This document shows, piece by piece, positions 1 to 64,000 of a DNA stretch of 64,000 nucleotides. Origin of the DNA: Vairimorpha necatrix (lineage: Eukaryota); contig CP142728.1 of assembly GCA_036630325.1 (NCBI GenBank), positions 186,001-250,000 of the forward strand, in the 5' to 3' direction. The translations under genes and the position numbers were made by a program. Every line of letters starts with the position of its first letter. Positions within the stretch are counted from its first letter, which is position 1. The notes beneath the pieces were generated by a model. It was not told where the DNA came from, searched no databases, and saw nothing but the letters and a program-made list of their open reading frames with translations.

Positions 1-549
1 CCACCATGAATCAATTTGATTTCTGATGTACATCTCCAAATCTTTAGACACGAAATCAAGAGCAACAAGAAATTGTTTGTATTGTTTTTCTGATGTTAAA
101 TTCTCATAATTATTAAATAAATCTACCATCTCGTAAATTGTCCTTGGTTTTATATCTCCATAAATATCTACACCATTGTCAATACAATCTGCGCCAAGAA
201 AGAAGTCTTCATAAATTTTAACAACAAAATCGTTGTAAAGTGCATCTTTAGAATCAATTCCGAAACAATTAAAAAATTTTTCATGAAAATGTTTATAAAT
301 AAGCCCGGAACTACTCAATTTATACTTATATTTTTTTGAAAATGTCTCAGAAAAAGAATGTTGATGGTGATCATATCTATTTGTAGATGGATCGTATACA
401 CCTCCAACATCATAAACAATATCGCCAGTACCTATTTCCTTCTTGTCTCTGGTTCTGATAATTTGAGAAGATGGATAAATCATAAGTAAAATTGCAGTGG
501 CTAGAATCTCATCATAATGGAATCTTTCATTGTGTGTGACAAGTTTCAT
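1..549 (-). CDS. MYG1: MYG1 (UPF0160) family exonuclease, 5' part; runs off the window start
   Basis: Manual translation from ATG 549: MKLVTHNERFHYDEILATAIL...IRTRD...IVYDVGGVYDPSTNRYDHHQHSF...KLSSSGLIYKHF, which are the characteristic MYG1 motifs. CCCCC lies immediately upstream of the ATG. Absent from the ORF track because it is truncated. Confidence 0.92.
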   Translation of the reverse strand, partial: MKLVTHNERFHYDEILATAILLMIYPSSQIIRTRDKKEIGTGDIVYDVGGVYDPSTNRYDHHQHSFSETFSKKYKYKLSSSGLIYKHFHEKFFNCFGIDSKDALYNDFVVKIYEDFFLGADCIDNGVDIYGDIKPRTIYEMVDLFNNYENLTSEKQYKQFLVALDFVSKDLEMYIRNQIDSWW

Positions 550-2149
550 GGGGGTCGAAAATTTACAGTTATTTATAAAAAAATAACGGACAAATTAAAA
601 AATTTTATTGAATAGTGAAGCTTAGTATTTTCTTTTTAGATGATCAAATATCACATGTTTTTATGATTTAATTACTGTTTACTTTAAACTCTACAATAAT
701 AAAATTACTTTCTACAGTTACATCTTCCGCTTTTTTGCCTGAAAAAATTTATACCTCGGGAAATGTATTATTCTTTGGAATAACTTACAAAATGTACACG
801 TTGTTCGTCTCATACTAAATGTCAAAAATATTGATCTAAATAAAGTTCGCTAATTAAAATTTGAGAGTTGGAATAAACAAAAAAAAGACAAAATAACGTC
901 ATTAAAAGAAGTCAAAATTATATTGCAAGACTATAACTCATTAATACGCAAAACAAGATCCTTACATTTTTGTAAAAAAATTATAATTATACTTATTTAA
1001 GTATTATGGCGATAATAGGCCATTATAGATTTATATAAACTTTATCTTTATGAGGTTAACTGCATCGATTTTATATTTTAGTTAGTATACAATTTTTTAT
1101 GATTCATAAATGTTACTGTGTAATCGGAAACACAATCTCCCAAATCTATTAGTCCCATTGATGTCTGTATAACAATTAAACATCGCTTTCGTAAAAAAAA
1201 GTTAACATGGAATCGCAAAGCGCTAGAACAAGACACTATAGAAAACTAAAGACCTAAAATTTTGCCAATGCTTTTTTAAAATATTATTATTGTCATGGGC
1301 AGACAGTAAATGTCAGCTTACATAAACACTAAGCTTTGGCGGTTAACCTCACCTTCTTATGTAGCTTTTTGACAGTGTACTGAAAGATATAAAAATTCTA
1401 TTAACGTAAATAAATTATCTTGTGGATGTTTATTATTCTAATATGTATTGGAAAAGGTTTAAATCTTGTTACATTAAGAAAAGTTTGATTGAAACTTTTT
1501 TAGTGTCAACCAACCCATTTTTTCTAAAAAATTGCCACTATAGCATTATAAGTCTGAAATATTCTGCTATTTGGTCATGAATTTTATGACTTAGACCTAC
1601 TCTGCCTTTTTTCGCAGTGAAATAAATTATTACAATTGTGCTACTAAGTAAAAATATATTCTAATTTAAGATAAAAATTTTGAAATTTAAGCCAAACATC
1701 GAATAATGTAATCGACCTTGTACATATAAGTTTCAAAGATAAATATGTGTGAGAACATTTGCATATAATACATGGATTATTGTTTCTTCGTATATTGTAA
1801 AGATTTACAATATTAATGATATTAACGATATTGCTATGAAGACTTTAATCGGACGAATCATAAACTAATAGAGGTTGAAATAACTTACCAAATCCAAGGC
1901 GTATTACATTCATTTACGTTGAGGCACGATATATCAAATAAACATTTGATATCAACAAATGATAAGAACCACAAGTTACGAAAATACTTCGATAAAAAGA
2001 GTCTTTTAAATCTAATTTCGATTTACGCTGTATTTAAAATAACCCGTAAATGGCGATTTTGTTATAATCGCATTTCTGAGTCATTCTAATATTGGTAGGT
2101 TTTAAAATCCTTTCAAGAAAAGTAAATCCAGAGTATATATCCGAATGTA

Positions 2150-2898
2150 ACTGTAGACTAGCGATCGACAGCAAGAGTCCTTATCGGACGTGTTGGACTT
2201 GAATCCGAGATTCCAAAGTTGTTACATATCTTGGCGCAAATAAAACAACAATATAATGCAATTGTTCACGATAGTTATTATTTTATTTTAATAAAACTTG
2301 TATGCATCCAGGCATAAAGTTGAGCATCATGTATAGAAACGCACCATAAGTCTAGAATATAATATTACTCTGAGGCGAGTTATCGATATGCAAAGTATGT
2401 GCTAAGTACAACTAGTTAAATAAGTGGATTGTGCATTTTTGAGATTGATCACAAAGATAATTAAAAGATTTAACGAAGTGTGCAGTAGAAAATCTCGTTG
2501 CTATCCTACAATTTTCTATAACACGGTGCAAATCTAGTTTGAAGCCGGTGGTCAGCGCAGCTTAATAGAATGTTCGGCCAGTATATGGTGGGGTAATGAG
2601 TTGACTGAGTTGCAATTAATGGTAGGGACCTCTGGACAAAAACGATTATGTCTCTTCTTTGGTTACTAAAAAATGGTTATAATTATATTTGCAGGTTTCT
2701 TTGATGCTATTTGAGTTATATGGAAAACCTCCATTCTCAGGCTCAAAGTCCAATTTATACGGCTGCCTTGCTGCTCCGTCAAGTTTCATGGGGTGAGTAA
2801 GTGGGTCTGAATCGATCATATTGTTCAATAAGAATAAGCTTAAACCATTTTGTTCCCGTATAAGAGTTATCTCGACTTTTTATTTACAAGAAAAAAAA
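2150..2898 (+). mobile_element. Old, diverged copy of the tRNA-headed SINE-like element
   Basis: Colinear matches to 17688-18482: aaacttgt..catccag..tagaaacgcacc (2294-2345), ggtggtcagcgcagc (~2547-2561), caaagtccaat..atacggc..ccttgctgc (2744-2775), and a 3' end CAAG(A)8 at ~2887-2898. The 5' boundary is approximate. Confidence 0.7.
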
Positions 2899-4122
2899 TG
2901 CGAAAAAATGAAAGCACTAATTGCGCAAAATTTTATCAGATGTGATTTAGATACAAAATTGAAGAAGAAAACTACGTATGATCTGGGCGTTTTACTTGAT
3001 TTATTTTTTTTATTTGCAGTTATGTTGTTTCAAAAAAGCAATTATATCATATGTTAATATTAAATATAGTGAATTTGTGTTGGGTTGGGTTAGGAACGCA
3101 CAAATTGATATTTATTTTTGGAATGAGCAGAGATTGCATTAATCTTGAAAAATTATACACAGTAAAAACTTACGATATATACCTACAAATTAGCAATATA
3201 AGTGATGACGTAGTTCTTTTTAATGCAAAAAATTGCGTAGGTTGCAATTTATATAATAAGTTTATACCAGATGAAAATTTTTATTGTTTTGTCGAGGTCG
3301 AAGTATCTGGTAATAAATGAATAGTACCTTTCTTTATTAACAAAGGGAACGGATATACACCGTTGGCTATAATTTTAAAACTTCTCGCAAGGTCTTTATA
3401 ATACTTCAGGGACTTGAAGTGCATACGAAAACTAAGACATTTCATATTAATTATACAATAGAGAAACATAGTCAATCGTCATTAGACTATGTAATTAACT
3501 TTTATATGATGGAAATTAAGGAAATTGGTGGTAATAATGATGTTAATGTATAATCAAAAGGACTCTAGCGTCTCTAGAATATATATTTTTTTGTAAATTG
3601 TTAAGAAAAGTGATATGTATTTTACACATAAAAATCTTACTTTTTAATGTGTTTTGTTAATGAACAAGCTCGGGTGCATACTGATACTTGCCCTGCTCAA
3701 AAAATGATGTGTGTTTTGACAGGCCTAGAGAAGCCAACATTGTTGTTGAGAAATGACAGAAAATATATAAATCCTCTGTAGTGTAAAAAAGACAAAAAAT
3801 GCCATGTTGGACCAACTATACTTTTGCAGCCAAACATATCAAAACTGCCATTCTTAACTATTCAAGATAAGAACCTTAAGGGACTGAAATTAAAAAAACC
3901 TGAAATATTAAAAATAATTAAAACTAATATAAGTATTATACTTAAACAACATGTTTAACAACCATGTAGAAACTAGTCTCACATGTTTTTTATATTGATG
4001 TGCCAATTTTGTAAAAAAAGGCATTTTAAAATTTTATAAAATATTTTAAAATTATTAAACAAGGGAGATTTCGGCCGCGCCTTTATTTTAGAATACATGT
4101 TTTTAAACCAGAAAATATTTTA

Positions 4123-5304
4123 TTAATCTTCTTTCACTTCAAACCCGTATCTATCAAAATCGAAATCGTCTAAATTAAATTTAAATTCCTGTGCTTTCCC
4201 CATTTCATATGAAGGTGAGCCTTGGTTTTCTTGTTCATATTGTTGCATTTTCAGGCTCCTTATTTGCTCGGCATTGATTACAAGATTTGAAAATAGGCAA
4301 AATACGTTCGCCTTTTTATGTCCACCTCTTCGAACTATAGTTCTACAGATTTCTGTAATAAAAAACTGCGATGTCTTTCTATCTGATAAAATCTTGGCTA
4401 TATTTTTTAGGAATCTTTCCATATTTGTATCTTTTGCCCAGTCTTGACAAATACTTTTCAACATTTCAAAAACATCAAATTCATTTGGTATTGGAAATTC
4501 CTTTTGTTTGCCCATTCGTCTTAGAAATGCTTCATCAATTATACTCTTATAATTAGTAGCTCCCATAAAAAATATATTTTTAGTTGCATCTGAAGTTATA
4601 CCGCTCATAATATTTAGAAACTCAGACTTCAGCCCACTACTGAGATCTCTATGGCTCATTTCTCGGTTGGCGAAAAAAGCATCAACCTCATCAACAAAAA
4701 TAATTGTCGCTTTCCAGCCTTCATCTTTTCTAGCTTCTTTAAATAAGCGAGCAACGAGTTTTTCAGGTTCCCCTCTATACTTACTTTCAATCATACTTGG
4801 TGATATAAAATAGGCTCTAACAATATCTTTGTTCTCTTTGTACTTTTTTTTTAGTTTTTCATTTAACAAGTAAACCAATCTTTTAATAAAATGTGTTTTG
4901 CCAGTACCAGAAGGACCGTACAATAAAAAATTACGACATGTGTCTGATAACCCTATCAGTTCTTTTGGGTTTTTGGACGTCGATAAATTGATAGATTCCA
5001 TCATATCACTTATAATTGAAGTAAACATATCAGCCCGCCCATAATATTGAATGTCTGAAAAATCTTTAGCTGTATGATAAGAAAAAAATTCTGCCTCGCC
5101 TTGTTCATTGCTAGGCCCATTTGCAAAGAAATTTAGAATTTTAGGAAGAAAACATAATGCAAGCACAAAAGAAACCAAATTAACAATTGCGAACGCAATT
5201 CCAAACACGGTTCTTATAGTATCGAGCAATGTTCTTTTTGGTTCTTTGTTGACTAAATAAACGATCTTTTGATTTTCAATTTCTTTGAAATTCTCAACCT
5301 CCAT
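4123..5304 (-). CDS. AAA+ ATPase with N-terminal transmembrane segment (classic AAA clade, Msp1/ATAD1/Vps4-like)
   Basis: Walker A GPSGTGKT, pore loop SKYRGEPEK, Walker B FVDEVD, SRH ATNY..IDEAFLRR. Hydrophobic helix VFGIAFAIVNLVSFVLALCFL. GGGG upstream of the ATG. Confidence 0.9.
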   Translation of the reverse strand: MEVENFKEIENQKIVYLVNKEPKRTLLDTIRTVFGIAFAIVNLVSFVLALCFLPKILNFFANGPSNEQGEAEFFSYHTAKDFSDIQYYGRADMFTSIISDMMESINLSTSKNPKELIGLSDTCRNFLLYGPSGTGKTHFIKRLVYLLNEKLKKKYKENKDIVRAYFISPSMIESKYRGEPEKLVARLFKEARKDEGWKATIIFVDEVDAFFANREMSHRDLSSGLKSEFLNIMSGITSDATKNIFFMGATNYKSIIDEAFLRRMGKQKEFPIPNEFDVFEMLKSICQDWAKDTNMERFLKNIAKILSDRKTSQFFITEICRTIVRRGGHKKANVFCLFSNLVINAEQIRSLKMQQYEQENQGSPSYEMGKAQEFKFNLDDFDFDRYGFEVKED

Positions 5305-6196
5305 TTTGACCCCAAAAATTTCATTTTTTTATAAAAAATCGAAATTGTGATTTTTATAAAATTAAATGATGTATTATTCATTTAAATTGTGGTTGGTCAT
5401 ATAATTTCATCTACTTTTTATTTTTGATATTTTATTTTTCATTAAATTTAATTAAATAATGACATGCCGTTTAATTTATCCATATAACTTAATGATTTTG
5501 TAATTAAAAAACTCAGTGTATTAATTTTTAAAAAAAAATATCTTCTTTTTTTTAAAAAATATTTCTTCTTTGAACTTTAAAGTAGCAGTAAAATATTTTA
5601 TTAATTTATATTTATAAATATATTGACAGTGTCATATTGATTTTTGAAACATAGCTATAAATTACGGGAAGACTTAAATCAAATATTATCTTAAAGGCAA
5701 GATATAAAATTGTATTGAAAATCTTTTTTTTTACATGTACTAAAGTCCTAGAAAAGTCTATAATATCAATTTGTAAATGTTTTAAAGATATAAATATGCT
5801 AATATTGTTTATGTTTCAGTATAACTAGAAAATTGCATCTATATCACAAAACCCACGTCATAAAAAAAGCGATCAAGAAAAAATAATTCAATTCAATCCA
5901 CAAAAAAAATCAATAAAGAGCTTATCTGTTATTTAAATACATAGACGGAAAAAAACAGATTCTTTAACGCCATTTAAAATAAGGAAAAGAATCAAACGCC
6001 CAAAAAATATATGTATAGTATTTAGCAGATGTATTACGTTGATATGTTTTTTATAAGAATTTTTTATAAATATTTTGATTAAACATTACACGGAATATTG
6101 TAGAATCATGATATAATTAGTGCTCCATAATTGATCTTAATGATATAATATTATTTATATTAATGTGTAAAAGTAAACAAATAGATAAAATTTTTA

Positions 6197-6655
6197 GTAA
6201 CTATTATGAAAGTTTTAACATCCAAAAATATCATAGCACATGCTGTAAATATACCATTCCGAAAGACATATCTTCATAGAAGCTATCTTTTGTTTTTATT
6301 ATATTAACCGAATAAATATTTGTATTATTGGCAGCTTTTCGCAAAATTAGCTCGAGCTCTAATGATTAATGTGAGATTATTCGAGTTCTATTTCGAGTAC
6401 TTTAAGATTTTTGCAAATTTTATAAATGATGTAGATTCTGCATGATTTTCTTAATTACAATAATAATATAACCAAATTCTTATAGTATTCTATGATCTTT
6501 ATAACATATTTTAATGTGTGGGCATAGTTTGTCAAGTCCTGTCTCTTGGTAGCTAAAATTTTCTTCTGACGGTTCTATCAATTCGTCTGTAAGATAGCAA
6601 GTTCATTTCATTTGGATCAAAATGATCGTCAAATAATTCTAATGAAGAATTTTTT
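6197..6655 (-). pseudogene. Decayed paralogue of the acidic signal-peptide/C-terminal-TM family
   Basis: Minus-strand remnants SLELFDDHFDPNE (~6605-6645) and KNLKVLEIELE* (~6378-6412). DNA gcacatgctgtaaatataccattccgaaaga matches 19726-19757. Contains stops, and the N-terminus is not seen. Confidence 0.7.
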
Positions 6656-8912
6656 GTTTTGTATTTACCGAAAAAAGATACAGCATAATTGTAATCAATT
6701 ACATTTTAAATGATGATACGTGCTGGAGAACATTTGCTACCTGTTTCTAAACATAATTATAAAATTGAAAAATCTAAAAATTTTAAGTGCGTGTCAAAAT
6801 TTTCAATATAACTGTCAGGTTGAAATTTTTACCCTTTTGATAATTATTCGATATTGGTGGTTGGCATGTTGATCACAAAAATTATATAAACAATATAAAA
6901 AATGTGATTTGTAAAAAACGAGACATATAATCTTAAACTTGATAGCAATAAAATGTTGGCTCTAAACTCTCAATATTATTGTTGTAAAAGCGTTTTATTT
7001 TATTTTCGTCTTCGTCTCTTTGCTTAAGATGGGGTTAAAATATTTTTAATATATATACAAATGATCAAGCATTGTAAACGCTCTGTTAGAGCGTAAGAAA
7101 CTACGAAAATTATAATCCTTATAAGTTTTTAGTTAATATATTATGGATCATAATTTAATCTTTTATCACAATAAGAGCTTTCTCTTATTAGGTTTATATG
7201 GAACAATTTAAAAATTATTAATTATCTCAATGCACGCATTTATAATTATTTTCTATACAAAGTATATAAAATTTACTAATTATCATTTCGTGGTATAAAA
7301 GCTCTACCTAGATATTGAGATAAATACAAACTAATGTTTAAAGACTATATGAAAAAAATCTAATATAAATGAATTTGATTTTTGTCTACATATAAAACCG
7401 ATTTAAAAGTATTTATTAATCATATACGATTTCCTTAATTATGTATCAACTTTTTAAATTTCCAACAAGAAAACTTTATAACATTTACTTAATGAAAAAA
7501 ATTATCAGTTTATCGATACCAAATGCTTTTTAAATCATTACGTTGACTAAAAATTGTAATAAAATATTTGTTGTTGTTTTTATGGACAGATTAAGTACAA
7601 ATCTATAAGTTATTTACATCTCAACTCTGAAAATGCCAAGTTATCGTGGCTTTATAAAAAATTTTATAATTTTTCTGTAATATTATAAAAATATAGTATA
7701 GTATATAAGAAATAATAACAAATCAAAAAATATCATATTTATTTATGAATATCAAAATTTTGAATAAAAAAACTAGCATTTATTTCCGTTTTATATAAAA
7801 CAAACTAGAATACATTATAGAGAATTTTAAACATTATCAAAATGTACATTATCGAAAACCAATTATATCACACAGAATTTCTTTTAAACTCTTAGTGTTA
7901 TTTGAATAAAAACGAGATAATGAAAATGAGTTGACAATGAATATAGATGATAAATTACAATAGTAATTTTGCTTGGTATTAAAATAGAACGTAGTTTTAA
8001 TTTATTTTGTCGAAATACTAAAACGCATTGTTATGTTTTTCAATTACAATGTACAGTTATTTTCAAAGATATTTAATATCGGGCGGATTTATGTATATTT
8101 ATTATGTTAAAGTATTCCATAAATTTAATGAGTTTGTAAAAAACATTTTAAATAATTATAAAGAAATCCAGTTTTATACTAAAATTTTCCAATATATCAT
8201 ACTCTTTAAATGATATCACTTTTACATGATGCATTCATTTACAATACTTTAAGCGCGAGCTTGTCATGTTAATGCAGGGTAAATTTAATAAAATTTTCAA
8301 AATAAAAGGTTTTGCTTTTACTTGTTGTTCTATAAGCAATGACGATTGTACAATTCCCACGGACTTTAAGCAGCAGTTTAATCTTATATTTCTATAAATA
8401 GACGATTATTTTTTATGATGTTCATTTGTATGATTTTTACTTACGGGAGCAAAATTTTTTTTTCAACCCCTTAAATTAAAAGAAACACCGTTGTTTTCGC
8501 CTTAAAACTCTATGAAATTAAAAGAAAATAATTAATTACGACATGAACACTTCAAACAAATTTTTTTGGGAATTTAATTGCCAATCAATTTTTTTTTTAC
8601 CTAAATGATTAGAGCTTTAAGCTTTCAAAATCATTAACTCAAGTATAAAATTGATACCGACTGCCGTATCAACAGTTTATACACTTGTACAAAAAAATTA
8701 ACGTGTATAATATTATTTTACACCATTTTAATAACTTTTAATTTATACTTCTTTAACAATGATGCGACGCTTTTTCTTCATATCTTTAATAAATCATATA
8801 TTTGTTAGTTGTAAATATATATATATATAAAAAATACAAAGAAGAATAGTTGATATAGGAGTTATAAATACGGATTTTACACGACAAACGACTAAAGAAA
8901 ATTTTTATTAGA

Positions 8913-9413
8913 TTAGTTTTTTGCTTTAGAAATAACAAATCTTATCATACCAACAACTGCAAAAAATCCTAAGATGAAATGTATGTGGTTTCTAAAATTT
9001 TCTATTTTAGTTTCTTTTTTATCCAACTTGTCTTGTTTATTTTTACCTTTTACTTTAGACTTTCTGGCTACAATCACGCCTTTTATTTTCAATTGTTCGT
9101 GTATAGGAACATCAATCTCAAGCTCAAGCAATTTTTTATTTTCATTAGCTAACATTAATTGAGGGTGTTTGGGTGCGACAACTGTTTCATTTTTTGTAGG
9201 AAAAATATCACTAGTACGTTCAAGTGATAGATAATCAAATTCATTAACCGTTTGCAATAGCATATTGGGATAGAGTTCAGGCCTTTCAGCTAACGGAGAT
9301 TGTACTATCTCAAAATTAGATTCTGTGGTATTTATATTGTTCGTATTAATGTAATTAGATAAATTACTTGCTGATAATAATTCGATTAATACTGTTAAAC
9401 ATAAAATAAACAT
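8913..9413 (-). CDS. Lineage-specific protein with signal peptide and C-terminal TM (family member with one acidic repeat)
   Basis: The start is probably ATG 9413 (MFILCLTVLIELL), preceded by CCCC, rather than the track's upstream near-cognate start. Aligns with 12567/19689 (ASNLSN..ESNFEIV..LLQTV..SLE..ENKKLLELEID..HFILGFFAVVG). Confidence 0.8.
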   Translation of the reverse strand: MFILCLTVLIELLSASNLSNYINTNNINTTESNFEIVQSPLAERPELYPNMLLQTVNEFDYLSLERTSDIFPTKNETVVAPKHPQLMLANENKKLLELEIDVPIHEQLKIKGVIVARKSKVKGKNKQDKLDKKETKIENFRNHIHFILGFFAVVGMIRFVISKAKN

Positions 9414-11327
9414 AGGGGTCAATTTATTTTTACTTTTATACTTGTTGTAATATAAATTAAATTTTACATCTGTTTCATATTCTATATTTTTATATGCATT
9501 TTGCAATTTTTTTTATTTTCCCTCCAAAAAAGATATATTATATTTTCATTTATTATATATCATGTTTTATTGGGCGTCAAATATCCCAAACCTCTGAATG
9601 GTCTCTCCCACTAAGATTTTTCAACACCAATTATGAAATTTGCTCTCGGATTTACACTTTTTAACTGTTTTTTTCATTTGACTTTAATTTTAATTTAATT
9701 GACATTTAATTTGTTGATTTTTATTGCACAAAATGTGCACAATTTATAGTCGTAAAATCTTTTTAGACCAATATTAATAAATATAAAAAACAAAAATCAA
9801 ATTATAATATAAGTTTTTCTGACATTTGTTTTTATTAACTTTTAAATTTTTTTATAACATATTGATAAGAACAAAGAGTTTATTAATAACAAATGCATAT
9901 GCAAAAGATTTATAAAAAAATTTAAAGTACAATTACTTTTTTGTTTCTTTGTTTTATAGCGTACTAGAAAGCCCATATTTATTTACTCCTAAGCGATTAT
10001 AAAATATAGTAAAGTAGCCTTCATAAGAAAAAAATACATCATGAATAAAAAATTTATGATATTTAACTGCCCATCAAAAATTCTTAATAACATGTCATTT
10101 ATAATGACAAAATAAACACCTCACCCAATATACCAAGTTTTATTGGATTGCGAAATTTTTAGATCTTATTCCAATTGATATACATAAAACAACATATATA
10201 TTCCTTGTTTTCTGTTTTATGTATGCTAGACGCAACATTTTAAATAATAAAAACCCTCATACTGTTTTTATAATTCAATTATATTACGTAAAAAAGTATG
10301 CTACTTTTTCTAAAAGTTTTTTTTGGTAATCAATGTGTTCTTCTTTATTGAATAAATGCAAAATGCTTTTTAAAATTAAATTTATATATGAAATTTTTGT
10401 CAGTGTAAATTTCTCTTCTACAACATCATAATAATATTTTAAGTACTAAATAAGGGCGCGACGAGCCTAGCCAGGACTTTCTACTTTTTTTACGTTTTGA
10501 ATTATTGCCCAAAACTAGTTAAGAACCATTTTTTGCGAATTTATACCCAGAAGTTGAAATTTTACAGATTAATGATACTTATATTTCATGCATTTACATA
10601 GTTTTGGCTTTTGTATAGATTTTTAACAATTTTTATTCGTATTTTGTGTGTAGTCTCTTGCAGTAGATCAAAAATATTTCATGGTCCACATGAGACAATT
10701 TGTAGTCTGTAAAAAGATCTAATACAATACCCAATAAAAATAAGAAATAGATGAGACAATAGTCTGGCCGCGTGTGATTTGCACGTACATGTATTGGTCA
10801 AGTTAGCAGAAAAACAGGATGTGGGATTTCTATTAGGGATTTGTTTGAACTATTTTTAAGCATAGATTTCCACACAAAATATTTGTATATTATGTCTATT
10901 TTTTAAAGAAGCAGGTATTAAAAGTAAAGAGAGAATTCCCTATGTCGACTTGTAGATATTGAGGTCTTAGAAAATAAATTATGAAGCATCGAAAAAAAAA
11001 CTAATAGCAAAAAAACAGAGCTTGAACAAGAAAAACAGGGTTAAAAAGCGCCAAATTTGGAGAAATTGTGCCAAATCCAATGGGAAAAATAGTTATTTTG
11101 AAATTATTCTCGGGTTAAAAGCACTATTGACGTATGAACTGTAAATTTAGGATCGAAATAGTACTGAATCATACAATTCTAACATAAATTTTTTTATGAA
11201 AATATCTTATTAACGAAACTACTTGATTACTGATTGCCATAAGTCCTACATAAAGCATTTGAATAGATCGACTGCAGACACTGCGTTGTTATTCACGATG
11301 TTCGATATAAACAAATTGAAGAATCCC

Positions 11328-14276
11328 TTTACATCTTAATGATACATGATATTATAAATGAAATAAAAAAATAGGTCGTCCCCGATTTTTTTAAAAATCT
11401 AAGTAACTAAGGAGAAATGCAATTTCCTAATTTTTCTTTATCGTTTTTTTTATTTATATATTTAGATAAAAATTTTAATTATAAAATAATTTATTTTTTC
11501 TCTAAAGAATCTTTTTATGGAGAAAAAATGGTCCGGCTTGGGCCGGATACTTCGAAATCTGTAAGGAAAATCTTTGGGGCGTAAGTAAATAAAATATTAG
11601 CGGCGATGTTATACGTGAGTTAAAATTAACATTTACTTGAAAGGGTGAAATTGATATCTTAAAAATGTCAAAAATCGTATATTTTAGATAACCCCCTAAT
11701 AAACTACTAGCTACGATTTTTTTTTTGAATATCATCGAAGAAGCTTTATATTGTAACATTCTAGATCTTACAAAAAAATCATCTGCATATTGTAAGATTT
11801 TTTTTTATGGTTTTGAATTTTGTAGTGGCAAAAAAATATTTATATATCATATAAATATATAACATTACATTTGATAATATAGATGTAAATCTTGTGGTTA
11901 GTCTTACTTTAGGTTTTTTTTTCATACATATATGCCATCAATATGTATGTATTAATAATATTTATATAGTTAATTCAACACTAAACATGTATTTAAGTGT
12001 TTGTTTTGCAAGTGGTTTTTAAAAATAAATCAAATACCTGTTTTATTTTATCTGTCGAATATACCAAAAATTTTGCATATGTAACAACAAACTAGTTATA
12101 TCAATACAATCAACAAAAACATTACAATATTACAAACAATTGTTAGTATTGCCGTAGCCCATCAAAAACTAGCTAGCAATTTTTCGACGAATGAACATAT
12201 TTGATAAGCTTCTTAAACTATTTAAATTAATTTACAAACGAGATGATTAGAAACAAAAATTAAACATTTGACAATTATAACTACCATCTGAAATTATAAT
12301 ACGTAAACGTGATGAAAAATTTACTCCTTACGTTTTATATATTAGAAAATAAAAATCAAGCGCCTAAAAATATATATAATACCGAGAGGTAAATGATCAT
12401 TTACGTTTATACGTTTGTTATAGTTACTAAAAATTTTATTTATATGAATAAATAGTAATTGTAACCTTTTTAAAGCAATAATATGTTTAATGCACCATAC
12501 TTGATTATAACAATATAAATTGTATATTAATGGGCAAATAAAAAAAATAATAAATGTTTTTATTAACTATTTAGATCCTTTAAAAAAAGCATATCCTATT
12601 ACGGCACATGCAGCAAATACTCCCATTACGAAAGATATATTTTTATAACATCTACTCTCTTGTTTTTCGGCTAGATTAACCAATTCAACATTATTCTCGG
12701 ATTTTATTCTTGACTTCTTGTCAGAAAGTTTATTTTCGGACTCAAAGAGGGCGTGTGTATGTTCATCAAAATCTATTTCAAGCATATCAAGATTTTCGCT
12801 AGTTATTTCTAATGGAAGGTCTCTAGATTCTGCAAAAGCTATATCACTTCTAACCGATCTATCTTCAAATTCTTCGTTATCTATTTTTAGATTTTTGTCT
12901 TCCAATTCTAAAAATGCTTCTATTTTATGATCAAGTTCTTTCTCGAGTAGTCTAAAATTTTCTTCAGTCAGTTCTTGAGGAATCGGTATAATTATAAATT
13001 CTTCTTCGCTTGAATCGAAGTGATTATCGACTAATTCTAATGATGTATCTTTATTTTCCCCAACGTTTTGTAGAAGCGAATTCGAACCTTTGATGTATCT
13101 TTCCGATGATGTTTGTGGTATAATCTCTAAAAAAGACTCAACTGGATAAATGTTATTTTGATTGCTAAAATTTGATGAATCGCTAGCATTCAAATACGAT
13201 ATTATTTTTGTCAAACATAAGAGCTGCATGGGGGTATTTCCGCCTCTTTTTTTATATTAAACAATTAATTTATACAATATATATCTTTGCAATTTGCTTT
13301 GATTTTTACAAAATTTTTATACTTTATATTTCCCTCCAATTTTTTTTCTAAAAATTTTATTTTTAATATAATTCGAATAAATTTTTTTTAATTTTATATA
13401 TTTAAAGTAAAAAATGTATTTATAAATATTCCAAACAAATCAATTCTTTGATCATGTCTAATTGTTATTTAATTAGTTTGCTGTCGAAGTTAAAATTTTA
13501 TTGACATGCAGATTTTTGATGTTTAATTGTATCTATGAATAATTTTAAATAAGAAATATTATCTAAACAATATTAATTCCGAAAACTCAAAGCACCGACT
13601 GGATATTTTGACGTTTATTAGTATTTCTCTTCCTTAAAAAATTTTTTTGTTTTTTATTTTACATAAAAAAGATAATAAAAATACAGAAGTACTTACAAGT
13701 GTACAAAATAATTGTGTATTTCATTTGTAAACATAACTTTTAAAATAAAAAAAAAGTTTAAAGTAAAAACTTGACTATTATACTTTTATTTTAAAAGTTA
13801 TATTGTGATTTATCTATTTTAAATTCATATTTATAATGTTTAATTTGCCGACAAATATTTCGATAGTGTTTTTAATTTATCAATAATTGAATAAATCAAA
13901 AATTCTCAAACACGTGTCATTCTTTTCAATATAACTGTCAGGTTAACATTTATTACCCCTTTGATAACCTGATGTTCATGGTCAACGTGTTGATCAATAT
14001 AATTATATCAACAACATGAAGAATAAGATACGGGTTGCAGAATGAAGAATAATTATAATTGATTGACGAAAATTCTAAATTTTTATGTTGGTAACTTTCA
14101 ATAATATAAATCTAATTTTTTTAATTATAACTTGACAAAAATGATAAATTTTTTGTAGTTAAAGAATATCCATGTTTTTTTAAAAATAATTTTAACTCAG
14201 AAACAACTTCCAGAATAGATTTATCATTAAGAATACAATACATTTATTTTTATATTTATTTTAAAGTTTTATAGGA
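11328..14276. repeat. Segmental duplication, copy 1
   Basis: Highly similar to 18483-21595, from tttacatcttaatgatac to ...ataGGA. Includes the gene at 12567-13229. Confidence 0.92.
12567..13229 (-). CDS. Acidic secreted/membrane protein (signal peptide, two ELTEENLxLLExELD-type repeats, C-terminal TM)
   Basis: 220-aa ORF with CCCCC before the ATG. N-terminus MQLLCLTKIISYLNA, C-terminal helix ISFVMGVFAACAVIGYAFF. Paralogue of 19689-20549. Confidence 0.85.
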   Translation of the reverse strand: MQLLCLTKIISYLNASDSSNFSNQNNIYPVESFLEIIPQTSSERYIKGSNSLLQNVGENKDTSLELVDNHFDSSEEEFIIIPIPQELTEENFRLLEKELDHKIEAFLELEDKNLKIDNEEFEDRSVRSDIAFAESRDLPLEITSENLDMLEIDFDEHTHALFESENKLSDKKSRIKSENNVELVNLAEKQESRCYKNISFVMGVFAACAVIGYAFFKGSK

Positions 14277-14326
14277 TGTTATATTCTGTAATATTATTGA
14301 CCCCCAATTTATGACAAATAAAGACA
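14277..14326 (+). repeat. 5' LTR (50 bp)
   Basis: tgttatattctgtaatattattgacccccaatttatgacaaataaagaca, followed by tggcg. Confidence 0.9.
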
Positions 14327-17318
14327 TGGCGAACACAAGAAACAAAAAGTCAGCAAGTGAGGACTGTGGTCAGGTGATCAGAACGATATGGAAGGAGTTT
14401 GGTATTATTATGTATGGATTGAGATTGAGAGAAGAGAAAGGGATTGAATTGAAAGACATTTTTAGTTTGGGTTCAGAGGATTTGAGAAATTTTATGGTGG
14501 AATATGTGAGGAAGGAGGACGGAATTGAGAAAATGGAGAAAATTTTAGAAGAGATGTATAGAGTAGAGGAAGAGCAGAGAGGAGAGAAAGAGATGTCGAA
14601 GGAGATTACGGAGAGAATCGTCAGAGAGGTAAGAGGAGAGATTGAACAGCAGAGGCGTTGGGCTGTGAGAAGAAGAGTTATAAGATGTTATGAGTGTCAG
14701 AGAATGGGACATAAGAGTGATAGATGTTATTACAAATATAAAGGAAAAGAAAATAAAAAGGAGTGCAATGCAGTCTACGAAAATGATAGTAGCGCTAGTG
14801 AGCGGAGTGGATATAGGACGACAGCAGCCGCGAAGAGGCAAAAGAAGCCTACAAGTAGAGAACTTCCAAAAAGAAAAAATGAAGTTGAGGCAGCTGGAAG
14901 CGTTTTAGGACTTGAAGAACTGAAGACAAAATATAGGAAAGTGTTTAGTTCGGGAGACGAGGTTATAGAATATTGTACGATTGAGAAATGTAAGATAAAA
15001 ACACAAGAGGGTGCTAAAGTAGTGAAGAAAGGACAGTGCATACCTCAAGCATTAATGGAGGATACTGAAAATTTTATTAAAGGACTGGAAAAGAGGAAGG
15101 TAATAAGAAGTCGAATTCGGAATGGAGAAATCCAATGAGAGCGTTAAGAAATCCAGATGGCGGAATAAGGCTAGTGAGTATTTTGATGGCCTTGAATGAT
15201 TTGGTTGAAAAGGATCCTTATGAGTTAGTTAATATAAGAGACATAATTAGAAATACACAGGGTTCAAAATATTTTACGGTAATTGATTTAAAGGAAGGAT
15301 TTTATAGTATTGAGATCGACGAGGCAGATAAACATAAAACTGCATTTGAATTTAATAGAAGGGTTTATGAGTGGAATAGTATGGTTATGGGATACAAGAA
15401 CTCCCCGCAGATTTTACAAAGAATAATGAATAAATTGTTTAAAAGACACTTGGGAAAAGGAATAGAAGTGTATATGGATGATATTGTTATACATGCAGCG
15501 ACGAGAGAGAAACACGATATATCGTTAGGAGAAGCACTTAGGAAGTTGAAAGATAATAAGATGAGGATTAATATTAATAAGGTACAGTTATGCTTGAAGG
15601 AGGTAAAGCTATTGGGGGTTACACTGAATGGTTTAGAGATAACACCGTCTGAAATAAAACAAAACGAAGCGTTAGAATTCCCAGAGCCACAAAACGTGTC
15701 AGAAGTAAGGAGATTTTTAGGATTAACAGGATGGTTTAGGGGCTTTATAAAAAATTATGCGGATTTAACGGTACATTTGACCGACAGTTTGAAGGGTAAG
15801 AACGAATGGAAATGGACAGAAAATATGAAAGATGAATTTGTTAAGTTGAAAGAAAAGGTTAAGACATTGGGAAAGTTGAAGATAGTTAATTATGAAAAGG
15901 AGTTTTTATTGAGAACCGATGCGTCAAACCTAGGAATGGGTGCAGTATTAATGCAAAAGAATGACGAAGAGGATTTGGTGCCACTACAGTGGGCTTCGAA
16001 AAAGTTTACTCCCACGGAATCAAGATACGGAATAAGCGAGAAAGAGATGTATGCGGTCTACTGGGGAATCAAAAAGTTCGATTATGAATTAAGAGGTCGT
16101 AAATTTGAAGTTGAAACAGACCATAAAGCTTTGATAGAAATCAGGAGAAAGCCACAATTCGATAATAATAGGATTAATAGGTGGATAGAGAAGATTCAAG
16201 AGTTCGATTTTACAATTGAGTACATGAAGCCAGATATAATGGTAGTGGCCGATGCGTTAAGTAGAGCGCCTGTTGAAGAGACTGAGAAAGAAGAAATGAT
16301 AAAGAAAAGAACAGTGAAACAAATCGAAGGAAAAGAAAAAAAAATACAGTATATGAAGATGGAAATGAATACTGGGTCTTTGATAGTGGTATAAGAGCAG
16401 AGATACCAAAGGAGGAAAATAGGGCAAAGTTAATAATGGAATATCATGAAAATGAAGGTCATCGTAGTGTTGGAAGTGTTTATTATGCGATGAAGAAGCT
16501 TTACTATTGGTTAGGGATGAAGTCAGAGATTTATATGAGTTATTGAAGTGTGAAAGATGTCAAATTTATAATAGGAAGAAGTCGGGCGGATGTGATTTTA
16601 TTAGTACCAGTAGATATTTAGAGAAAGTAGCTTTTGATTTGATTGAATTTCGCGACGAATGTAATTACGTTTTGATTGGTGTTGATTACCATACTAGATT
16701 GATTTGGGGAGTGAGCATGAAGGAAAAAAAGGCTCAGAATGTTGCTTGATTTATAGAAAGTTTATGTAGGAACGGAAACCGATCAGAGGAAATAATAACC
16801 GATAATGGCAAGGAATTTGTTAATGGGGGGATCTTAGGATATTATGTAGAAGATTAGATATTGCTCACAGGAAGATAAGCATAGAAAGCCACCGTAGTAA
16901 TGGACGTGTAGAGAGAGTAATAGAAACATTGAGAGAAGCTATTATGAAAATGAAAGGCGATGATTTTGACGATAAGGTTATGAGAGCGATTGATATGTAT
17001 AATAATAGTTACCACAGTGGGTTAGATTGTACACCGAAAGAGGCAATTATGGATACTAGTGGAAAAGTTATGATAGAAAATGGTCCTGAAGGAAGATACA
17101 GTAAGAAGTTTGTTAAATGGAAGAGAGAAAAGTTTTACAGGAATCAGAAAGTACGAGTAGCGAAAAAAGAAAATTTGAAGGGATGTACTAAATATGAAAA
17201 AGGACGATTTATGGAGAAGGGAAAAATTTACGCGATTTGTGGAGGTGATTCTTATATTGTACGATTGGAAACAGGACGGCTGGTGAAGAAAAGACATTAT
17301 GATTTAAAGGGGGTTTGA
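14311..17318 (+). pseudogene. gag-pol, broken by frameshifts and a stop
   Basis: Gag zinc knuckle CYECQRMGHKSDRC. RT IDLKEGF..MGYKNSP..YMDD. RNase H TDAS..EKE..TDH..VADALSR. Integrase GH..CERC, AFD, TDNGKEF, SNGRVER. Frameshifts near 15115, 16345 and 16830; stop at 16747-16749. Confidence 0.9.
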
Positions 17319-17350
17319 GTAAGTATGAGACTAATCGTCTTGGAGGGGGA

Positions 17351-17399
17351 TGTTATATTCTGTAATATTATTGACCCCAATTTATGACAAATAAAGACA
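17351..17399 (+). repeat. 3' LTR (49 bp)
   Basis: Identical to the 5' LTR except C4 versus C5. Directly follows the polypurine tract. Confidence 0.9.
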
Positions 17400-17687
17400 T
17401 ATTATGTTTTTTAAGACGATTGAAATAGAAGCGTATCAATATAATTATGTTTAAGCTTTGATGAATATTTTTAATTGCAAACAAAGGCTTATGTGCTTAA
17501 GAAAAACAGTTAATTTTGTAATTGCCTTATAATTCAATGTATTCGTATGATCTTACCTTTCGATTTTAGATCCCGAAATAATTTACCTTATTTAGTCCCA
17601 TTGAAAATAAGGTTTCTACTTTACATGTAATGTCTTAAAAAATATCTTGGCTTATTGATAACACAGGTGTAAACATATAGCGCATGA

Positions 17688-18482
17688 GGTGCCCTTAGCA
17701 CAGTGCTAGAATGCTATGCTTCCATTGAGCAATGGCTGGGTTCGATTCCCAGGGGCACCAAAATTGTTTCTACTTTCTATGATGCAGTTGGAACAACTCA
17801 GATGATGAAAATGTCCACGATAATCATTAAGTTGATTCAATGAAACTTGTGTGTGTCCAGCCACAAGGGGATTAGCATCTAGTGTAGAAACGCACCTCAA
17901 GGCCAAAAAGCAGTATCGCCCTTTGGTGACTTAATGATACATAAAAGTATCTAATGGGTACGGCCTAGTTGGAGCCCATGGCTGGTGCACTCTAGAGTGG
18001 GATCCTAGAGCTAACTAAGAGACTAGACGAAGTAGGGCAATAGAAGGTCTCGTGGACCCTATCCTACATGATTCTGTAATACGGTGGCCGAAACTAGTGG
18101 GAGACTGGTGGTCAACGCAGCCCAATAAAAACGCGGGGCTGGGGATGTGGTCGTGTAAGGAGCCGTGTGTGCAATACGGATGATTGTAGGGACCTTTGAG
18201 TCAGTACGATGATGTCTCTCCTCGGGTTATAGATAACCATGCCCGTTAAGTATATCCGCTGTGAGGTCACTCTGGACGCGATTTGAGGTATAAATGGAAA
18301 GTGTTCTCCTGGAGCCAAAGTCCAATGGATACGGCGGAGCTTGCTGCACCGGCAAGTGTATGGAGGGAGTTTTAGTGAGTAAGAATCTCATAGTACCAGT
18401 TGGATGAGGATCACAGCCAAATCCCTCTGGTCCCTATGTAAGGTTTCTCCCTACCTCTTGCTTGCAAGAAAAAAAAAAAAAA
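17688..18482 (+). mobile_element. tRNA-headed SINE-like non-coding retroposon, best-preserved copy
   Basis: 73-nt tRNA-like head at 17688-17760: acceptor GGTGCCC/GGGCACC, A-box-like TAGCACAGTG, perfect T arm CTGGG-TTCGATT-CCCAG. GC-richer non-coding body ending CTTGCAAG plus poly(A) at 18469-18482. Dispersed copies occur in the window. Confidence 0.85.
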
Positions 18483-21400
18483 TTTACATCTTAATGATAC
18501 ATGATATTATAAATGAAATAAAAAAATAGGCCGTCCCCGATTTTTTTAAAAATCTAAGTAATTAAGGAGAAATGCAATTTCCTAATTTTTCTTTATCGTT
18601 TTTTTATTTATATATTTAGATAAAAATTTTATTCCAAAATAATTTATTTTTTCTCTAAAGAATCTTTTTATGGAGAAAAAATGGTCCGGCTTGGGCCGGA
18701 TACCCCGAAATCTGTAAGGAAAATCTTTAGGGCGTAAGTAAATAAAATATTAGCGGCGATGTTATACGTGAGTTAAAATTAACATTTACTTTACAGGGTG
18801 AAATTGATATCTTAAAAATGTCAAAAATCGTATATTTTAGATAACCCCCTAATAAATTACTAGCTACGATTTTTTTTGAGTATCATCGAAGAAGCTTTAT
18901 ATTGTAACATTCTAGATCTTACAAAAAAATCATCTGCATATTGTAAGATTTTTTTTTATGGTTTTGAATTTTGTAGTGGCAAAAAAATATTTATATATCA
19001 TATAAATATATAACATTACATTTGATAATATAGATGCAAATCATGGATTATAACTTATTATGGGTTTTAAAAACATAAGAGATATCAAAACGTATGTATT
19101 AATAATATTTATATAGTTACTTCAACACTAAACATGTCTTTAAGTGTTTTATTGAAATTCAATTGTATGTTTTATTTTATCTGTCAAATATACCAAAAAA
19201 TTGCATATGTAACAAAAAAACCAGTCATATAAATACAATCAACAAAAACAATACAATTTTACTTACAATTATTATTATTCCTTGTTCACATCAAAAACTA
19301 GAAAATAATCTTCCGATGAATCAACGTATGAAAAACTCCTTAAACTATTTATATTAATTTACAAAAGAGAGTATGGGTCCGTAATGAAACATTTGAAATT
19401 ATTAAATATCGTTTGTTCATTTAAATACATCACAGAAGGAAAAATAAACTCCTTACGCTCCATATATTAGAAAAAAAAATCAAGCGGCCAAAAATATATA
19501 TAATACCCGTAGGTATATGATTAATTGCGTTTATATGTTTGTCAAAATACCTAGAACTTCATTTAATCCAATAAATCATAATTGTAAACTTTTTAAAGCA
19601 ATAACATTATCAATACAGCATACTTGATCTTTACAATATAAATTGAATATTAATGAGCAAATAAAAAATATAATTAATTTTTTATTAACTAGTTATATCC
19701 TTTTAAAAAAGCATAACCTACAACAGCACATGCTGCAAATACGCCCATTCCGAAAGATATATGTTTACTACATCTACTATCTTGTTTTTCATCTATATCA
19801 ACCGATTCAAAATTATTTTCGGCTTTTATTGTTGACTGCATGTCGGAAAGTTTATTTTCAGAAACAAACGAAGTGTGTTTAAGTTCATCAAGTTCTATTT
19901 CCAGTAGTTTGAGATTTTCGCTTGTTATTTCTAACGGGAGATCTCTAGATTCTGCAAAAGCTTCTTCACTTTTCACTGGATTGTCTTCAAATTCTTTTAT
20001 ATTTATTTCGAGATTATTGTCTTCCAATTCCAAAAATGCTTCTATTTTTTGATCAAGTTCTTTCTCGAGTAGTTTAAGATTTTCTTCCGATAATTCTACT
20101 GATTCGTATATAAATTCATTTTTTCCGTCTTCTTTTGTATCGATTTGTTCGTATTTTTCTCCTGATGGTATGTTTAATGATCCACTAAGACTCTCTTCAT
20201 ATATATTGGGATTATCATCAGTTAATTCTGTTTTTGGATGAGAAAGTTCATCAAGTTCCAACTCGAGAAATCTAAGATTTTCTTCCGTAAGTTCTAGTGG
20301 TTCGTTTAGAGTTATAAATTCTTCTTCGCTTGAATCGAAGTGATTATCGACTAATTCTAATGATGTATCTTTATTTTCCCCAACGTTTTGTAGAAGCGAA
20401 TTCGAACCTTTGATGTATCTTTCCGATGATGTTTGTGGTATAATCTCTAAAAAAGACTCAACTGGATAAATGTTATTTTGATTGCTAATATTTGAAGAAT
20501 CGCTAGCATTCAAATACGATATTAAGTTTGTCAAACATAAGAGCTGCATGGGGTATTTTCCGCCTCTTTTTTATATTAAATAATTAATTTATACAATATA
20601 TATCTTTGCAATTTGCTTTGATTTTTACATAATTTATATACTTTATATTTCCCTCTAAATTTATTTCTAAAAACTTTATTTTTAATATAATTCGAATAAA
20701 TTTTTTTTAATTTTATATATTTAAAGTAAAAAATGTATTTATAAATATTTTAAACAAATTAATTCTTTGATTATGTCTAATGGTTATTTAATTAGTTTGC
20801 TGTCGAAGTTAAAATTTTATTGACATGCAGATTTTTGATGTTTAATTGAATCTATGAATCATTTTAAATAAGAAATATAATCCAAACAATATTAATTCCG
20901 AAAACCCAAAGCACCGACTGGATATTTTGACGTTTATTAGTATTTCTCTTCCTTAAAAAAATTTTTTGTTTTTTATTTTACATAAAAAAGATAATAAAAA
21001 TACAGAAGTACTTACAAGTGTACAAAAGAATTGTGTATTTCATTTTAAACACAACTTTTAACACAAATAAAAAGTTTAAAGTAAAAACTTGACAATTATA
21101 CTTTTATTTTAAATGTTATATTGCGATTTATCTATTTTAAATTCATATTTATAATGTTTAATTTGCCGACAAATATTTCGATAGTGTTTTTAATTTATCA
21201 TACATTGAATAAATCAAAAATTTTCAAACACGTGTCATTCTTTTCAATATAACTGTCAGGTTGACATTTATTACCCCTTTGATAACCTGATGTTCATGGT
21301 CAACGTGTTGATCAATAAAATTATATCAACAACATGAAGAATTAGATACGGGTTGCAGAATGAATAATGATTATAATTGATTGACGAAAATTCTAAATTT

Positions 21401-21595
21401 TTATGTTGGTAACTTTCAATAATATAAATGCTATTTTTTTAATTATAACTTGACAAAGATGAATAAATTTTTTGTAGTTTAAGAATATCATGTTTTTTTT
21501 AGAAATAATTTAAACTCAAAAACAACTTCCAGAATAGATTTACCATTAAGAATACAATACATTTATATTTATATTTATTTTAAAGTTAAATAGGA
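18483..21595. repeat. Segmental duplication, copy 2
   Basis: Homologous to 11328-14276. Begins immediately after the SINE poly(A). Confidence 0.92.
19689..20549 (-). CDS. Acidic secreted/membrane protein (signal peptide, three acidic repeats, C-terminal TM)
   Basis: 286-aa ORF. The first ~79 aa are almost identical to 12567-13229, and it carries an extra internal repeat block. CCCC precedes the ATG. Confidence 0.85.
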   Translation of the reverse strand: MQLLCLTNLISYLNASDSSNISNQNNIYPVESFLEIIPQTSSERYIKGSNSLLQNVGENKDTSLELVDNHFDSSEEEFITLNEPLELTEENLRFLELELDELSHPKTELTDDNPNIYEESLSGSLNIPSGEKYEQIDTKEDGKNEFIYESVELSEENLKLLEKELDQKIEAFLELEDNNLEINIKEFEDNPVKSEEAFAESRDLPLEITSENLKLLEIELDELKHTSFVSENKLSDMQSTIKAENNFESVDIDEKQDSRCSKHISFGMGVFAACAVVGYAFLKGYN

Positions 21596-22049
21596 TTTAT
21601 TTTATACTATGAGAAACTACGACCACCGTATTTTGAATTCTAATCAAAACTTATATTTGCAAAAGTGTGTGTAAAACAAATTTTTAGTCTTGATGAATAT
21701 AAACTCTCCAATAAAAATTTTTTATAAGTTATATAATCAATTATTAATTACATATGATACTATACGATTTTTTTTTAAAAAACCTTATCTAAAAATTTAA
21801 AGGATTTTTAACAAAATGTGCCTAACATTCATTCCATATAAAATTTTAAAAAATTTTGTTATATAAAAATTTACATGAGATCCGATGATAAACACATATT
21901 GCGGAGAAATTTTAACTGATTTTGTTTTATTTGTTGAATAAAACTAATTTAAATAAAAAAATTAAATTTGTTTATATTGAACTATTCACATTTTTTAGTA
22001 TTGAAAAAAATATTAGAAAAAAAGGAAAATCTTCCACGAAGGCTTCCGT

Positions 22050-22900
22050 TTACAGGCCTCGTCGACCAGCGAAATGCTTTCAAGAATATTCTTGAAGGTA
22101 GTCGCAAAGATACTTAGTTAGATCTGATTTTAAGTTATAGGTTATCTGCTTTTGCGTGATAAAAAGAGAACATTACTTCTAAGACCATCACTTGTAATAA
22201 TATTTTCCTTTTTTAGTCAAAATTGACTCAATGTAATGTGTCAAACGGTCGTACATACGTACTTTTCCCTGTACTTGCTAGAAATGTTAACAGATACACT
22301 CTCTTTTCTAAACTATAATTTCTATATTGCGCTCATCTATCATTTCTATGCCTGATTTTTTAATTTGATATTTTTTTGTCTCAAAAGATGTGTCAACGTT
22401 ATCTATTAATTATTTCGTCTACAATTTGCTGGAACGAGAGTGTTCTAAAGCTCTCTCTCATTTTTTCATTTTGATTTTTTACATAAGAAAATTTAAGGGA
22501 TTTCACATTTTATTGCGATATGGTCAATAGTTTTTTAGACTTAGTTAAGCAAAAGCACATACTTTTTAGATGATTGAGTCTATATCATACAGGGAGCATA
22601 GTACGGGCTCCTGCGTTGGCCAATTACCATCTGTAGCCACATTGTCAATTCTTTGTTAGATAACGAATCATTTTTTTCACAAGATTAACTTTTTGTGTAA
22701 ATATCAAGTTTTAACTTGTTAGCCTGTCGAAATCTATGCTTATTGTAACTATCCATTGTTATGTTTAAATGATCGATTTCTTTAGTTATATACGTCTATG
22801 TGGTTGAAATTGGGATTTGGCATTAGTATGTATAGGTATCATATCATAATTATAAGCCCAAGCGAATGTTTTTCGACGCTTTTATAGTTGTGATGTAAAA
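22050..22900 (-). mobile_element. Decayed 3' remnant of an RLE-type (R4/Dong-like) non-LTR retrotransposon
   Basis: Minus-strand colinear remnants WLQM..W..QEPVLCSL, KTIDHIAIKCE (~22501-22535), KVRMYDRL (~22243-22266) and NILESISL (~22065-22090). These resemble the CCHC/RLE tail of microsporidian LINEs (KTVDHLATRCE, EKLRKYDLL, KKTVETISFD), recalled from memory. Boundaries are approximate. Confidence 0.65.
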
Positions 22901-23519
22901 TACTATATTGAGAATGTTAACAGCTGTCTTAGATAAAGTTATTATAAGACTATAATACAAGTATGATAAGATTATAATAATTCGAAACAGACTGATTTCA
23001 GAGCTGACCTTTTTAGTACTTATAGAATACTAAATACAATAAAATAACAAACGATCATTTTTCAAAAAAAGGCAATGGCAAGACTTGTTCGATAAAGCTC
23101 ATTACATTAGCTTTGCCATTTTTGACATAGTTTACGAATTTTATTCATCTAAGCATTCTACTATGTATACTCTTAAAGTAGCATCATAGAATGTTATTTA
23201 TGTTCTAACTCATTAGCATGCAATACAACATAATTATACTATATTTCTAAATGATAAAACTTTTTTTTAATATTTAATTAATGACATTGTGCAATACTAC
23301 TTAAAAAAACCTTATTTTGTGGCATACGAGGTAGATAGGCAGAAAAATTGTAATTTAAAAGCGCACAAGGCGGTGCTTTATACATTCTTTTTAATCTGCA
23401 TCGAGAAAACTATAATTAAACCGCGGATCAACCCTTTTAGATCATGGGGGTTCAACGTCTTTTCATAGTAATTAAAATGTTTTGTATTTCTGCGATAATC
23501 AAGGTTTTAAGCAGAATAA

Positions 23520-24259
23520 TTTTTTTTGCAAGGAAGAGCTAGTAAGAAATCTTACATAGTAACCAGAGGGATTTAATTGTGCTCCTTATACAACTGGTAC
23601 CGTGAGATTATTAGTCACACACCATTCAAAAAACTTGCCGGATCTATTGGACTATGGTTTTAGAACCCCTTTTCCATTTATGCCCCAAATCGTGCCCAGA
23701 TTGACCTCACTGCGGATATACTTGACGGGCATTATTTTATATGGCCCATGGGGAGACATCATTGTACTAACTCATTGCCCCCACAATCATATGTATCGCC
23801 TATACGGCTCCTTACACTTCACATCACCAGACCGGCATTTTATTGGACTGCGTTGACCAACAAGTTCCAAAGTTTCAACCGCGGTGCTAAAGAATCTTGT
23901 AGAATAGGGACCACGCTGTCCTCTATTGCTATACTTGTCTAGTTTCTTAATTAGCTCTAGGATCCCACTTTAGAGTGCTCCAGCTATGCTGTGCCCATCA
24001 GATACGCTATTTATCATTAAGTCCCCAGAGGGAGATACTGTTTTCGGCCCCAGGGTGGGTTTCTACACAAGATTCTAATTCCCTCGTGGCTGAACACACA
24101 CAAGTTTCATTGAATCAACATAATGTTTATCTAAACATTTTTATCATCTGAGTTGTTTAAACTGCATCATAGAAAGTAAAACAATTTAATGCCCCTTGGA
24201 TTCAGATCCAGGCATTGCACAATAAGAGTATCGCCTTCGAGGACTGGGCTTAAAGCACC
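23520..24259 (-). mobile_element. SINE-like element, second near-full copy
   Basis: The reverse complement aligns along 17688-18482: T-run plus GCAAG at 23520, accagagggattt, ttagctctaggatcccact, cacacaagtttcattgaatcaac, and a degenerate tRNA head ending gcacc at 24259. Confidence 0.88.
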
Positions 24260-24417
24260 TATAGACTAAAACGTTTCATACAATTTAAAAACTACATTTA
24301 ATCCTTGATCATAGGAGCAATCTAAAATGTAGAGTCAAAATAAGTTTATATTACATTTCTACGCAATTTTTTCTTCGAAGAGGCTTAAAAAGCAATGATA
24401 TCCATTTTATCTTTAAG

Positions 24418-25329
24418 ATGAATCACATCTTTTTAGTTGAAAGACAAATATATATATTTTATATCACACATAACAACCACTACACTGTTTACATGTTTTA
24501 TCTCCTTTTATATTTTCTCACCTTAAATTCTTTTTTCTTTTTTATTAATATTTTACCCTTGTTTATGAATCTTTATTACATATTTTTATTCCTTTGTGAT
24601 ATTCTAGTTAGTTTTTATAGAAATTCTTTTTCCTATTTTATCATAAGCTTAATTGTTCCTAAAGATAAATCATGTCTAGAGAATTTAATTCTGTGCTTAG
24701 TAGACTGGGATCCTTGTTTTGAATATCTGCTACCTTATTTTTCGATTTATTATTATCCCATAGTAAATTACTGGTATAATATTAAGATTAATTTCTCATT
24801 ACAAAAAGATGCCTTATATTTCATACAAGATAATTCTATCTTGTCATGGATTTATTACTTCTTACATTTTAAGATAGAATGTAAAGAATATTATGACGAA
24901 TTTGAAAATAATCACTTACCTTCTTTTGGTATAACTTGGTTTAATTTTCTGCATGTCTTTTATGATTATTCATTTTTAGTGTATAACATTTTAAATCTTG
25001 GATATCTTTATGCAATTTTCAAGTTTAAATATTTTAAAATTTTAGAAACAAACAAACTCAATGAAAAATATAAATCATCAATTTATAATAGCAAATTATT
25101 TTACAAATTTGTTCTTTTCTTTAAACAAAGTACTTTTAGAAATTATTTACTTTTTATTTGTAAGAGTAGATACTTATTTATATACTTTGTTTTGTATGCA
25201 CTTTGGCGTCATGTATATTTTTTAATTAATTCGATAGGCATTGGCAATCCTAATTTTATGTTTTGGATTGCGTGTACTTTTACATTTATATTCTTGATTG
25301 AAAATATGAATAAAAATATAAAAGGCTAA
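24418..25329 (+). CDS. GPI transamidase subunit PIG-U/Gab1-like polytopic membrane protein
   Basis: Multi-TM 303-aa ORF with PSFGITWFNF (compare PNxGLWWYFF) and C-terminal GIGNPNFMFW (compare GxGNANFFY). Confidence 0.7.
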   Translation: MNHIFLVERQIYIFYITHNNHYTVYMFYLLLYFLTLNSFFFFINILPLFMNLYYIFLFLCDILVSFYRNSFSYFIISLIVPKDKSCLENLILCLVDWDPCFEYLLPYFSIYYYPIVNYWYNIKINFSLQKDALYFIQDNSILSWIYYFLHFKIECKEYYDEFENNHLPSFGITWFNFLHVFYDYSFLVYNILNLGYLYAIFKFKYFKILETNKLNEKYKSSIYNSKLFYKFVLFFKQSTFRNYLLFICKSRYLFIYFVLYALWRHVYFLINSIGIGNPNFMFWIACTFTFIFLIENMNKNIKG

Positions 25330-26280
25330 TAATTTGACTTTATTTTTACAAGAACCATATGACGTCATATTTAATTTAAGTCGTATTGTTTATGAAAGTT
25401 TATTGTATAGTAGTTTTGTATTTATATGCATTTATATATCCCTTACAATTAATGGTTATATTATAAGCAACTTATTCAATATACAATTCTATAATGTCCA
25501 AAATCAGTTATTAATTTTTTTGTTTATAATGTACTAGCTAAAGAAGTTCTGTTCGGATCTTGAGATTAACTCATCATTTATGCTCTAGATAGCGTTTAAA
25601 ATATATTTATCTTCTGATTGCCTTATGCTTTCGTTATTTTTATCTTGTTTATGATTTTTCCACATCTATAGGTCGCTGCGGATTTGTTTAACAAAGAACT
25701 CTCGTTTGTTTATATGGTTTCCTTTAAAAGGTGCTTAAGATCTTATATATAAGATCTAGAAGATTAAAACCAATTTTGAATAACTGTAAAGTGAAATTCT
25801 TAAAAACGTAGGTTTTTTCTCCAGCATAACAAGCTCCGCCGAGAAAATTTGACCTGGCTTTAAAACATTTTTCTGTTTCTGGTTATGTCACGTTGGAATA
25901 ATTCGCTGAAAATCATATTATCGAGCACAACTATAAGTGACAAAAAAAAAGAAATTTTATTACAAGCATTTAAACTTTTGCCATCTATTGCATCTCACAC
26001 AAGCCCCATATACCCTCAAAATACGAGTCTCGCATTTATAGGTCTTTGACCCCTTGCCTTCCACAAATTTCGCCGGAGTGTCACAGAACAAAAATCGGAG
26101 ATAAATTAAGGCTACGGACTTACTTCTTTTAATTTCTTAATTCACTATGGGTTCGCATTTAAAAAGCACCAATCCATGCCCTTATTTGCATATATTACTT
26201 TGCGTGTAAGTATCATAAAAACATATTCGGCGAGCCTATGATACATTTATAAATGGATGTAAATATCTTGTAGCAAGATG

Positions 26281-26328
26281 CACACAAGTTTCATTGAATC
26301 AACTTAATTATTGCCGTGGGCACATTTT
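26281..26328 (-). repeat. Short SINE fragment
   Basis: cacacaagtttcattgaatcaacttaat..tt..cgtgg is the reverse complement of ~17810-17855. Confidence 0.75.
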
Positions 26329-26501
26329 TCAGATCAGATTATCTTGAAAATTCTTGAGACAGAATCAAAGTAAACTTTTAGAAAACATCCTGTGTCATTT
26401 ATGCATCAACACAATGCTTACGATCACTAAGCTACGTTAAACTTTCTAAATAATATTTTGATTTTTACAAGATATAATTTTTTTCAGTTTTTCCCCTTCA
26501 T

Positions 26502-26930
26502 ATGATAAATATGCTTATTTCTCTGGTTGTCGTAATTATCTGCGCTATAATATTAAAGCTCTATACTTGTAAGACCAATAACTCTGTCAGAAAACATCCT
26601 AAAGGCGACTATGTACTAAAAATAATAATTAATAAGAAGATAAATGACGATCTATCTTTAATTCTTAATCTCATGAAAGATTCCCTTTTTAAAGTCTTTC
26701 CTTCCTTAACAAATGATCCCGATTTATACGCAAAATGGCGAAAATCAGGAGAGGCCAAGATTGTCCTGGTTGGAACAAGTGAAAATATGCAAAAAGCATA
26801 TGAACAAGGGAAAACTAAGAAGATACTAGTTACTAGTAAAATGCATGGTAATGAGATGTCATTACTTGTAGTAGGACCAGGACTTAAATCAGAAATCAAT
26901 GAATTTACTAGCGACTTTAGATTATTCTAG
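26502..26930 (+). CDS. PTH2: Peptidyl-tRNA hydrolase 2 (PTH2)-like protein with N-terminal TM
   Basis: W..SGEAKIVL, LLVVGPG..SEINEFTSDFRLF (compare W..GQ.KIVL, GIGP....ID.VTG.LKL). N-terminal hydrophobic anchor. CCCC upstream. Confidence 0.75.
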   Translation: MINMLISLVVVIICAIILKLYTCKTNNSVRKHPKGDYVLKIIINKKINDDLSLILNLMKDSLFKVFPSLTNDPDLYAKWRKSGEAKIVLVGTSENMQKAYEQGKTKKILVTSKMHGNEMSLLVVGPGLKSEINEFTSDFRLF

Positions 26931-29240
26931 TACAAAAAACAATAATAAAAAATACTTTTATGGTAAAAAATAAAAAACTACGACAATTAAACATATAAGT
27001 TAATATACATTTCTTAGACTTGTCTAAATATTAATAATATATATTAAGTACATCTGAAGATTGTTTTTATAAGTTAAAACACCATTTCCTGTCTAAAATA
27101 TCGCGAAATCTATAATATATGAGCTAAGATTATATTTACAGGGGAGCGTATATTGAAGACAGCCCTCAGTGCAGTCATTCCATGTTTCATTTTGACATTA
27201 CTTATATCGTTTTCGGCATACATTCAAAGATGCTTGCATCCACAAATTTTAAACAGCCATCTTTTTACACGTACATAAATATGTATTAGCTGCTGCCTTA
27301 ATCGCCAATGCAAAATGGCAAGACTTTCTTCCCTGCAGCTTTTGATCATATCCTTGTTAGTAGATCCAAAGAGGCAGACTTCAAAGCTCCTTAGAAACAA
27401 TAGGCCATTTTTATGCTCCAAAGATGTTCAGGATCGAGCTTCTCGATTTTCTCTAGTAACATATAAAGCTCTAAATCAGTGCAATTGCACATGGATTATT
27501 CTTGTCCCCGATTTATACCTCAGATAATTCACATGTATTGTTTTTACCTCCTTGTCTTTTAATTCTCGACTAGCGTAGTCCAATTTCTGTTCGTGTTTTC
27601 AACCTCACCTAAAAATATTTCTTTAATCTTATTTAAAAACGCAAAAAAAAAACGGGCCATTAATGGTTAAATTCTAAATGTACAATTCTTATGTATGATT
27701 TTGTTTCAGCTCAAAATTTTTCATAATATCCTGCACTTGGTCCACGTATCTATTTCGGCTTCTGTGATATATATTATTTTAAAATAAAAGGAAATCTTTC
27801 TAACTATCACGCATTGTCTTTTCATAGAAGCAACATTCGACATTATATCACACTTGGTAACAAAATTCAAACAGTTCTCGAAATTTACATAATTTAACTG
27901 ACACAGAATATATTTTATCCTGTAAAAAAAATTGAATATGAACAGCAGAATATTATTTTTAGATCAAAAAAAGTTTCATACTTTCTATGTAATTGGTAAA
28001 TTACTGTGCTTTTATTATATTTAGATACCTTTCGTTAAGTTTATTCACATCGTTATTTGATTTTAAATTAATTAAATGATGAGGTTTCATAAAATCAATA
28101 ACCGCACACGTCATCAACGAAAGACTTTCGACAACACTTCAAACTTGAATTTTCTTTTTATGGTTTTTTAACTATTTAATTTTATATTAAAAACAGTCAA
28201 TATTTTTATCCCATGAATATATTCTGTTTATTTTGCGTGCTTGTATCAAGCACAAATAATTCAATATCTTCATTGTATAATTTATTAACAAATAATGAAA
28301 TACTCTACGAAATCTGTGAAGACACAGCCTATTATGTTAAAAATTCTGAATTTATCAATATTAACACCTCAGATGAAAAAAATCATTACGCTCTTATAAG
28401 TATAAAATCAAACCAAATCGAATTAAAAACATCTTTTAAATCATTTAAAACCATTAAATTTGATAATTTGTGGTCAATAAACAACTACTCTTTTGAGCTC
28501 TCTTTATTAATAGCCGATTTGACAACTAAGCTGTGTAACGAGAATCTTCCCGCCAAAACGGAAATATACGTCGACGTATTTTCAAATGAACAATTTCATA
28601 GAATCAACGAGTCTCGTAAAGAAAAAGAAGATTTTTTCATTACTTTACTAAAAAAGAACACGATACATTCGTTTTATAACTTAACTAGTTTACTTAAAAG
28701 AGTATCTTCACCACATTACCAAAAAATATTTTTTAGTGGTAAAGATAAAAATTTTATTTTTCCTTTACCATCATCATTTGAGATAGTCGATAACTTAATT
28801 TACAAAGAAAAAGGTCTACGTCTAATTTCTAATGAAATATTTTCTAGTAAAAATTTTAATGAAAAAATGAAAATTAGTAAATATTTTGATGGATTCGTAA
28901 TTTATATGATATTAATGATATCAAATGAAAACCAATATGCAGTAGATTTCTGTTCAGGACTTTTAAACAATGGTATGGTTTATAGCAAATGTTATAACGG
29001 GCTTATAACCAGCATTTTGATATATTTATTAAATGATCCCGGGTATGACAACTATTTCAAAACATCGTGGACATTCAAGAAAACTTTAAAAAAAGAATTA
29101 AAGAAATTGTCATTAAAATTACAAACTAAAGACGAGTTAATTAGTTATTTATTAGAAATCATGTCTAATTATGAAATATATCAGAAGAAAACATATAAAT
29201 TTGAAGAAACAGAAAATTTATCCAAAGTTTTATTGAAAAC

Positions 29241-29465
29241 TATGATATCCTAAATATCATACGATATGTTTACTAACATTTCCCTCCAAATTTGACATCT
29301 TTCCCTCCAAGTCCAATACTTTTCCCTCCGATAAATATTTAAACATTTTATCCATCGAGGGGTACGAGATGAATAAAGAACAGGAAACAAGAAGAATAAC
29401 CAATACGGTTAACAAACAAATAAATATTAATATTCTTGACATGTTCTTAAGTGGTGGATACCACA
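29241..29465 (+). repeat. 5' LTR (225 bp)
   Basis: TATGATATCC...GGATACCACA, with three internal TTTCCCTCC repeats. Confidence 0.93.
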
Positions 29466-32400
29466 AGTTAAATTTAACCAAGCTGTATCCTAAACTAAAC
29501 AAAAGGATAAAAACTGAATCTATCAAAGAAATGATCAGCTTTGAAGTCAAAATCAAAGGCCTAAAGGAGCCAATTATTAAACAATTAGAAAAAGTGAAAT
29601 ATATTGAAAAAACCAACATGTTAAAATGGTTTAAAAAATTTGAAGACATTAGCAATAAACTAGAATGGAACGATGAAGAGAATCTAATAGTACTGCAGAA
29701 TGTAATTGAAGGTTATGAAAATCAATATGGAAATGATGCTAAGACGTACGCGAAATTAAAGGAAGAGATCTTAAGTATAGCCTATCCAAAAAACCTATTC
29801 TCTTCGGCGGGTGTAAGAGTGCTAGAAATAAAACAGACTAATTATGACCTAATAGAGGAGATGATTACGGAAATTCAGACCAAATTAGAAGTGGCGTCGT
29901 ATCTAGAAAAATATACTAAGAATGAATACGAAAGAAGATTTAATGAAGTATGCCTAAATTCGTTAACAGAGGCCACTAAAGATTATGTTATGAAAGCTGG
30001 TGTAAAGAACGTCAAAGAAATTATACACTTACTAATAACTCTGGAGAAGGAACTAATCGCTAGAATACATAGTGATTTAGATCGAGCCAGAAGTACCTCG
30101 ACCGACGTTAGAGAACCAATGCTACGAAATGAAATGAATCGATGGTGTAGCTTGCATAGGTCAAGAACACATAACACTAGTGACTGCTTTAGTAGGAATA
30201 AAAGAAACGAAGATAGGAGTAGCAAAATAAAGAAAGAGGAATTTAAATCCAATAAAGATATTACGTTTTCCCATTGTAAAGTAATTTTAAAAGAAAAATC
30301 CGAGTATCTAACAGTAAAACTACCCGTGTATATTAACGGCCAGACTGTAATCGCCATATTGGATACGGGCTGCACTAAAAACCTAGTAAGCGTAGACAAG
30401 GTGAACCAACTAGGGATCACTACGAGGAAGGGCATCGGAGTAAACTTTATATTTGGTAACGGACACCAGGAGATGTCAGGAGAGATTATAGAAGAAAACA
30501 TTCGAATAAGCAGTCTAAATATTGAAATCCCAACAAGACTGCACGTAATAAGAGAACTATCGGCCGACATAATATTGGGGGTAGAATTCTTAAGTGAGAA
30601 TCAAATCATCCTCAACTTTGCCACCCAAACAATCTGTAATAACCAAAGGATTATCAATATGGTTAACGGATTACCACTTCCATACGAGGAAAACAGAGAT
30701 TTACTATTGCAAAGATGTTTTGCCATAAACGAAAAGAATGTCAGCACCGAGAACACCTCGAAGATATTAAAATACATGAAAAACAATGAGTTATTCAAAG
30801 AGATGAAAATCAAGAGAATTGCATTTGAACTGAGCAACAAAGGGAACTTAAGACTGACAAATAAAAAATACACGATCCCACCCAAGTACCTTGATGCAAC
30901 TAAGCAGGAGATAAAAAGACTGTTGAAAGAGAAAATTATCAAATACAGTGAAAGTAAGTACAGCAGCCCCGCATTCGTCATTGCCAAGAAAAATAACGAA
31001 ATAAGGCTAGTAGTAGATTATAGGGAATTGAACCAAAATATAGTTGATGAAATGGATTTACTACCTAAGATAAAAGATATGATGAACGAGGTCAAGGGTG
31101 CAAAGTATTTCACTAAAATCGACCTAAAAAACGGATTCAATCAGGTACCCATAGAAGAAAATTCCATGAGTCTGACCAGTTTTAAAATTTTAGGAAATGT
31201 TTACAAATATACAAGAATCCCATTCGGCATTAAATCAGGCCCCAAACTATTTCAAAGAACGATAAATAAAATATTGGCAGAGATACCCAATGTAGTAGTA
31301 TATATTGATGATATTTTAATATACACCTTAACCAAAGAGGAACATAATACGATTTTAAACCAAGTACTAGACAGATTATCCAGTTATAAAATAAAAATTA
31401 ACTTCGAAAAGAGTATATTTGCGGTTAAAGAAGTCGAGATGTTAGGCATGATTATAAATGAAAAGGAAATAAAGCCTAATGTAAGTAATATAGGTAAAGT
31501 ATTAGTAAAGTTAGATATAACAAAACGACGGGAGCTACAGAAAATCCTAGGAATCTTAAACTGGTACAGAGAGTTTGTGCCCAATTTTAGTGCCAAAGTC
31601 ATGAATTTAACTGATAAACTGAAGGGAGCTGAGCAAAAGAAAGAATTAACAGAGAGCGAGAAGCAAAATATACGGGCCTTAGTCAATGAAATTAAGGAAA
31701 ATGGAAAACTGGTGGCCCCGAAATATGAGGAAGAATTTTGTCTACAAACTGATGCATCGGATAAAGCCATGGGAGCGGTATTGTTTCAACAACACGGATG
31801 CATAGGTTATTACAGCAAGAAATTTACCGACGCCGAAGCAAACTACACAATTGTCGAAAAAGAAATGTTCGCAATATTGCAAAGCCTAATATTCTTTAAA
31901 GGAATTGTAATGGGATACCCAGTTAAAGTTATGTGCGATAACAGAAATTGCCTATTTGATACCCAAAATAATAATAGCAGAATGATAAGATGGAAGATGA
32001 TGCTCAATGAATATAATCTTACACTAGAAGGCATAGAGGGAAAAAGAAATGTAATTGCGGATCATCTATCGCGGTCGCCCACAGAAGAAATATTACAAAT
32101 TAAAACAGACAATGAAAAAGAAGAAAAGGAAGTATTTAAGGAAACCTTAGCTGTTCCGGGAACTAAGAAAAACGACAAACTACACATAAAGTCTAGTGAA
32201 AGTGAAAATTTTATTAAAAGCATGCATTTAAAAAGCAAGCATGCAGGAATGTTTGTTTTATATTATAACTTGAAAGATTATTACTATATATACAAAATGA
32301 AGGAAATTATTAAAAAGGTAGTCAGCAGTTGTCAAAACTGTAAACATAACAAAAAATTTAGCTATCACAAACTCGAAGATAAAATGGGAATCACAGCCAA

Positions 32401-33103
32401 AACACCGTTTGAAAAAATATGTTCAGATATTTACGGTCCATCAAGGATAAACAATACAAAATGGTTCATATTGACGATCATCGACGTTTATACCAGGTAT
32501 ACAAAGGTGTATAAATTAAGAGAAATCACAAACAATAGAGTGGTCGAGTGTTTTGAAAAATGGTGCAGGGAGTTCCATTATCCTAAAACTATAATTACAG
32601 ACAACGGAACACAGTATACAAGTAATCTAGTTAAAAACTTTGCAAACGAAAATAATATAAATCTCATACATGTACCAAAATACCACCCACAGAGCAATGG
32701 CATCTGTGAGAGAACAAATACCACTATATCGGAAATAATCAGGTTATACAAATCAGAGCCGCTTGAGAAAATACTAGAAAACATCGAAATTAGATTAAAT
32801 AAAAACTTCAGAAGATCAATAGGCTGCGCCCCTGAAGAGCTAGTCACGGGGAATAATCAATTTGACCCTAAAGGAAGAGTGCGGCTTAAGAAGATAACAA
32901 AGACCGCGAAGAAGAATCTGGAGAATAAAAAGATCAAGAAAGTAAAAATAGGAGATAAGGTGTATGTAAGAAACTTTCTAGCTAAGAAGTGGGAAAAGGC
33001 GTTCACGGGACCATACCTAGTAGAATCAGTTGGTAAGAATGGCAGGTGGTTCAAAGTCAAAGGAGTCTACGAGTGGATTCACATTGCCGACACCAAACTC
33101 TAA
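29369..33103 (+). CDS. Gag-Pol polyprotein, single uninterrupted ORF
   Basis: Knuckle CSLHRSRTHNTSDC, protease LDTG, RT IDLKNGF/PFG/YIDD, RNase H TDAS/ADHLSR, integrase H-x4-H/CxxC, SD..TDNGTQY..SNGICER, GPY motif. Confidence 0.96.
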   Translation: MNKEQETRRITNTVNKQININILDMFLSGGYHKLNLTKLYPKLNKRIKTESIKEMISFEVKIKGLKEPIIKQLEKVKYIEKTNMLKWFKKFEDISNKLEWNDEENLIVLQNVIEGYENQYGNDAKTYAKLKEEILSIAYPKNLFSSAGVRVLEIKQTNYDLIEEMITEIQTKLEVASYLEKYTKNEYERRFNEVCLNSLTEATKDYVMKAGVKNVKEIIHLLITLEKELIARIHSDLDRARSTSTDVREPMLRNEMNRWCSLHRSRTHNTSDCFSRNKRNEDRSSKIKKEEFKSNKDITFSHCKVILKEKSEYLTVKLPVYINGQTVIAILDTGCTKNLVSVDKVNQLGITTRKGIGVNFIFGNGHQEMSGEIIEENIRISSLNIEIPTRLHVIRELSADIILGVEFLSENQIILNFATQTICNNQRIINMVNGLPLPYEENRDLLLQRCFAINEKNVSTENTSKILKYMKNNELFKEMKIKRIAFELSNKGNLRLTNKKYTIPPKYLDATKQEIKRLLKEKIIKYSESKYSSPAFVIAKKNNEIRLVVDYRELNQNIVDEMDLLPKIKDMMNEVKGAKYFTKIDLKNGFNQVPIEENSMSLTSFKILGNVYKYTRIPFGIKSGPKLFQRTINKILAEIPNVVVYIDDILIYTLTKEEHNTILNQVLDRLSSYKIKINFEKSIFAVKEVEMLGMIINEKEIKPNVSNIGKVLVKLDITKRRELQKILGILNWYREFVPNFSAKVMNLTDKLKGAEQKKELTESEKQNIRALVNEIKENGKLVAPKYEEEFCLQTDASDKAMGAVLFQQHGCIGYYSKKFTDAEANYTIVEKEMFAILQSLIFFKGIVMGYPVKVMCDNRNCLFDTQNNNSRMIRWKMMLNEYNLTLEGIEGKRNVIADHLSRSPTEEILQIKTDNEKEEKEVFKETLAVPGTKKNDKLHIKSSESENFIKSMHLKSKHAGMFVLYYNLKDYYYIYKMKEIIKKVVSSCQNCKHNKKFSYHKLEDKMGITAKTPFEKICSDIYGPSRINNTKWFILTIIDVYTRYTKVYKLREITNNRVVECFEKWCREFHYPKTIITDNGTQYTSNLVKNFANENNINLIHVPKYHPQSNGICERTNTTISEIIRLYKSEPLEKILENIEIRLNKNFRRSIGCAPEELVTGNNQFDPKGRVRLKKITKTAKKNLENKKIKKVKIGDKVYVRNFLAKKWEKAFTGPYLVESVGKNGRWFKVKGVYEWIHIADTKL

Positions 33104-33122
33104 AATGATGGGAGAGGCAGAT

Positions 33123-33347
33123 TATGATATCCTAAATATCATACGATATGTTTACTAACATTTCCCTCCAAATTTGACATCTTTCCCTCCAAGTCCAATA
33201 CTTTTCCCTCCGATAAATATTTAAACATTTTATCCATCGAGGGGTACGAGATGAATAAAGAACAGGAAACAAGAAGAATAACCAATACGGTTAACAAACA
33301 AATAAATATTAATATTCTTGACATGTTCTTAAGTGGTGGATACCACA
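33123..33347 (+). repeat. 3' LTR (225 bp)
   Basis: Matches the 5' LTR. Confidence 0.93.
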
Positions 33348-34150
33348 AAAACAATTATAAAAAATTTTAATCTTACTTGTATTAAAGACATACAGGCACT
33401 TATAGACAATGAGTTTAGTTCTAAAACTTTTTGTAATCAGAAACTTGTAGAATATTTGGCATTATTACTTGATTCTGTCCATAGCAGATATAAATTTTAT
33501 TTTAAGTTGTGCTCCGAGATTGACAGAAAAATTTCTTTTGATGAGTTGATGGCTGAGTCTGGTCATTTGTTATTAAAATATGATAAAAAAATGTATCGTA
33601 GTGATGTGGCTTTTATAAATGAAAAAATGAAGAAATTGACATACACGGAAAGTAATAAAATTGAAAGTGAAAGAAGTTTAATGGAATTTCTTAATGAAGT
33701 TTATAAAAATGAATAAAAATTTTATCTATTTATATAAAAAACATTTGATAATTGATTACTTATAGAAATATACATCAAAAAACTTTTAAATCGATATTGA
33801 ATCCTTAATTGAGTTCTATAATTATTGCAAATACATATAGAAATATACATTAAAAAACTTACAAATCGATATTAAATTTTTATATGAGTTCCATACTTAG
33901 TGCAAATACATATATAAATACTATACTAATATTGAAAAATTTTACTCAAATTTTTTTTAGACCTTTGCCGACTAGATCTAACAAAATAGCTAATTTAAGA
34001 GTTAATTTTAAAAGTTAATTTATACATAATTGATTAAATGTATTATTAAAAATCTATTTTTTAATTTTATACTTTTTTATTCATTTTTTAGCACATATAT
34101 TCTTCTTTATTGTTTATTGTTTTAATAATTTTTACACCCCATACAAGTTT

Positions 34151-34885
34151 ATGTATTTAGATTTAGATTTTTGTAGATTCATTTTCTTATTATTTTCTCT
34201 TATCACACATCATTTCCTTTCTAATCTTCTCATTTCTGATTTTCTTCCCAAATTTCTTAAACATTTTACTGTTTTCTTTCAATTTACCAGTGTCTTATTT
34301 TTATGTTTATGCGCATTAAGAAGGGGATACGTGAATTACGAGTCTAAAGAAAACATAACATTAAGCACAAGATACTGTAAATTTTGTAAACATTACAAAC
34401 CTGTTAGAGCACACCATTGTAGCAGATGTAAAAAATGTATAAAAAAGATGGATCATCATTGTATGTGGATAGGAGTCTGTGTAAATTATGACAATCATGG
34501 CGACTTTATGCGCTTTCTTTTTTTTTCTGTTTTGAGTACTTCGATATCTTTTTCTGGTTATATTTATTTGATTTTTAAAAAAGAGTTGTCTAATCAAATG
34601 AAAGTTTTACTTGCTTATTTATTACTTTATTCATTTTTAGTTAGTCTTTTTTGTGGAATTATGTTTAATATTCAAGCAGGGTTAGTTAGTAAAAATATTA
34701 CATTTATAGAAGATCAACATTATTTTTATAATGAAGAAAGGTCTGCGTATGACAAAGGACTTGTAAATAATTGGAATGAGGTTATGGGGAGTATGAGATT
34801 ATTATGGATGTGTAGACCAAATGGGAATGGAATGAATTATGTAAGAAATGATGGATTAGAAAATGATGATATAAGTTTTGTATAG
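34151..34885 (+). CDS. DHHC palmitoyltransferase
   Basis: C..C...KPVRAHHCSRCKKCIKKMDHHCMWIGVCV..N...F..F, NITFIE, YDKGLVNNWNEVMG. Confidence 0.96.
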   Translation: MYLDLDFCRFIFLLFSLITHHFLSNLLISDFLPKFLKHFTVFFQFTSVLFLCLCALRRGYVNYESKENITLSTRYCKFCKHYKPVRAHHCSRCKKCIKKMDHHCMWIGVCVNYDNHGDFMRFLFFSVLSTSISFSGYIYLIFKKELSNQMKVLLAYLLLYSFLVSLFCGIMFNIQAGLVSKNITFIEDQHYFYNEERSAYDKGLVNNWNEVMGSMRLLWMCRPNGNGMNYVRNDGLENDDISFV

Positions 34886-35043
34886 AAAAAAGCAAATTAC
34901 ATAATAAACTAATCTAAAATATTATAAAATAAACTATTCTATAATAAACAATAATAAAGTATTCTATAATAAAATATTATTAAAAAATTTACAAGTTTCT
35001 TAATAATTTGTTCGTTTTTAATTATGCGCCTTTTACCCCAGAG

Positions 35044-36120
35044 ATGAAATTTAAGAAGAAGATTTTAGATTCTTTAAAAGGAAAAAATAAATATAATTAT
35101 GATGAGACGATAGTCTCTGAAGATCCATTTGATATTTTTTACTCTGATTTTCCGCATACTGAGGAAGTAGACGAGGAAAAGGCAAGTCCAAAAACAAAGA
35201 AAATTAAAGATAAAAACCCAGACGAGAAAGACAGCATAAAAAATAAAGACGAAGAAAAAGACAGCCTCAAGAAAAGCAGCATAAAGGAAAATAAAAAAGA
35301 AAACCTTATGAAAGATAGCATAAAGATAAATAAAAAAGACAACCTTAAGAAAGATAGCTCAAAAAATAAAGACGAAGAAGAAGAAAATGTCAAGAAAAGC
35401 AGCATAAAGGAAAATAAAAAAGACAACCTCAAGAAAGACAGCATAAAAAATAAAAAAGACAGCCTTAAGAAAGATAGAATAGACAAAGAGGACATCATAA
35501 AAGACGATGATTTCTTGACTAATTTATTAAAGCCTAAGTCTCATCTTAAAGACCCTCAAATAATAATCCCAGAAATTATCAATTCTTTAGAATTTTACTC
35601 TTCTAAAAATATCAAACTGACCCCTTTGGAAATGTTTAAATTTCCTCACATCTCAGATATAAAATACGAAGAAGGAGACATTTTCAAATCTCTTTACTCG
35701 CTTTTTATCAGAACCCTTTTACTAATTTCCAAGTCTAAACAGGATTTTATCATGAAGTACAAATCAGACATCTTAATTTATAAAAATGACGAAATGTTAG
35801 TCACTAAAGGCCTAGAAAGATTACTAAAGATTAATGATATTAATTATGAATTACAAGGAGATTTCCTTAGTATTAAGAACATAGATATGAAAATATTAGT
35901 AGATTATCTTGTCAATGAGCCTTTTAATAGTTCATATGTCTTGCCTTTTATAATGTCAAGGACTAGATTTATAAATGGGATATTTTATGAAGTGAATATT
36001 AAAAAAGGCCAGGCGCCTGTAAAAGACAATGATATGATTTTATATAAATATATTTTAGAGGGGCCTTTTTATAGCCAAGATTATTTAGAATATTTTGAGT
36101 ATAAATATAAAAAGAAGTAG
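35044..36120 (+). CDS. Probable DONSON/humpty-dumpty-like replication protein with a K/D/E repeat insertion
   Basis: The start is probably ATG 35044 (after CCCC). C-terminal half has FKSLY, VTKGLERLLKINDINY, LPFIMSRTRFING and YILEGPF, resembling DONSON motifs recalled from memory. The ORF is clear; the product is an inference. Confidence 0.55.
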   Translation: MKFKKKILDSLKGKNKYNYDETIVSEDPFDIFYSDFPHTEEVDEEKASPKTKKIKDKNPDEKDSIKNKDEEKDSLKKSSIKENKKENLMKDSIKINKKDNLKKDSSKNKDEEEENVKKSSIKENKKDNLKKDSIKNKKDSLKKDRIDKEDIIKDDDFLTNLLKPKSHLKDPQIIIPEIINSLEFYSSKNIKLTPLEMFKFPHISDIKYEEGDIFKSLYSLFIRTLLLISKSKQDFIMKYKSDILIYKNDEMLVTKGLERLLKINDINYELQGDFLSIKNIDMKILVDYLVNEPFNSSYVLPFIMSRTRFINGIFYEVNIKKGQAPVKDNDMILYKYILEGPFYSQDYLEYFEYKYKKK

Positions 36121-36157
36121 ATAAAAAAAACAAGCGTATGCTTTCCCGTTTTGAAAA

Positions 36158-38788
36158 TCATATATATAAAAGAATTTTATTTAATTTTTTACCCCTCTTT
36201 TTTGTAGTTTTGAAATTTCTTAACGATATGTTTTGAGCTTATTGTTTTAAAATAATAACAAATATAGATTTAATGTTTCAATTTGATAATTGTAGGTGCG
36301 TATACTTCATGTTAATACTTTTTAATTTTGATTATTATTTTTGTTAAACTCAGTTCAAAAATATCGTCAGAATCGTTTTTTAGAATTTATTTAACCCTTC
36401 TAGAAAAAATTCACAAAAATATGTACCAAAAAAAAGTTGAATATAAGTATAAAAAACTACATTTAAAAACATTCTAGAACTATCATATTGGATTTAACAT
36501 AATAATTTGATGCGAATCCTGCATTCAATTTTTGCATTAGAAATAATTTTAATGTTTTTAAAATTGCACTCCCCCTTTCTTTTTAAACTAAATATGGCAA
36601 TTTAAAAAAAACAAAGGAGGTACATACCATAAACAAAGCATATAAATCCCGTTTTCAAAACGGGAAAGCATACGCTAGTCATCATATATATAAAAGAATT
36701 TTATTTAATTTTTTACCCCTCTTTTTTGTGACTTTGAAATTTCTAAACTTCATATTATAGCTTATTGTGTTATTGTAATATCAAATATAAACTCAATGAA
36801 GTATTTTGACTATCGTAAGTGTGTATGTTATAAGATGATACTTTTTTGTTTTAATTATTATTTTTGTAGAACTCAGTTCCAAAATATCGTCAGAATCGTT
36901 TTTTAGAATTTATTTAACCCTTCTAGAAAAAATTGACAAAAATAATAACCAAAGAAAAGTTGAATGTAAGTGTCAAATTTTAAACGTATAAACATAATAA
37001 AGTTATCAAATTGGATTTTATAGAATAATTTGATTTTAAATCTATATTCAAGTTTCGCATTAAAAATAATTTTAATGTTGTTAAAAATTGCATTTCCCCT
37101 TTCTTTTCAAACCAAATATGGCAATTTAAAAAAAATATAAGGAGGTACATACCATAAACAAAACATTTAGATCCCGTTTTCAAAACGGGAAAGCATACGC
37201 TAGTCATATATATAAAAGAATTTTATTTAATTTTTTACCCCTCCTTTTTGTGGTTTTGAAATTTCTTAACGATATGTTTTGAGCTTAATGTTTTAAAATA
37301 ATAACAAATATAGATTTAATGTTTCAATTTGATAATTGTAGGTGCGTATACGACATGTTAATACTTTTTAATTTTGATTATTAATCTTGTTAAACTTAGT
37401 TCCAAAATATCGTCAGAATCGTTTTTTAGAATTTATTTGACCCTTCCACGAAAAATTATAAAAAGATTTAACCAATAATGATTTTGATGATAAGTGTCAA
37501 AAATTGAGCTTAGAAGTTCCCGAAATTATTTCATTATGACTCAAAAGTGTTTTTAACTCAACTTTACTCCTAATATGCTACTAAAAAGTATTTTTGAAAA
37601 AGATGATTTCATCCTATCAAATTCAATCATCCCAAAATGGAAACTCACCAAAATTCACCGAGGCGGGACATATTATAAAACAAAACATTTAGATCCCGTT
37701 TTCAAAACGGGAAAGCATACGCTAGTCATATATATAAAAGAATTTTATTTAGTTTTTTGCCCCTATTTTTTGTGATTTTGTAAAATCTAAACTTCTTATT
37801 ATAGCTTATTGTGTCATTGTAATATCAAATATAAATTTATTGCTTTAATTTGACTATTCTAAGTGTGTATGTTATTAGTTAATACTTTTTAATTTTGATT
37901 ATTATTTTTAGAAAACTCAGTTCCAAAATATCGTCAGAATCGTTTTTTAGAATTAATTTAACCCGTCCACGAAAAATTTTAAAAACAAAATACAAAGAAG
38001 AAATTGAATGTAAGTGTCAAAAACTGGGCTTAAGAAGTTCTTAAAATTATCTCACTGAGTTTATTAAATGTTTTAAAACAACTCTACTCCTTATATGTTA
38101 CTAAAAAGTATTTCTAATAAACATGCCTTTACCCTGTCAAATTCAATCATCCCAAAATGGAAACTTAACAAAATTTACTGAGACTGGACATATTATAAAA
38201 CTAAACTTTTAGATCCCGTTTTTAAAACGGGAAAGCATACGCTAGTATAATATAATATAATATAATATAATATAATCATATATATAAAAGAATTTTATTT
38301 AATTTTTTACCCCTCTTTTTTCGTGGTTTTGTAAACTTTAAACTTCTTATAACAGCTTATTATATTATTGGAATATCAGATATAAACTCAATAAAGGATT
38401 TTGACTATCATATGTGCGTGTACTGTATATTAATACATTTTGATTTTAATTCTTTGTTTTGTAAAACTCAGTTCCAAAATATCGTCAGAATCGTTTTTAA
38501 GAATTTATTTGACCCTTCCACAAAAATTCATAAAACAATTAACCATTTCGGATTTCGAATGATAAGTGTCAAATTTTGAACTAAAAAACATTTAGAAGTT
38601 ATAGCAATGAATTTTTTATAATAATTTGAATCGAATTCTATATTTAAGTCTGCCACTAATATAATATTTACTGTTGTTAAGAATTATATTCTCTTCTTTT
38701 CTTATTCCAACCCAAAATGGTGATCAAAAGAAAAATGCAATGCGCACACATATTAATCCCGTTTTCAAAACGGGAGAGCATACGCTAG
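36158..38788 (+). mobile_element. Tandem array of five ~520-bp non-autonomous Helitron-like elements
   Basis: Units: 36158-36678, 36682-37203, 37204-37725, 37726-38245, 38276-38788. Each starts TCATATATATAAAAG and ends with the hairpin CCCGTTTT(c/t)AAAACGGG, a 10-nt spacer and CTAG. No TSDs and no long ORF. Confidence 0.85.
38246..38275. repeat. (TATAA)6 microsatellite; a second (TATAA)6 lies at 38789-38818
   Basis: Read directly from the sequence. The two tracts flank Helitron unit 5. Confidence 0.9.
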
Positions 38789-38963
38789 TATAATATAATA
38801 TAATATAATATAATATAATAATAATGTTATATTATATAATATGTACTATAATATATAAATATTGTTATATAATATTATAATGTGTAAATATTATAATTTG
38901 CTTAGATATTGTTATATAATATATAACATATTGTTTTATAGTACAATTATTTAATAGAATAAT

Positions 38964-39722
38964 TTAATTATAAAGGTCGTAGACAGAATAAAAATCATTT
39001 CTGTAGAAGCTTGTTATACCCAATTTATCACATTTCTCAATATAAAGACTATACGCCTTTCTTCTCTCCTGTGTATCTCCCTGTACTTCTTTTATAAGTC
39101 TATGATGTAAATTCTGATCACTTGTGCTTTCTTGATCTACTGCCTTTTTAGGCAGACTTACTTTATTAATCTTCTTATCAAAATTATCTCTAACAAAATT
39201 AAAAACAAGTCTCATGTCTCCTGTACGCCCAAACATCTTAGAAATGATCTTCTTATCATCATCACTTAATATTTCACTATTTATCTCTTGACATTTTAAA
39301 TTTAATATTTCTAAAATATCTCTACTAGTGTAAGTAGGCAGAGAAATATTTAAGCCACTAGATTTATTCAGATTATTACTTAGAGTAATAAGCTTCATTT
39401 TATTAGATTTAATAAAATTTATTACAAATTTGGAATCAGGAATCTTATCAAATTCGTCTATAATAAACAGTTTACATTTCTTATTTGCCAAGATTTTCTT
39501 CTTTATTTCGTCAGTGTAGGCATTTAGATAAATATATTTCTTATTTTTACAGACAAATTTAGTGATACTTGTTTTACCACTGCCAGGGTTTCCAGTTAAG
39601 TGGAGAATAAAATCTTTCTTATCTTCAAGGAAAGATTTAATGTTTTCTAGTATTTCATTTCTCAAATAAAAAGACTGGGAATTTAGAGAGAAAACTTCCT
39701 GGACTTTTTTATGGAGTGACAT
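38964..39722 (-). CDS. CDC6: Cdc6/Orc1-like AAA+ ATPase, reduced
   Basis: LHLTGNPGSGKT, IYLNA, IIDEFD, LITLSN, PTYT..I..IL, GDMR sensor-2. CCCCC before the ATG. Confidence 0.82.
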   Translation of the reverse strand: MSLHKKVQEVFSLNSQSFYLRNEILENIKSFLEDKKDFILHLTGNPGSGKTSITKFVCKNKKYIYLNAYTDEIKKKILANKKCKLFIIDEFDKIPDSKFVINFIKSNKMKLITLSNNLNKSSGLNISLPTYTSRDILEILNLKCQEINSEILSDDDKKIISKMFGRTGDMRLVFNFVRDNFDKKINKVSLPKKAVDQESTSDQNLHHRLIKEVQGDTQERRKAYSLYIEKCDKLGITSFYRNDFYSVYDLYN

Positions 39723-39744
39723 TGGGGGTAAAATAAAAAAAGAA

Positions 39745-39815
39745 TGCGAATAGCGGGAGTCGAACCCGCACCACCAGATTATGAGACTGATACGCTACCG
39801 CTACGCCATACTCGC
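39745..39815 (-). tRNA. tRNA-Met(CAT), elongator type
   Basis: Acceptor GCGAGTA/TATTCGC-A, anticodon loop CTCATAA, T arm GCGGG-TTCGACT-CCCGC, downstream T-run terminator. Confidence 0.93.
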
Positions 39816-39991
39816 TCATTAAAATGATTTTGTATTATAAATTACAGTATAAAAATAAATGCATATATATAATAAATCTATTTTATAATGCTATTTATAT
39901 ACATAAATTTATTAGGAATGTAGTTATTAAATCTTAAGTGATATTTCTATAAGTAATTATAAAATCTAATTCCTCTTTTTATCCCTTCTTT

Positions 39992-42730
39992 ATGAATATT
40001 GATAATTCCTTAGATTGCATTCCTTTTTCAGATTTCCTTTTATTCTTCGACATACTAATAAATCAAGATATAAAAATGCCTTCTCACATTTCATTCTCCA
40101 AATTACCTTCAATAAAATCATTAGAAAATAATTTACAAATTTCTGACTTAATAAAATCTTCTATAATTTACTGCATAAACAAGAATATTCCAAATGTAAT
40201 CACTAGAGGCTACAAATTATCATATGATAAATTACTAGTAAATGGACCTAATAATTTAATAAGCATATTATTGACTTATGATAAATTATTAGAAATAATA
40301 GGCGACGAATTATTTATGAAGATTTTAGTGGAGTGCAGACTTTTCTGCGAAATGGAAGGCAAAGACGAGAGCAGAAATTTACTGATGATTTGTGGGAATA
40401 TGAAAAATGAGAAGAAAAATCTGCGCATAAACAGACACAAATTATTTTATAAAAATAAACAAGAAATAAAAATATACCCAAGGGAACTTATAGAGAAATA
40501 TAACAAGAAAGAAGAAAGTAACAACCCCAATAACAAAAGTTACATAAATAATATAAGCATAAATAATATAAGCATAAATAATATAAGCATAAATAATATT
40601 AGCATAAATGAAGAAGTATTTAGAAAATGCCAAGAAAAATACACAAAATTAAAAATAGACAAATTATTCTACAAATACATGAAAGAAGTAAAAAACCAAA
40701 TAGACCCACAAATATTAATTAATTTTCTATTTTGTGTATCAAAGAAGATCTTACCAAATATTTTCGACAGATTTAATTTCAGGATTCTTAAGCAGAAGAT
40801 AGTTTTGTTGGTTTATAAAAACAAATTCGAGTCATTTAGTGAAGAAGAAATAATAAGACATTTTAAGATAACAAATTTCAGATTTTTTAGTAAAAGAAAA
40901 GTCTATAAAGATTTTAAAGATAGCATAAATGGAAAATCTAATCTTATGGATTCTATGAATGGAAAATCTAATCTTATGGATTCTATGAATGGAAATTATA
41001 ATCTTATGGATTGCATGAATAAAGAAGATATAAATTTATGCATGAATAAAGAAGATTTAAATTCATGTATTAATGACAGTGGCATGAATAAAGAAGATAT
41101 AAATACATGTATAGATGACATTAGTTGTAAATATTCTCATACTCGTAGAGATTACACATTCATGATGCAGTTCACTAAAGAATATTTATTCTTCTTATTC
41201 AATGACTTCTTCATTCCTCTGATTAATAAGTTCGTCTACTGCACAGAATCTTGTTCTACAAAATTCAAGTGCCTTTATTTTAAAAGACACACTTTTTATA
41301 AATTCTCAGACGAATGTGCCAATATTCATTTATCAGATACTAAGAAATATAAACTTCTTAGTAAAACTAAGAAGTTTCCCAATAATATAAGAATTATTCC
41401 TAAACAAGAAGGAGGCCGAGTGGTCGTAAATTTAAATCTCAATTCTGATTTAAATATTTCCAATTTGAGCTTAAGAAATGTTTATGAAATTATTAAGAAA
41501 GAAAACAGGAAGAAACTTATGAATTCCATGTTGGGATTTGAAGACATGGAGGAATTTATTTATCCACTGATAAATAGAAAAAGGCTTTATTGTATGAAAG
41601 TAGATGTAAAGAAGTGTTTTGATAATATTCCTCATGAGTATATTGAGAAGATAATAGAGAAGATATTTAAAGAAGAACATTACTATATAAGAACATTTCA
41701 AGAGTCAAGAACTACTACTAGTACTAGTAGTAGTAGTAGTACTAAATATAATAATACTAGTAGTAGTCAAACAAATTATAATCTTGTTACTAGTAGTACT
41801 AAATATAATAATACTAGTAGTACTAAATATAATAATAATAATAATACTAGTAGTAGTAATTATAAGAAAATAATTACTTATGAAGTTTTAGAATATTCAG
41901 AATATTTTAGAATGTTCAAAGATAAAATTATTATTGACGAGTCAAATCTCAAGGAATATTCAAGACAAGAATTAATCAAATTTATTAAGAAATCTCTCCT
42001 AGGGAACAAGATTTCTTATAAAAATCTCCTCTACAGGCAAATTCAAGGGATTCCTCAAGGGAGTATCTTAAGCACAATATTCTGCTCTTTATATTTCGCC
42101 CAATTAGACAAGAAATATTTCAATAATATTTTCAAACAAGGAAAACTTATCAGATTTGTAGATGATTTCTTAATTCTAAGTCCCTGTAAAGAAGAAATCT
42201 TAAGATTTATAAAAATCTCGACTTTATTGAAAAATAAAGGCGTCATTTTCAACACTGAGAAAACAGAAACAAATTTCGACATAAAAGAAACAAATTTGAT
42301 ACTAAGAAATACAGAGATGAATTATTTAGGAATGAAGATTATTACTAAAGAAGATAATGTTTTCTTTAAGAATAATTTACAAGATAAGAATATTCAATAT
42401 GGAATATATTCCCCGTCTCATAATATAGGGAATATGATATTTAAGAAGATGAGTAGATTTATAGACACAAGGACTTATATCTTAATAAATAAGGAGAATA
42501 AGAAAGTGTATGAGAATATTTATGATACATTAGTAATTTATATTTGGAAATTAGAGATACTTTTTAAAAGAAGCATATTTGTAAATAGAGAGTATTATAG
42601 TAAAATGATAAGGTATGGAATAAAGAAGATGAAGATGATATGTAAAAAGAGAGAAATAAAGATAAGTCAAGAGACACTTCAAGAAATGATAAACAACATT
42701 CTACAAAGAGGAAGTAGACAAGTTATATAA
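39992..42730 (+). CDS. TERT: Telomerase reverse transcriptase
   Basis: TEN-like NVITRGY/IIGDELF, T motif FVYCTE..LYF, motif 1/2 IRIIPK.GRVVVNL, A KVDVKKCFDNI, B' QGIPQGSILS, C IRFVDDFL, D FNTEKT, E YLG. Confidence 0.95.
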   Translation: MNIDNSLDCIPFSDFLLFFDILINQDIKMPSHISFSKLPSIKSLENNLQISDLIKSSIIYCINKNIPNVITRGYKLSYDKLLVNGPNNLISILLTYDKLLEIIGDELFMKILVECRLFCEMEGKDESRNLLMICGNMKNEKKNLRINRHKLFYKNKQEIKIYPRELIEKYNKKEESNNPNNKSYINNISINNISINNISINNISINEEVFRKCQEKYTKLKIDKLFYKYMKEVKNQIDPQILINFLFCVSKKILPNIFDRFNFRILKQKIVLLVYKNKFESFSEEEIIRHFKITNFRFFSKRKVYKDFKDSINGKSNLMDSMNGKSNLMDSMNGNYNLMDCMNKEDINLCMNKEDLNSCINDSGMNKEDINTCIDDISCKYSHTRRDYTFMMQFTKEYLFFLFNDFFIPLINKFVYCTESCSTKFKCLYFKRHTFYKFSDECANIHLSDTKKYKLLSKTKKFPNNIRIIPKQEGGRVVVNLNLNSDLNISNLSLRNVYEIIKKENRKKLMNSMLGFEDMEEFIYPLINRKRLYCMKVDVKKCFDNIPHEYIEKIIEKIFKEEHYYIRTFQESRTTTSTSSSSSTKYNNTSSSQTNYNLVTSSTKYNNTSSTKYNNNNNTSSSNYKKIITYEVLEYSEYFRMFKDKIIIDESNLKEYSRQELIKFIKKSLLGNKISYKNLLYRQIQGIPQGSILSTIFCSLYFAQLDKKYFNNIFKQGKLIRFVDDFLILSPCKEEILRFIKISTLLKNKGVIFNTEKTETNFDIKETNLILRNTEMNYLGMKIITKEDNVFFKNNLQDKNIQYGIYSPSHNIGNMIFKKMSRFIDTRTYILINKENKKVYENIYDTLVIYIWKLEILFKRSIFVNREYYSKMIRYGIKKMKMICKKREIKISQETLQEMINNILQRGSRQVI

Positions 42731-42991
42731 AGATCAAGAAGATGGTGTATATTTAAAGGCTATTTTCTTAAAATTGAGTCTAGACTCATTAAGTCTAGCT
42801 TAATTATAGGTTTGGCTTTTATGATTAAGCTTAAATTACTTGTAAGCCCGCTCTTATAATCAAGCTTGCCATAATTTTAGAAGCCTGTCTTTTATAATTA
42901 AACTAGACTCAATCTTAAGAGTCTAGACTTTATTTTAATAGCCTGCCTTTTTTGAATAATATTAACTTAGAATTCTAGAGCCCTTTTAAAA

Positions 42992-44095
42992 ATGAATGTA
43001 GGGACAAAATTAGAAAACGAAGAAAAAATCAAAATTTACAAGAGAATTAATGAATTACTAAAAATAGACAACCCTGTAAATTCTTATAAATTTATAGGAA
43101 ATCATCCCATTTCCCTTACAAATGACAATATCATTTTACTCCTTAAAGAGGACTATATGGTATGTGAGAAATCTGATGGGGTGAGAATGATTTGTCTTGT
43201 AATAGATCAGAAAATATATTTTTATGATCGAAAAAATGAGATATATTTAATAAAAGATCAAACTAAAACTATAGATAATACAAATGTAGATAATAATGAC
43301 AATGTAGATAATACAAATGTAGATCAAACTAAAACTGTAGATAATAATACAAATGTAAATATATATACAAATGTAGATAATACAAATGTAGATAATGCAA
43401 ATGTAGATAATAATTACATTGTTGATGGTGAATTATTTTATGATAATTCGGGTAAATTAAATTACGCTGTCTTTGACTGCTTACTTTTTAATAATGAAAA
43501 TGTCTGTGATAAGAATCTCTTAAAGAGACTTGGTTACGCTGATTTATTCATTAGAAATCTAATTTACAAAGGAGATATAAATTTCTACCTTAAAATTATG
43601 TATAAATCTTACGGATTCTTAGAAATTTACAATCAGATCAAAAATCTAAATCATAAAAATGATGGTCTAATTTTCACTCCTTGTTTTGAGAAATATATTT
43701 TATATAAAAGAGGTTTACTTTTAAAATGGAAACCTCCTTCTATAAACACGATAGATTTCAGATTAGTAAAAAGATCTAAAGGGATTTATAGCCTAGAATG
43801 TTCATATAAAAATAATGAGATAATTTTTGATTATTTTGAAAGTGATCATGAAGATTTAAATAATAAAATTGGGGAATTTATATTTGATAAAGATAGAATT
43901 ATTAGAGATATTGAGAATGAGATAAATATCCTAGGAGGATGGGTATTATATAAAATAAGGGATGATAAAGATACACCTAATCATTATAGAGTAGTAAATA
44001 ATATATTAGAAAGTTTAGAAGATAATTTAGATATAAATGAGTTATCAAGATATTACAAGCCCATGAGGCACAACACGAAGCACCGTATGAAATAA
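42992..44095 (+). CDS. CEG1: mRNA capping enzyme, guanylyltransferase
   Basis: Motif I VCEKSDGVR, III VDGEL, IIIa AVFDCL, IV DGLIF, V LLKWKP, VI IRDDKDTPN. Confidence 0.95.
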   Translation: MNVGTKLENEEKIKIYKRINELLKIDNPVNSYKFIGNHPISLTNDNIILLLKEDYMVCEKSDGVRMICLVIDQKIYFYDRKNEIYLIKDQTKTIDNTNVDNNDNVDNTNVDQTKTVDNNTNVNIYTNVDNTNVDNANVDNNYIVDGELFYDNSGKLNYAVFDCLLFNNENVCDKNLLKRLGYADLFIRNLIYKGDINFYLKIMYKSYGFLEIYNQIKNLNHKNDGLIFTPCFEKYILYKRGLLLKWKPPSINTIDFRLVKRSKGIYSLECSYKNNEIIFDYFESDHEDLNNKIGEFIFDKDRIIRDIENEINILGGWVLYKIRDDKDTPNHYRVVNNILESLEDNLDINELSRYYKPMRHNTKHRMK

Positions 44096-44109
44096 AAATA
44101 GTTGATGAA

Positions 44110-44290
44110 TTTAATAAGATAAATTATAGATAAGATAAGATATAAGATAAGATAAATATAAATATAAATCTAAGATAAGATATAAGATAAATTAAAGATA
44201 AGATAAGATAAGGTAATAATCTACCTATATTTAATAAGATTAGATAAAAATAAGATAAAATAAGATAAGATAAATATAATAGATAATAAT
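44110..44290. repeat. Degenerate (GATAA)n microsatellite tract
   Basis: Repeated taaga/gataa units between the convergent CEG1 and LRR genes. Confidence 0.8.
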
Positions 44291-44337
44291 CTACATATAT
44301 TTATTAATTATAGATAAATAGGGTAAAATATTCAGTT

Positions 44338-45549
44338 TTATTGATGAACAAATTCCTTGTTATAACAAATTACGGAACAACAAACTTTCTCTACTACAAA
44401 GACAAAGTGCTCATCTTCCTCTACACTCCGGGGACTGTAAATATAATAAGGAAAATTAACATAGAAATTATGACACACATCACAGACTCTTATCTTCTTA
44501 AATAATACATTAATATAAGGATTAATCTGATATTTAAGATTTAATATCTTATTATAACACTTCTCTAATAAAGAAATCTTAAGAGGCCTTAAATCTCTGG
44601 GCTTATTATAAGGATTATCACTTATCTTTATAGTACTCGCATTACTAAAAATCTTGAAAAATTTAAAAGGTACAAAATCAAGCTTATTGTCACTTAAATC
44701 TATCATATTAATTTGAGATTTAATAAATTCAATCTTCTCTATTTCTATCTTATTAATTTTATTACTCTTTAAATTTAAATATCTAAGATTTGGTAAATCT
44801 AATAAAAAATCAGGAAGCTTATCAATTTCATTATCTGAAAAATCTAATTTCTCTAAAGATTTACAATATCTTAAAGATATTTCTATATCTTTAAGATTAT
44901 TCTTAAAAATTGGTAAAATTCTCAATTTATATAATTTATCCATACAAGGTAACTCTACTAATTTATTCATTCCTAATCCTAATTCCTCTAAATGTATCAA
45001 ATTATTAAAATTACTTGGTAATTTTAATAATTTATTATTTGATAAATTTAACCAATTTAAATAAGTCAATTCACAAATCTCATCTGGTAAACTTGTCAAT
45101 AAATTATTTGATAAATCTATCTTGACAAGATTCCTTAAATATTTTATATCAGGAAGAATCTTCTTAATTCTATTACTAAAAAAACCAAATTTCCTTAAAT
45201 TTATCATTTTGTAAATATTAAAAGGAATTTCATCAAATTCATTTTCACTTAAACCTAGGCCTGTGATTTTATTCAAATTATGAAAATTTACTGGTAAATT
45301 TTTCAATTTATTTCTAGTGAAATCTACCCATGTTAAATTTTGTAAATTACAAATTAATGGACTAATTACTTGTATTTGATTATCATTAGCAGCAAGTCTA
45401 GTCAAATATTTCAAATTTTCTATTTCATCAGGAATACGTCTTATTTTATTATCAGAAATTATTAACCAACTTGTTTTTACATTTATTTTTGTGTATTGGA
45501 TTTCTGTAAGATCACTTTTGGAATAATCTGTGGAAATTATTTCTGACAT
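44338..45549 (-). CDS. Leucine-rich repeat protein with a C-terminal Cys cluster
   Basis: Many LxxLxLxxNxLxxLP repeats. C-terminal CDVC...CCSVIC. Confidence 0.92.
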   Translation of the reverse strand: MSEIISTDYSKSDLTEIQYTKINVKTSWLIISDNKIRRIPDEIENLKYLTRLAANDNQIQVISPLICNLQNLTWVDFTRNKLKNLPVNFHNLNKITGLGLSENEFDEIPFNIYKMINLRKFGFFSNRIKKILPDIKYLRNLVKIDLSNNLLTSLPDEICELTYLNWLNLSNNKLLKLPSNFNNLIHLEELGLGMNKLVELPCMDKLYKLRILPIFKNNLKDIEISLRYCKSLEKLDFSDNEIDKLPDFLLDLPNLRYLNLKSNKINKIEIEKIEFIKSQINMIDLSDNKLDFVPFKFFKIFSNASTIKISDNPYNKPRDLRPLKISLLEKCYNKILNLKYQINPYINVLFKKIRVCDVCHNFYVNFPYYIYSPRSVEEDEHFVFVVEKVCCSVICYNKEFVHQ

Positions 45550-56579: not shown

Positions 56580-59189
56580 CAGGGGTCGGCAACCTTTTTG
56601 AAAAAAAGTTCAAAATGGGCAATTTCAAAATCTTAAAACGAAAAACGGGCGCAAGCGCATAAAATATCTTAGAAAAATAAAATAAATGCTCTGGAAAAAT
56701 TTTTAAAAAAAACATTCGTCTCGAATAATACAATTATGATTTTTTCCAGTATTTTTAAAGATAGGCACTTTTAACAAGTTTCAATTTTTTATATTAAAAC
56801 AAAAATTATAATTAAATATATTTACAAGAGTTTTCTTAAGTGATTAAAAGAATCGAAAAAAATAAATTTTATTGTTTTATATAGATTTAATAGACATTGT
56901 TTTGACAAGAATTCGAAGCTAATTTCTTCATAATTACTTTGAAAAGAGGTTTAAATTTTGTTTTCGATTAAATCTCGAAGAAATAAAAAAAATTAACTAC
57001 GTGTAGAGAAATACTTAGAAACAATACTTTTCAATGAGATACTTGATTTTGCATGTCATCTGCAATTTGGTCATAATAATGATATAAGATAAATTGGCCG
57101 CTCTTAAACAGTTATCTAAATGTTTGTCCGTAAGTTGTGTTCGATATTTTGATTTTAAATACGTCATATTCGAAAAAAGAGCTTCACAATTATATGTGGT
57201 TCCACAATATGAAAATATTTTGAGTGCACATTTTCTTAAAATGGGGAAACTATTATCTGAAACCAATTTCCCAAAAGTCCTTGTCTAAATAATGAGATTT
57301 TAAAACTATATCATTCTTCAAATTAATAATTTCAATTTCTAAGTTGTCCATGTTAACTATGTGAAAAAAATTAGAAATTTTTACTGGTAAATCAGAATCA
57401 AAAACATTTAAGGATTAACAAAAAATGGAATTATTTCCTCTAATGATCGAAAATCATGAAATCTTTTAATAAACTCAATCAGTAATAAATCTATTGCGCC
57501 TATGTACGATGTAGGATCGAATTCATGAATACGTTTGTTTGTTTTTTATTAACTTAGTATTTTAAAAGTTAAATAAAGATTTCTTCATTAAATGTATTTT
57601 AAAAAGTTCTAACTTATTTGCAAATGAATTAATTAAGCTTATCATATCTGCAATATGTGAATTTCTTTGTTGTAATTTTAAATTTAGTTCGTTAAATTTC
57701 ATTGTGATTTCCGCTAAAAATCCAAGATCTAAAAACCAACTTTTGTTTTCTAAATCTATATAAGTTTTATTTCTCATTGCAATAAATTCCTTTATTTAAG
57801 GTAAAAGCTTAATAAAGCGTTCAAGAACTTTGCCTCGGCTAAGCCATCTCACTTCCGTATTAAGAACTAAACCTTTAAAATCTGCGTTTTCTTCTTCCAT
57901 AAGCAGCTTAAACAGACTATGTTGAGTTGCTTTGGCTCTTATCGAATTTATAATTTTAGTAACGTATAATAAAATATGATTAAAATTAACACTTTTTGAA
58001 AATAAAACTTGTTGATGAATTATAAAGTGATATAAAATAAACTTTGGGAACAAAGAATCTGCTCTACATAAACCAATAAATCCGCTTTCTTTTCCGACCA
58101 TTGCTCGTGCACCATCAGTAGTAATAGAAGAAGGTTTTTGAAGTGGTATATTTTTATCGACAATAAATTTACTAAATAAAGAAAAAATATCTTTTCCCGT
58201 TGTAGAGAAGTTATAGGTAGAATTTTCAAAAATTCCTCTTTAGTTGAAAAGTCATTAAATACCATTTTTATAGAAACAATTAGTTGTGCTATGTCAACTA
58301 CATCGGTAGATTCATCAAGCTAAAAAAAATACATCCAATTTCTTAAGTCTTTATCTAATTCCGATTCTAAATTATTAACAATTAATTCTATTCTTCTTGA
58401 TGCACTTCTTGCTGATAACTGCAACATATTAATAGCTTTTAAAATTTCTTCTTGTTTTCAAAATCTTCAAAAAGAGAATCCGCCGCTGCTATCATAGCCT
58501 CTTTATAATTTCTGCATCAGTAAAGGGCTTTTTTCTTAGCCAACAGATGTGCAACTTTTAGTGAAGCTACAGTGGCCGCCTTTGAAAGCTCCTCTGGCTT
58601 TGTAAAACATCTCTGCTGTTTTACAATTGCTGATTTTAAAGAAAACAGCTTACTTTTTCGCAGTACGGACTTCAGTGGGTATTCAATATTTATATTTTCA
58701 TGCAAACCAGCGAAGTGTCGTTCTAAGTTACTTTTTTGCAAATTGTATTGCTTTTGTTGCACAATAAACAAATTCACTTACCTTGAAATTCTATAAAGAA
58801 AAAATCTTCTTCACATAAATTATTGAATTGATAATTTCTTCTTTTTTTTGAAAGTTCCATATAGGGGCAAAAAAAATTTGTAATAAATTTTGAAAATTTA
58901 TTGAACGTTGCATTAGCATGTTTTATGGCCATATTATTGTCAAAATAAATTTTAAAGAACTTTATAATTGGAATAAATAATTTTATTGTTATAATCATCA
59001 TATGTAAAAAATTTTTGTTGAAAGGTCTTTTTGCTTAACGAAAAGTAGATTAACTCCTTATAATGTACTCCCAATACTTAGCATTAAAAATGTTATTGAT
59101 CAAGTTTTTTTCAAAAAATTGAAATTATAAATTTTTAAATTTCTTCTCCATATAAAAAATGAAAACAAGAGCTTCATTGCCGACCCCTG
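56580..59189 (-). mobile_element. hAT DNA transposon, Buster/Charlie type
   Basis: 13-bp TIRs CAGGGGTCGGCAA (56580-56592) and TTGCCGACCCCTG (59177-59189). 8-bp TSD GTCTATTA at 56572-56579 and 59190-59197. Confidence 0.95.
57031..58860 (-). pseudogene. hAT (Buster-like) transposase, multiply frameshifted
   Basis: Fragments NLERHF, LDESTD, TDGARAMVGK, HFIIHQQVL, TEVRWLSRGKVLERF, GTTYNCEALFS.M...KSKYRTQL, and a C-terminal QVSH*. Confidence 0.92.
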
Positions 59190-60175
59190 GTCTATTATAT
59201 ACATCTCCTAAGTTGGTTTCGTAAAAATTTTGATGCACAGCATAAGTTAGACTAAGAAAACAGACATAAAAAAATTTTGAATAGATTCGATGGCATGTAG
59301 GAATGTTCTCTAATAATGTAATGTTGTTTTCCGTATTAATACTATATAGTGTTAGATAAACTTTCGAAACAGATTTTTTGACAATGCAAGCTAGCCGATT
59401 CTAGATATATTATGTCAGCTTCAAAAGAAAACATTACAAAGTATAACTTCCGATCATGAACTACATGTAAATGGTATTATATTTATATTTACGTGGTTAA
59501 AAATTTTATAACCCCTTTTATACTATATCTATATATAAATTGCAATGATTTAGCATGTAAAACATCTATTAGTTTAAGGTCTCGTCTTACAAAATTTTTG
59601 GGCCAAGCCACGTTAAAAAAAATAAATGCTTTGGAACGGATATAAGATCTAAGATTGTATTATGGACCTGTCACAAACAATATATTAAAATGCGCTATGA
59701 ATTTAGAAAAAAACGTCATGAACAGGATTTTGAATTTTCGATAGTCTCAAAAAGGTACAAAACAACGCTTTAAATAAAGAATGAATATGGAAATTATTAC
59801 TTCTGATCGCATAATATGAATAACTTTGGTTCATATAAATAAGATCTTATATACTTTAGGCTTAATTTTTTTTTTCTTACGAAAATAGGATTTAAAAATT
59901 TTAACTAAAAATATTCATACAGTTGCTTATGAAATCACAACAAACAAATCAATAAATTTATTGGCGCAAAACTTTAAATGCATGTTTTATATATAAACAT
60001 AAAATATGCGAAAGATTTACCACATGATCTATTATAAAAAGATCCTGTGTATTTTACAGAACATATAGTCCTTGCACTTAATCCATTGTTTGGCATCTTG
60101 ACATCATTATAACTGAATACGATTCTGTTTTGTTGATAACAGAAAAATTTTTATCTTAACATTTTTTTTACCCCA

Positions 60176-61255
60176 ATGTGGCCGTTATTAATTTGTTTGA
60201 CAGTCAAAATACATTCTATGAACGCAGACGAAAATAGGAGGATTTCTATATATAATTTATCTGCTAATAATGATAATCATGAATATGCTTGTAGCATATT
60301 GCGTAATAATCTAAAATACGTGCATATAACGAAGGAGGAGGTACAAAAGCAAGGTCGACTAGTATGGAAAACAATAACTCAAAATAGCATATTTACAAAT
60401 ATGCTAAAAGATAGTGCTTGGAATGACAAAACATTCTATGCAAATTCAAAACTAATGAATGCATATATTAAATTACTCATGCAGAAATTTGGGCTACAGA
60501 GCTATGATTTGTATTTATTTAAAAATTTTTTTTCAGCGGAAAAAAAAATTATTGAGAATATTGCAGATGTTACGCTAGAAATGTATATAGTTTATAATTC
60601 TTGTAATAACAATGCGATCCCTTTTGAAGAAAGTATTGAAAGTATTTTAAACTGGATTGTTTGTTTCAAAGAAAATGGTATAAGTTATATGCCGTCTGTT
60701 ATAATTAAAAAATGTAGAGGCTTATTGCCTTTTTATAAGAAATGCTTGAATGATTATGGGACATTTATTTGGACCAAAGCTTTTCTAGAAAAAATTAAAT
60801 ATAACCAGAATGAACTGTATGGCGCTAAATGTAACATAAATTATTATGAATTTAAAGATTTTGTATTTCCTAAAGTAAAAAATTTGACGGAACTATGTAA
60901 TTATGAAAACACTACAGATCCTATAATAGCTACAATTTCGAAAGAATTATGTGATTCTGCAAATACTACGTATTTAAGAATAGTTGAAGATTCGAAAAGG
61001 ATTGTTAATTTTGAAAACGCTAAAGAGTCTGGAGGGGTTCACTTTATTTCAAAACCTTCTAATAATATTAAGTATGCAGAAACAGATAATTTCGAGTTGT
61101 TGATGTTAATAATACTGAACATAATTTGTTTTTGTGCTTTTTTGGCGTTAAGTTATATTCTATATAGTAGATGTAAGAACAACAAACCAACTCAACCCAA
61201 TCGAATGACTTATCCATTGAAAAATATAAAAGACGTACAAATAAATGATAGTTAA
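60176..61255 (+). CDS. Hypothetical type-I membrane protein (signal peptide, TM near the C-terminus)
   Basis: 359-aa ORF with CCCC before the ATG. N-terminus MWPLLICLTV, TM LLMLIILNIICFCAFLALSYILY. Confidence 0.82.
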   Translation: MWPLLICLTVKIHSMNADENRRISIYNLSANNDNHEYACSILRNNLKYVHITKEEVQKQGRLVWKTITQNSIFTNMLKDSAWNDKTFYANSKLMNAYIKLLMQKFGLQSYDLYLFKNFFSAEKKIIENIADVTLEMYIVYNSCNNNAIPFEESIESILNWIVCFKENGISYMPSVIIKKCRGLLPFYKKCLNDYGTFIWTKAFLEKIKYNQNELYGAKCNINYYEFKDFVFPKVKNLTELCNYENTTDPIIATISKELCDSANTTYLRIVEDSKRIVNFENAKESGGVHFISKPSNNIKYAETDNFELLMLIILNIICFCAFLALSYILYSRCKNNKPTQPNRMTYPLKNIKDVQINDS

Positions 61256-61850
61256 GTTTAGCATTCGTGTATCATGATCATTCTTTTTTTATTTTGGAAA
61301 GAATTTTTTTTTGCAGTTAATTATATTTTAAACTTCAATTAAAAAATTAGGACAGTTGTAGTTTAATATGTATTTTATTATTATTTATAACAGTACAATA
61401 TTAAAGCTTTAATGTTAAATAAAGTACATAACAAAATAAAGTTTTAGTTATAGTTATGAAGATGAAAAGGTTTTTTCACTAAAAAGAAATTACTTGTTAA
61501 AATTTGTTTTATAAATAATAAGCAACTAGGTATTACAAAGTCCAACAATTATTTATTTTATATATAGTACATAAAGATGAATAATGTTCTTACGGGTTGT
61601 ATATATGTATACATAGCAGTAATGTTTTTAATATTCACCATGGTATATCTAATGTTATTTAATCTATTTGTTGAAATATATCTGCAATCATTAAATCTGG
61701 ATTGAAAGTTTTTGTAAATAATTTAAAAAATATAATCAAAAATGCTTTTTCGAAATATATTAGCGTGTGAATTCAATTTTTCAGTTTATAACGGTTTCTA
61801 TATTATGATGATTTATACATATTTTTAACAATGAACGTAAAAAATAGAAT

Positions 61851-62070
61851 AGTATAGTGACTAAGTTTCACAAATCTTATACTACAAGACTCGAAATCCC
61901 TAAGAAGGTAAAAGCGTTCCTTCCTATGATCACGCTAAAGAAGACGCAGAGATCATTTTTTGGACTAATATAGGAGAGGAGACGAAGCCGATGTTGAAAG
62001 GTTTATGGTGCCGGAAGTTACCTACAATCAGGAGATGCTAACGCGGAACCTCTCCTTGTTAAATTAGAAG
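61851..62070 (+). mobile_element. 3' remnant of an RLE-type non-LTR retrotransposon
   Basis: Translates SIVTKFHKSYTTRLEIPKKVKAFLPMITLKKT, resembling the microsporidian LINE C-terminus (GIVTKYHKSYLKRLEIP..VEAYIQ..LKKT, recalled from memory). Confidence 0.7.
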
Positions 62071-64000
62071 TATAAACTACACTAAGCATATCCTACGAAA
62101 AGTATTCATATTATTTAACATTAATTTTTTTTTTCCATTAATTTATATTTTTTCTTTATAAAATCGACGTATGTGTAGGTAATTTTTTAGAGTTGATGTA
62201 TCCAATCGACATCAAAAAATTTATCTGCGAATCATTAATACCTGAAAGTGGAAACCCATTGTTTTTTTGGTAGCCATCATATTATTTAGATTTACAAAAA
62301 AAAAATATAATTTTTTGTATCTACACAATATAAAACTAAAATATCATAATAAATACAGACTTCTTTAGTTTAAAAAAATTTAAAAATATTGATACATACT
62401 ACAAATAATCGAGGGTTTTATGATATAAATTTTTTTATTATTACGATTAAAACTTCGACTTTGAAAATAAAAAGTTTATTCTACTACTTATCGGATAATT
62501 AATAGACAACCATATACTTAAATTTGTTAAAATATAGGTTATGAGTGTAATGACTTTGACAATCATACGAATACACAATAAACTCAAAAATACATTAGAC
62601 AAATCTCATAATAAAAAATATATGTATATACTAAATAAATTAATTTATTACATTGCACATATCACGAAAGTTTGCCTATTATGAGGACATTTAAAAATAT
62701 TTATCATGTAAAAATATATCGTTTAACCTCTAAGATAGTACATTTAAAGATTCTAATTACAATTAGTTTCATGACCTCTTAATATCCGCGCAAAATTAGA
62801 AACGTACATTAATATTATTTTATATAAATTACTTGTCACTAAATTGTGTATGACCAAGTAAGAAAAGGATTATCTCTAACAGAATTTACAAACGACAATT
62901 TTTGTAAAATTTAATAATTTCTTCCTGGTTCTTATTCTTTTTTTTTATACTTCTTGATTCTGGCTGTTTATTATCCGCATACCTTTATGTCCTTTTTTGT
63001 TTGTGTAAAAGATTCCTTAATGCTCTATTAGAAATATTGATGTTAGTATAACTATACAATATTCTTATTAAACCTTTGTTAATATTTAATTGCTAAAAAA
63101 TCATCATTTGATTGAAGATCAAATTCCAAAACCAAAAAGCAGAAAATTACAGTTTAAGAACGATAAATAATTGACAAAATACTTTTATTTTTCTTTAGCT
63201 TTATTTTGTGGATTTTGTCAATTATTTTTATAAGCGATAATTTTATAAATACGTAGATTGTATAAATATAAAATTAAGACAAAAGTTACGATTAGAACTC
63301 TATATAGAAGCATATACGACAAAAGTTTTATAATATTTTTAAGACGCCTGCCTGTGTTGGGCGGACATTGTCTTGATATTGATCAAGAGGGGTTAGTCGT
63401 GAATCTAATGAGATAAAATCTAAAGAATTTTCAAGGAATCATTTGGGAGAATTTGAGTATCTGTAAAAAGCAAATGAATTACGAAAGTCATTTCACTCGA
63501 ATAATCAAAATTTGTTTCTAATTTATAATCGACACTATTTAAACATATGAAAAGATATAGTCATTCTTAAGTAATACATTAAATTGGGATATAACGTCCT
63601 AAGAATATTTTTTAGAACTTATCTTAAGCCACAGATTTTTTATTTGGTGAAAATACTTAAACTTTGCATCAATTTCGATTCTTAATTGTTTTTTATGATT
63701 TTTAATTTTTTAACTTGCTAATTATAATTAAATTTTGCCGTCTTTCGGTTTATAAAATCGATTATCGAAAAGTTATATTATGAGCTCCAAAGTATTCGAT
63801 CTCTTTTTTTCAATTATTTTGTAACTGCAGAAAGACTAATTGGATGCATGGCGCAATTTTTATTGTAGCTGTGAAAGCGTTTAAAGGTAAAACTTATGAT
63901 ATTACTTATGATACCCGGGACAAAAAGGATAATCAAAAGCAACAGAAATATGGATCAAATTATAGATGAAAATCTATATATTTACGAGAAAAAAAGAATC

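What the first reader, a model, noticed from the sequence alone, without database searches (positions are those of the whole stretch)
14277..17399. Gypsy retrotransposon with ultra-short 49-50-bp LTRs resembling a minimal host promoter plus poly(A) signal
Seen: the only direct repeats bounding the element are 50 and 49 bp. They have TG...CA ends, the 5' copy is followed by TGGCG, and the 3' copy is preceded by a polypurine tract. Each LTR contains an AT-rich stretch, CCCC(C)-AATTT-ATG and AATAAA. The gag ATG (14311) lies inside the LTR, so the PBS overlaps coding sequence. Known: LTRs are normally 100 bp or longer, the default minimum of common LTR finders, and microsporidian genes use CCC-type motifs next to the ATG with tiny UTRs. 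Inference: U3-R-U5 may have shrunk to match host promoter compaction, and such families would be missed by standard annotation.
Basis: partly seen in the sequence, partly recalled or inferred. Interest (0 to 1): 0.82.

Follow-up and report, generated by a model that had tools for sequence, protein, structure and literature searches.

The report
Tiny-LTR, protease-less microsporidian retrotransposon
This is a decayed copy of a real and recently mobile line of very small jumping genes in a microsporidian parasite, whose end repeats are only 38-50 bases long and whose single protein has no protease, so it shows how far a retrovirus-like element can be stripped down.

Summary
The 3,123-bp element has 50/49-bp LTRs, a primer-binding site (PBS) matching host tRNA-Arg(TCG) over 14 nt, and a polypurine tract. 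It is not a deletion derivative: all nine two-ended copies of its family have 49-50-bp LTRs. Six sister families in the genome have 38-49-bp LTRs; 44 of 48 whole-element loci have exact 5-bp target duplications and 38 have identical LTR pairs. This copy itself is broken, lacks a target duplication and looks recombinant.

The CCC-before-ATG promoter likeness is supported. The poly(A) reading is doubtful, since the hexamer sits 4 nt from the LTR end and moves between families. Host compaction alone does not explain the shrinkage: a 226-bp-LTR, protease-bearing element sits in the same window.

One Anncaliia element of like build (50-bp LTR) is tabulated in a 2014 supplement, and this scan has noted the lineage elsewhere in this genome. 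Best guess: it works as an uncut polyprotein (about 0.5); the main rival is a borrowed protease. New variant of Ty3/gypsy.

The parts
14272..14276 (+). 5' flank TAGGA; does not match the 3' flank TATTA (no target duplication in this copy)
   Evidence: 5' flank unrelated to that of the two copies sharing its 3' flank
14277..14326 (+). 5' LTR, 50 bp, TG...CA
14301..14305 (+). C run after an A/T-rich stretch, 5 nt before the ATG; likely core promoter (inferred)
14311..14313 (+). First ATG, inside the LTR; in frame with a second ATG formed by the last LTR base and the PBS
14317..14322 (+). AATAAA, also read as Asn-Lys codons; function uncertain
14327..14340 (+). Primer-binding site, 14 of 14 nt complementary to the 3' end of host tRNA-Arg(TCG); abuts the LTR and is coding
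   Evidence: next best of 995 TGG sites in the window reaches 10 nt
14311..14685 (+). Mini-Gag: small helical domain plus one long helix (from the model of an intact sister-family protein); possibly one capsid lobe
   Evidence: fold searches inconclusive
14686..14727 (+). CCHC zinc knuckle
   Evidence: sequence; near-invariant across relatives; zf-CCHC below cut-off in sister families
14728..14907 (+). Charged linker of about 58 aa where a protease would lie; no protease; basic KRQKK cluster
14908..16270 (+). Reverse transcriptase and RNase H; frameshift near 15110-15120
16271..17318 (+). Integrase region; frameshifts near 16335, 16530 and 16835 and one in-frame stop
   Evidence: HHCC and rve domains shown on intact sister ORFs
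17327..17341 (+). Small AGAC-N4-5-GTCT stem just before the PPT, sequence kept in all seven families
17342..17350 (+). Polypurine tract GGAGGGGGA
17351..17399 (+). 3' LTR, 49 bp, TG...CA
17400..18477 (+). 3' flank, 96% identical over 1,078 bp to the 3' flank of the copy at G000:C3:545k (target site TATTA)

Best explanation
A decayed, probably recombinant copy of a miniaturised lineage derived from Ty3/gypsy. Shown (about 0.97): elements of 3.07-3.22 kb with 38-50-bp LTRs, an abutting tRNA-Arg or tRNA-Pro PBS, a PPT, 5-bp target duplications, and one ORF (mini-Gag, CCHC, RT, RNase H, integrase) with no aspartic protease; sister families moved recently. Inferred (about 0.8): the first ~30 bp of the LTR are U3 (integrase end plus a host-type T-rich/CCC promoter). 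Transcription starts a few bases before the LTR ATG, so the repeated transcribed part is only about 16-21 nt, and 3' ends form at or past the LTR end. The minus-strand strong-stop DNA would be about 20 nt and jump by pairing with the same bases in the 3' LTR. Inferred (about 0.5): the ~1,010-aa protein is not cut; it binds its own RNA through the CCHC knuckle, copies and integrates it as one polyprotein, and enters the nucleus by a basic motif in the linker that replaced the protease.
For: Termini: (44 of 48 exact target duplications, 38 of 48 identical LTR pairs; both LTRs of a copy share private variants, e.g. L080/81 and L088/89). PBS. Protease absence: Pfam finds none in two intact ORFs but three models over cut-off in the neighbouring element. 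A profile from 17 proteases scores at most 1.2 bits on 49 lineage proteins against 32 for sister P0044. 33 of 36 linkers are 27-76 aa, and the model shows low confidence at 145-197. Catalytic motifs of RT, RNase H and integrase are intact in families B, C, G. Promoter; the LTR ATG stays in frame with the junction ATG at spacings of 3, 5 and 6 codons. Uncut model: by eye no shared hydrophobic cleavage-like motif at either junction; RNase H-integrase junction modelled as a helix; KRxK/KR[RK] in 23 of 36 linkers against a shuffle mean of 9.3, maximum 18.
Against: In Ty1 and Ty3, processing is required for reverse transcription and integration (PMC4974528). The genome holds at least 150 retropepsin matches, many in long open frames, so a protease is on hand in trans. 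Several linkers keep an N-K-x-x-hydrophobic stretch after the knuckle that could be a cleavage site. The basic-motif pattern was chosen after seeing the sequences, related rows are not independent, and one of the 36 rows (P0018) was mis-anchored. Proteases are poorly detected by profiles (PMC3248453): precomputed Pfam missed the one in P0044. The capsid-lobe assignment is weak (Z 5.0-5.9 among unrelated helical hits). No transcript end or protein size was observed.
Confidence: 0.55

Rival explanations
1. Same anatomy, but partly parasitic: the element makes its own RT and integrase and is cut, and perhaps packaged, by the protease and capsid of co-resident full-size gypsy elements.
For: At least 150 retropepsin matches in this genome; a protease-bearing element with identical 226-bp LTRs in this window; processing is needed in Ty1/Ty3; relic N-K-x-x-hydrophobic stretch in several linkers.
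Against: Linkers vary from 27 to about 105 aa with no shared site by eye. An MHR-like motif upstream of the knuckle is seen in P0044, P0048 and by eye P0167, but not in core members, so joining a helper's two-lobe lattice looks hard (inference). The protease-negative clade is old and spread over several microsporidian genera.
Confidence: 0.3
2. The polyprotein is cut in its charged linkers by a host protease rather than by a retropepsin.
For: The linkers are flexible and rich in K/R; no element-borne protease.
Against: No conserved site by eye; basic clusters fit a nuclear-import signal as well. No host protease was tested.
Confidence: 0.1
3. The short LTRs and missing protease are deletion damage in non-mobile leftovers of a larger element.
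For: The window copy is broken, has no target duplication and looks recombinant; all eight family-A copies aligned carry breaks.
Against: Dozens of dispersed copies in six other families have exact target duplications, identical LTRs and open ~1,010-aa frames; solo 48-49-bp LTRs have target duplications; the same build occurs in Anncaliia.
Confidence: 0.02

Closest known systems
Anncaliia algerae 'retro L' (Parisot et al. 2014, PMC4202319, Supplementary Tables S1, S2 and File S1)
   Same: Listed as complete, LTR 50 bp, ORF 32-3049, length 3,127 bp, labelled Gypsy. Its first ~600 bases, read by eye, show the same LTR start, CCC-ATG, junction ATG, short Gag and CCHC.
   Different: AATAAA lies before the CCC, not after the ATG. 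The passages seen do not remark on LTR size, and 'protease' occurs 0 times in the main text. Its place in my trees was not computed.
Microsporidia-specific Ty3/gypsy groups with one polyprotein (PMC4202319), e.g. the element at window 29241-33348
   Same: Single ORF, RT-RNase H-integrase order, ORF start inside the 5' LTR.
   Different: LTRs of 105-272 bp in 46 of 50 complete Anncaliia elements and 226 bp in this window; lengths mostly 3.6-4.3 kb; the window example has a protease and a longer Gag.
Ty3 and Ty1 of Saccharomyces cerevisiae (PMC4974528)
   Same: tRNA priming, PPT, LTRs; Ty3 domain order; Ty1 PBS inside GAG.
   Different: 5.4-5.9 kb, Gag and Gag-Pol made by frameshifting, own protease needed for maturation, tRNA-iMet primer, NLS on integrase. 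LTRs of about 330-340 bp (recalled).
Short-LTR elements Mag (about 77-bp LTR), SMART (about 85 bp) and TRIM (100-250 bp); all recalled, from no call
   Same: Very short terminal repeats with PBS and PPT.
   Different: As recalled, Mag has a protease and full Gag, and SMART and TRIM code for nothing; this lineage has shorter LTRs and keeps RT and integrase.

Membership tests
Ty3/gypsy (Metaviridae-type) LTR retrotransposon | Direct terminal repeats with TG...CA ends | tested here: met
   family F ends TG...TA
Ty3/gypsy (Metaviridae-type) LTR retrotransposon | 4-6-bp target-site duplication | tested here: met
   Exact 5 bp in 44 of 48 sister-family loci and at 4 of 5 independent family-A sites; absent in the window copy
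Ty3/gypsy (Metaviridae-type) LTR retrotransposon | tRNA primer-binding site and polypurine tract | tested here: met
Ty3/gypsy (Metaviridae-type) LTR retrotransposon | Order RT, RNase H, integrase with catalytic residues | tested here: met
Ty3/gypsy (Metaviridae-type) LTR retrotransposon | RT groups with Ty3/gypsy elements | tested here: inconclusive
   Nests among protease-bearing relatives, some labelled Tf2, 297 or Ty3-G by their sources; no curated references of other superfamilies were in the trees
Ty3/gypsy (Metaviridae-type) LTR retrotransposon | CCHC nucleocapsid | tested here: met
Ty3/gypsy (Metaviridae-type) LTR retrotransposon | Own aspartic protease | tested here: not met
   so filed as derived from Ty3/gypsy, not as a canonical autonomous member
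Ty3/gypsy (Metaviridae-type) LTR retrotransposon | Two-lobed capsid protein forming particles | tested here: inconclusive
   Only ~70 aa of helical domain plus a long helix; weak likeness to Arc, Ty3 and RSV capsid lobes, Z 5.0-5.9; particles not testable
Non-autonomous TRIM/SMART/LARD elements (definition recalled) | No intact enzyme-coding frame | tested here: not met
   Open frames of 1,006-1,047 codons with RT, RNase H and integrase in six families
Microsporidian core promoter (A/T-rich stretch, CCC, ATG) | CCC within about 10 nt upstream of the start codon | tested here: met
   Gap of 3-5 nt in six families and 11 nt in G; shuffle P 0.005-0.022; host pattern
Microsporidian core promoter (A/T-rich stretch, CCC, ATG) | Transcription starts there | not testable with these tools
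   Only contigs were offered

The most novel reading that the evidence does not exclude
These are self-sufficient LTR retroelements of about 3.1 kb that replicate without protease and without a conventional capsid: one uncut Gag-RT-RNase H-integrase chain acts on its own RNA, and the first strand transfer uses a strong-stop DNA of only about 20 bases from a 38-49-bp LTR that is little more than two integrase ends around a host promoter.
Probability: 0.4. Interest if true: 0.9.

Novelty: new variant of a known kind. Interest (0 to 1): 0.76.

Why it matters
It sets a lower bound on what an LTR needs (38 bp in family G). It also questions two rules drawn from Ty1, Ty3 and retroviruses: that the polyprotein must be cut by the element's own protease, and that copying needs a two-lobed capsid. 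Relatives suggest stepwise loss (protease first, then the second capsid lobe), which makes the question testable by comparison. Practically, these families fall below LTRharvest's default minimum of 100 bp although they number dozens of young copies in a 15-Mb genome, so structure-based counts and insertion dating in microsporidia would be biased; homology-based searches do find them.

Tried and rejected
Transcript ends: no RNA holder listed; only contigs were offered. Four runs laid on a family-C copy showed no pile-up of starts or ends and no poly(A) loose end among the 18 of 19 loose ends shown. The contig start at LTR position 20 equals the 30-base overlap expected from 31-mer assembly, so I rejected it as a start site.

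RNA structure at the LTR ends: nothing beyond shuffles (z 1.05, -0.65, 0.14). No Rfam match in 13000-19000.

N-terminal domain: no Foldseek match at E <= 0.001, nothing at Z >= 8, and Atlas hits under 0.8; none names the fold. The test of Gag self-association was not available, so that question is open.

A whole-genome LTR scan with a lowered minimum could not be run; counts come from pattern and protein searches and are lower bounds. Trees are quick searches with SH-aLRT only; the careful search did not finish. The regex protease labels are unreliable (they missed P0044) and were replaced by a profile, in which 8 of the 70 outgroup proteins were themselves part of the profile.

Literature: ten searches showed no paper describing 38-50-bp LTRs or protease loss in microsporidian elements. 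The library lacks most subscription papers, among them the Nosema bombycis Nbr paper (recalled, not seen). Repbase and bioRxiv supplements could not be seen and may bear on novelty.

Rejected: 'AATAAA proves a poly(A) signal' (chance rate, shifting position); 'ATG in the LTR is special to these elements' (43 of 50); 'host compaction forces short LTRs' (226-bp LTR neighbour).

Full report
Setting. The window lies in a 15.0-Mb, 12-contig genome of about 25-30% GC with short, densely packed genes. A protein that its source labels Vairimorpha necatrix matches the genome at 100%, so the host is a Vairimorpha/Nosema-type microsporidian.

Observation. The element spans 14277-17399 (3,123 bp). The two repeats are 50 and 49 bp, differ by one C and run TG...CA. 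The PBS follows the 5' repeat without a spacer, and a purine tract precedes the 3' repeat.

Are these the true LTRs? Yes. The family (here A; copies 93.5-99.1% identical) has nine copies with both ends and one with a 5' part only. All 19 LTRs found are 49-50 bp and sit at element ends. The eight other two-ended copies represent five insertion sites: four have exact 5-bp duplications (CCTAA, TTAAA, TATTA, TTTTC) and one has a single mismatch. The PBS matches the 3' end of the host's tRNA-Arg(TCG) over 14 of 14 nt among 64 tRNA calls; the next best of 995 TGG sites in the window reaches 10 nt.

This copy. It has no target duplication. Its 3' flank is 96% identical over 1,078 bp to that of the copy at C3:545k, while its 5' flank is unrelated, and both its LTRs carry variants of the C11 copy. 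I infer recombination between two copies. Its frame has four shifts and one stop, and all eight family-A copies aligned carry breaks, so family A looks extinct.

Sister families. Six more families (B-G) share the build. LTRs are 48-49 bp in B-F (F ends in TA) and 38 bp in G; elements are 3,066-3,219 bp; PBS matches of 13-14 nt go to tRNA-Pro(AGG) or tRNA-Arg(TCG). Of 48 whole-element loci tallied, 44 have exact 5-bp duplications and 38 have identical LTRs; three further G loci dropped there by the pattern are covered, where 14 of 16 are exact. The 54 LTR matches of family C form 27 pairs. Among 30 fetched of 68 family-B LTR matches, four are solo LTRs, two with exact and two with one-mismatch duplications. 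Both LTRs of a copy often share a private variant, as expected from reverse transcription. Contigs of four public runs from four studies cover a family-C element at about 97% identity, and in three of them other flanks begin at the same LTR boundary. The lead to the 38-bp family came from earlier notes of this scan; I confirmed it.

The protein. Intact copies encode one chain of about 1,006-1,024 aa: about 125 aa of Gag, a CCHC knuckle, a charged linker, RT, RNase H and integrase, with catalytic motifs intact. No protease is found. Pfam gives none for two intact ORFs but three protease models over cut-off for the neighbouring element at 29241-33348, which has 226-bp LTRs. A profile from 17 proteases gives at most 1.2 bits on 49 lineage proteins, some of them fragments, against 32 for sister P0044 and 15 or more for 41 of 70 outgroup proteins, 8 of which were in the profile. 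Of 36 linkers, 33 are 27-76 aa, two are 105-106 aa and one was mis-anchored. The model has low confidence there. The Gag part folds as three short helices and one 50-residue helix (pLDDT 89.6). Capsid lobes of Arc, Ty3 and RSV appear at Z 5.0-5.9 among unrelated helical proteins, which is a hint only.

Spread and order of loss. The top 48 of 118 homologs form a distinct group, with named members from Nosema granulosis, V. necatrix, Enteropsectra breve and Pseudoloma neurophilia; clusters of two members include V. ceranae and Conglomerata obtusa. One unnamed-genome protein is labelled Clostridium, probably contamination (inference). For 24 of the 48 the longest contig is 2,990-3,300 bases, a weak sign of the same element size. 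Sixteen of 31 full N-termini begin M-x(2-5)-[DYHNT]-M-[AG], the trace of the LTR/PBS junction. Quick trees give a core clade of 44 rows (SH-aLRT 99) with family G apart from A-F. With wider sampling, a 23-row protease-negative clade (97) has mostly protease-positive sisters (4 of 5, the fifth being short); its basal member P0167 keeps an MHR-like motif by eye, and P0048 with P0177 form a second negative pair. This suggests that the protease was lost before the second capsid lobe, perhaps twice. LTR lengths of those basal relatives are unknown.

How the LTR may work. Host genes carry CCC just before the ATG: 24 of 52 host-like ORFs within 0-9 nt, 6 at 10-19 nt and 0-1 in each farther bin. PMC2803860 (passages and section 6) reports 5' UTRs under 7 nt and the same motif. 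All seven LTRs have CCC 3-11 nt before an ATG (shuffle P 0.005-0.022), and that ATG stays in frame with the junction ATG at three different spacings. So U3 is probably the first ~30 bp and the transcribed part about 16-21 nt. The hexamer is less clear. It leaves 4 nt in A-E, 24 in F and 9 in G, and 165 of 472 intergenic 49-mers hold one. The paper puts cleavage about 20 nt downstream as a general rule, which would fall outside the LTR in A-E. That need not block replication, since the jump needs only the shared bases (inference). A small AGAC...GTCT stem precedes the PPT in all seven families, and in G the ORF ends inside the 3' LTR.

ORF starts inside the LTR in 43 of 50 complete Anncaliia elements, of which 46 have LTRs of 105 bp or more (my counts). 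The 226-bp-LTR neighbour does the same, and the Ty1 PBS lies in GAG. A compact host promoter permits a tiny LTR but does not cause it.

Mechanism and rivals. RT and integrase are conserved, so the elements are not passive passengers. The open point is processing. For an uncut chain: variable charged linkers with no shared cleavage-like motif by eye, a helical RNase H-integrase junction, and a basic import-like motif in 23 of 36 linkers (shuffle mean 9.3; pattern chosen afterwards). For cutting in trans: at least 150 retropepsin matches in the genome, the need for processing in Ty1/Ty3 (PMC4974528, passages) and relic hydrophobic stretches in some linkers. I put these at about 0.5 and 0.3, and a host protease at 0.1.

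What is known. PMC4202319 (passages; supplement parts 1, 51, 52 and search hits) describes single-polyprotein microsporidian Ty3/gypsy groups and lists 'retro L' with a 50-bp LTR, ORF 32-3049 and 3,127 bp, and 'retro S' with 45 bp. The passages seen make no remark on this, and 'protease' does not occur in the main text. PMC2253517 (passages, Table 1) gives the 100-bp default. PMC3248453 (passages) warns that proteases are hard to detect. Passages of PMC7313128, PMC13174016, PMC3286476 and PMC13149256 added nothing on these elements. Ten searches found no description of the lineage's build; Mag, SMART, TRIM and Nbr are recalled only. This scan has noted the same lineage in at least eight other notes on this genome; those are not independent evidence.

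Verdict. Real, and stranger than reported: a new variant derived from Ty3/gypsy with 38-50-bp LTRs, no protease and a cut-down Gag, recently mobile in sister families, though this copy is dead. One member was already tabulated without comment. Interest 0.76.

Noticed in passing
window 29239-33348: Gypsy element with identical ~226-bp LTRs that appear to run TA...CA, target site AAAAC, a 1,244-aa ORF with protease, and no TGG-type PBS next to the LTR. It sits at the 3' end of the ORF 28213-29253, whose stop codon lies inside the LTR.
   Followed up: partly
L200:1150-1198 (family F): 49-bp LTRs ending in TA rather than CA, with identical LTR pairs in 5 of 6 copies and open 1,017-codon frames; closest to a V. 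ceranae cluster (P0006).
   Followed up: partly
L222:1464-1501 (family G): 38-bp LTR containing a perfect AGGGTT/AACCCT inverted repeat around the CCC; the ORF stop lies 12 nt inside the 3' LTR.
   Followed up: partly
target sites of families B-G: Position 5 of the duplication is A in 37 of 44 and position 1 is T in 27 of 44, suggesting a weak T-W-W-W-A preference; not compared with background.
   Followed up: no
G000:C10:402476-411655: Family-A copy with exact target duplication, split by several nested insertions, one of which carries a protease (L012).
   Followed up: partly
G000:C1:535187-536847 and C8:991644-992758: Internally deleted family-C copies (about 1.6 and 1.1 kb) with both LTRs; the first has an exact target duplication, so deleted forms may be mobilised in trans.
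   Followed up: no
window 39992-42730: 912-aa ORF that looks like telomerase reverse transcriptase by eye (motifs recalled; not scanned).
   Followed up: no
window 8913-9413, 12567-13229, 19689-20549: Three related minus-strand ORFs with a hydrophobic N-terminus, acidic repeats and a C-terminal hydrophobic tail; the last two lie in a ~7.1-kb-spaced duplication that flanks the element.
   Followed up: no
window 17688-17760 and 39745-39815: Two tRNA-Met(CAT) genes; the first lies 288 bp downstream of the 3' LTR, inside the duplicated 3' flank.
   Followed up: no
P0167, P0048, P0177: Protease-negative relatives; P0167 and P0048 keep a longer Gag with an MHR-like motif and may be intermediates or a second loss.
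   Followed up: partly

What the first reader, a model, noticed from the sequence alone, without database searches (positions are those of the whole stretch)
17688..18482. tRNA-derived SINE family in a microsporidian-type genome
Seen: an ~800-bp non-coding element with a foldable tRNA head (intact acceptor stem, T arm and B-box, non-canonical anticodon loop), a GC-richer body and a CAAG-poly(A) end. It has three near-full copies of differing divergence (2150-2898, 17688-18482, 23520-24259) and three fragments (26281, 46360, 50780) in 64 kb. Known: this is the Pol III SINE architecture, and SINEs need a LINE partner. Inference: an abundant, long-lived and unusually long SINE. tRNA scanners may mis-call the head as a tRNA, and ORF callers call spurious ORFs in the body.
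Basis: partly seen in the sequence, partly recalled or inferred. Interest (0 to 1): 0.75.

Follow-up and report, generated by a model that had tools for sequence, protein, structure and literature searches.

The report
Microsporidian SINE with its partner LINE
This is a real, very abundant 780-base jumping element (a tRNA-headed SINE) in an insect-parasite genome, an ordinary kind of element, whose tail comes from a rare resident LINE retrotransposon and is predicted to fold like that LINE's tail, which points to the enzyme that probably copies it.

Summary
Confirmed: a 783-nt tRNA-headed SINE. Its 3' end matches 144 sites in the 15-Mb genome (control 0), and 34 of 42 full-length copies have target-site duplications (median 14 bp) with variable poly(A). 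The head is a decayed tRNA, not a working one.

New here: the tail is homologous to the ORF2 end and 3' UTR of one of three resident LINE types, a poly(A)-tailed APE-RT LINE (LINE3) of a Vairimorpha lineage. It matches neither abundant T-tailed LINE. Folded separately, young SINE tails and LINE3 tails give the same four-way junction, with five double changes that keep pairing; RNAalifold did not recover it. LINE3 has only four tails and no full-length copy in this assembly, so the present driver is inferred. The focal copy lacks a duplication and looks like a SINE-SINE recombination junction.

The scan noted this family many times on other DNA of this genome. I found no description of a microsporidian SINE in the papers searched; Dfam, Repbase and SINEBase could not be checked. 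New member of a known kind.

The parts
17688..18482 (+). Focal SINE copy, subfamily A, 99.0% identical to its nearest copy (L002)
17688..17760 (+). tRNA-like head: perfect 7-bp acceptor stem plus discriminator A, T arm intact, one extra base after the acceptor stem, no canonical anticodon arm
17696..17706 (+). A-box; the focal copy carries a private G-to-C change at 17706
   Evidence: sequence against other copies; the box consensus is recalled
17739..17749 (+). B-box GGTTCGATTCC
   Evidence: sequence; the box consensus is recalled
17761..18303 (+). Central body, about 540 nt: non-coding, no Rfam match, no folding signal, origin not found
18304..18398 (+). Block homologous to the last codons of ORF2 and the start of the 3' UTR of LINE3 (78% over 96 nt)
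18351..18466 (+). 3' module predicted as a four-way junction in young copies and in LINE3; a private C-to-T at 18391 weakens one hairpin in the focal copy
18370..18373 (+). The only run of four or more T on the sense strand: a possible leaky Pol III stop, shared with LINE3
18469..18482 (+). Poly(A) tail, 14 nt
17671..17687 (+). Left copy of the target-site duplication that is complete in L011 and L014; its right copy is missing here
18483..21603 (+). 3' flank: diverged duplicate (85-94%) of window 11328-14285, beginning exactly after the poly(A)
23523..24260 (-). Older near-full copy, 76% identical
2147..2892 (+). Oldest near-full copy, 66% identical
46221..46518 (-). 3' fragment (model positions 482-787)
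25821..26329 (-). Internal fragment (model positions 123-668)
50760..50806 (-). 47-bp tail fragment

Best explanation
A tRNA-derived, non-autonomous retroposon (SINE) of the stringent type. Step 1 (inferred): RNA polymerase III transcribes it from the A and B boxes in the decayed tRNA head and reads through the single internal T4. Step 2 (inferred): the 3' 170 nt, taken from the end of an ancestral LINE3-type element, folds into a four-way junction that the LINE3 ORF2 protein grips. Step 3 (signature shown): the endonuclease nicks the target and reverse transcription starts in the A tail, leaving an 11-19-bp duplication, a variable poly(A) and 0-3 extra 5' bases. Shown: anatomy, copy number, insertion signature, tail homology to LINE3 and to neither of the other two LINE types. 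Predicted only: the fold. Inferred: transcription, and that LINE3 is still the driver, from a full-length copy outside this haploid assembly or recently lost. I put the SINE call at about 0.95, LINE3 ancestry of the tail at about 0.9, and LINE3 as driver of the young copies at about 0.65.
For: Copy number: 144 matches to the 18-nt 3' end, control 0; 41 of 43 listed DNA matches near full length at 95-100%. Duplications in 34 of 42 copies against 4 of 1716 mismatched flank pairs. Subfamily B is 99.4% identical with 17-26-A tails. Tail against LINE3: nhmmer E 2e-16; alignment z 27.8, against 0.2, 0.6 and -0.8 for LINE-T, the R4-like LINE and LINE-T's own short partner. The block reads FSWSQSPMDTAELAAP, 13 of 16 identical to the C-terminus of the V. 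ceranae homologue and 12 of 16 to LINE3. LINE3 ends in poly(A), and its copy L159 has a 13-bp duplication with one mismatch. Fold: junction probability 0.89-0.91 in two young SINE tails and 0.75-0.92 in the four LINE3 tails, against 4-10% of shuffles; the last 120 nt is the only one of 23 windows below z -2. Of 14 anchored pairs, 8 are unchanged, 1 changed on one side, 5 on both, none broken. An RNA run from a differently labelled organism holds a diverged SINE relative and a LINE3 relative together.
Against: LINE3 has only 4 tails in the assembly and none is full length; the one long open frame lacks its 5' part. LINE-T has 11 open 1242-codon frames, makes duplications of similar length (read by eye), and one LINE-T insertion shares a target site with a SINE (L027/L096). 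The last 70 nt of SINE and LINE3 are only 48% alike. RNAalifold on a MAFFT alignment of 7 tails gave no consensus pair. The same abstract shape appears in 2 of 8 LINE-T and 1 of 4 R4-like windows. The covariation rests on two lineages (about 0.45^5 = 0.02 by chance, my estimate). The focal copy's own best fold lacks one hairpin. In 8 of 30 tRNA loci the first downstream T run is T4, so the internal T4 could stop transcription before the module. No RNA run of this organism was returned.
Confidence: 0.68

Rival explanations
1. Still a SINE with a LINE3-derived tail, but the young copies are made by the abundant, intact LINE-T (or the R4-like LINE) acting in a relaxed way. The LINE3 module is then a relic, or serves RNA stability.
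For: LINE-T has 11 open ORF2 frames while LINE3 has no full-length copy. Duplication lengths are similar. One shared target site. The two RTs are 39% identical.
Against: No tail homology to LINE-T or the R4-like LINE. Both end in T-rich tails while the SINE ends in A. LINE-T has its own short partner sharing about 330 nt of tail at 86%, which suggests stringent recognition. The SINE block stays 96% identical over 47 nt to a LINE3 relative in another sample.
Confidence: 0.24
2. The 783-nt RNA is, or descends from, a functional host non-coding RNA (a tRNA-headed precursor or a ribozyme), and the copies are its retroposed pseudogenes.
For: Acceptor stem and T arm are kept in both head types. Two body blocks stay above 85% identical in a relative from another sample.
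Against: No Rfam match in the body. No folding signal outside head and tail. The tail derives from LINE coding sequence. Two subfamilies spread from different masters.
Confidence: 0.05
3. A DNA-based repeat (MITE, Helitron fragment or passenger of segmental duplications) rather than a retroposon.
For: Some copies do travel in duplicated segments (L011/L014; L096/L161/L164).
Against: Variable-length duplications, variable poly(A), unrelated flanks and no terminal inverted repeats.
Confidence: 0.02

Closest known systems
tRNA-derived SINEs with a LINE-derived 3' tail; fungal pairs Mg-SINE / MgL (MGR583) of Magnaporthe and SINE2-1_BG / Tad1-24_BG of Blumeria (table in PMC3747384, passage seen)
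   Same: tRNA head, non-coding body, tail homologous to a resident LINE, target-site duplications.
   Different: Host is a microsporidian. The partner is an APE-RT LINE grouping with Vairimorpha and Smittium elements, not shown to be Tad1. Length is 783 nt. The shared block includes the last ORF2 codons.
Stringent-type LINE tails recognised by ORF2, such as zebrafish ZfL2-1 and ZfL2-2 (PMC4176376, abstract and outline seen)
   Same: A folded 3' element shared by LINE and SINE, with variable stems.
   Different: The abstract describes a stem-loop; here the prediction is a 115-nt four-way junction. No binding was tested here.
SINE fraction listed for Nosema bombycis, 0.18% of the genome (PMC3614468, table passage seen)
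   Same: A SINE class in a related microsporidian.
   Different: No family name, sequence or partner in the passages seen, so identity with this family cannot be tested. Here the family fills 1.7% of a 200-kb sample.
LINE3 homologues: V. ceranae endonuclease-reverse transcriptase (P0122), V. bombi (P0129, P0131), Smittium culicis (P0127, P0132)
   Same: 78%, 41-44% and 36-37% identity to LINE3 ORF2; same C-terminal motif in P0122.
   Different: Their DNA could not be fetched, so their 3' UTRs and any partner SINE were not compared.

Membership tests
tRNA-derived SINE | Head homologous to tRNA with A and B boxes | tested here: met
   source tRNA unresolved: best Ala(TGC) for head A and Leu(TAA) for head B among 50 fetched of 63 loci
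tRNA-derived SINE | Dispersed, many copies, no coding capacity | tested here: met
tRNA-derived SINE | Variable target-site duplications and a simple-sequence tail | tested here: met
   34 of 42 copies, control 4 of 1716
tRNA-derived SINE | Transcribed by RNA polymerase III | not testable with these tools
   no RNA run of this organism returned; one internal T4
Stringent SINE/LINE pair | 3' tail homologous to a resident LINE | tested here: met
Stringent SINE/LINE pair | Shared tail structure with compensatory changes | tested here: inconclusive
   for; against:
Stringent SINE/LINE pair | An intact partner LINE in the genome | tested here: not met
   4 LINE3 tails, none full length, in this haploid assembly; other haplotypes not available
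Stringent SINE/LINE pair | ORF2 binds the tail and mobilises the SINE | not testable with these tools
   needs an assay
Functional tRNA gene | Canonical cloverleaf above the RF00005 cut-off, followed by a T run | tested here: not met
   23.7-26.6 bits against a cut-off of 29 and 54.7-75.2 for true genes; no T run behind the head
MITE / DNA transposon | Terminal inverted repeats and a fixed-length duplication | tested here: not met
   ends read; duplications of 11-19 bp
A named family in Dfam, Repbase or SINEBase | Sequence match to a library consensus | not testable with these tools
   libraries not held

The most novel reading that the evidence does not exclude
A microsporidian LINE lineage uses a large four-way-junction RNA, overlapping the last ORF2 codons, as its handle or as a 3'-end processing element, unlike the small stem-loops described for stringent LINEs. 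A SINE captured this module before the Vairimorpha species split, now outnumbers its LINE at least 36 to 1, has nearly extinguished it, and acts as a recombination point for rearrangements between haplotypes of a tetraploid parasite.
Probability: 0.25. Interest if true: 0.65.

Novelty: new member of a known kind. Interest (0 to 1): 0.4.

Why it matters
Microsporidia are the textbook case of genome reduction, and the surveys of their mobile elements that I searched do not mention SINEs. This family shows a Pol III-type retroposon filling roughly 1-2% of one such genome. Naming a partner LINE and a shared tail fold gives a direct test of how a deep-branching fungal-type LINE recognises its RNA. 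Practically, the heads are mis-called as tRNA-Met, and the copies offer a candidate cause for the rearrangements between haplotypes reported in tetraploid microsporidia. The class of element is well known, so the surprise is moderate.

Tried and rejected
PF14529 found no endonuclease in the genome; this was a false negative, since PF03372 and RT searches found APE-LINEs.

LINE-T and the R4-like LINE as tail donors: no homology.

A hidden 5' half of LINE3 upstream of the LINE-T array: not found.

Ribozyme or other Rfam family in the body or tail: none.

An upstream hairpin (H0) with two more double changes: ensemble probability under 0.1, so not counted.

RNAalifold consensus of 7 tails: empty. 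By my reading the alignment is one column out of register in its 3' half and it held two divergent copies.

A third, 66-67% subfamily: its copies share flanks and fold poorly, so they are passengers of a duplicated unit.

Relatives in public collections: none in metagenome, viral or prokaryote contigs; the one viral pattern hit is unrelated.

5S rRNA origin of the SINE or of LINE-T's short partner: not significant (55 of 1000 shuffles reached the score).

Parts of the focal flanks not covered by contigs prove nothing about the junction.

Full report
Observation. The element is at 17688-18482 on the + strand. The window holds two further near-full copies, 23523-24260 (minus, 76%) and 2147-2892 (plus, 66%), and three fragments. 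GC is 47.5% in a 27.6% window. The host is a microsporidian: a neighbouring gene carries the 8TM microsporidial domain, and a protein read from this genome is 100% identical to one that its source labels Vairimorpha necatrix.

Copy number and age. A DNA search gave 360 candidates, of which 40 were scored; 41 of the 43 listed matches are near full length at 95-100% identity. The 18-nt 3' end matches 144 sites with at most one mismatch, control 0. Head type A matches 50 sites, control 0. Twenty evenly spread 10-kb stretches held 5 pieces covering 1.7% of 200 kb, reversed control 0; that scales to about 375 pieces (Poisson range about 120-875, my estimate). Copies range from 99% down to 60% identity. 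Subfamily B is the youngest: 99.4% mean identity in 12 copies, tails of 17-26 A against 5-21 in subfamily A. A and B differ at 15 of the first 73 positions but at only 10 of the next 707; I cannot explain this concentration in the head.

Insertion signature. Of 43 full-length young copies, one was dropped for lacking an A run. Of the other 42, 34 have a target-site duplication, median 14 bp; one is a weak 7-bp call and two are segmental duplicates of one event. Mismatched flank pairs gave 4 of 1716. Most copies carry 0-3 extra bases before the head. This is the signature of target-primed reverse transcription (established knowledge).

Head. The acceptor stem and T arm are intact in both head types. 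The head scores 23.7 bits (focal copy) and 26.6 bits (L002) against RF00005, below the cut-off of 29, while the 63 scored tRNA genes score 54.7-75.2. ARAGORN still calls it tRNA-Met. The source tRNA is unresolved among the 50 of 63 loci fetched. The focal copy has a private change in its A-box.

Partner LINE. RT searches showed three non-LTR types. LINE-T is 5.6 kb with two ORFs, an APE-RT ORF2 and a T-rich tail; 11 copies have an open 1242-codon frame. A 3.6-kb single-ORF element, which I read as R4-like from its C-terminal motifs (recalled, not tested), also ends T-rich. LINE3 is an APE-RT element ending in poly(A) (L150). Only LINE3 matches the SINE: model positions 615-712 at E 2e-16, and alignment z 27.8 against 0.2 and 0.6 for the other two. 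The block covers the last ORF2 codons: the SINE reads FSWSQSPMDTAELAAP, the V. ceranae homologue ends FSWSQSPMGMAELDAP, LINE3 ends VSWSQSSMSTAELVAP. Related proteins at 36-37% identity keep a similar C-terminal motif, so the direction is most likely LINE to SINE. In a FastTree of 33 RT regions, LINE3 groups with V. ceranae and V. bombi proteins (support 1.0), next to Smittium elements (0.94) and away from the insect-labelled ones. That favours descent within the lineage over capture from the host. I could not assign a named LINE clade.

Against LINE3 as present driver. Its tail occurs only 4 times. One copy has a 1092-codon open frame but lacks its 5' part, one is decayed, two are 350-bp fragments; no missing 5' half was found. 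The species is described as tetraploid (PMC10759460, passages), so a source copy may lie on a haplotype not held here. LINE-T is intact and abundant, and one LINE-T insertion shares its target site with a SINE. But LINE-T has its own 430-nt partner with a 330-nt shared tail.

Tail fold. Folded separately, two young SINE tails and all four LINE3 tails give a closing helix with three hairpins, at ensemble probability 0.75-0.92 against 4-10% of shuffles; five divergent copies give 0.00-0.31. The last 120 nt is the only one of 23 windows with z below -2 (-3.55); the whole element has z -1.45. Anchored at the shared linkers, 14 pairs give 8 unchanged, 1 changed on one side, 5 on both, none broken; chance is about 0.02 by my estimate. 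Against: RNAalifold on 7 aligned tails gave no pair, the same abstract shape appears in 2 of 8 LINE-T and 1 of 4 R4-like windows, and the focal copy's best fold loses one hairpin through a private change. The fold is a prediction. The 540-nt central body has no Rfam match, no long ORF and no folding signal; its origin is not found.

Transcription. The sense strand has one T4 and no longer run. In 8 of 30 tRNA loci the first downstream run is also T4, so read-through is an assumption. No RNA run of this organism was returned. Four runs were laid, all as contigs. In DNA run X2 the summed depth on the SINE is 13,000-168,000 against a few hundred on most flank bins. RNA run X19, labelled with another organism, has 3 contigs here: two are colinear, diverged SINE relatives, and one matches the shared block at 45 of 47 bases with LINE3-like flanks. 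This suggests that SINE and LINE3 relatives occur together in another species; it does not show transcription.

The focal copy. It shares at least 1.5 kb of 5' flank (95%) with L011 and L014, which have the full duplication. Its 3' flank instead begins a duplicate of window 11328-14285. At 11 of 17 sites where L011 and L014 agree against it, it matches L002, across its whole length. The simplest reading is recombination between two SINE copies; a haplotype switch in the assembly would look the same. Rearrangements between haplotypes are reported in tetraploid microsporidia (PMC12558613, abstract and passages).

Literature. Nine searches returned no description of a microsporidian SINE family. 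The word SINE does not occur in the main text of PMC4202319, PMC7313128 (nor in its 9 held supplements), PMC10759460, PMC12449221, PMC12558613 or PMC8206274 (term searches and passages). PMC3614468 lists an unnamed SINE fraction of 0.18% for N. bombycis (passage). PMC11585130 reports none in Microsporidia MB (passages). PMC13702014 has a SINE category in a figure I could not see (passages). PMC6416283 names SINEs only as a class (passages). Fungal SINE/LINE pairs are tabulated in PMC3747384 (passages); tail recognition by ORF2 is in PMC4176376 (abstract and outline). Other supplements, subscription papers, Dfam, Repbase and SINEBase were not seen and could hold this family.

Earlier notes. 71 notes on this genome fit the look-up, and the eight shown reach the same SINE verdict. 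One spoke of a folded tail module and one of a LINE tail with four copies and an unproven fold. These were leads only.

Verdict. A real, active-looking tRNA-derived SINE: a new member of a known kind, apparently undescribed in this group, with a specific candidate partner and a testable tail structure. Interest 0.4.

Noticed in passing
L184:8651-9065, L099:6680-7111, L091:5941-6375: A second non-autonomous element of about 430 nt shares a 330-nt T-rich tail with LINE-T (86%) and forms arrays with it. Its head aligns end to end with 5S rRNA but not significantly (55 of 1000 shuffles).
   Followed up: partly
L091-L100: LINE-T starts within a few bases of its ORF1 start codon, ends in T-rich tails and piles up in head-to-tail arrays; both longer LINE3 copies sit inside or beside such arrays.
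   Followed up: partly
L133:1938-5554 and L134-L151: A young 3.6-kb single-ORF RT element, probably R4-like, 87-99% identical among copies, with T-rich ends.
   Followed up: partly
L027 / L096 (G000:C11:668633-675000): A SINE and a LINE-T sit side by side with three copies of the same target sequence.
   Followed up: no
window 14274-17400: Ty3/gypsy-type element whose two end repeats are only 54 bp, without a matching flank duplication.
   Followed up: partly
window 29241-33348: Ty3/gypsy-type element with identical 226-bp LTRs and a 1244-aa open frame: a very recent insertion.
   Followed up: no
window 39992-42730: Telomerase reverse transcriptase gene, next to a true tRNA-Met at 39745-39815.
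   Followed up: no
window 36156-38823: Tandem array with a period of about 520 bp, 73-76% identical between units.
   Followed up: no
window 12567-13229 and 19689-20549: Duplicated gene pair of no Pfam family (220 and 286 aa) with a hydrophobic N-terminus and C-terminus and an acidic middle of differing length.
   Followed up: partly
L167:1505-1666, L168:840-2440: Tandem SINE heads, and a subfamily B copy inserted into the B-box of an older copy.
   Followed up: no
L162:1108-1879: Chimeric copy: young head and body with the tail and 3' flank of the 66% subfamily.
   Followed up: no
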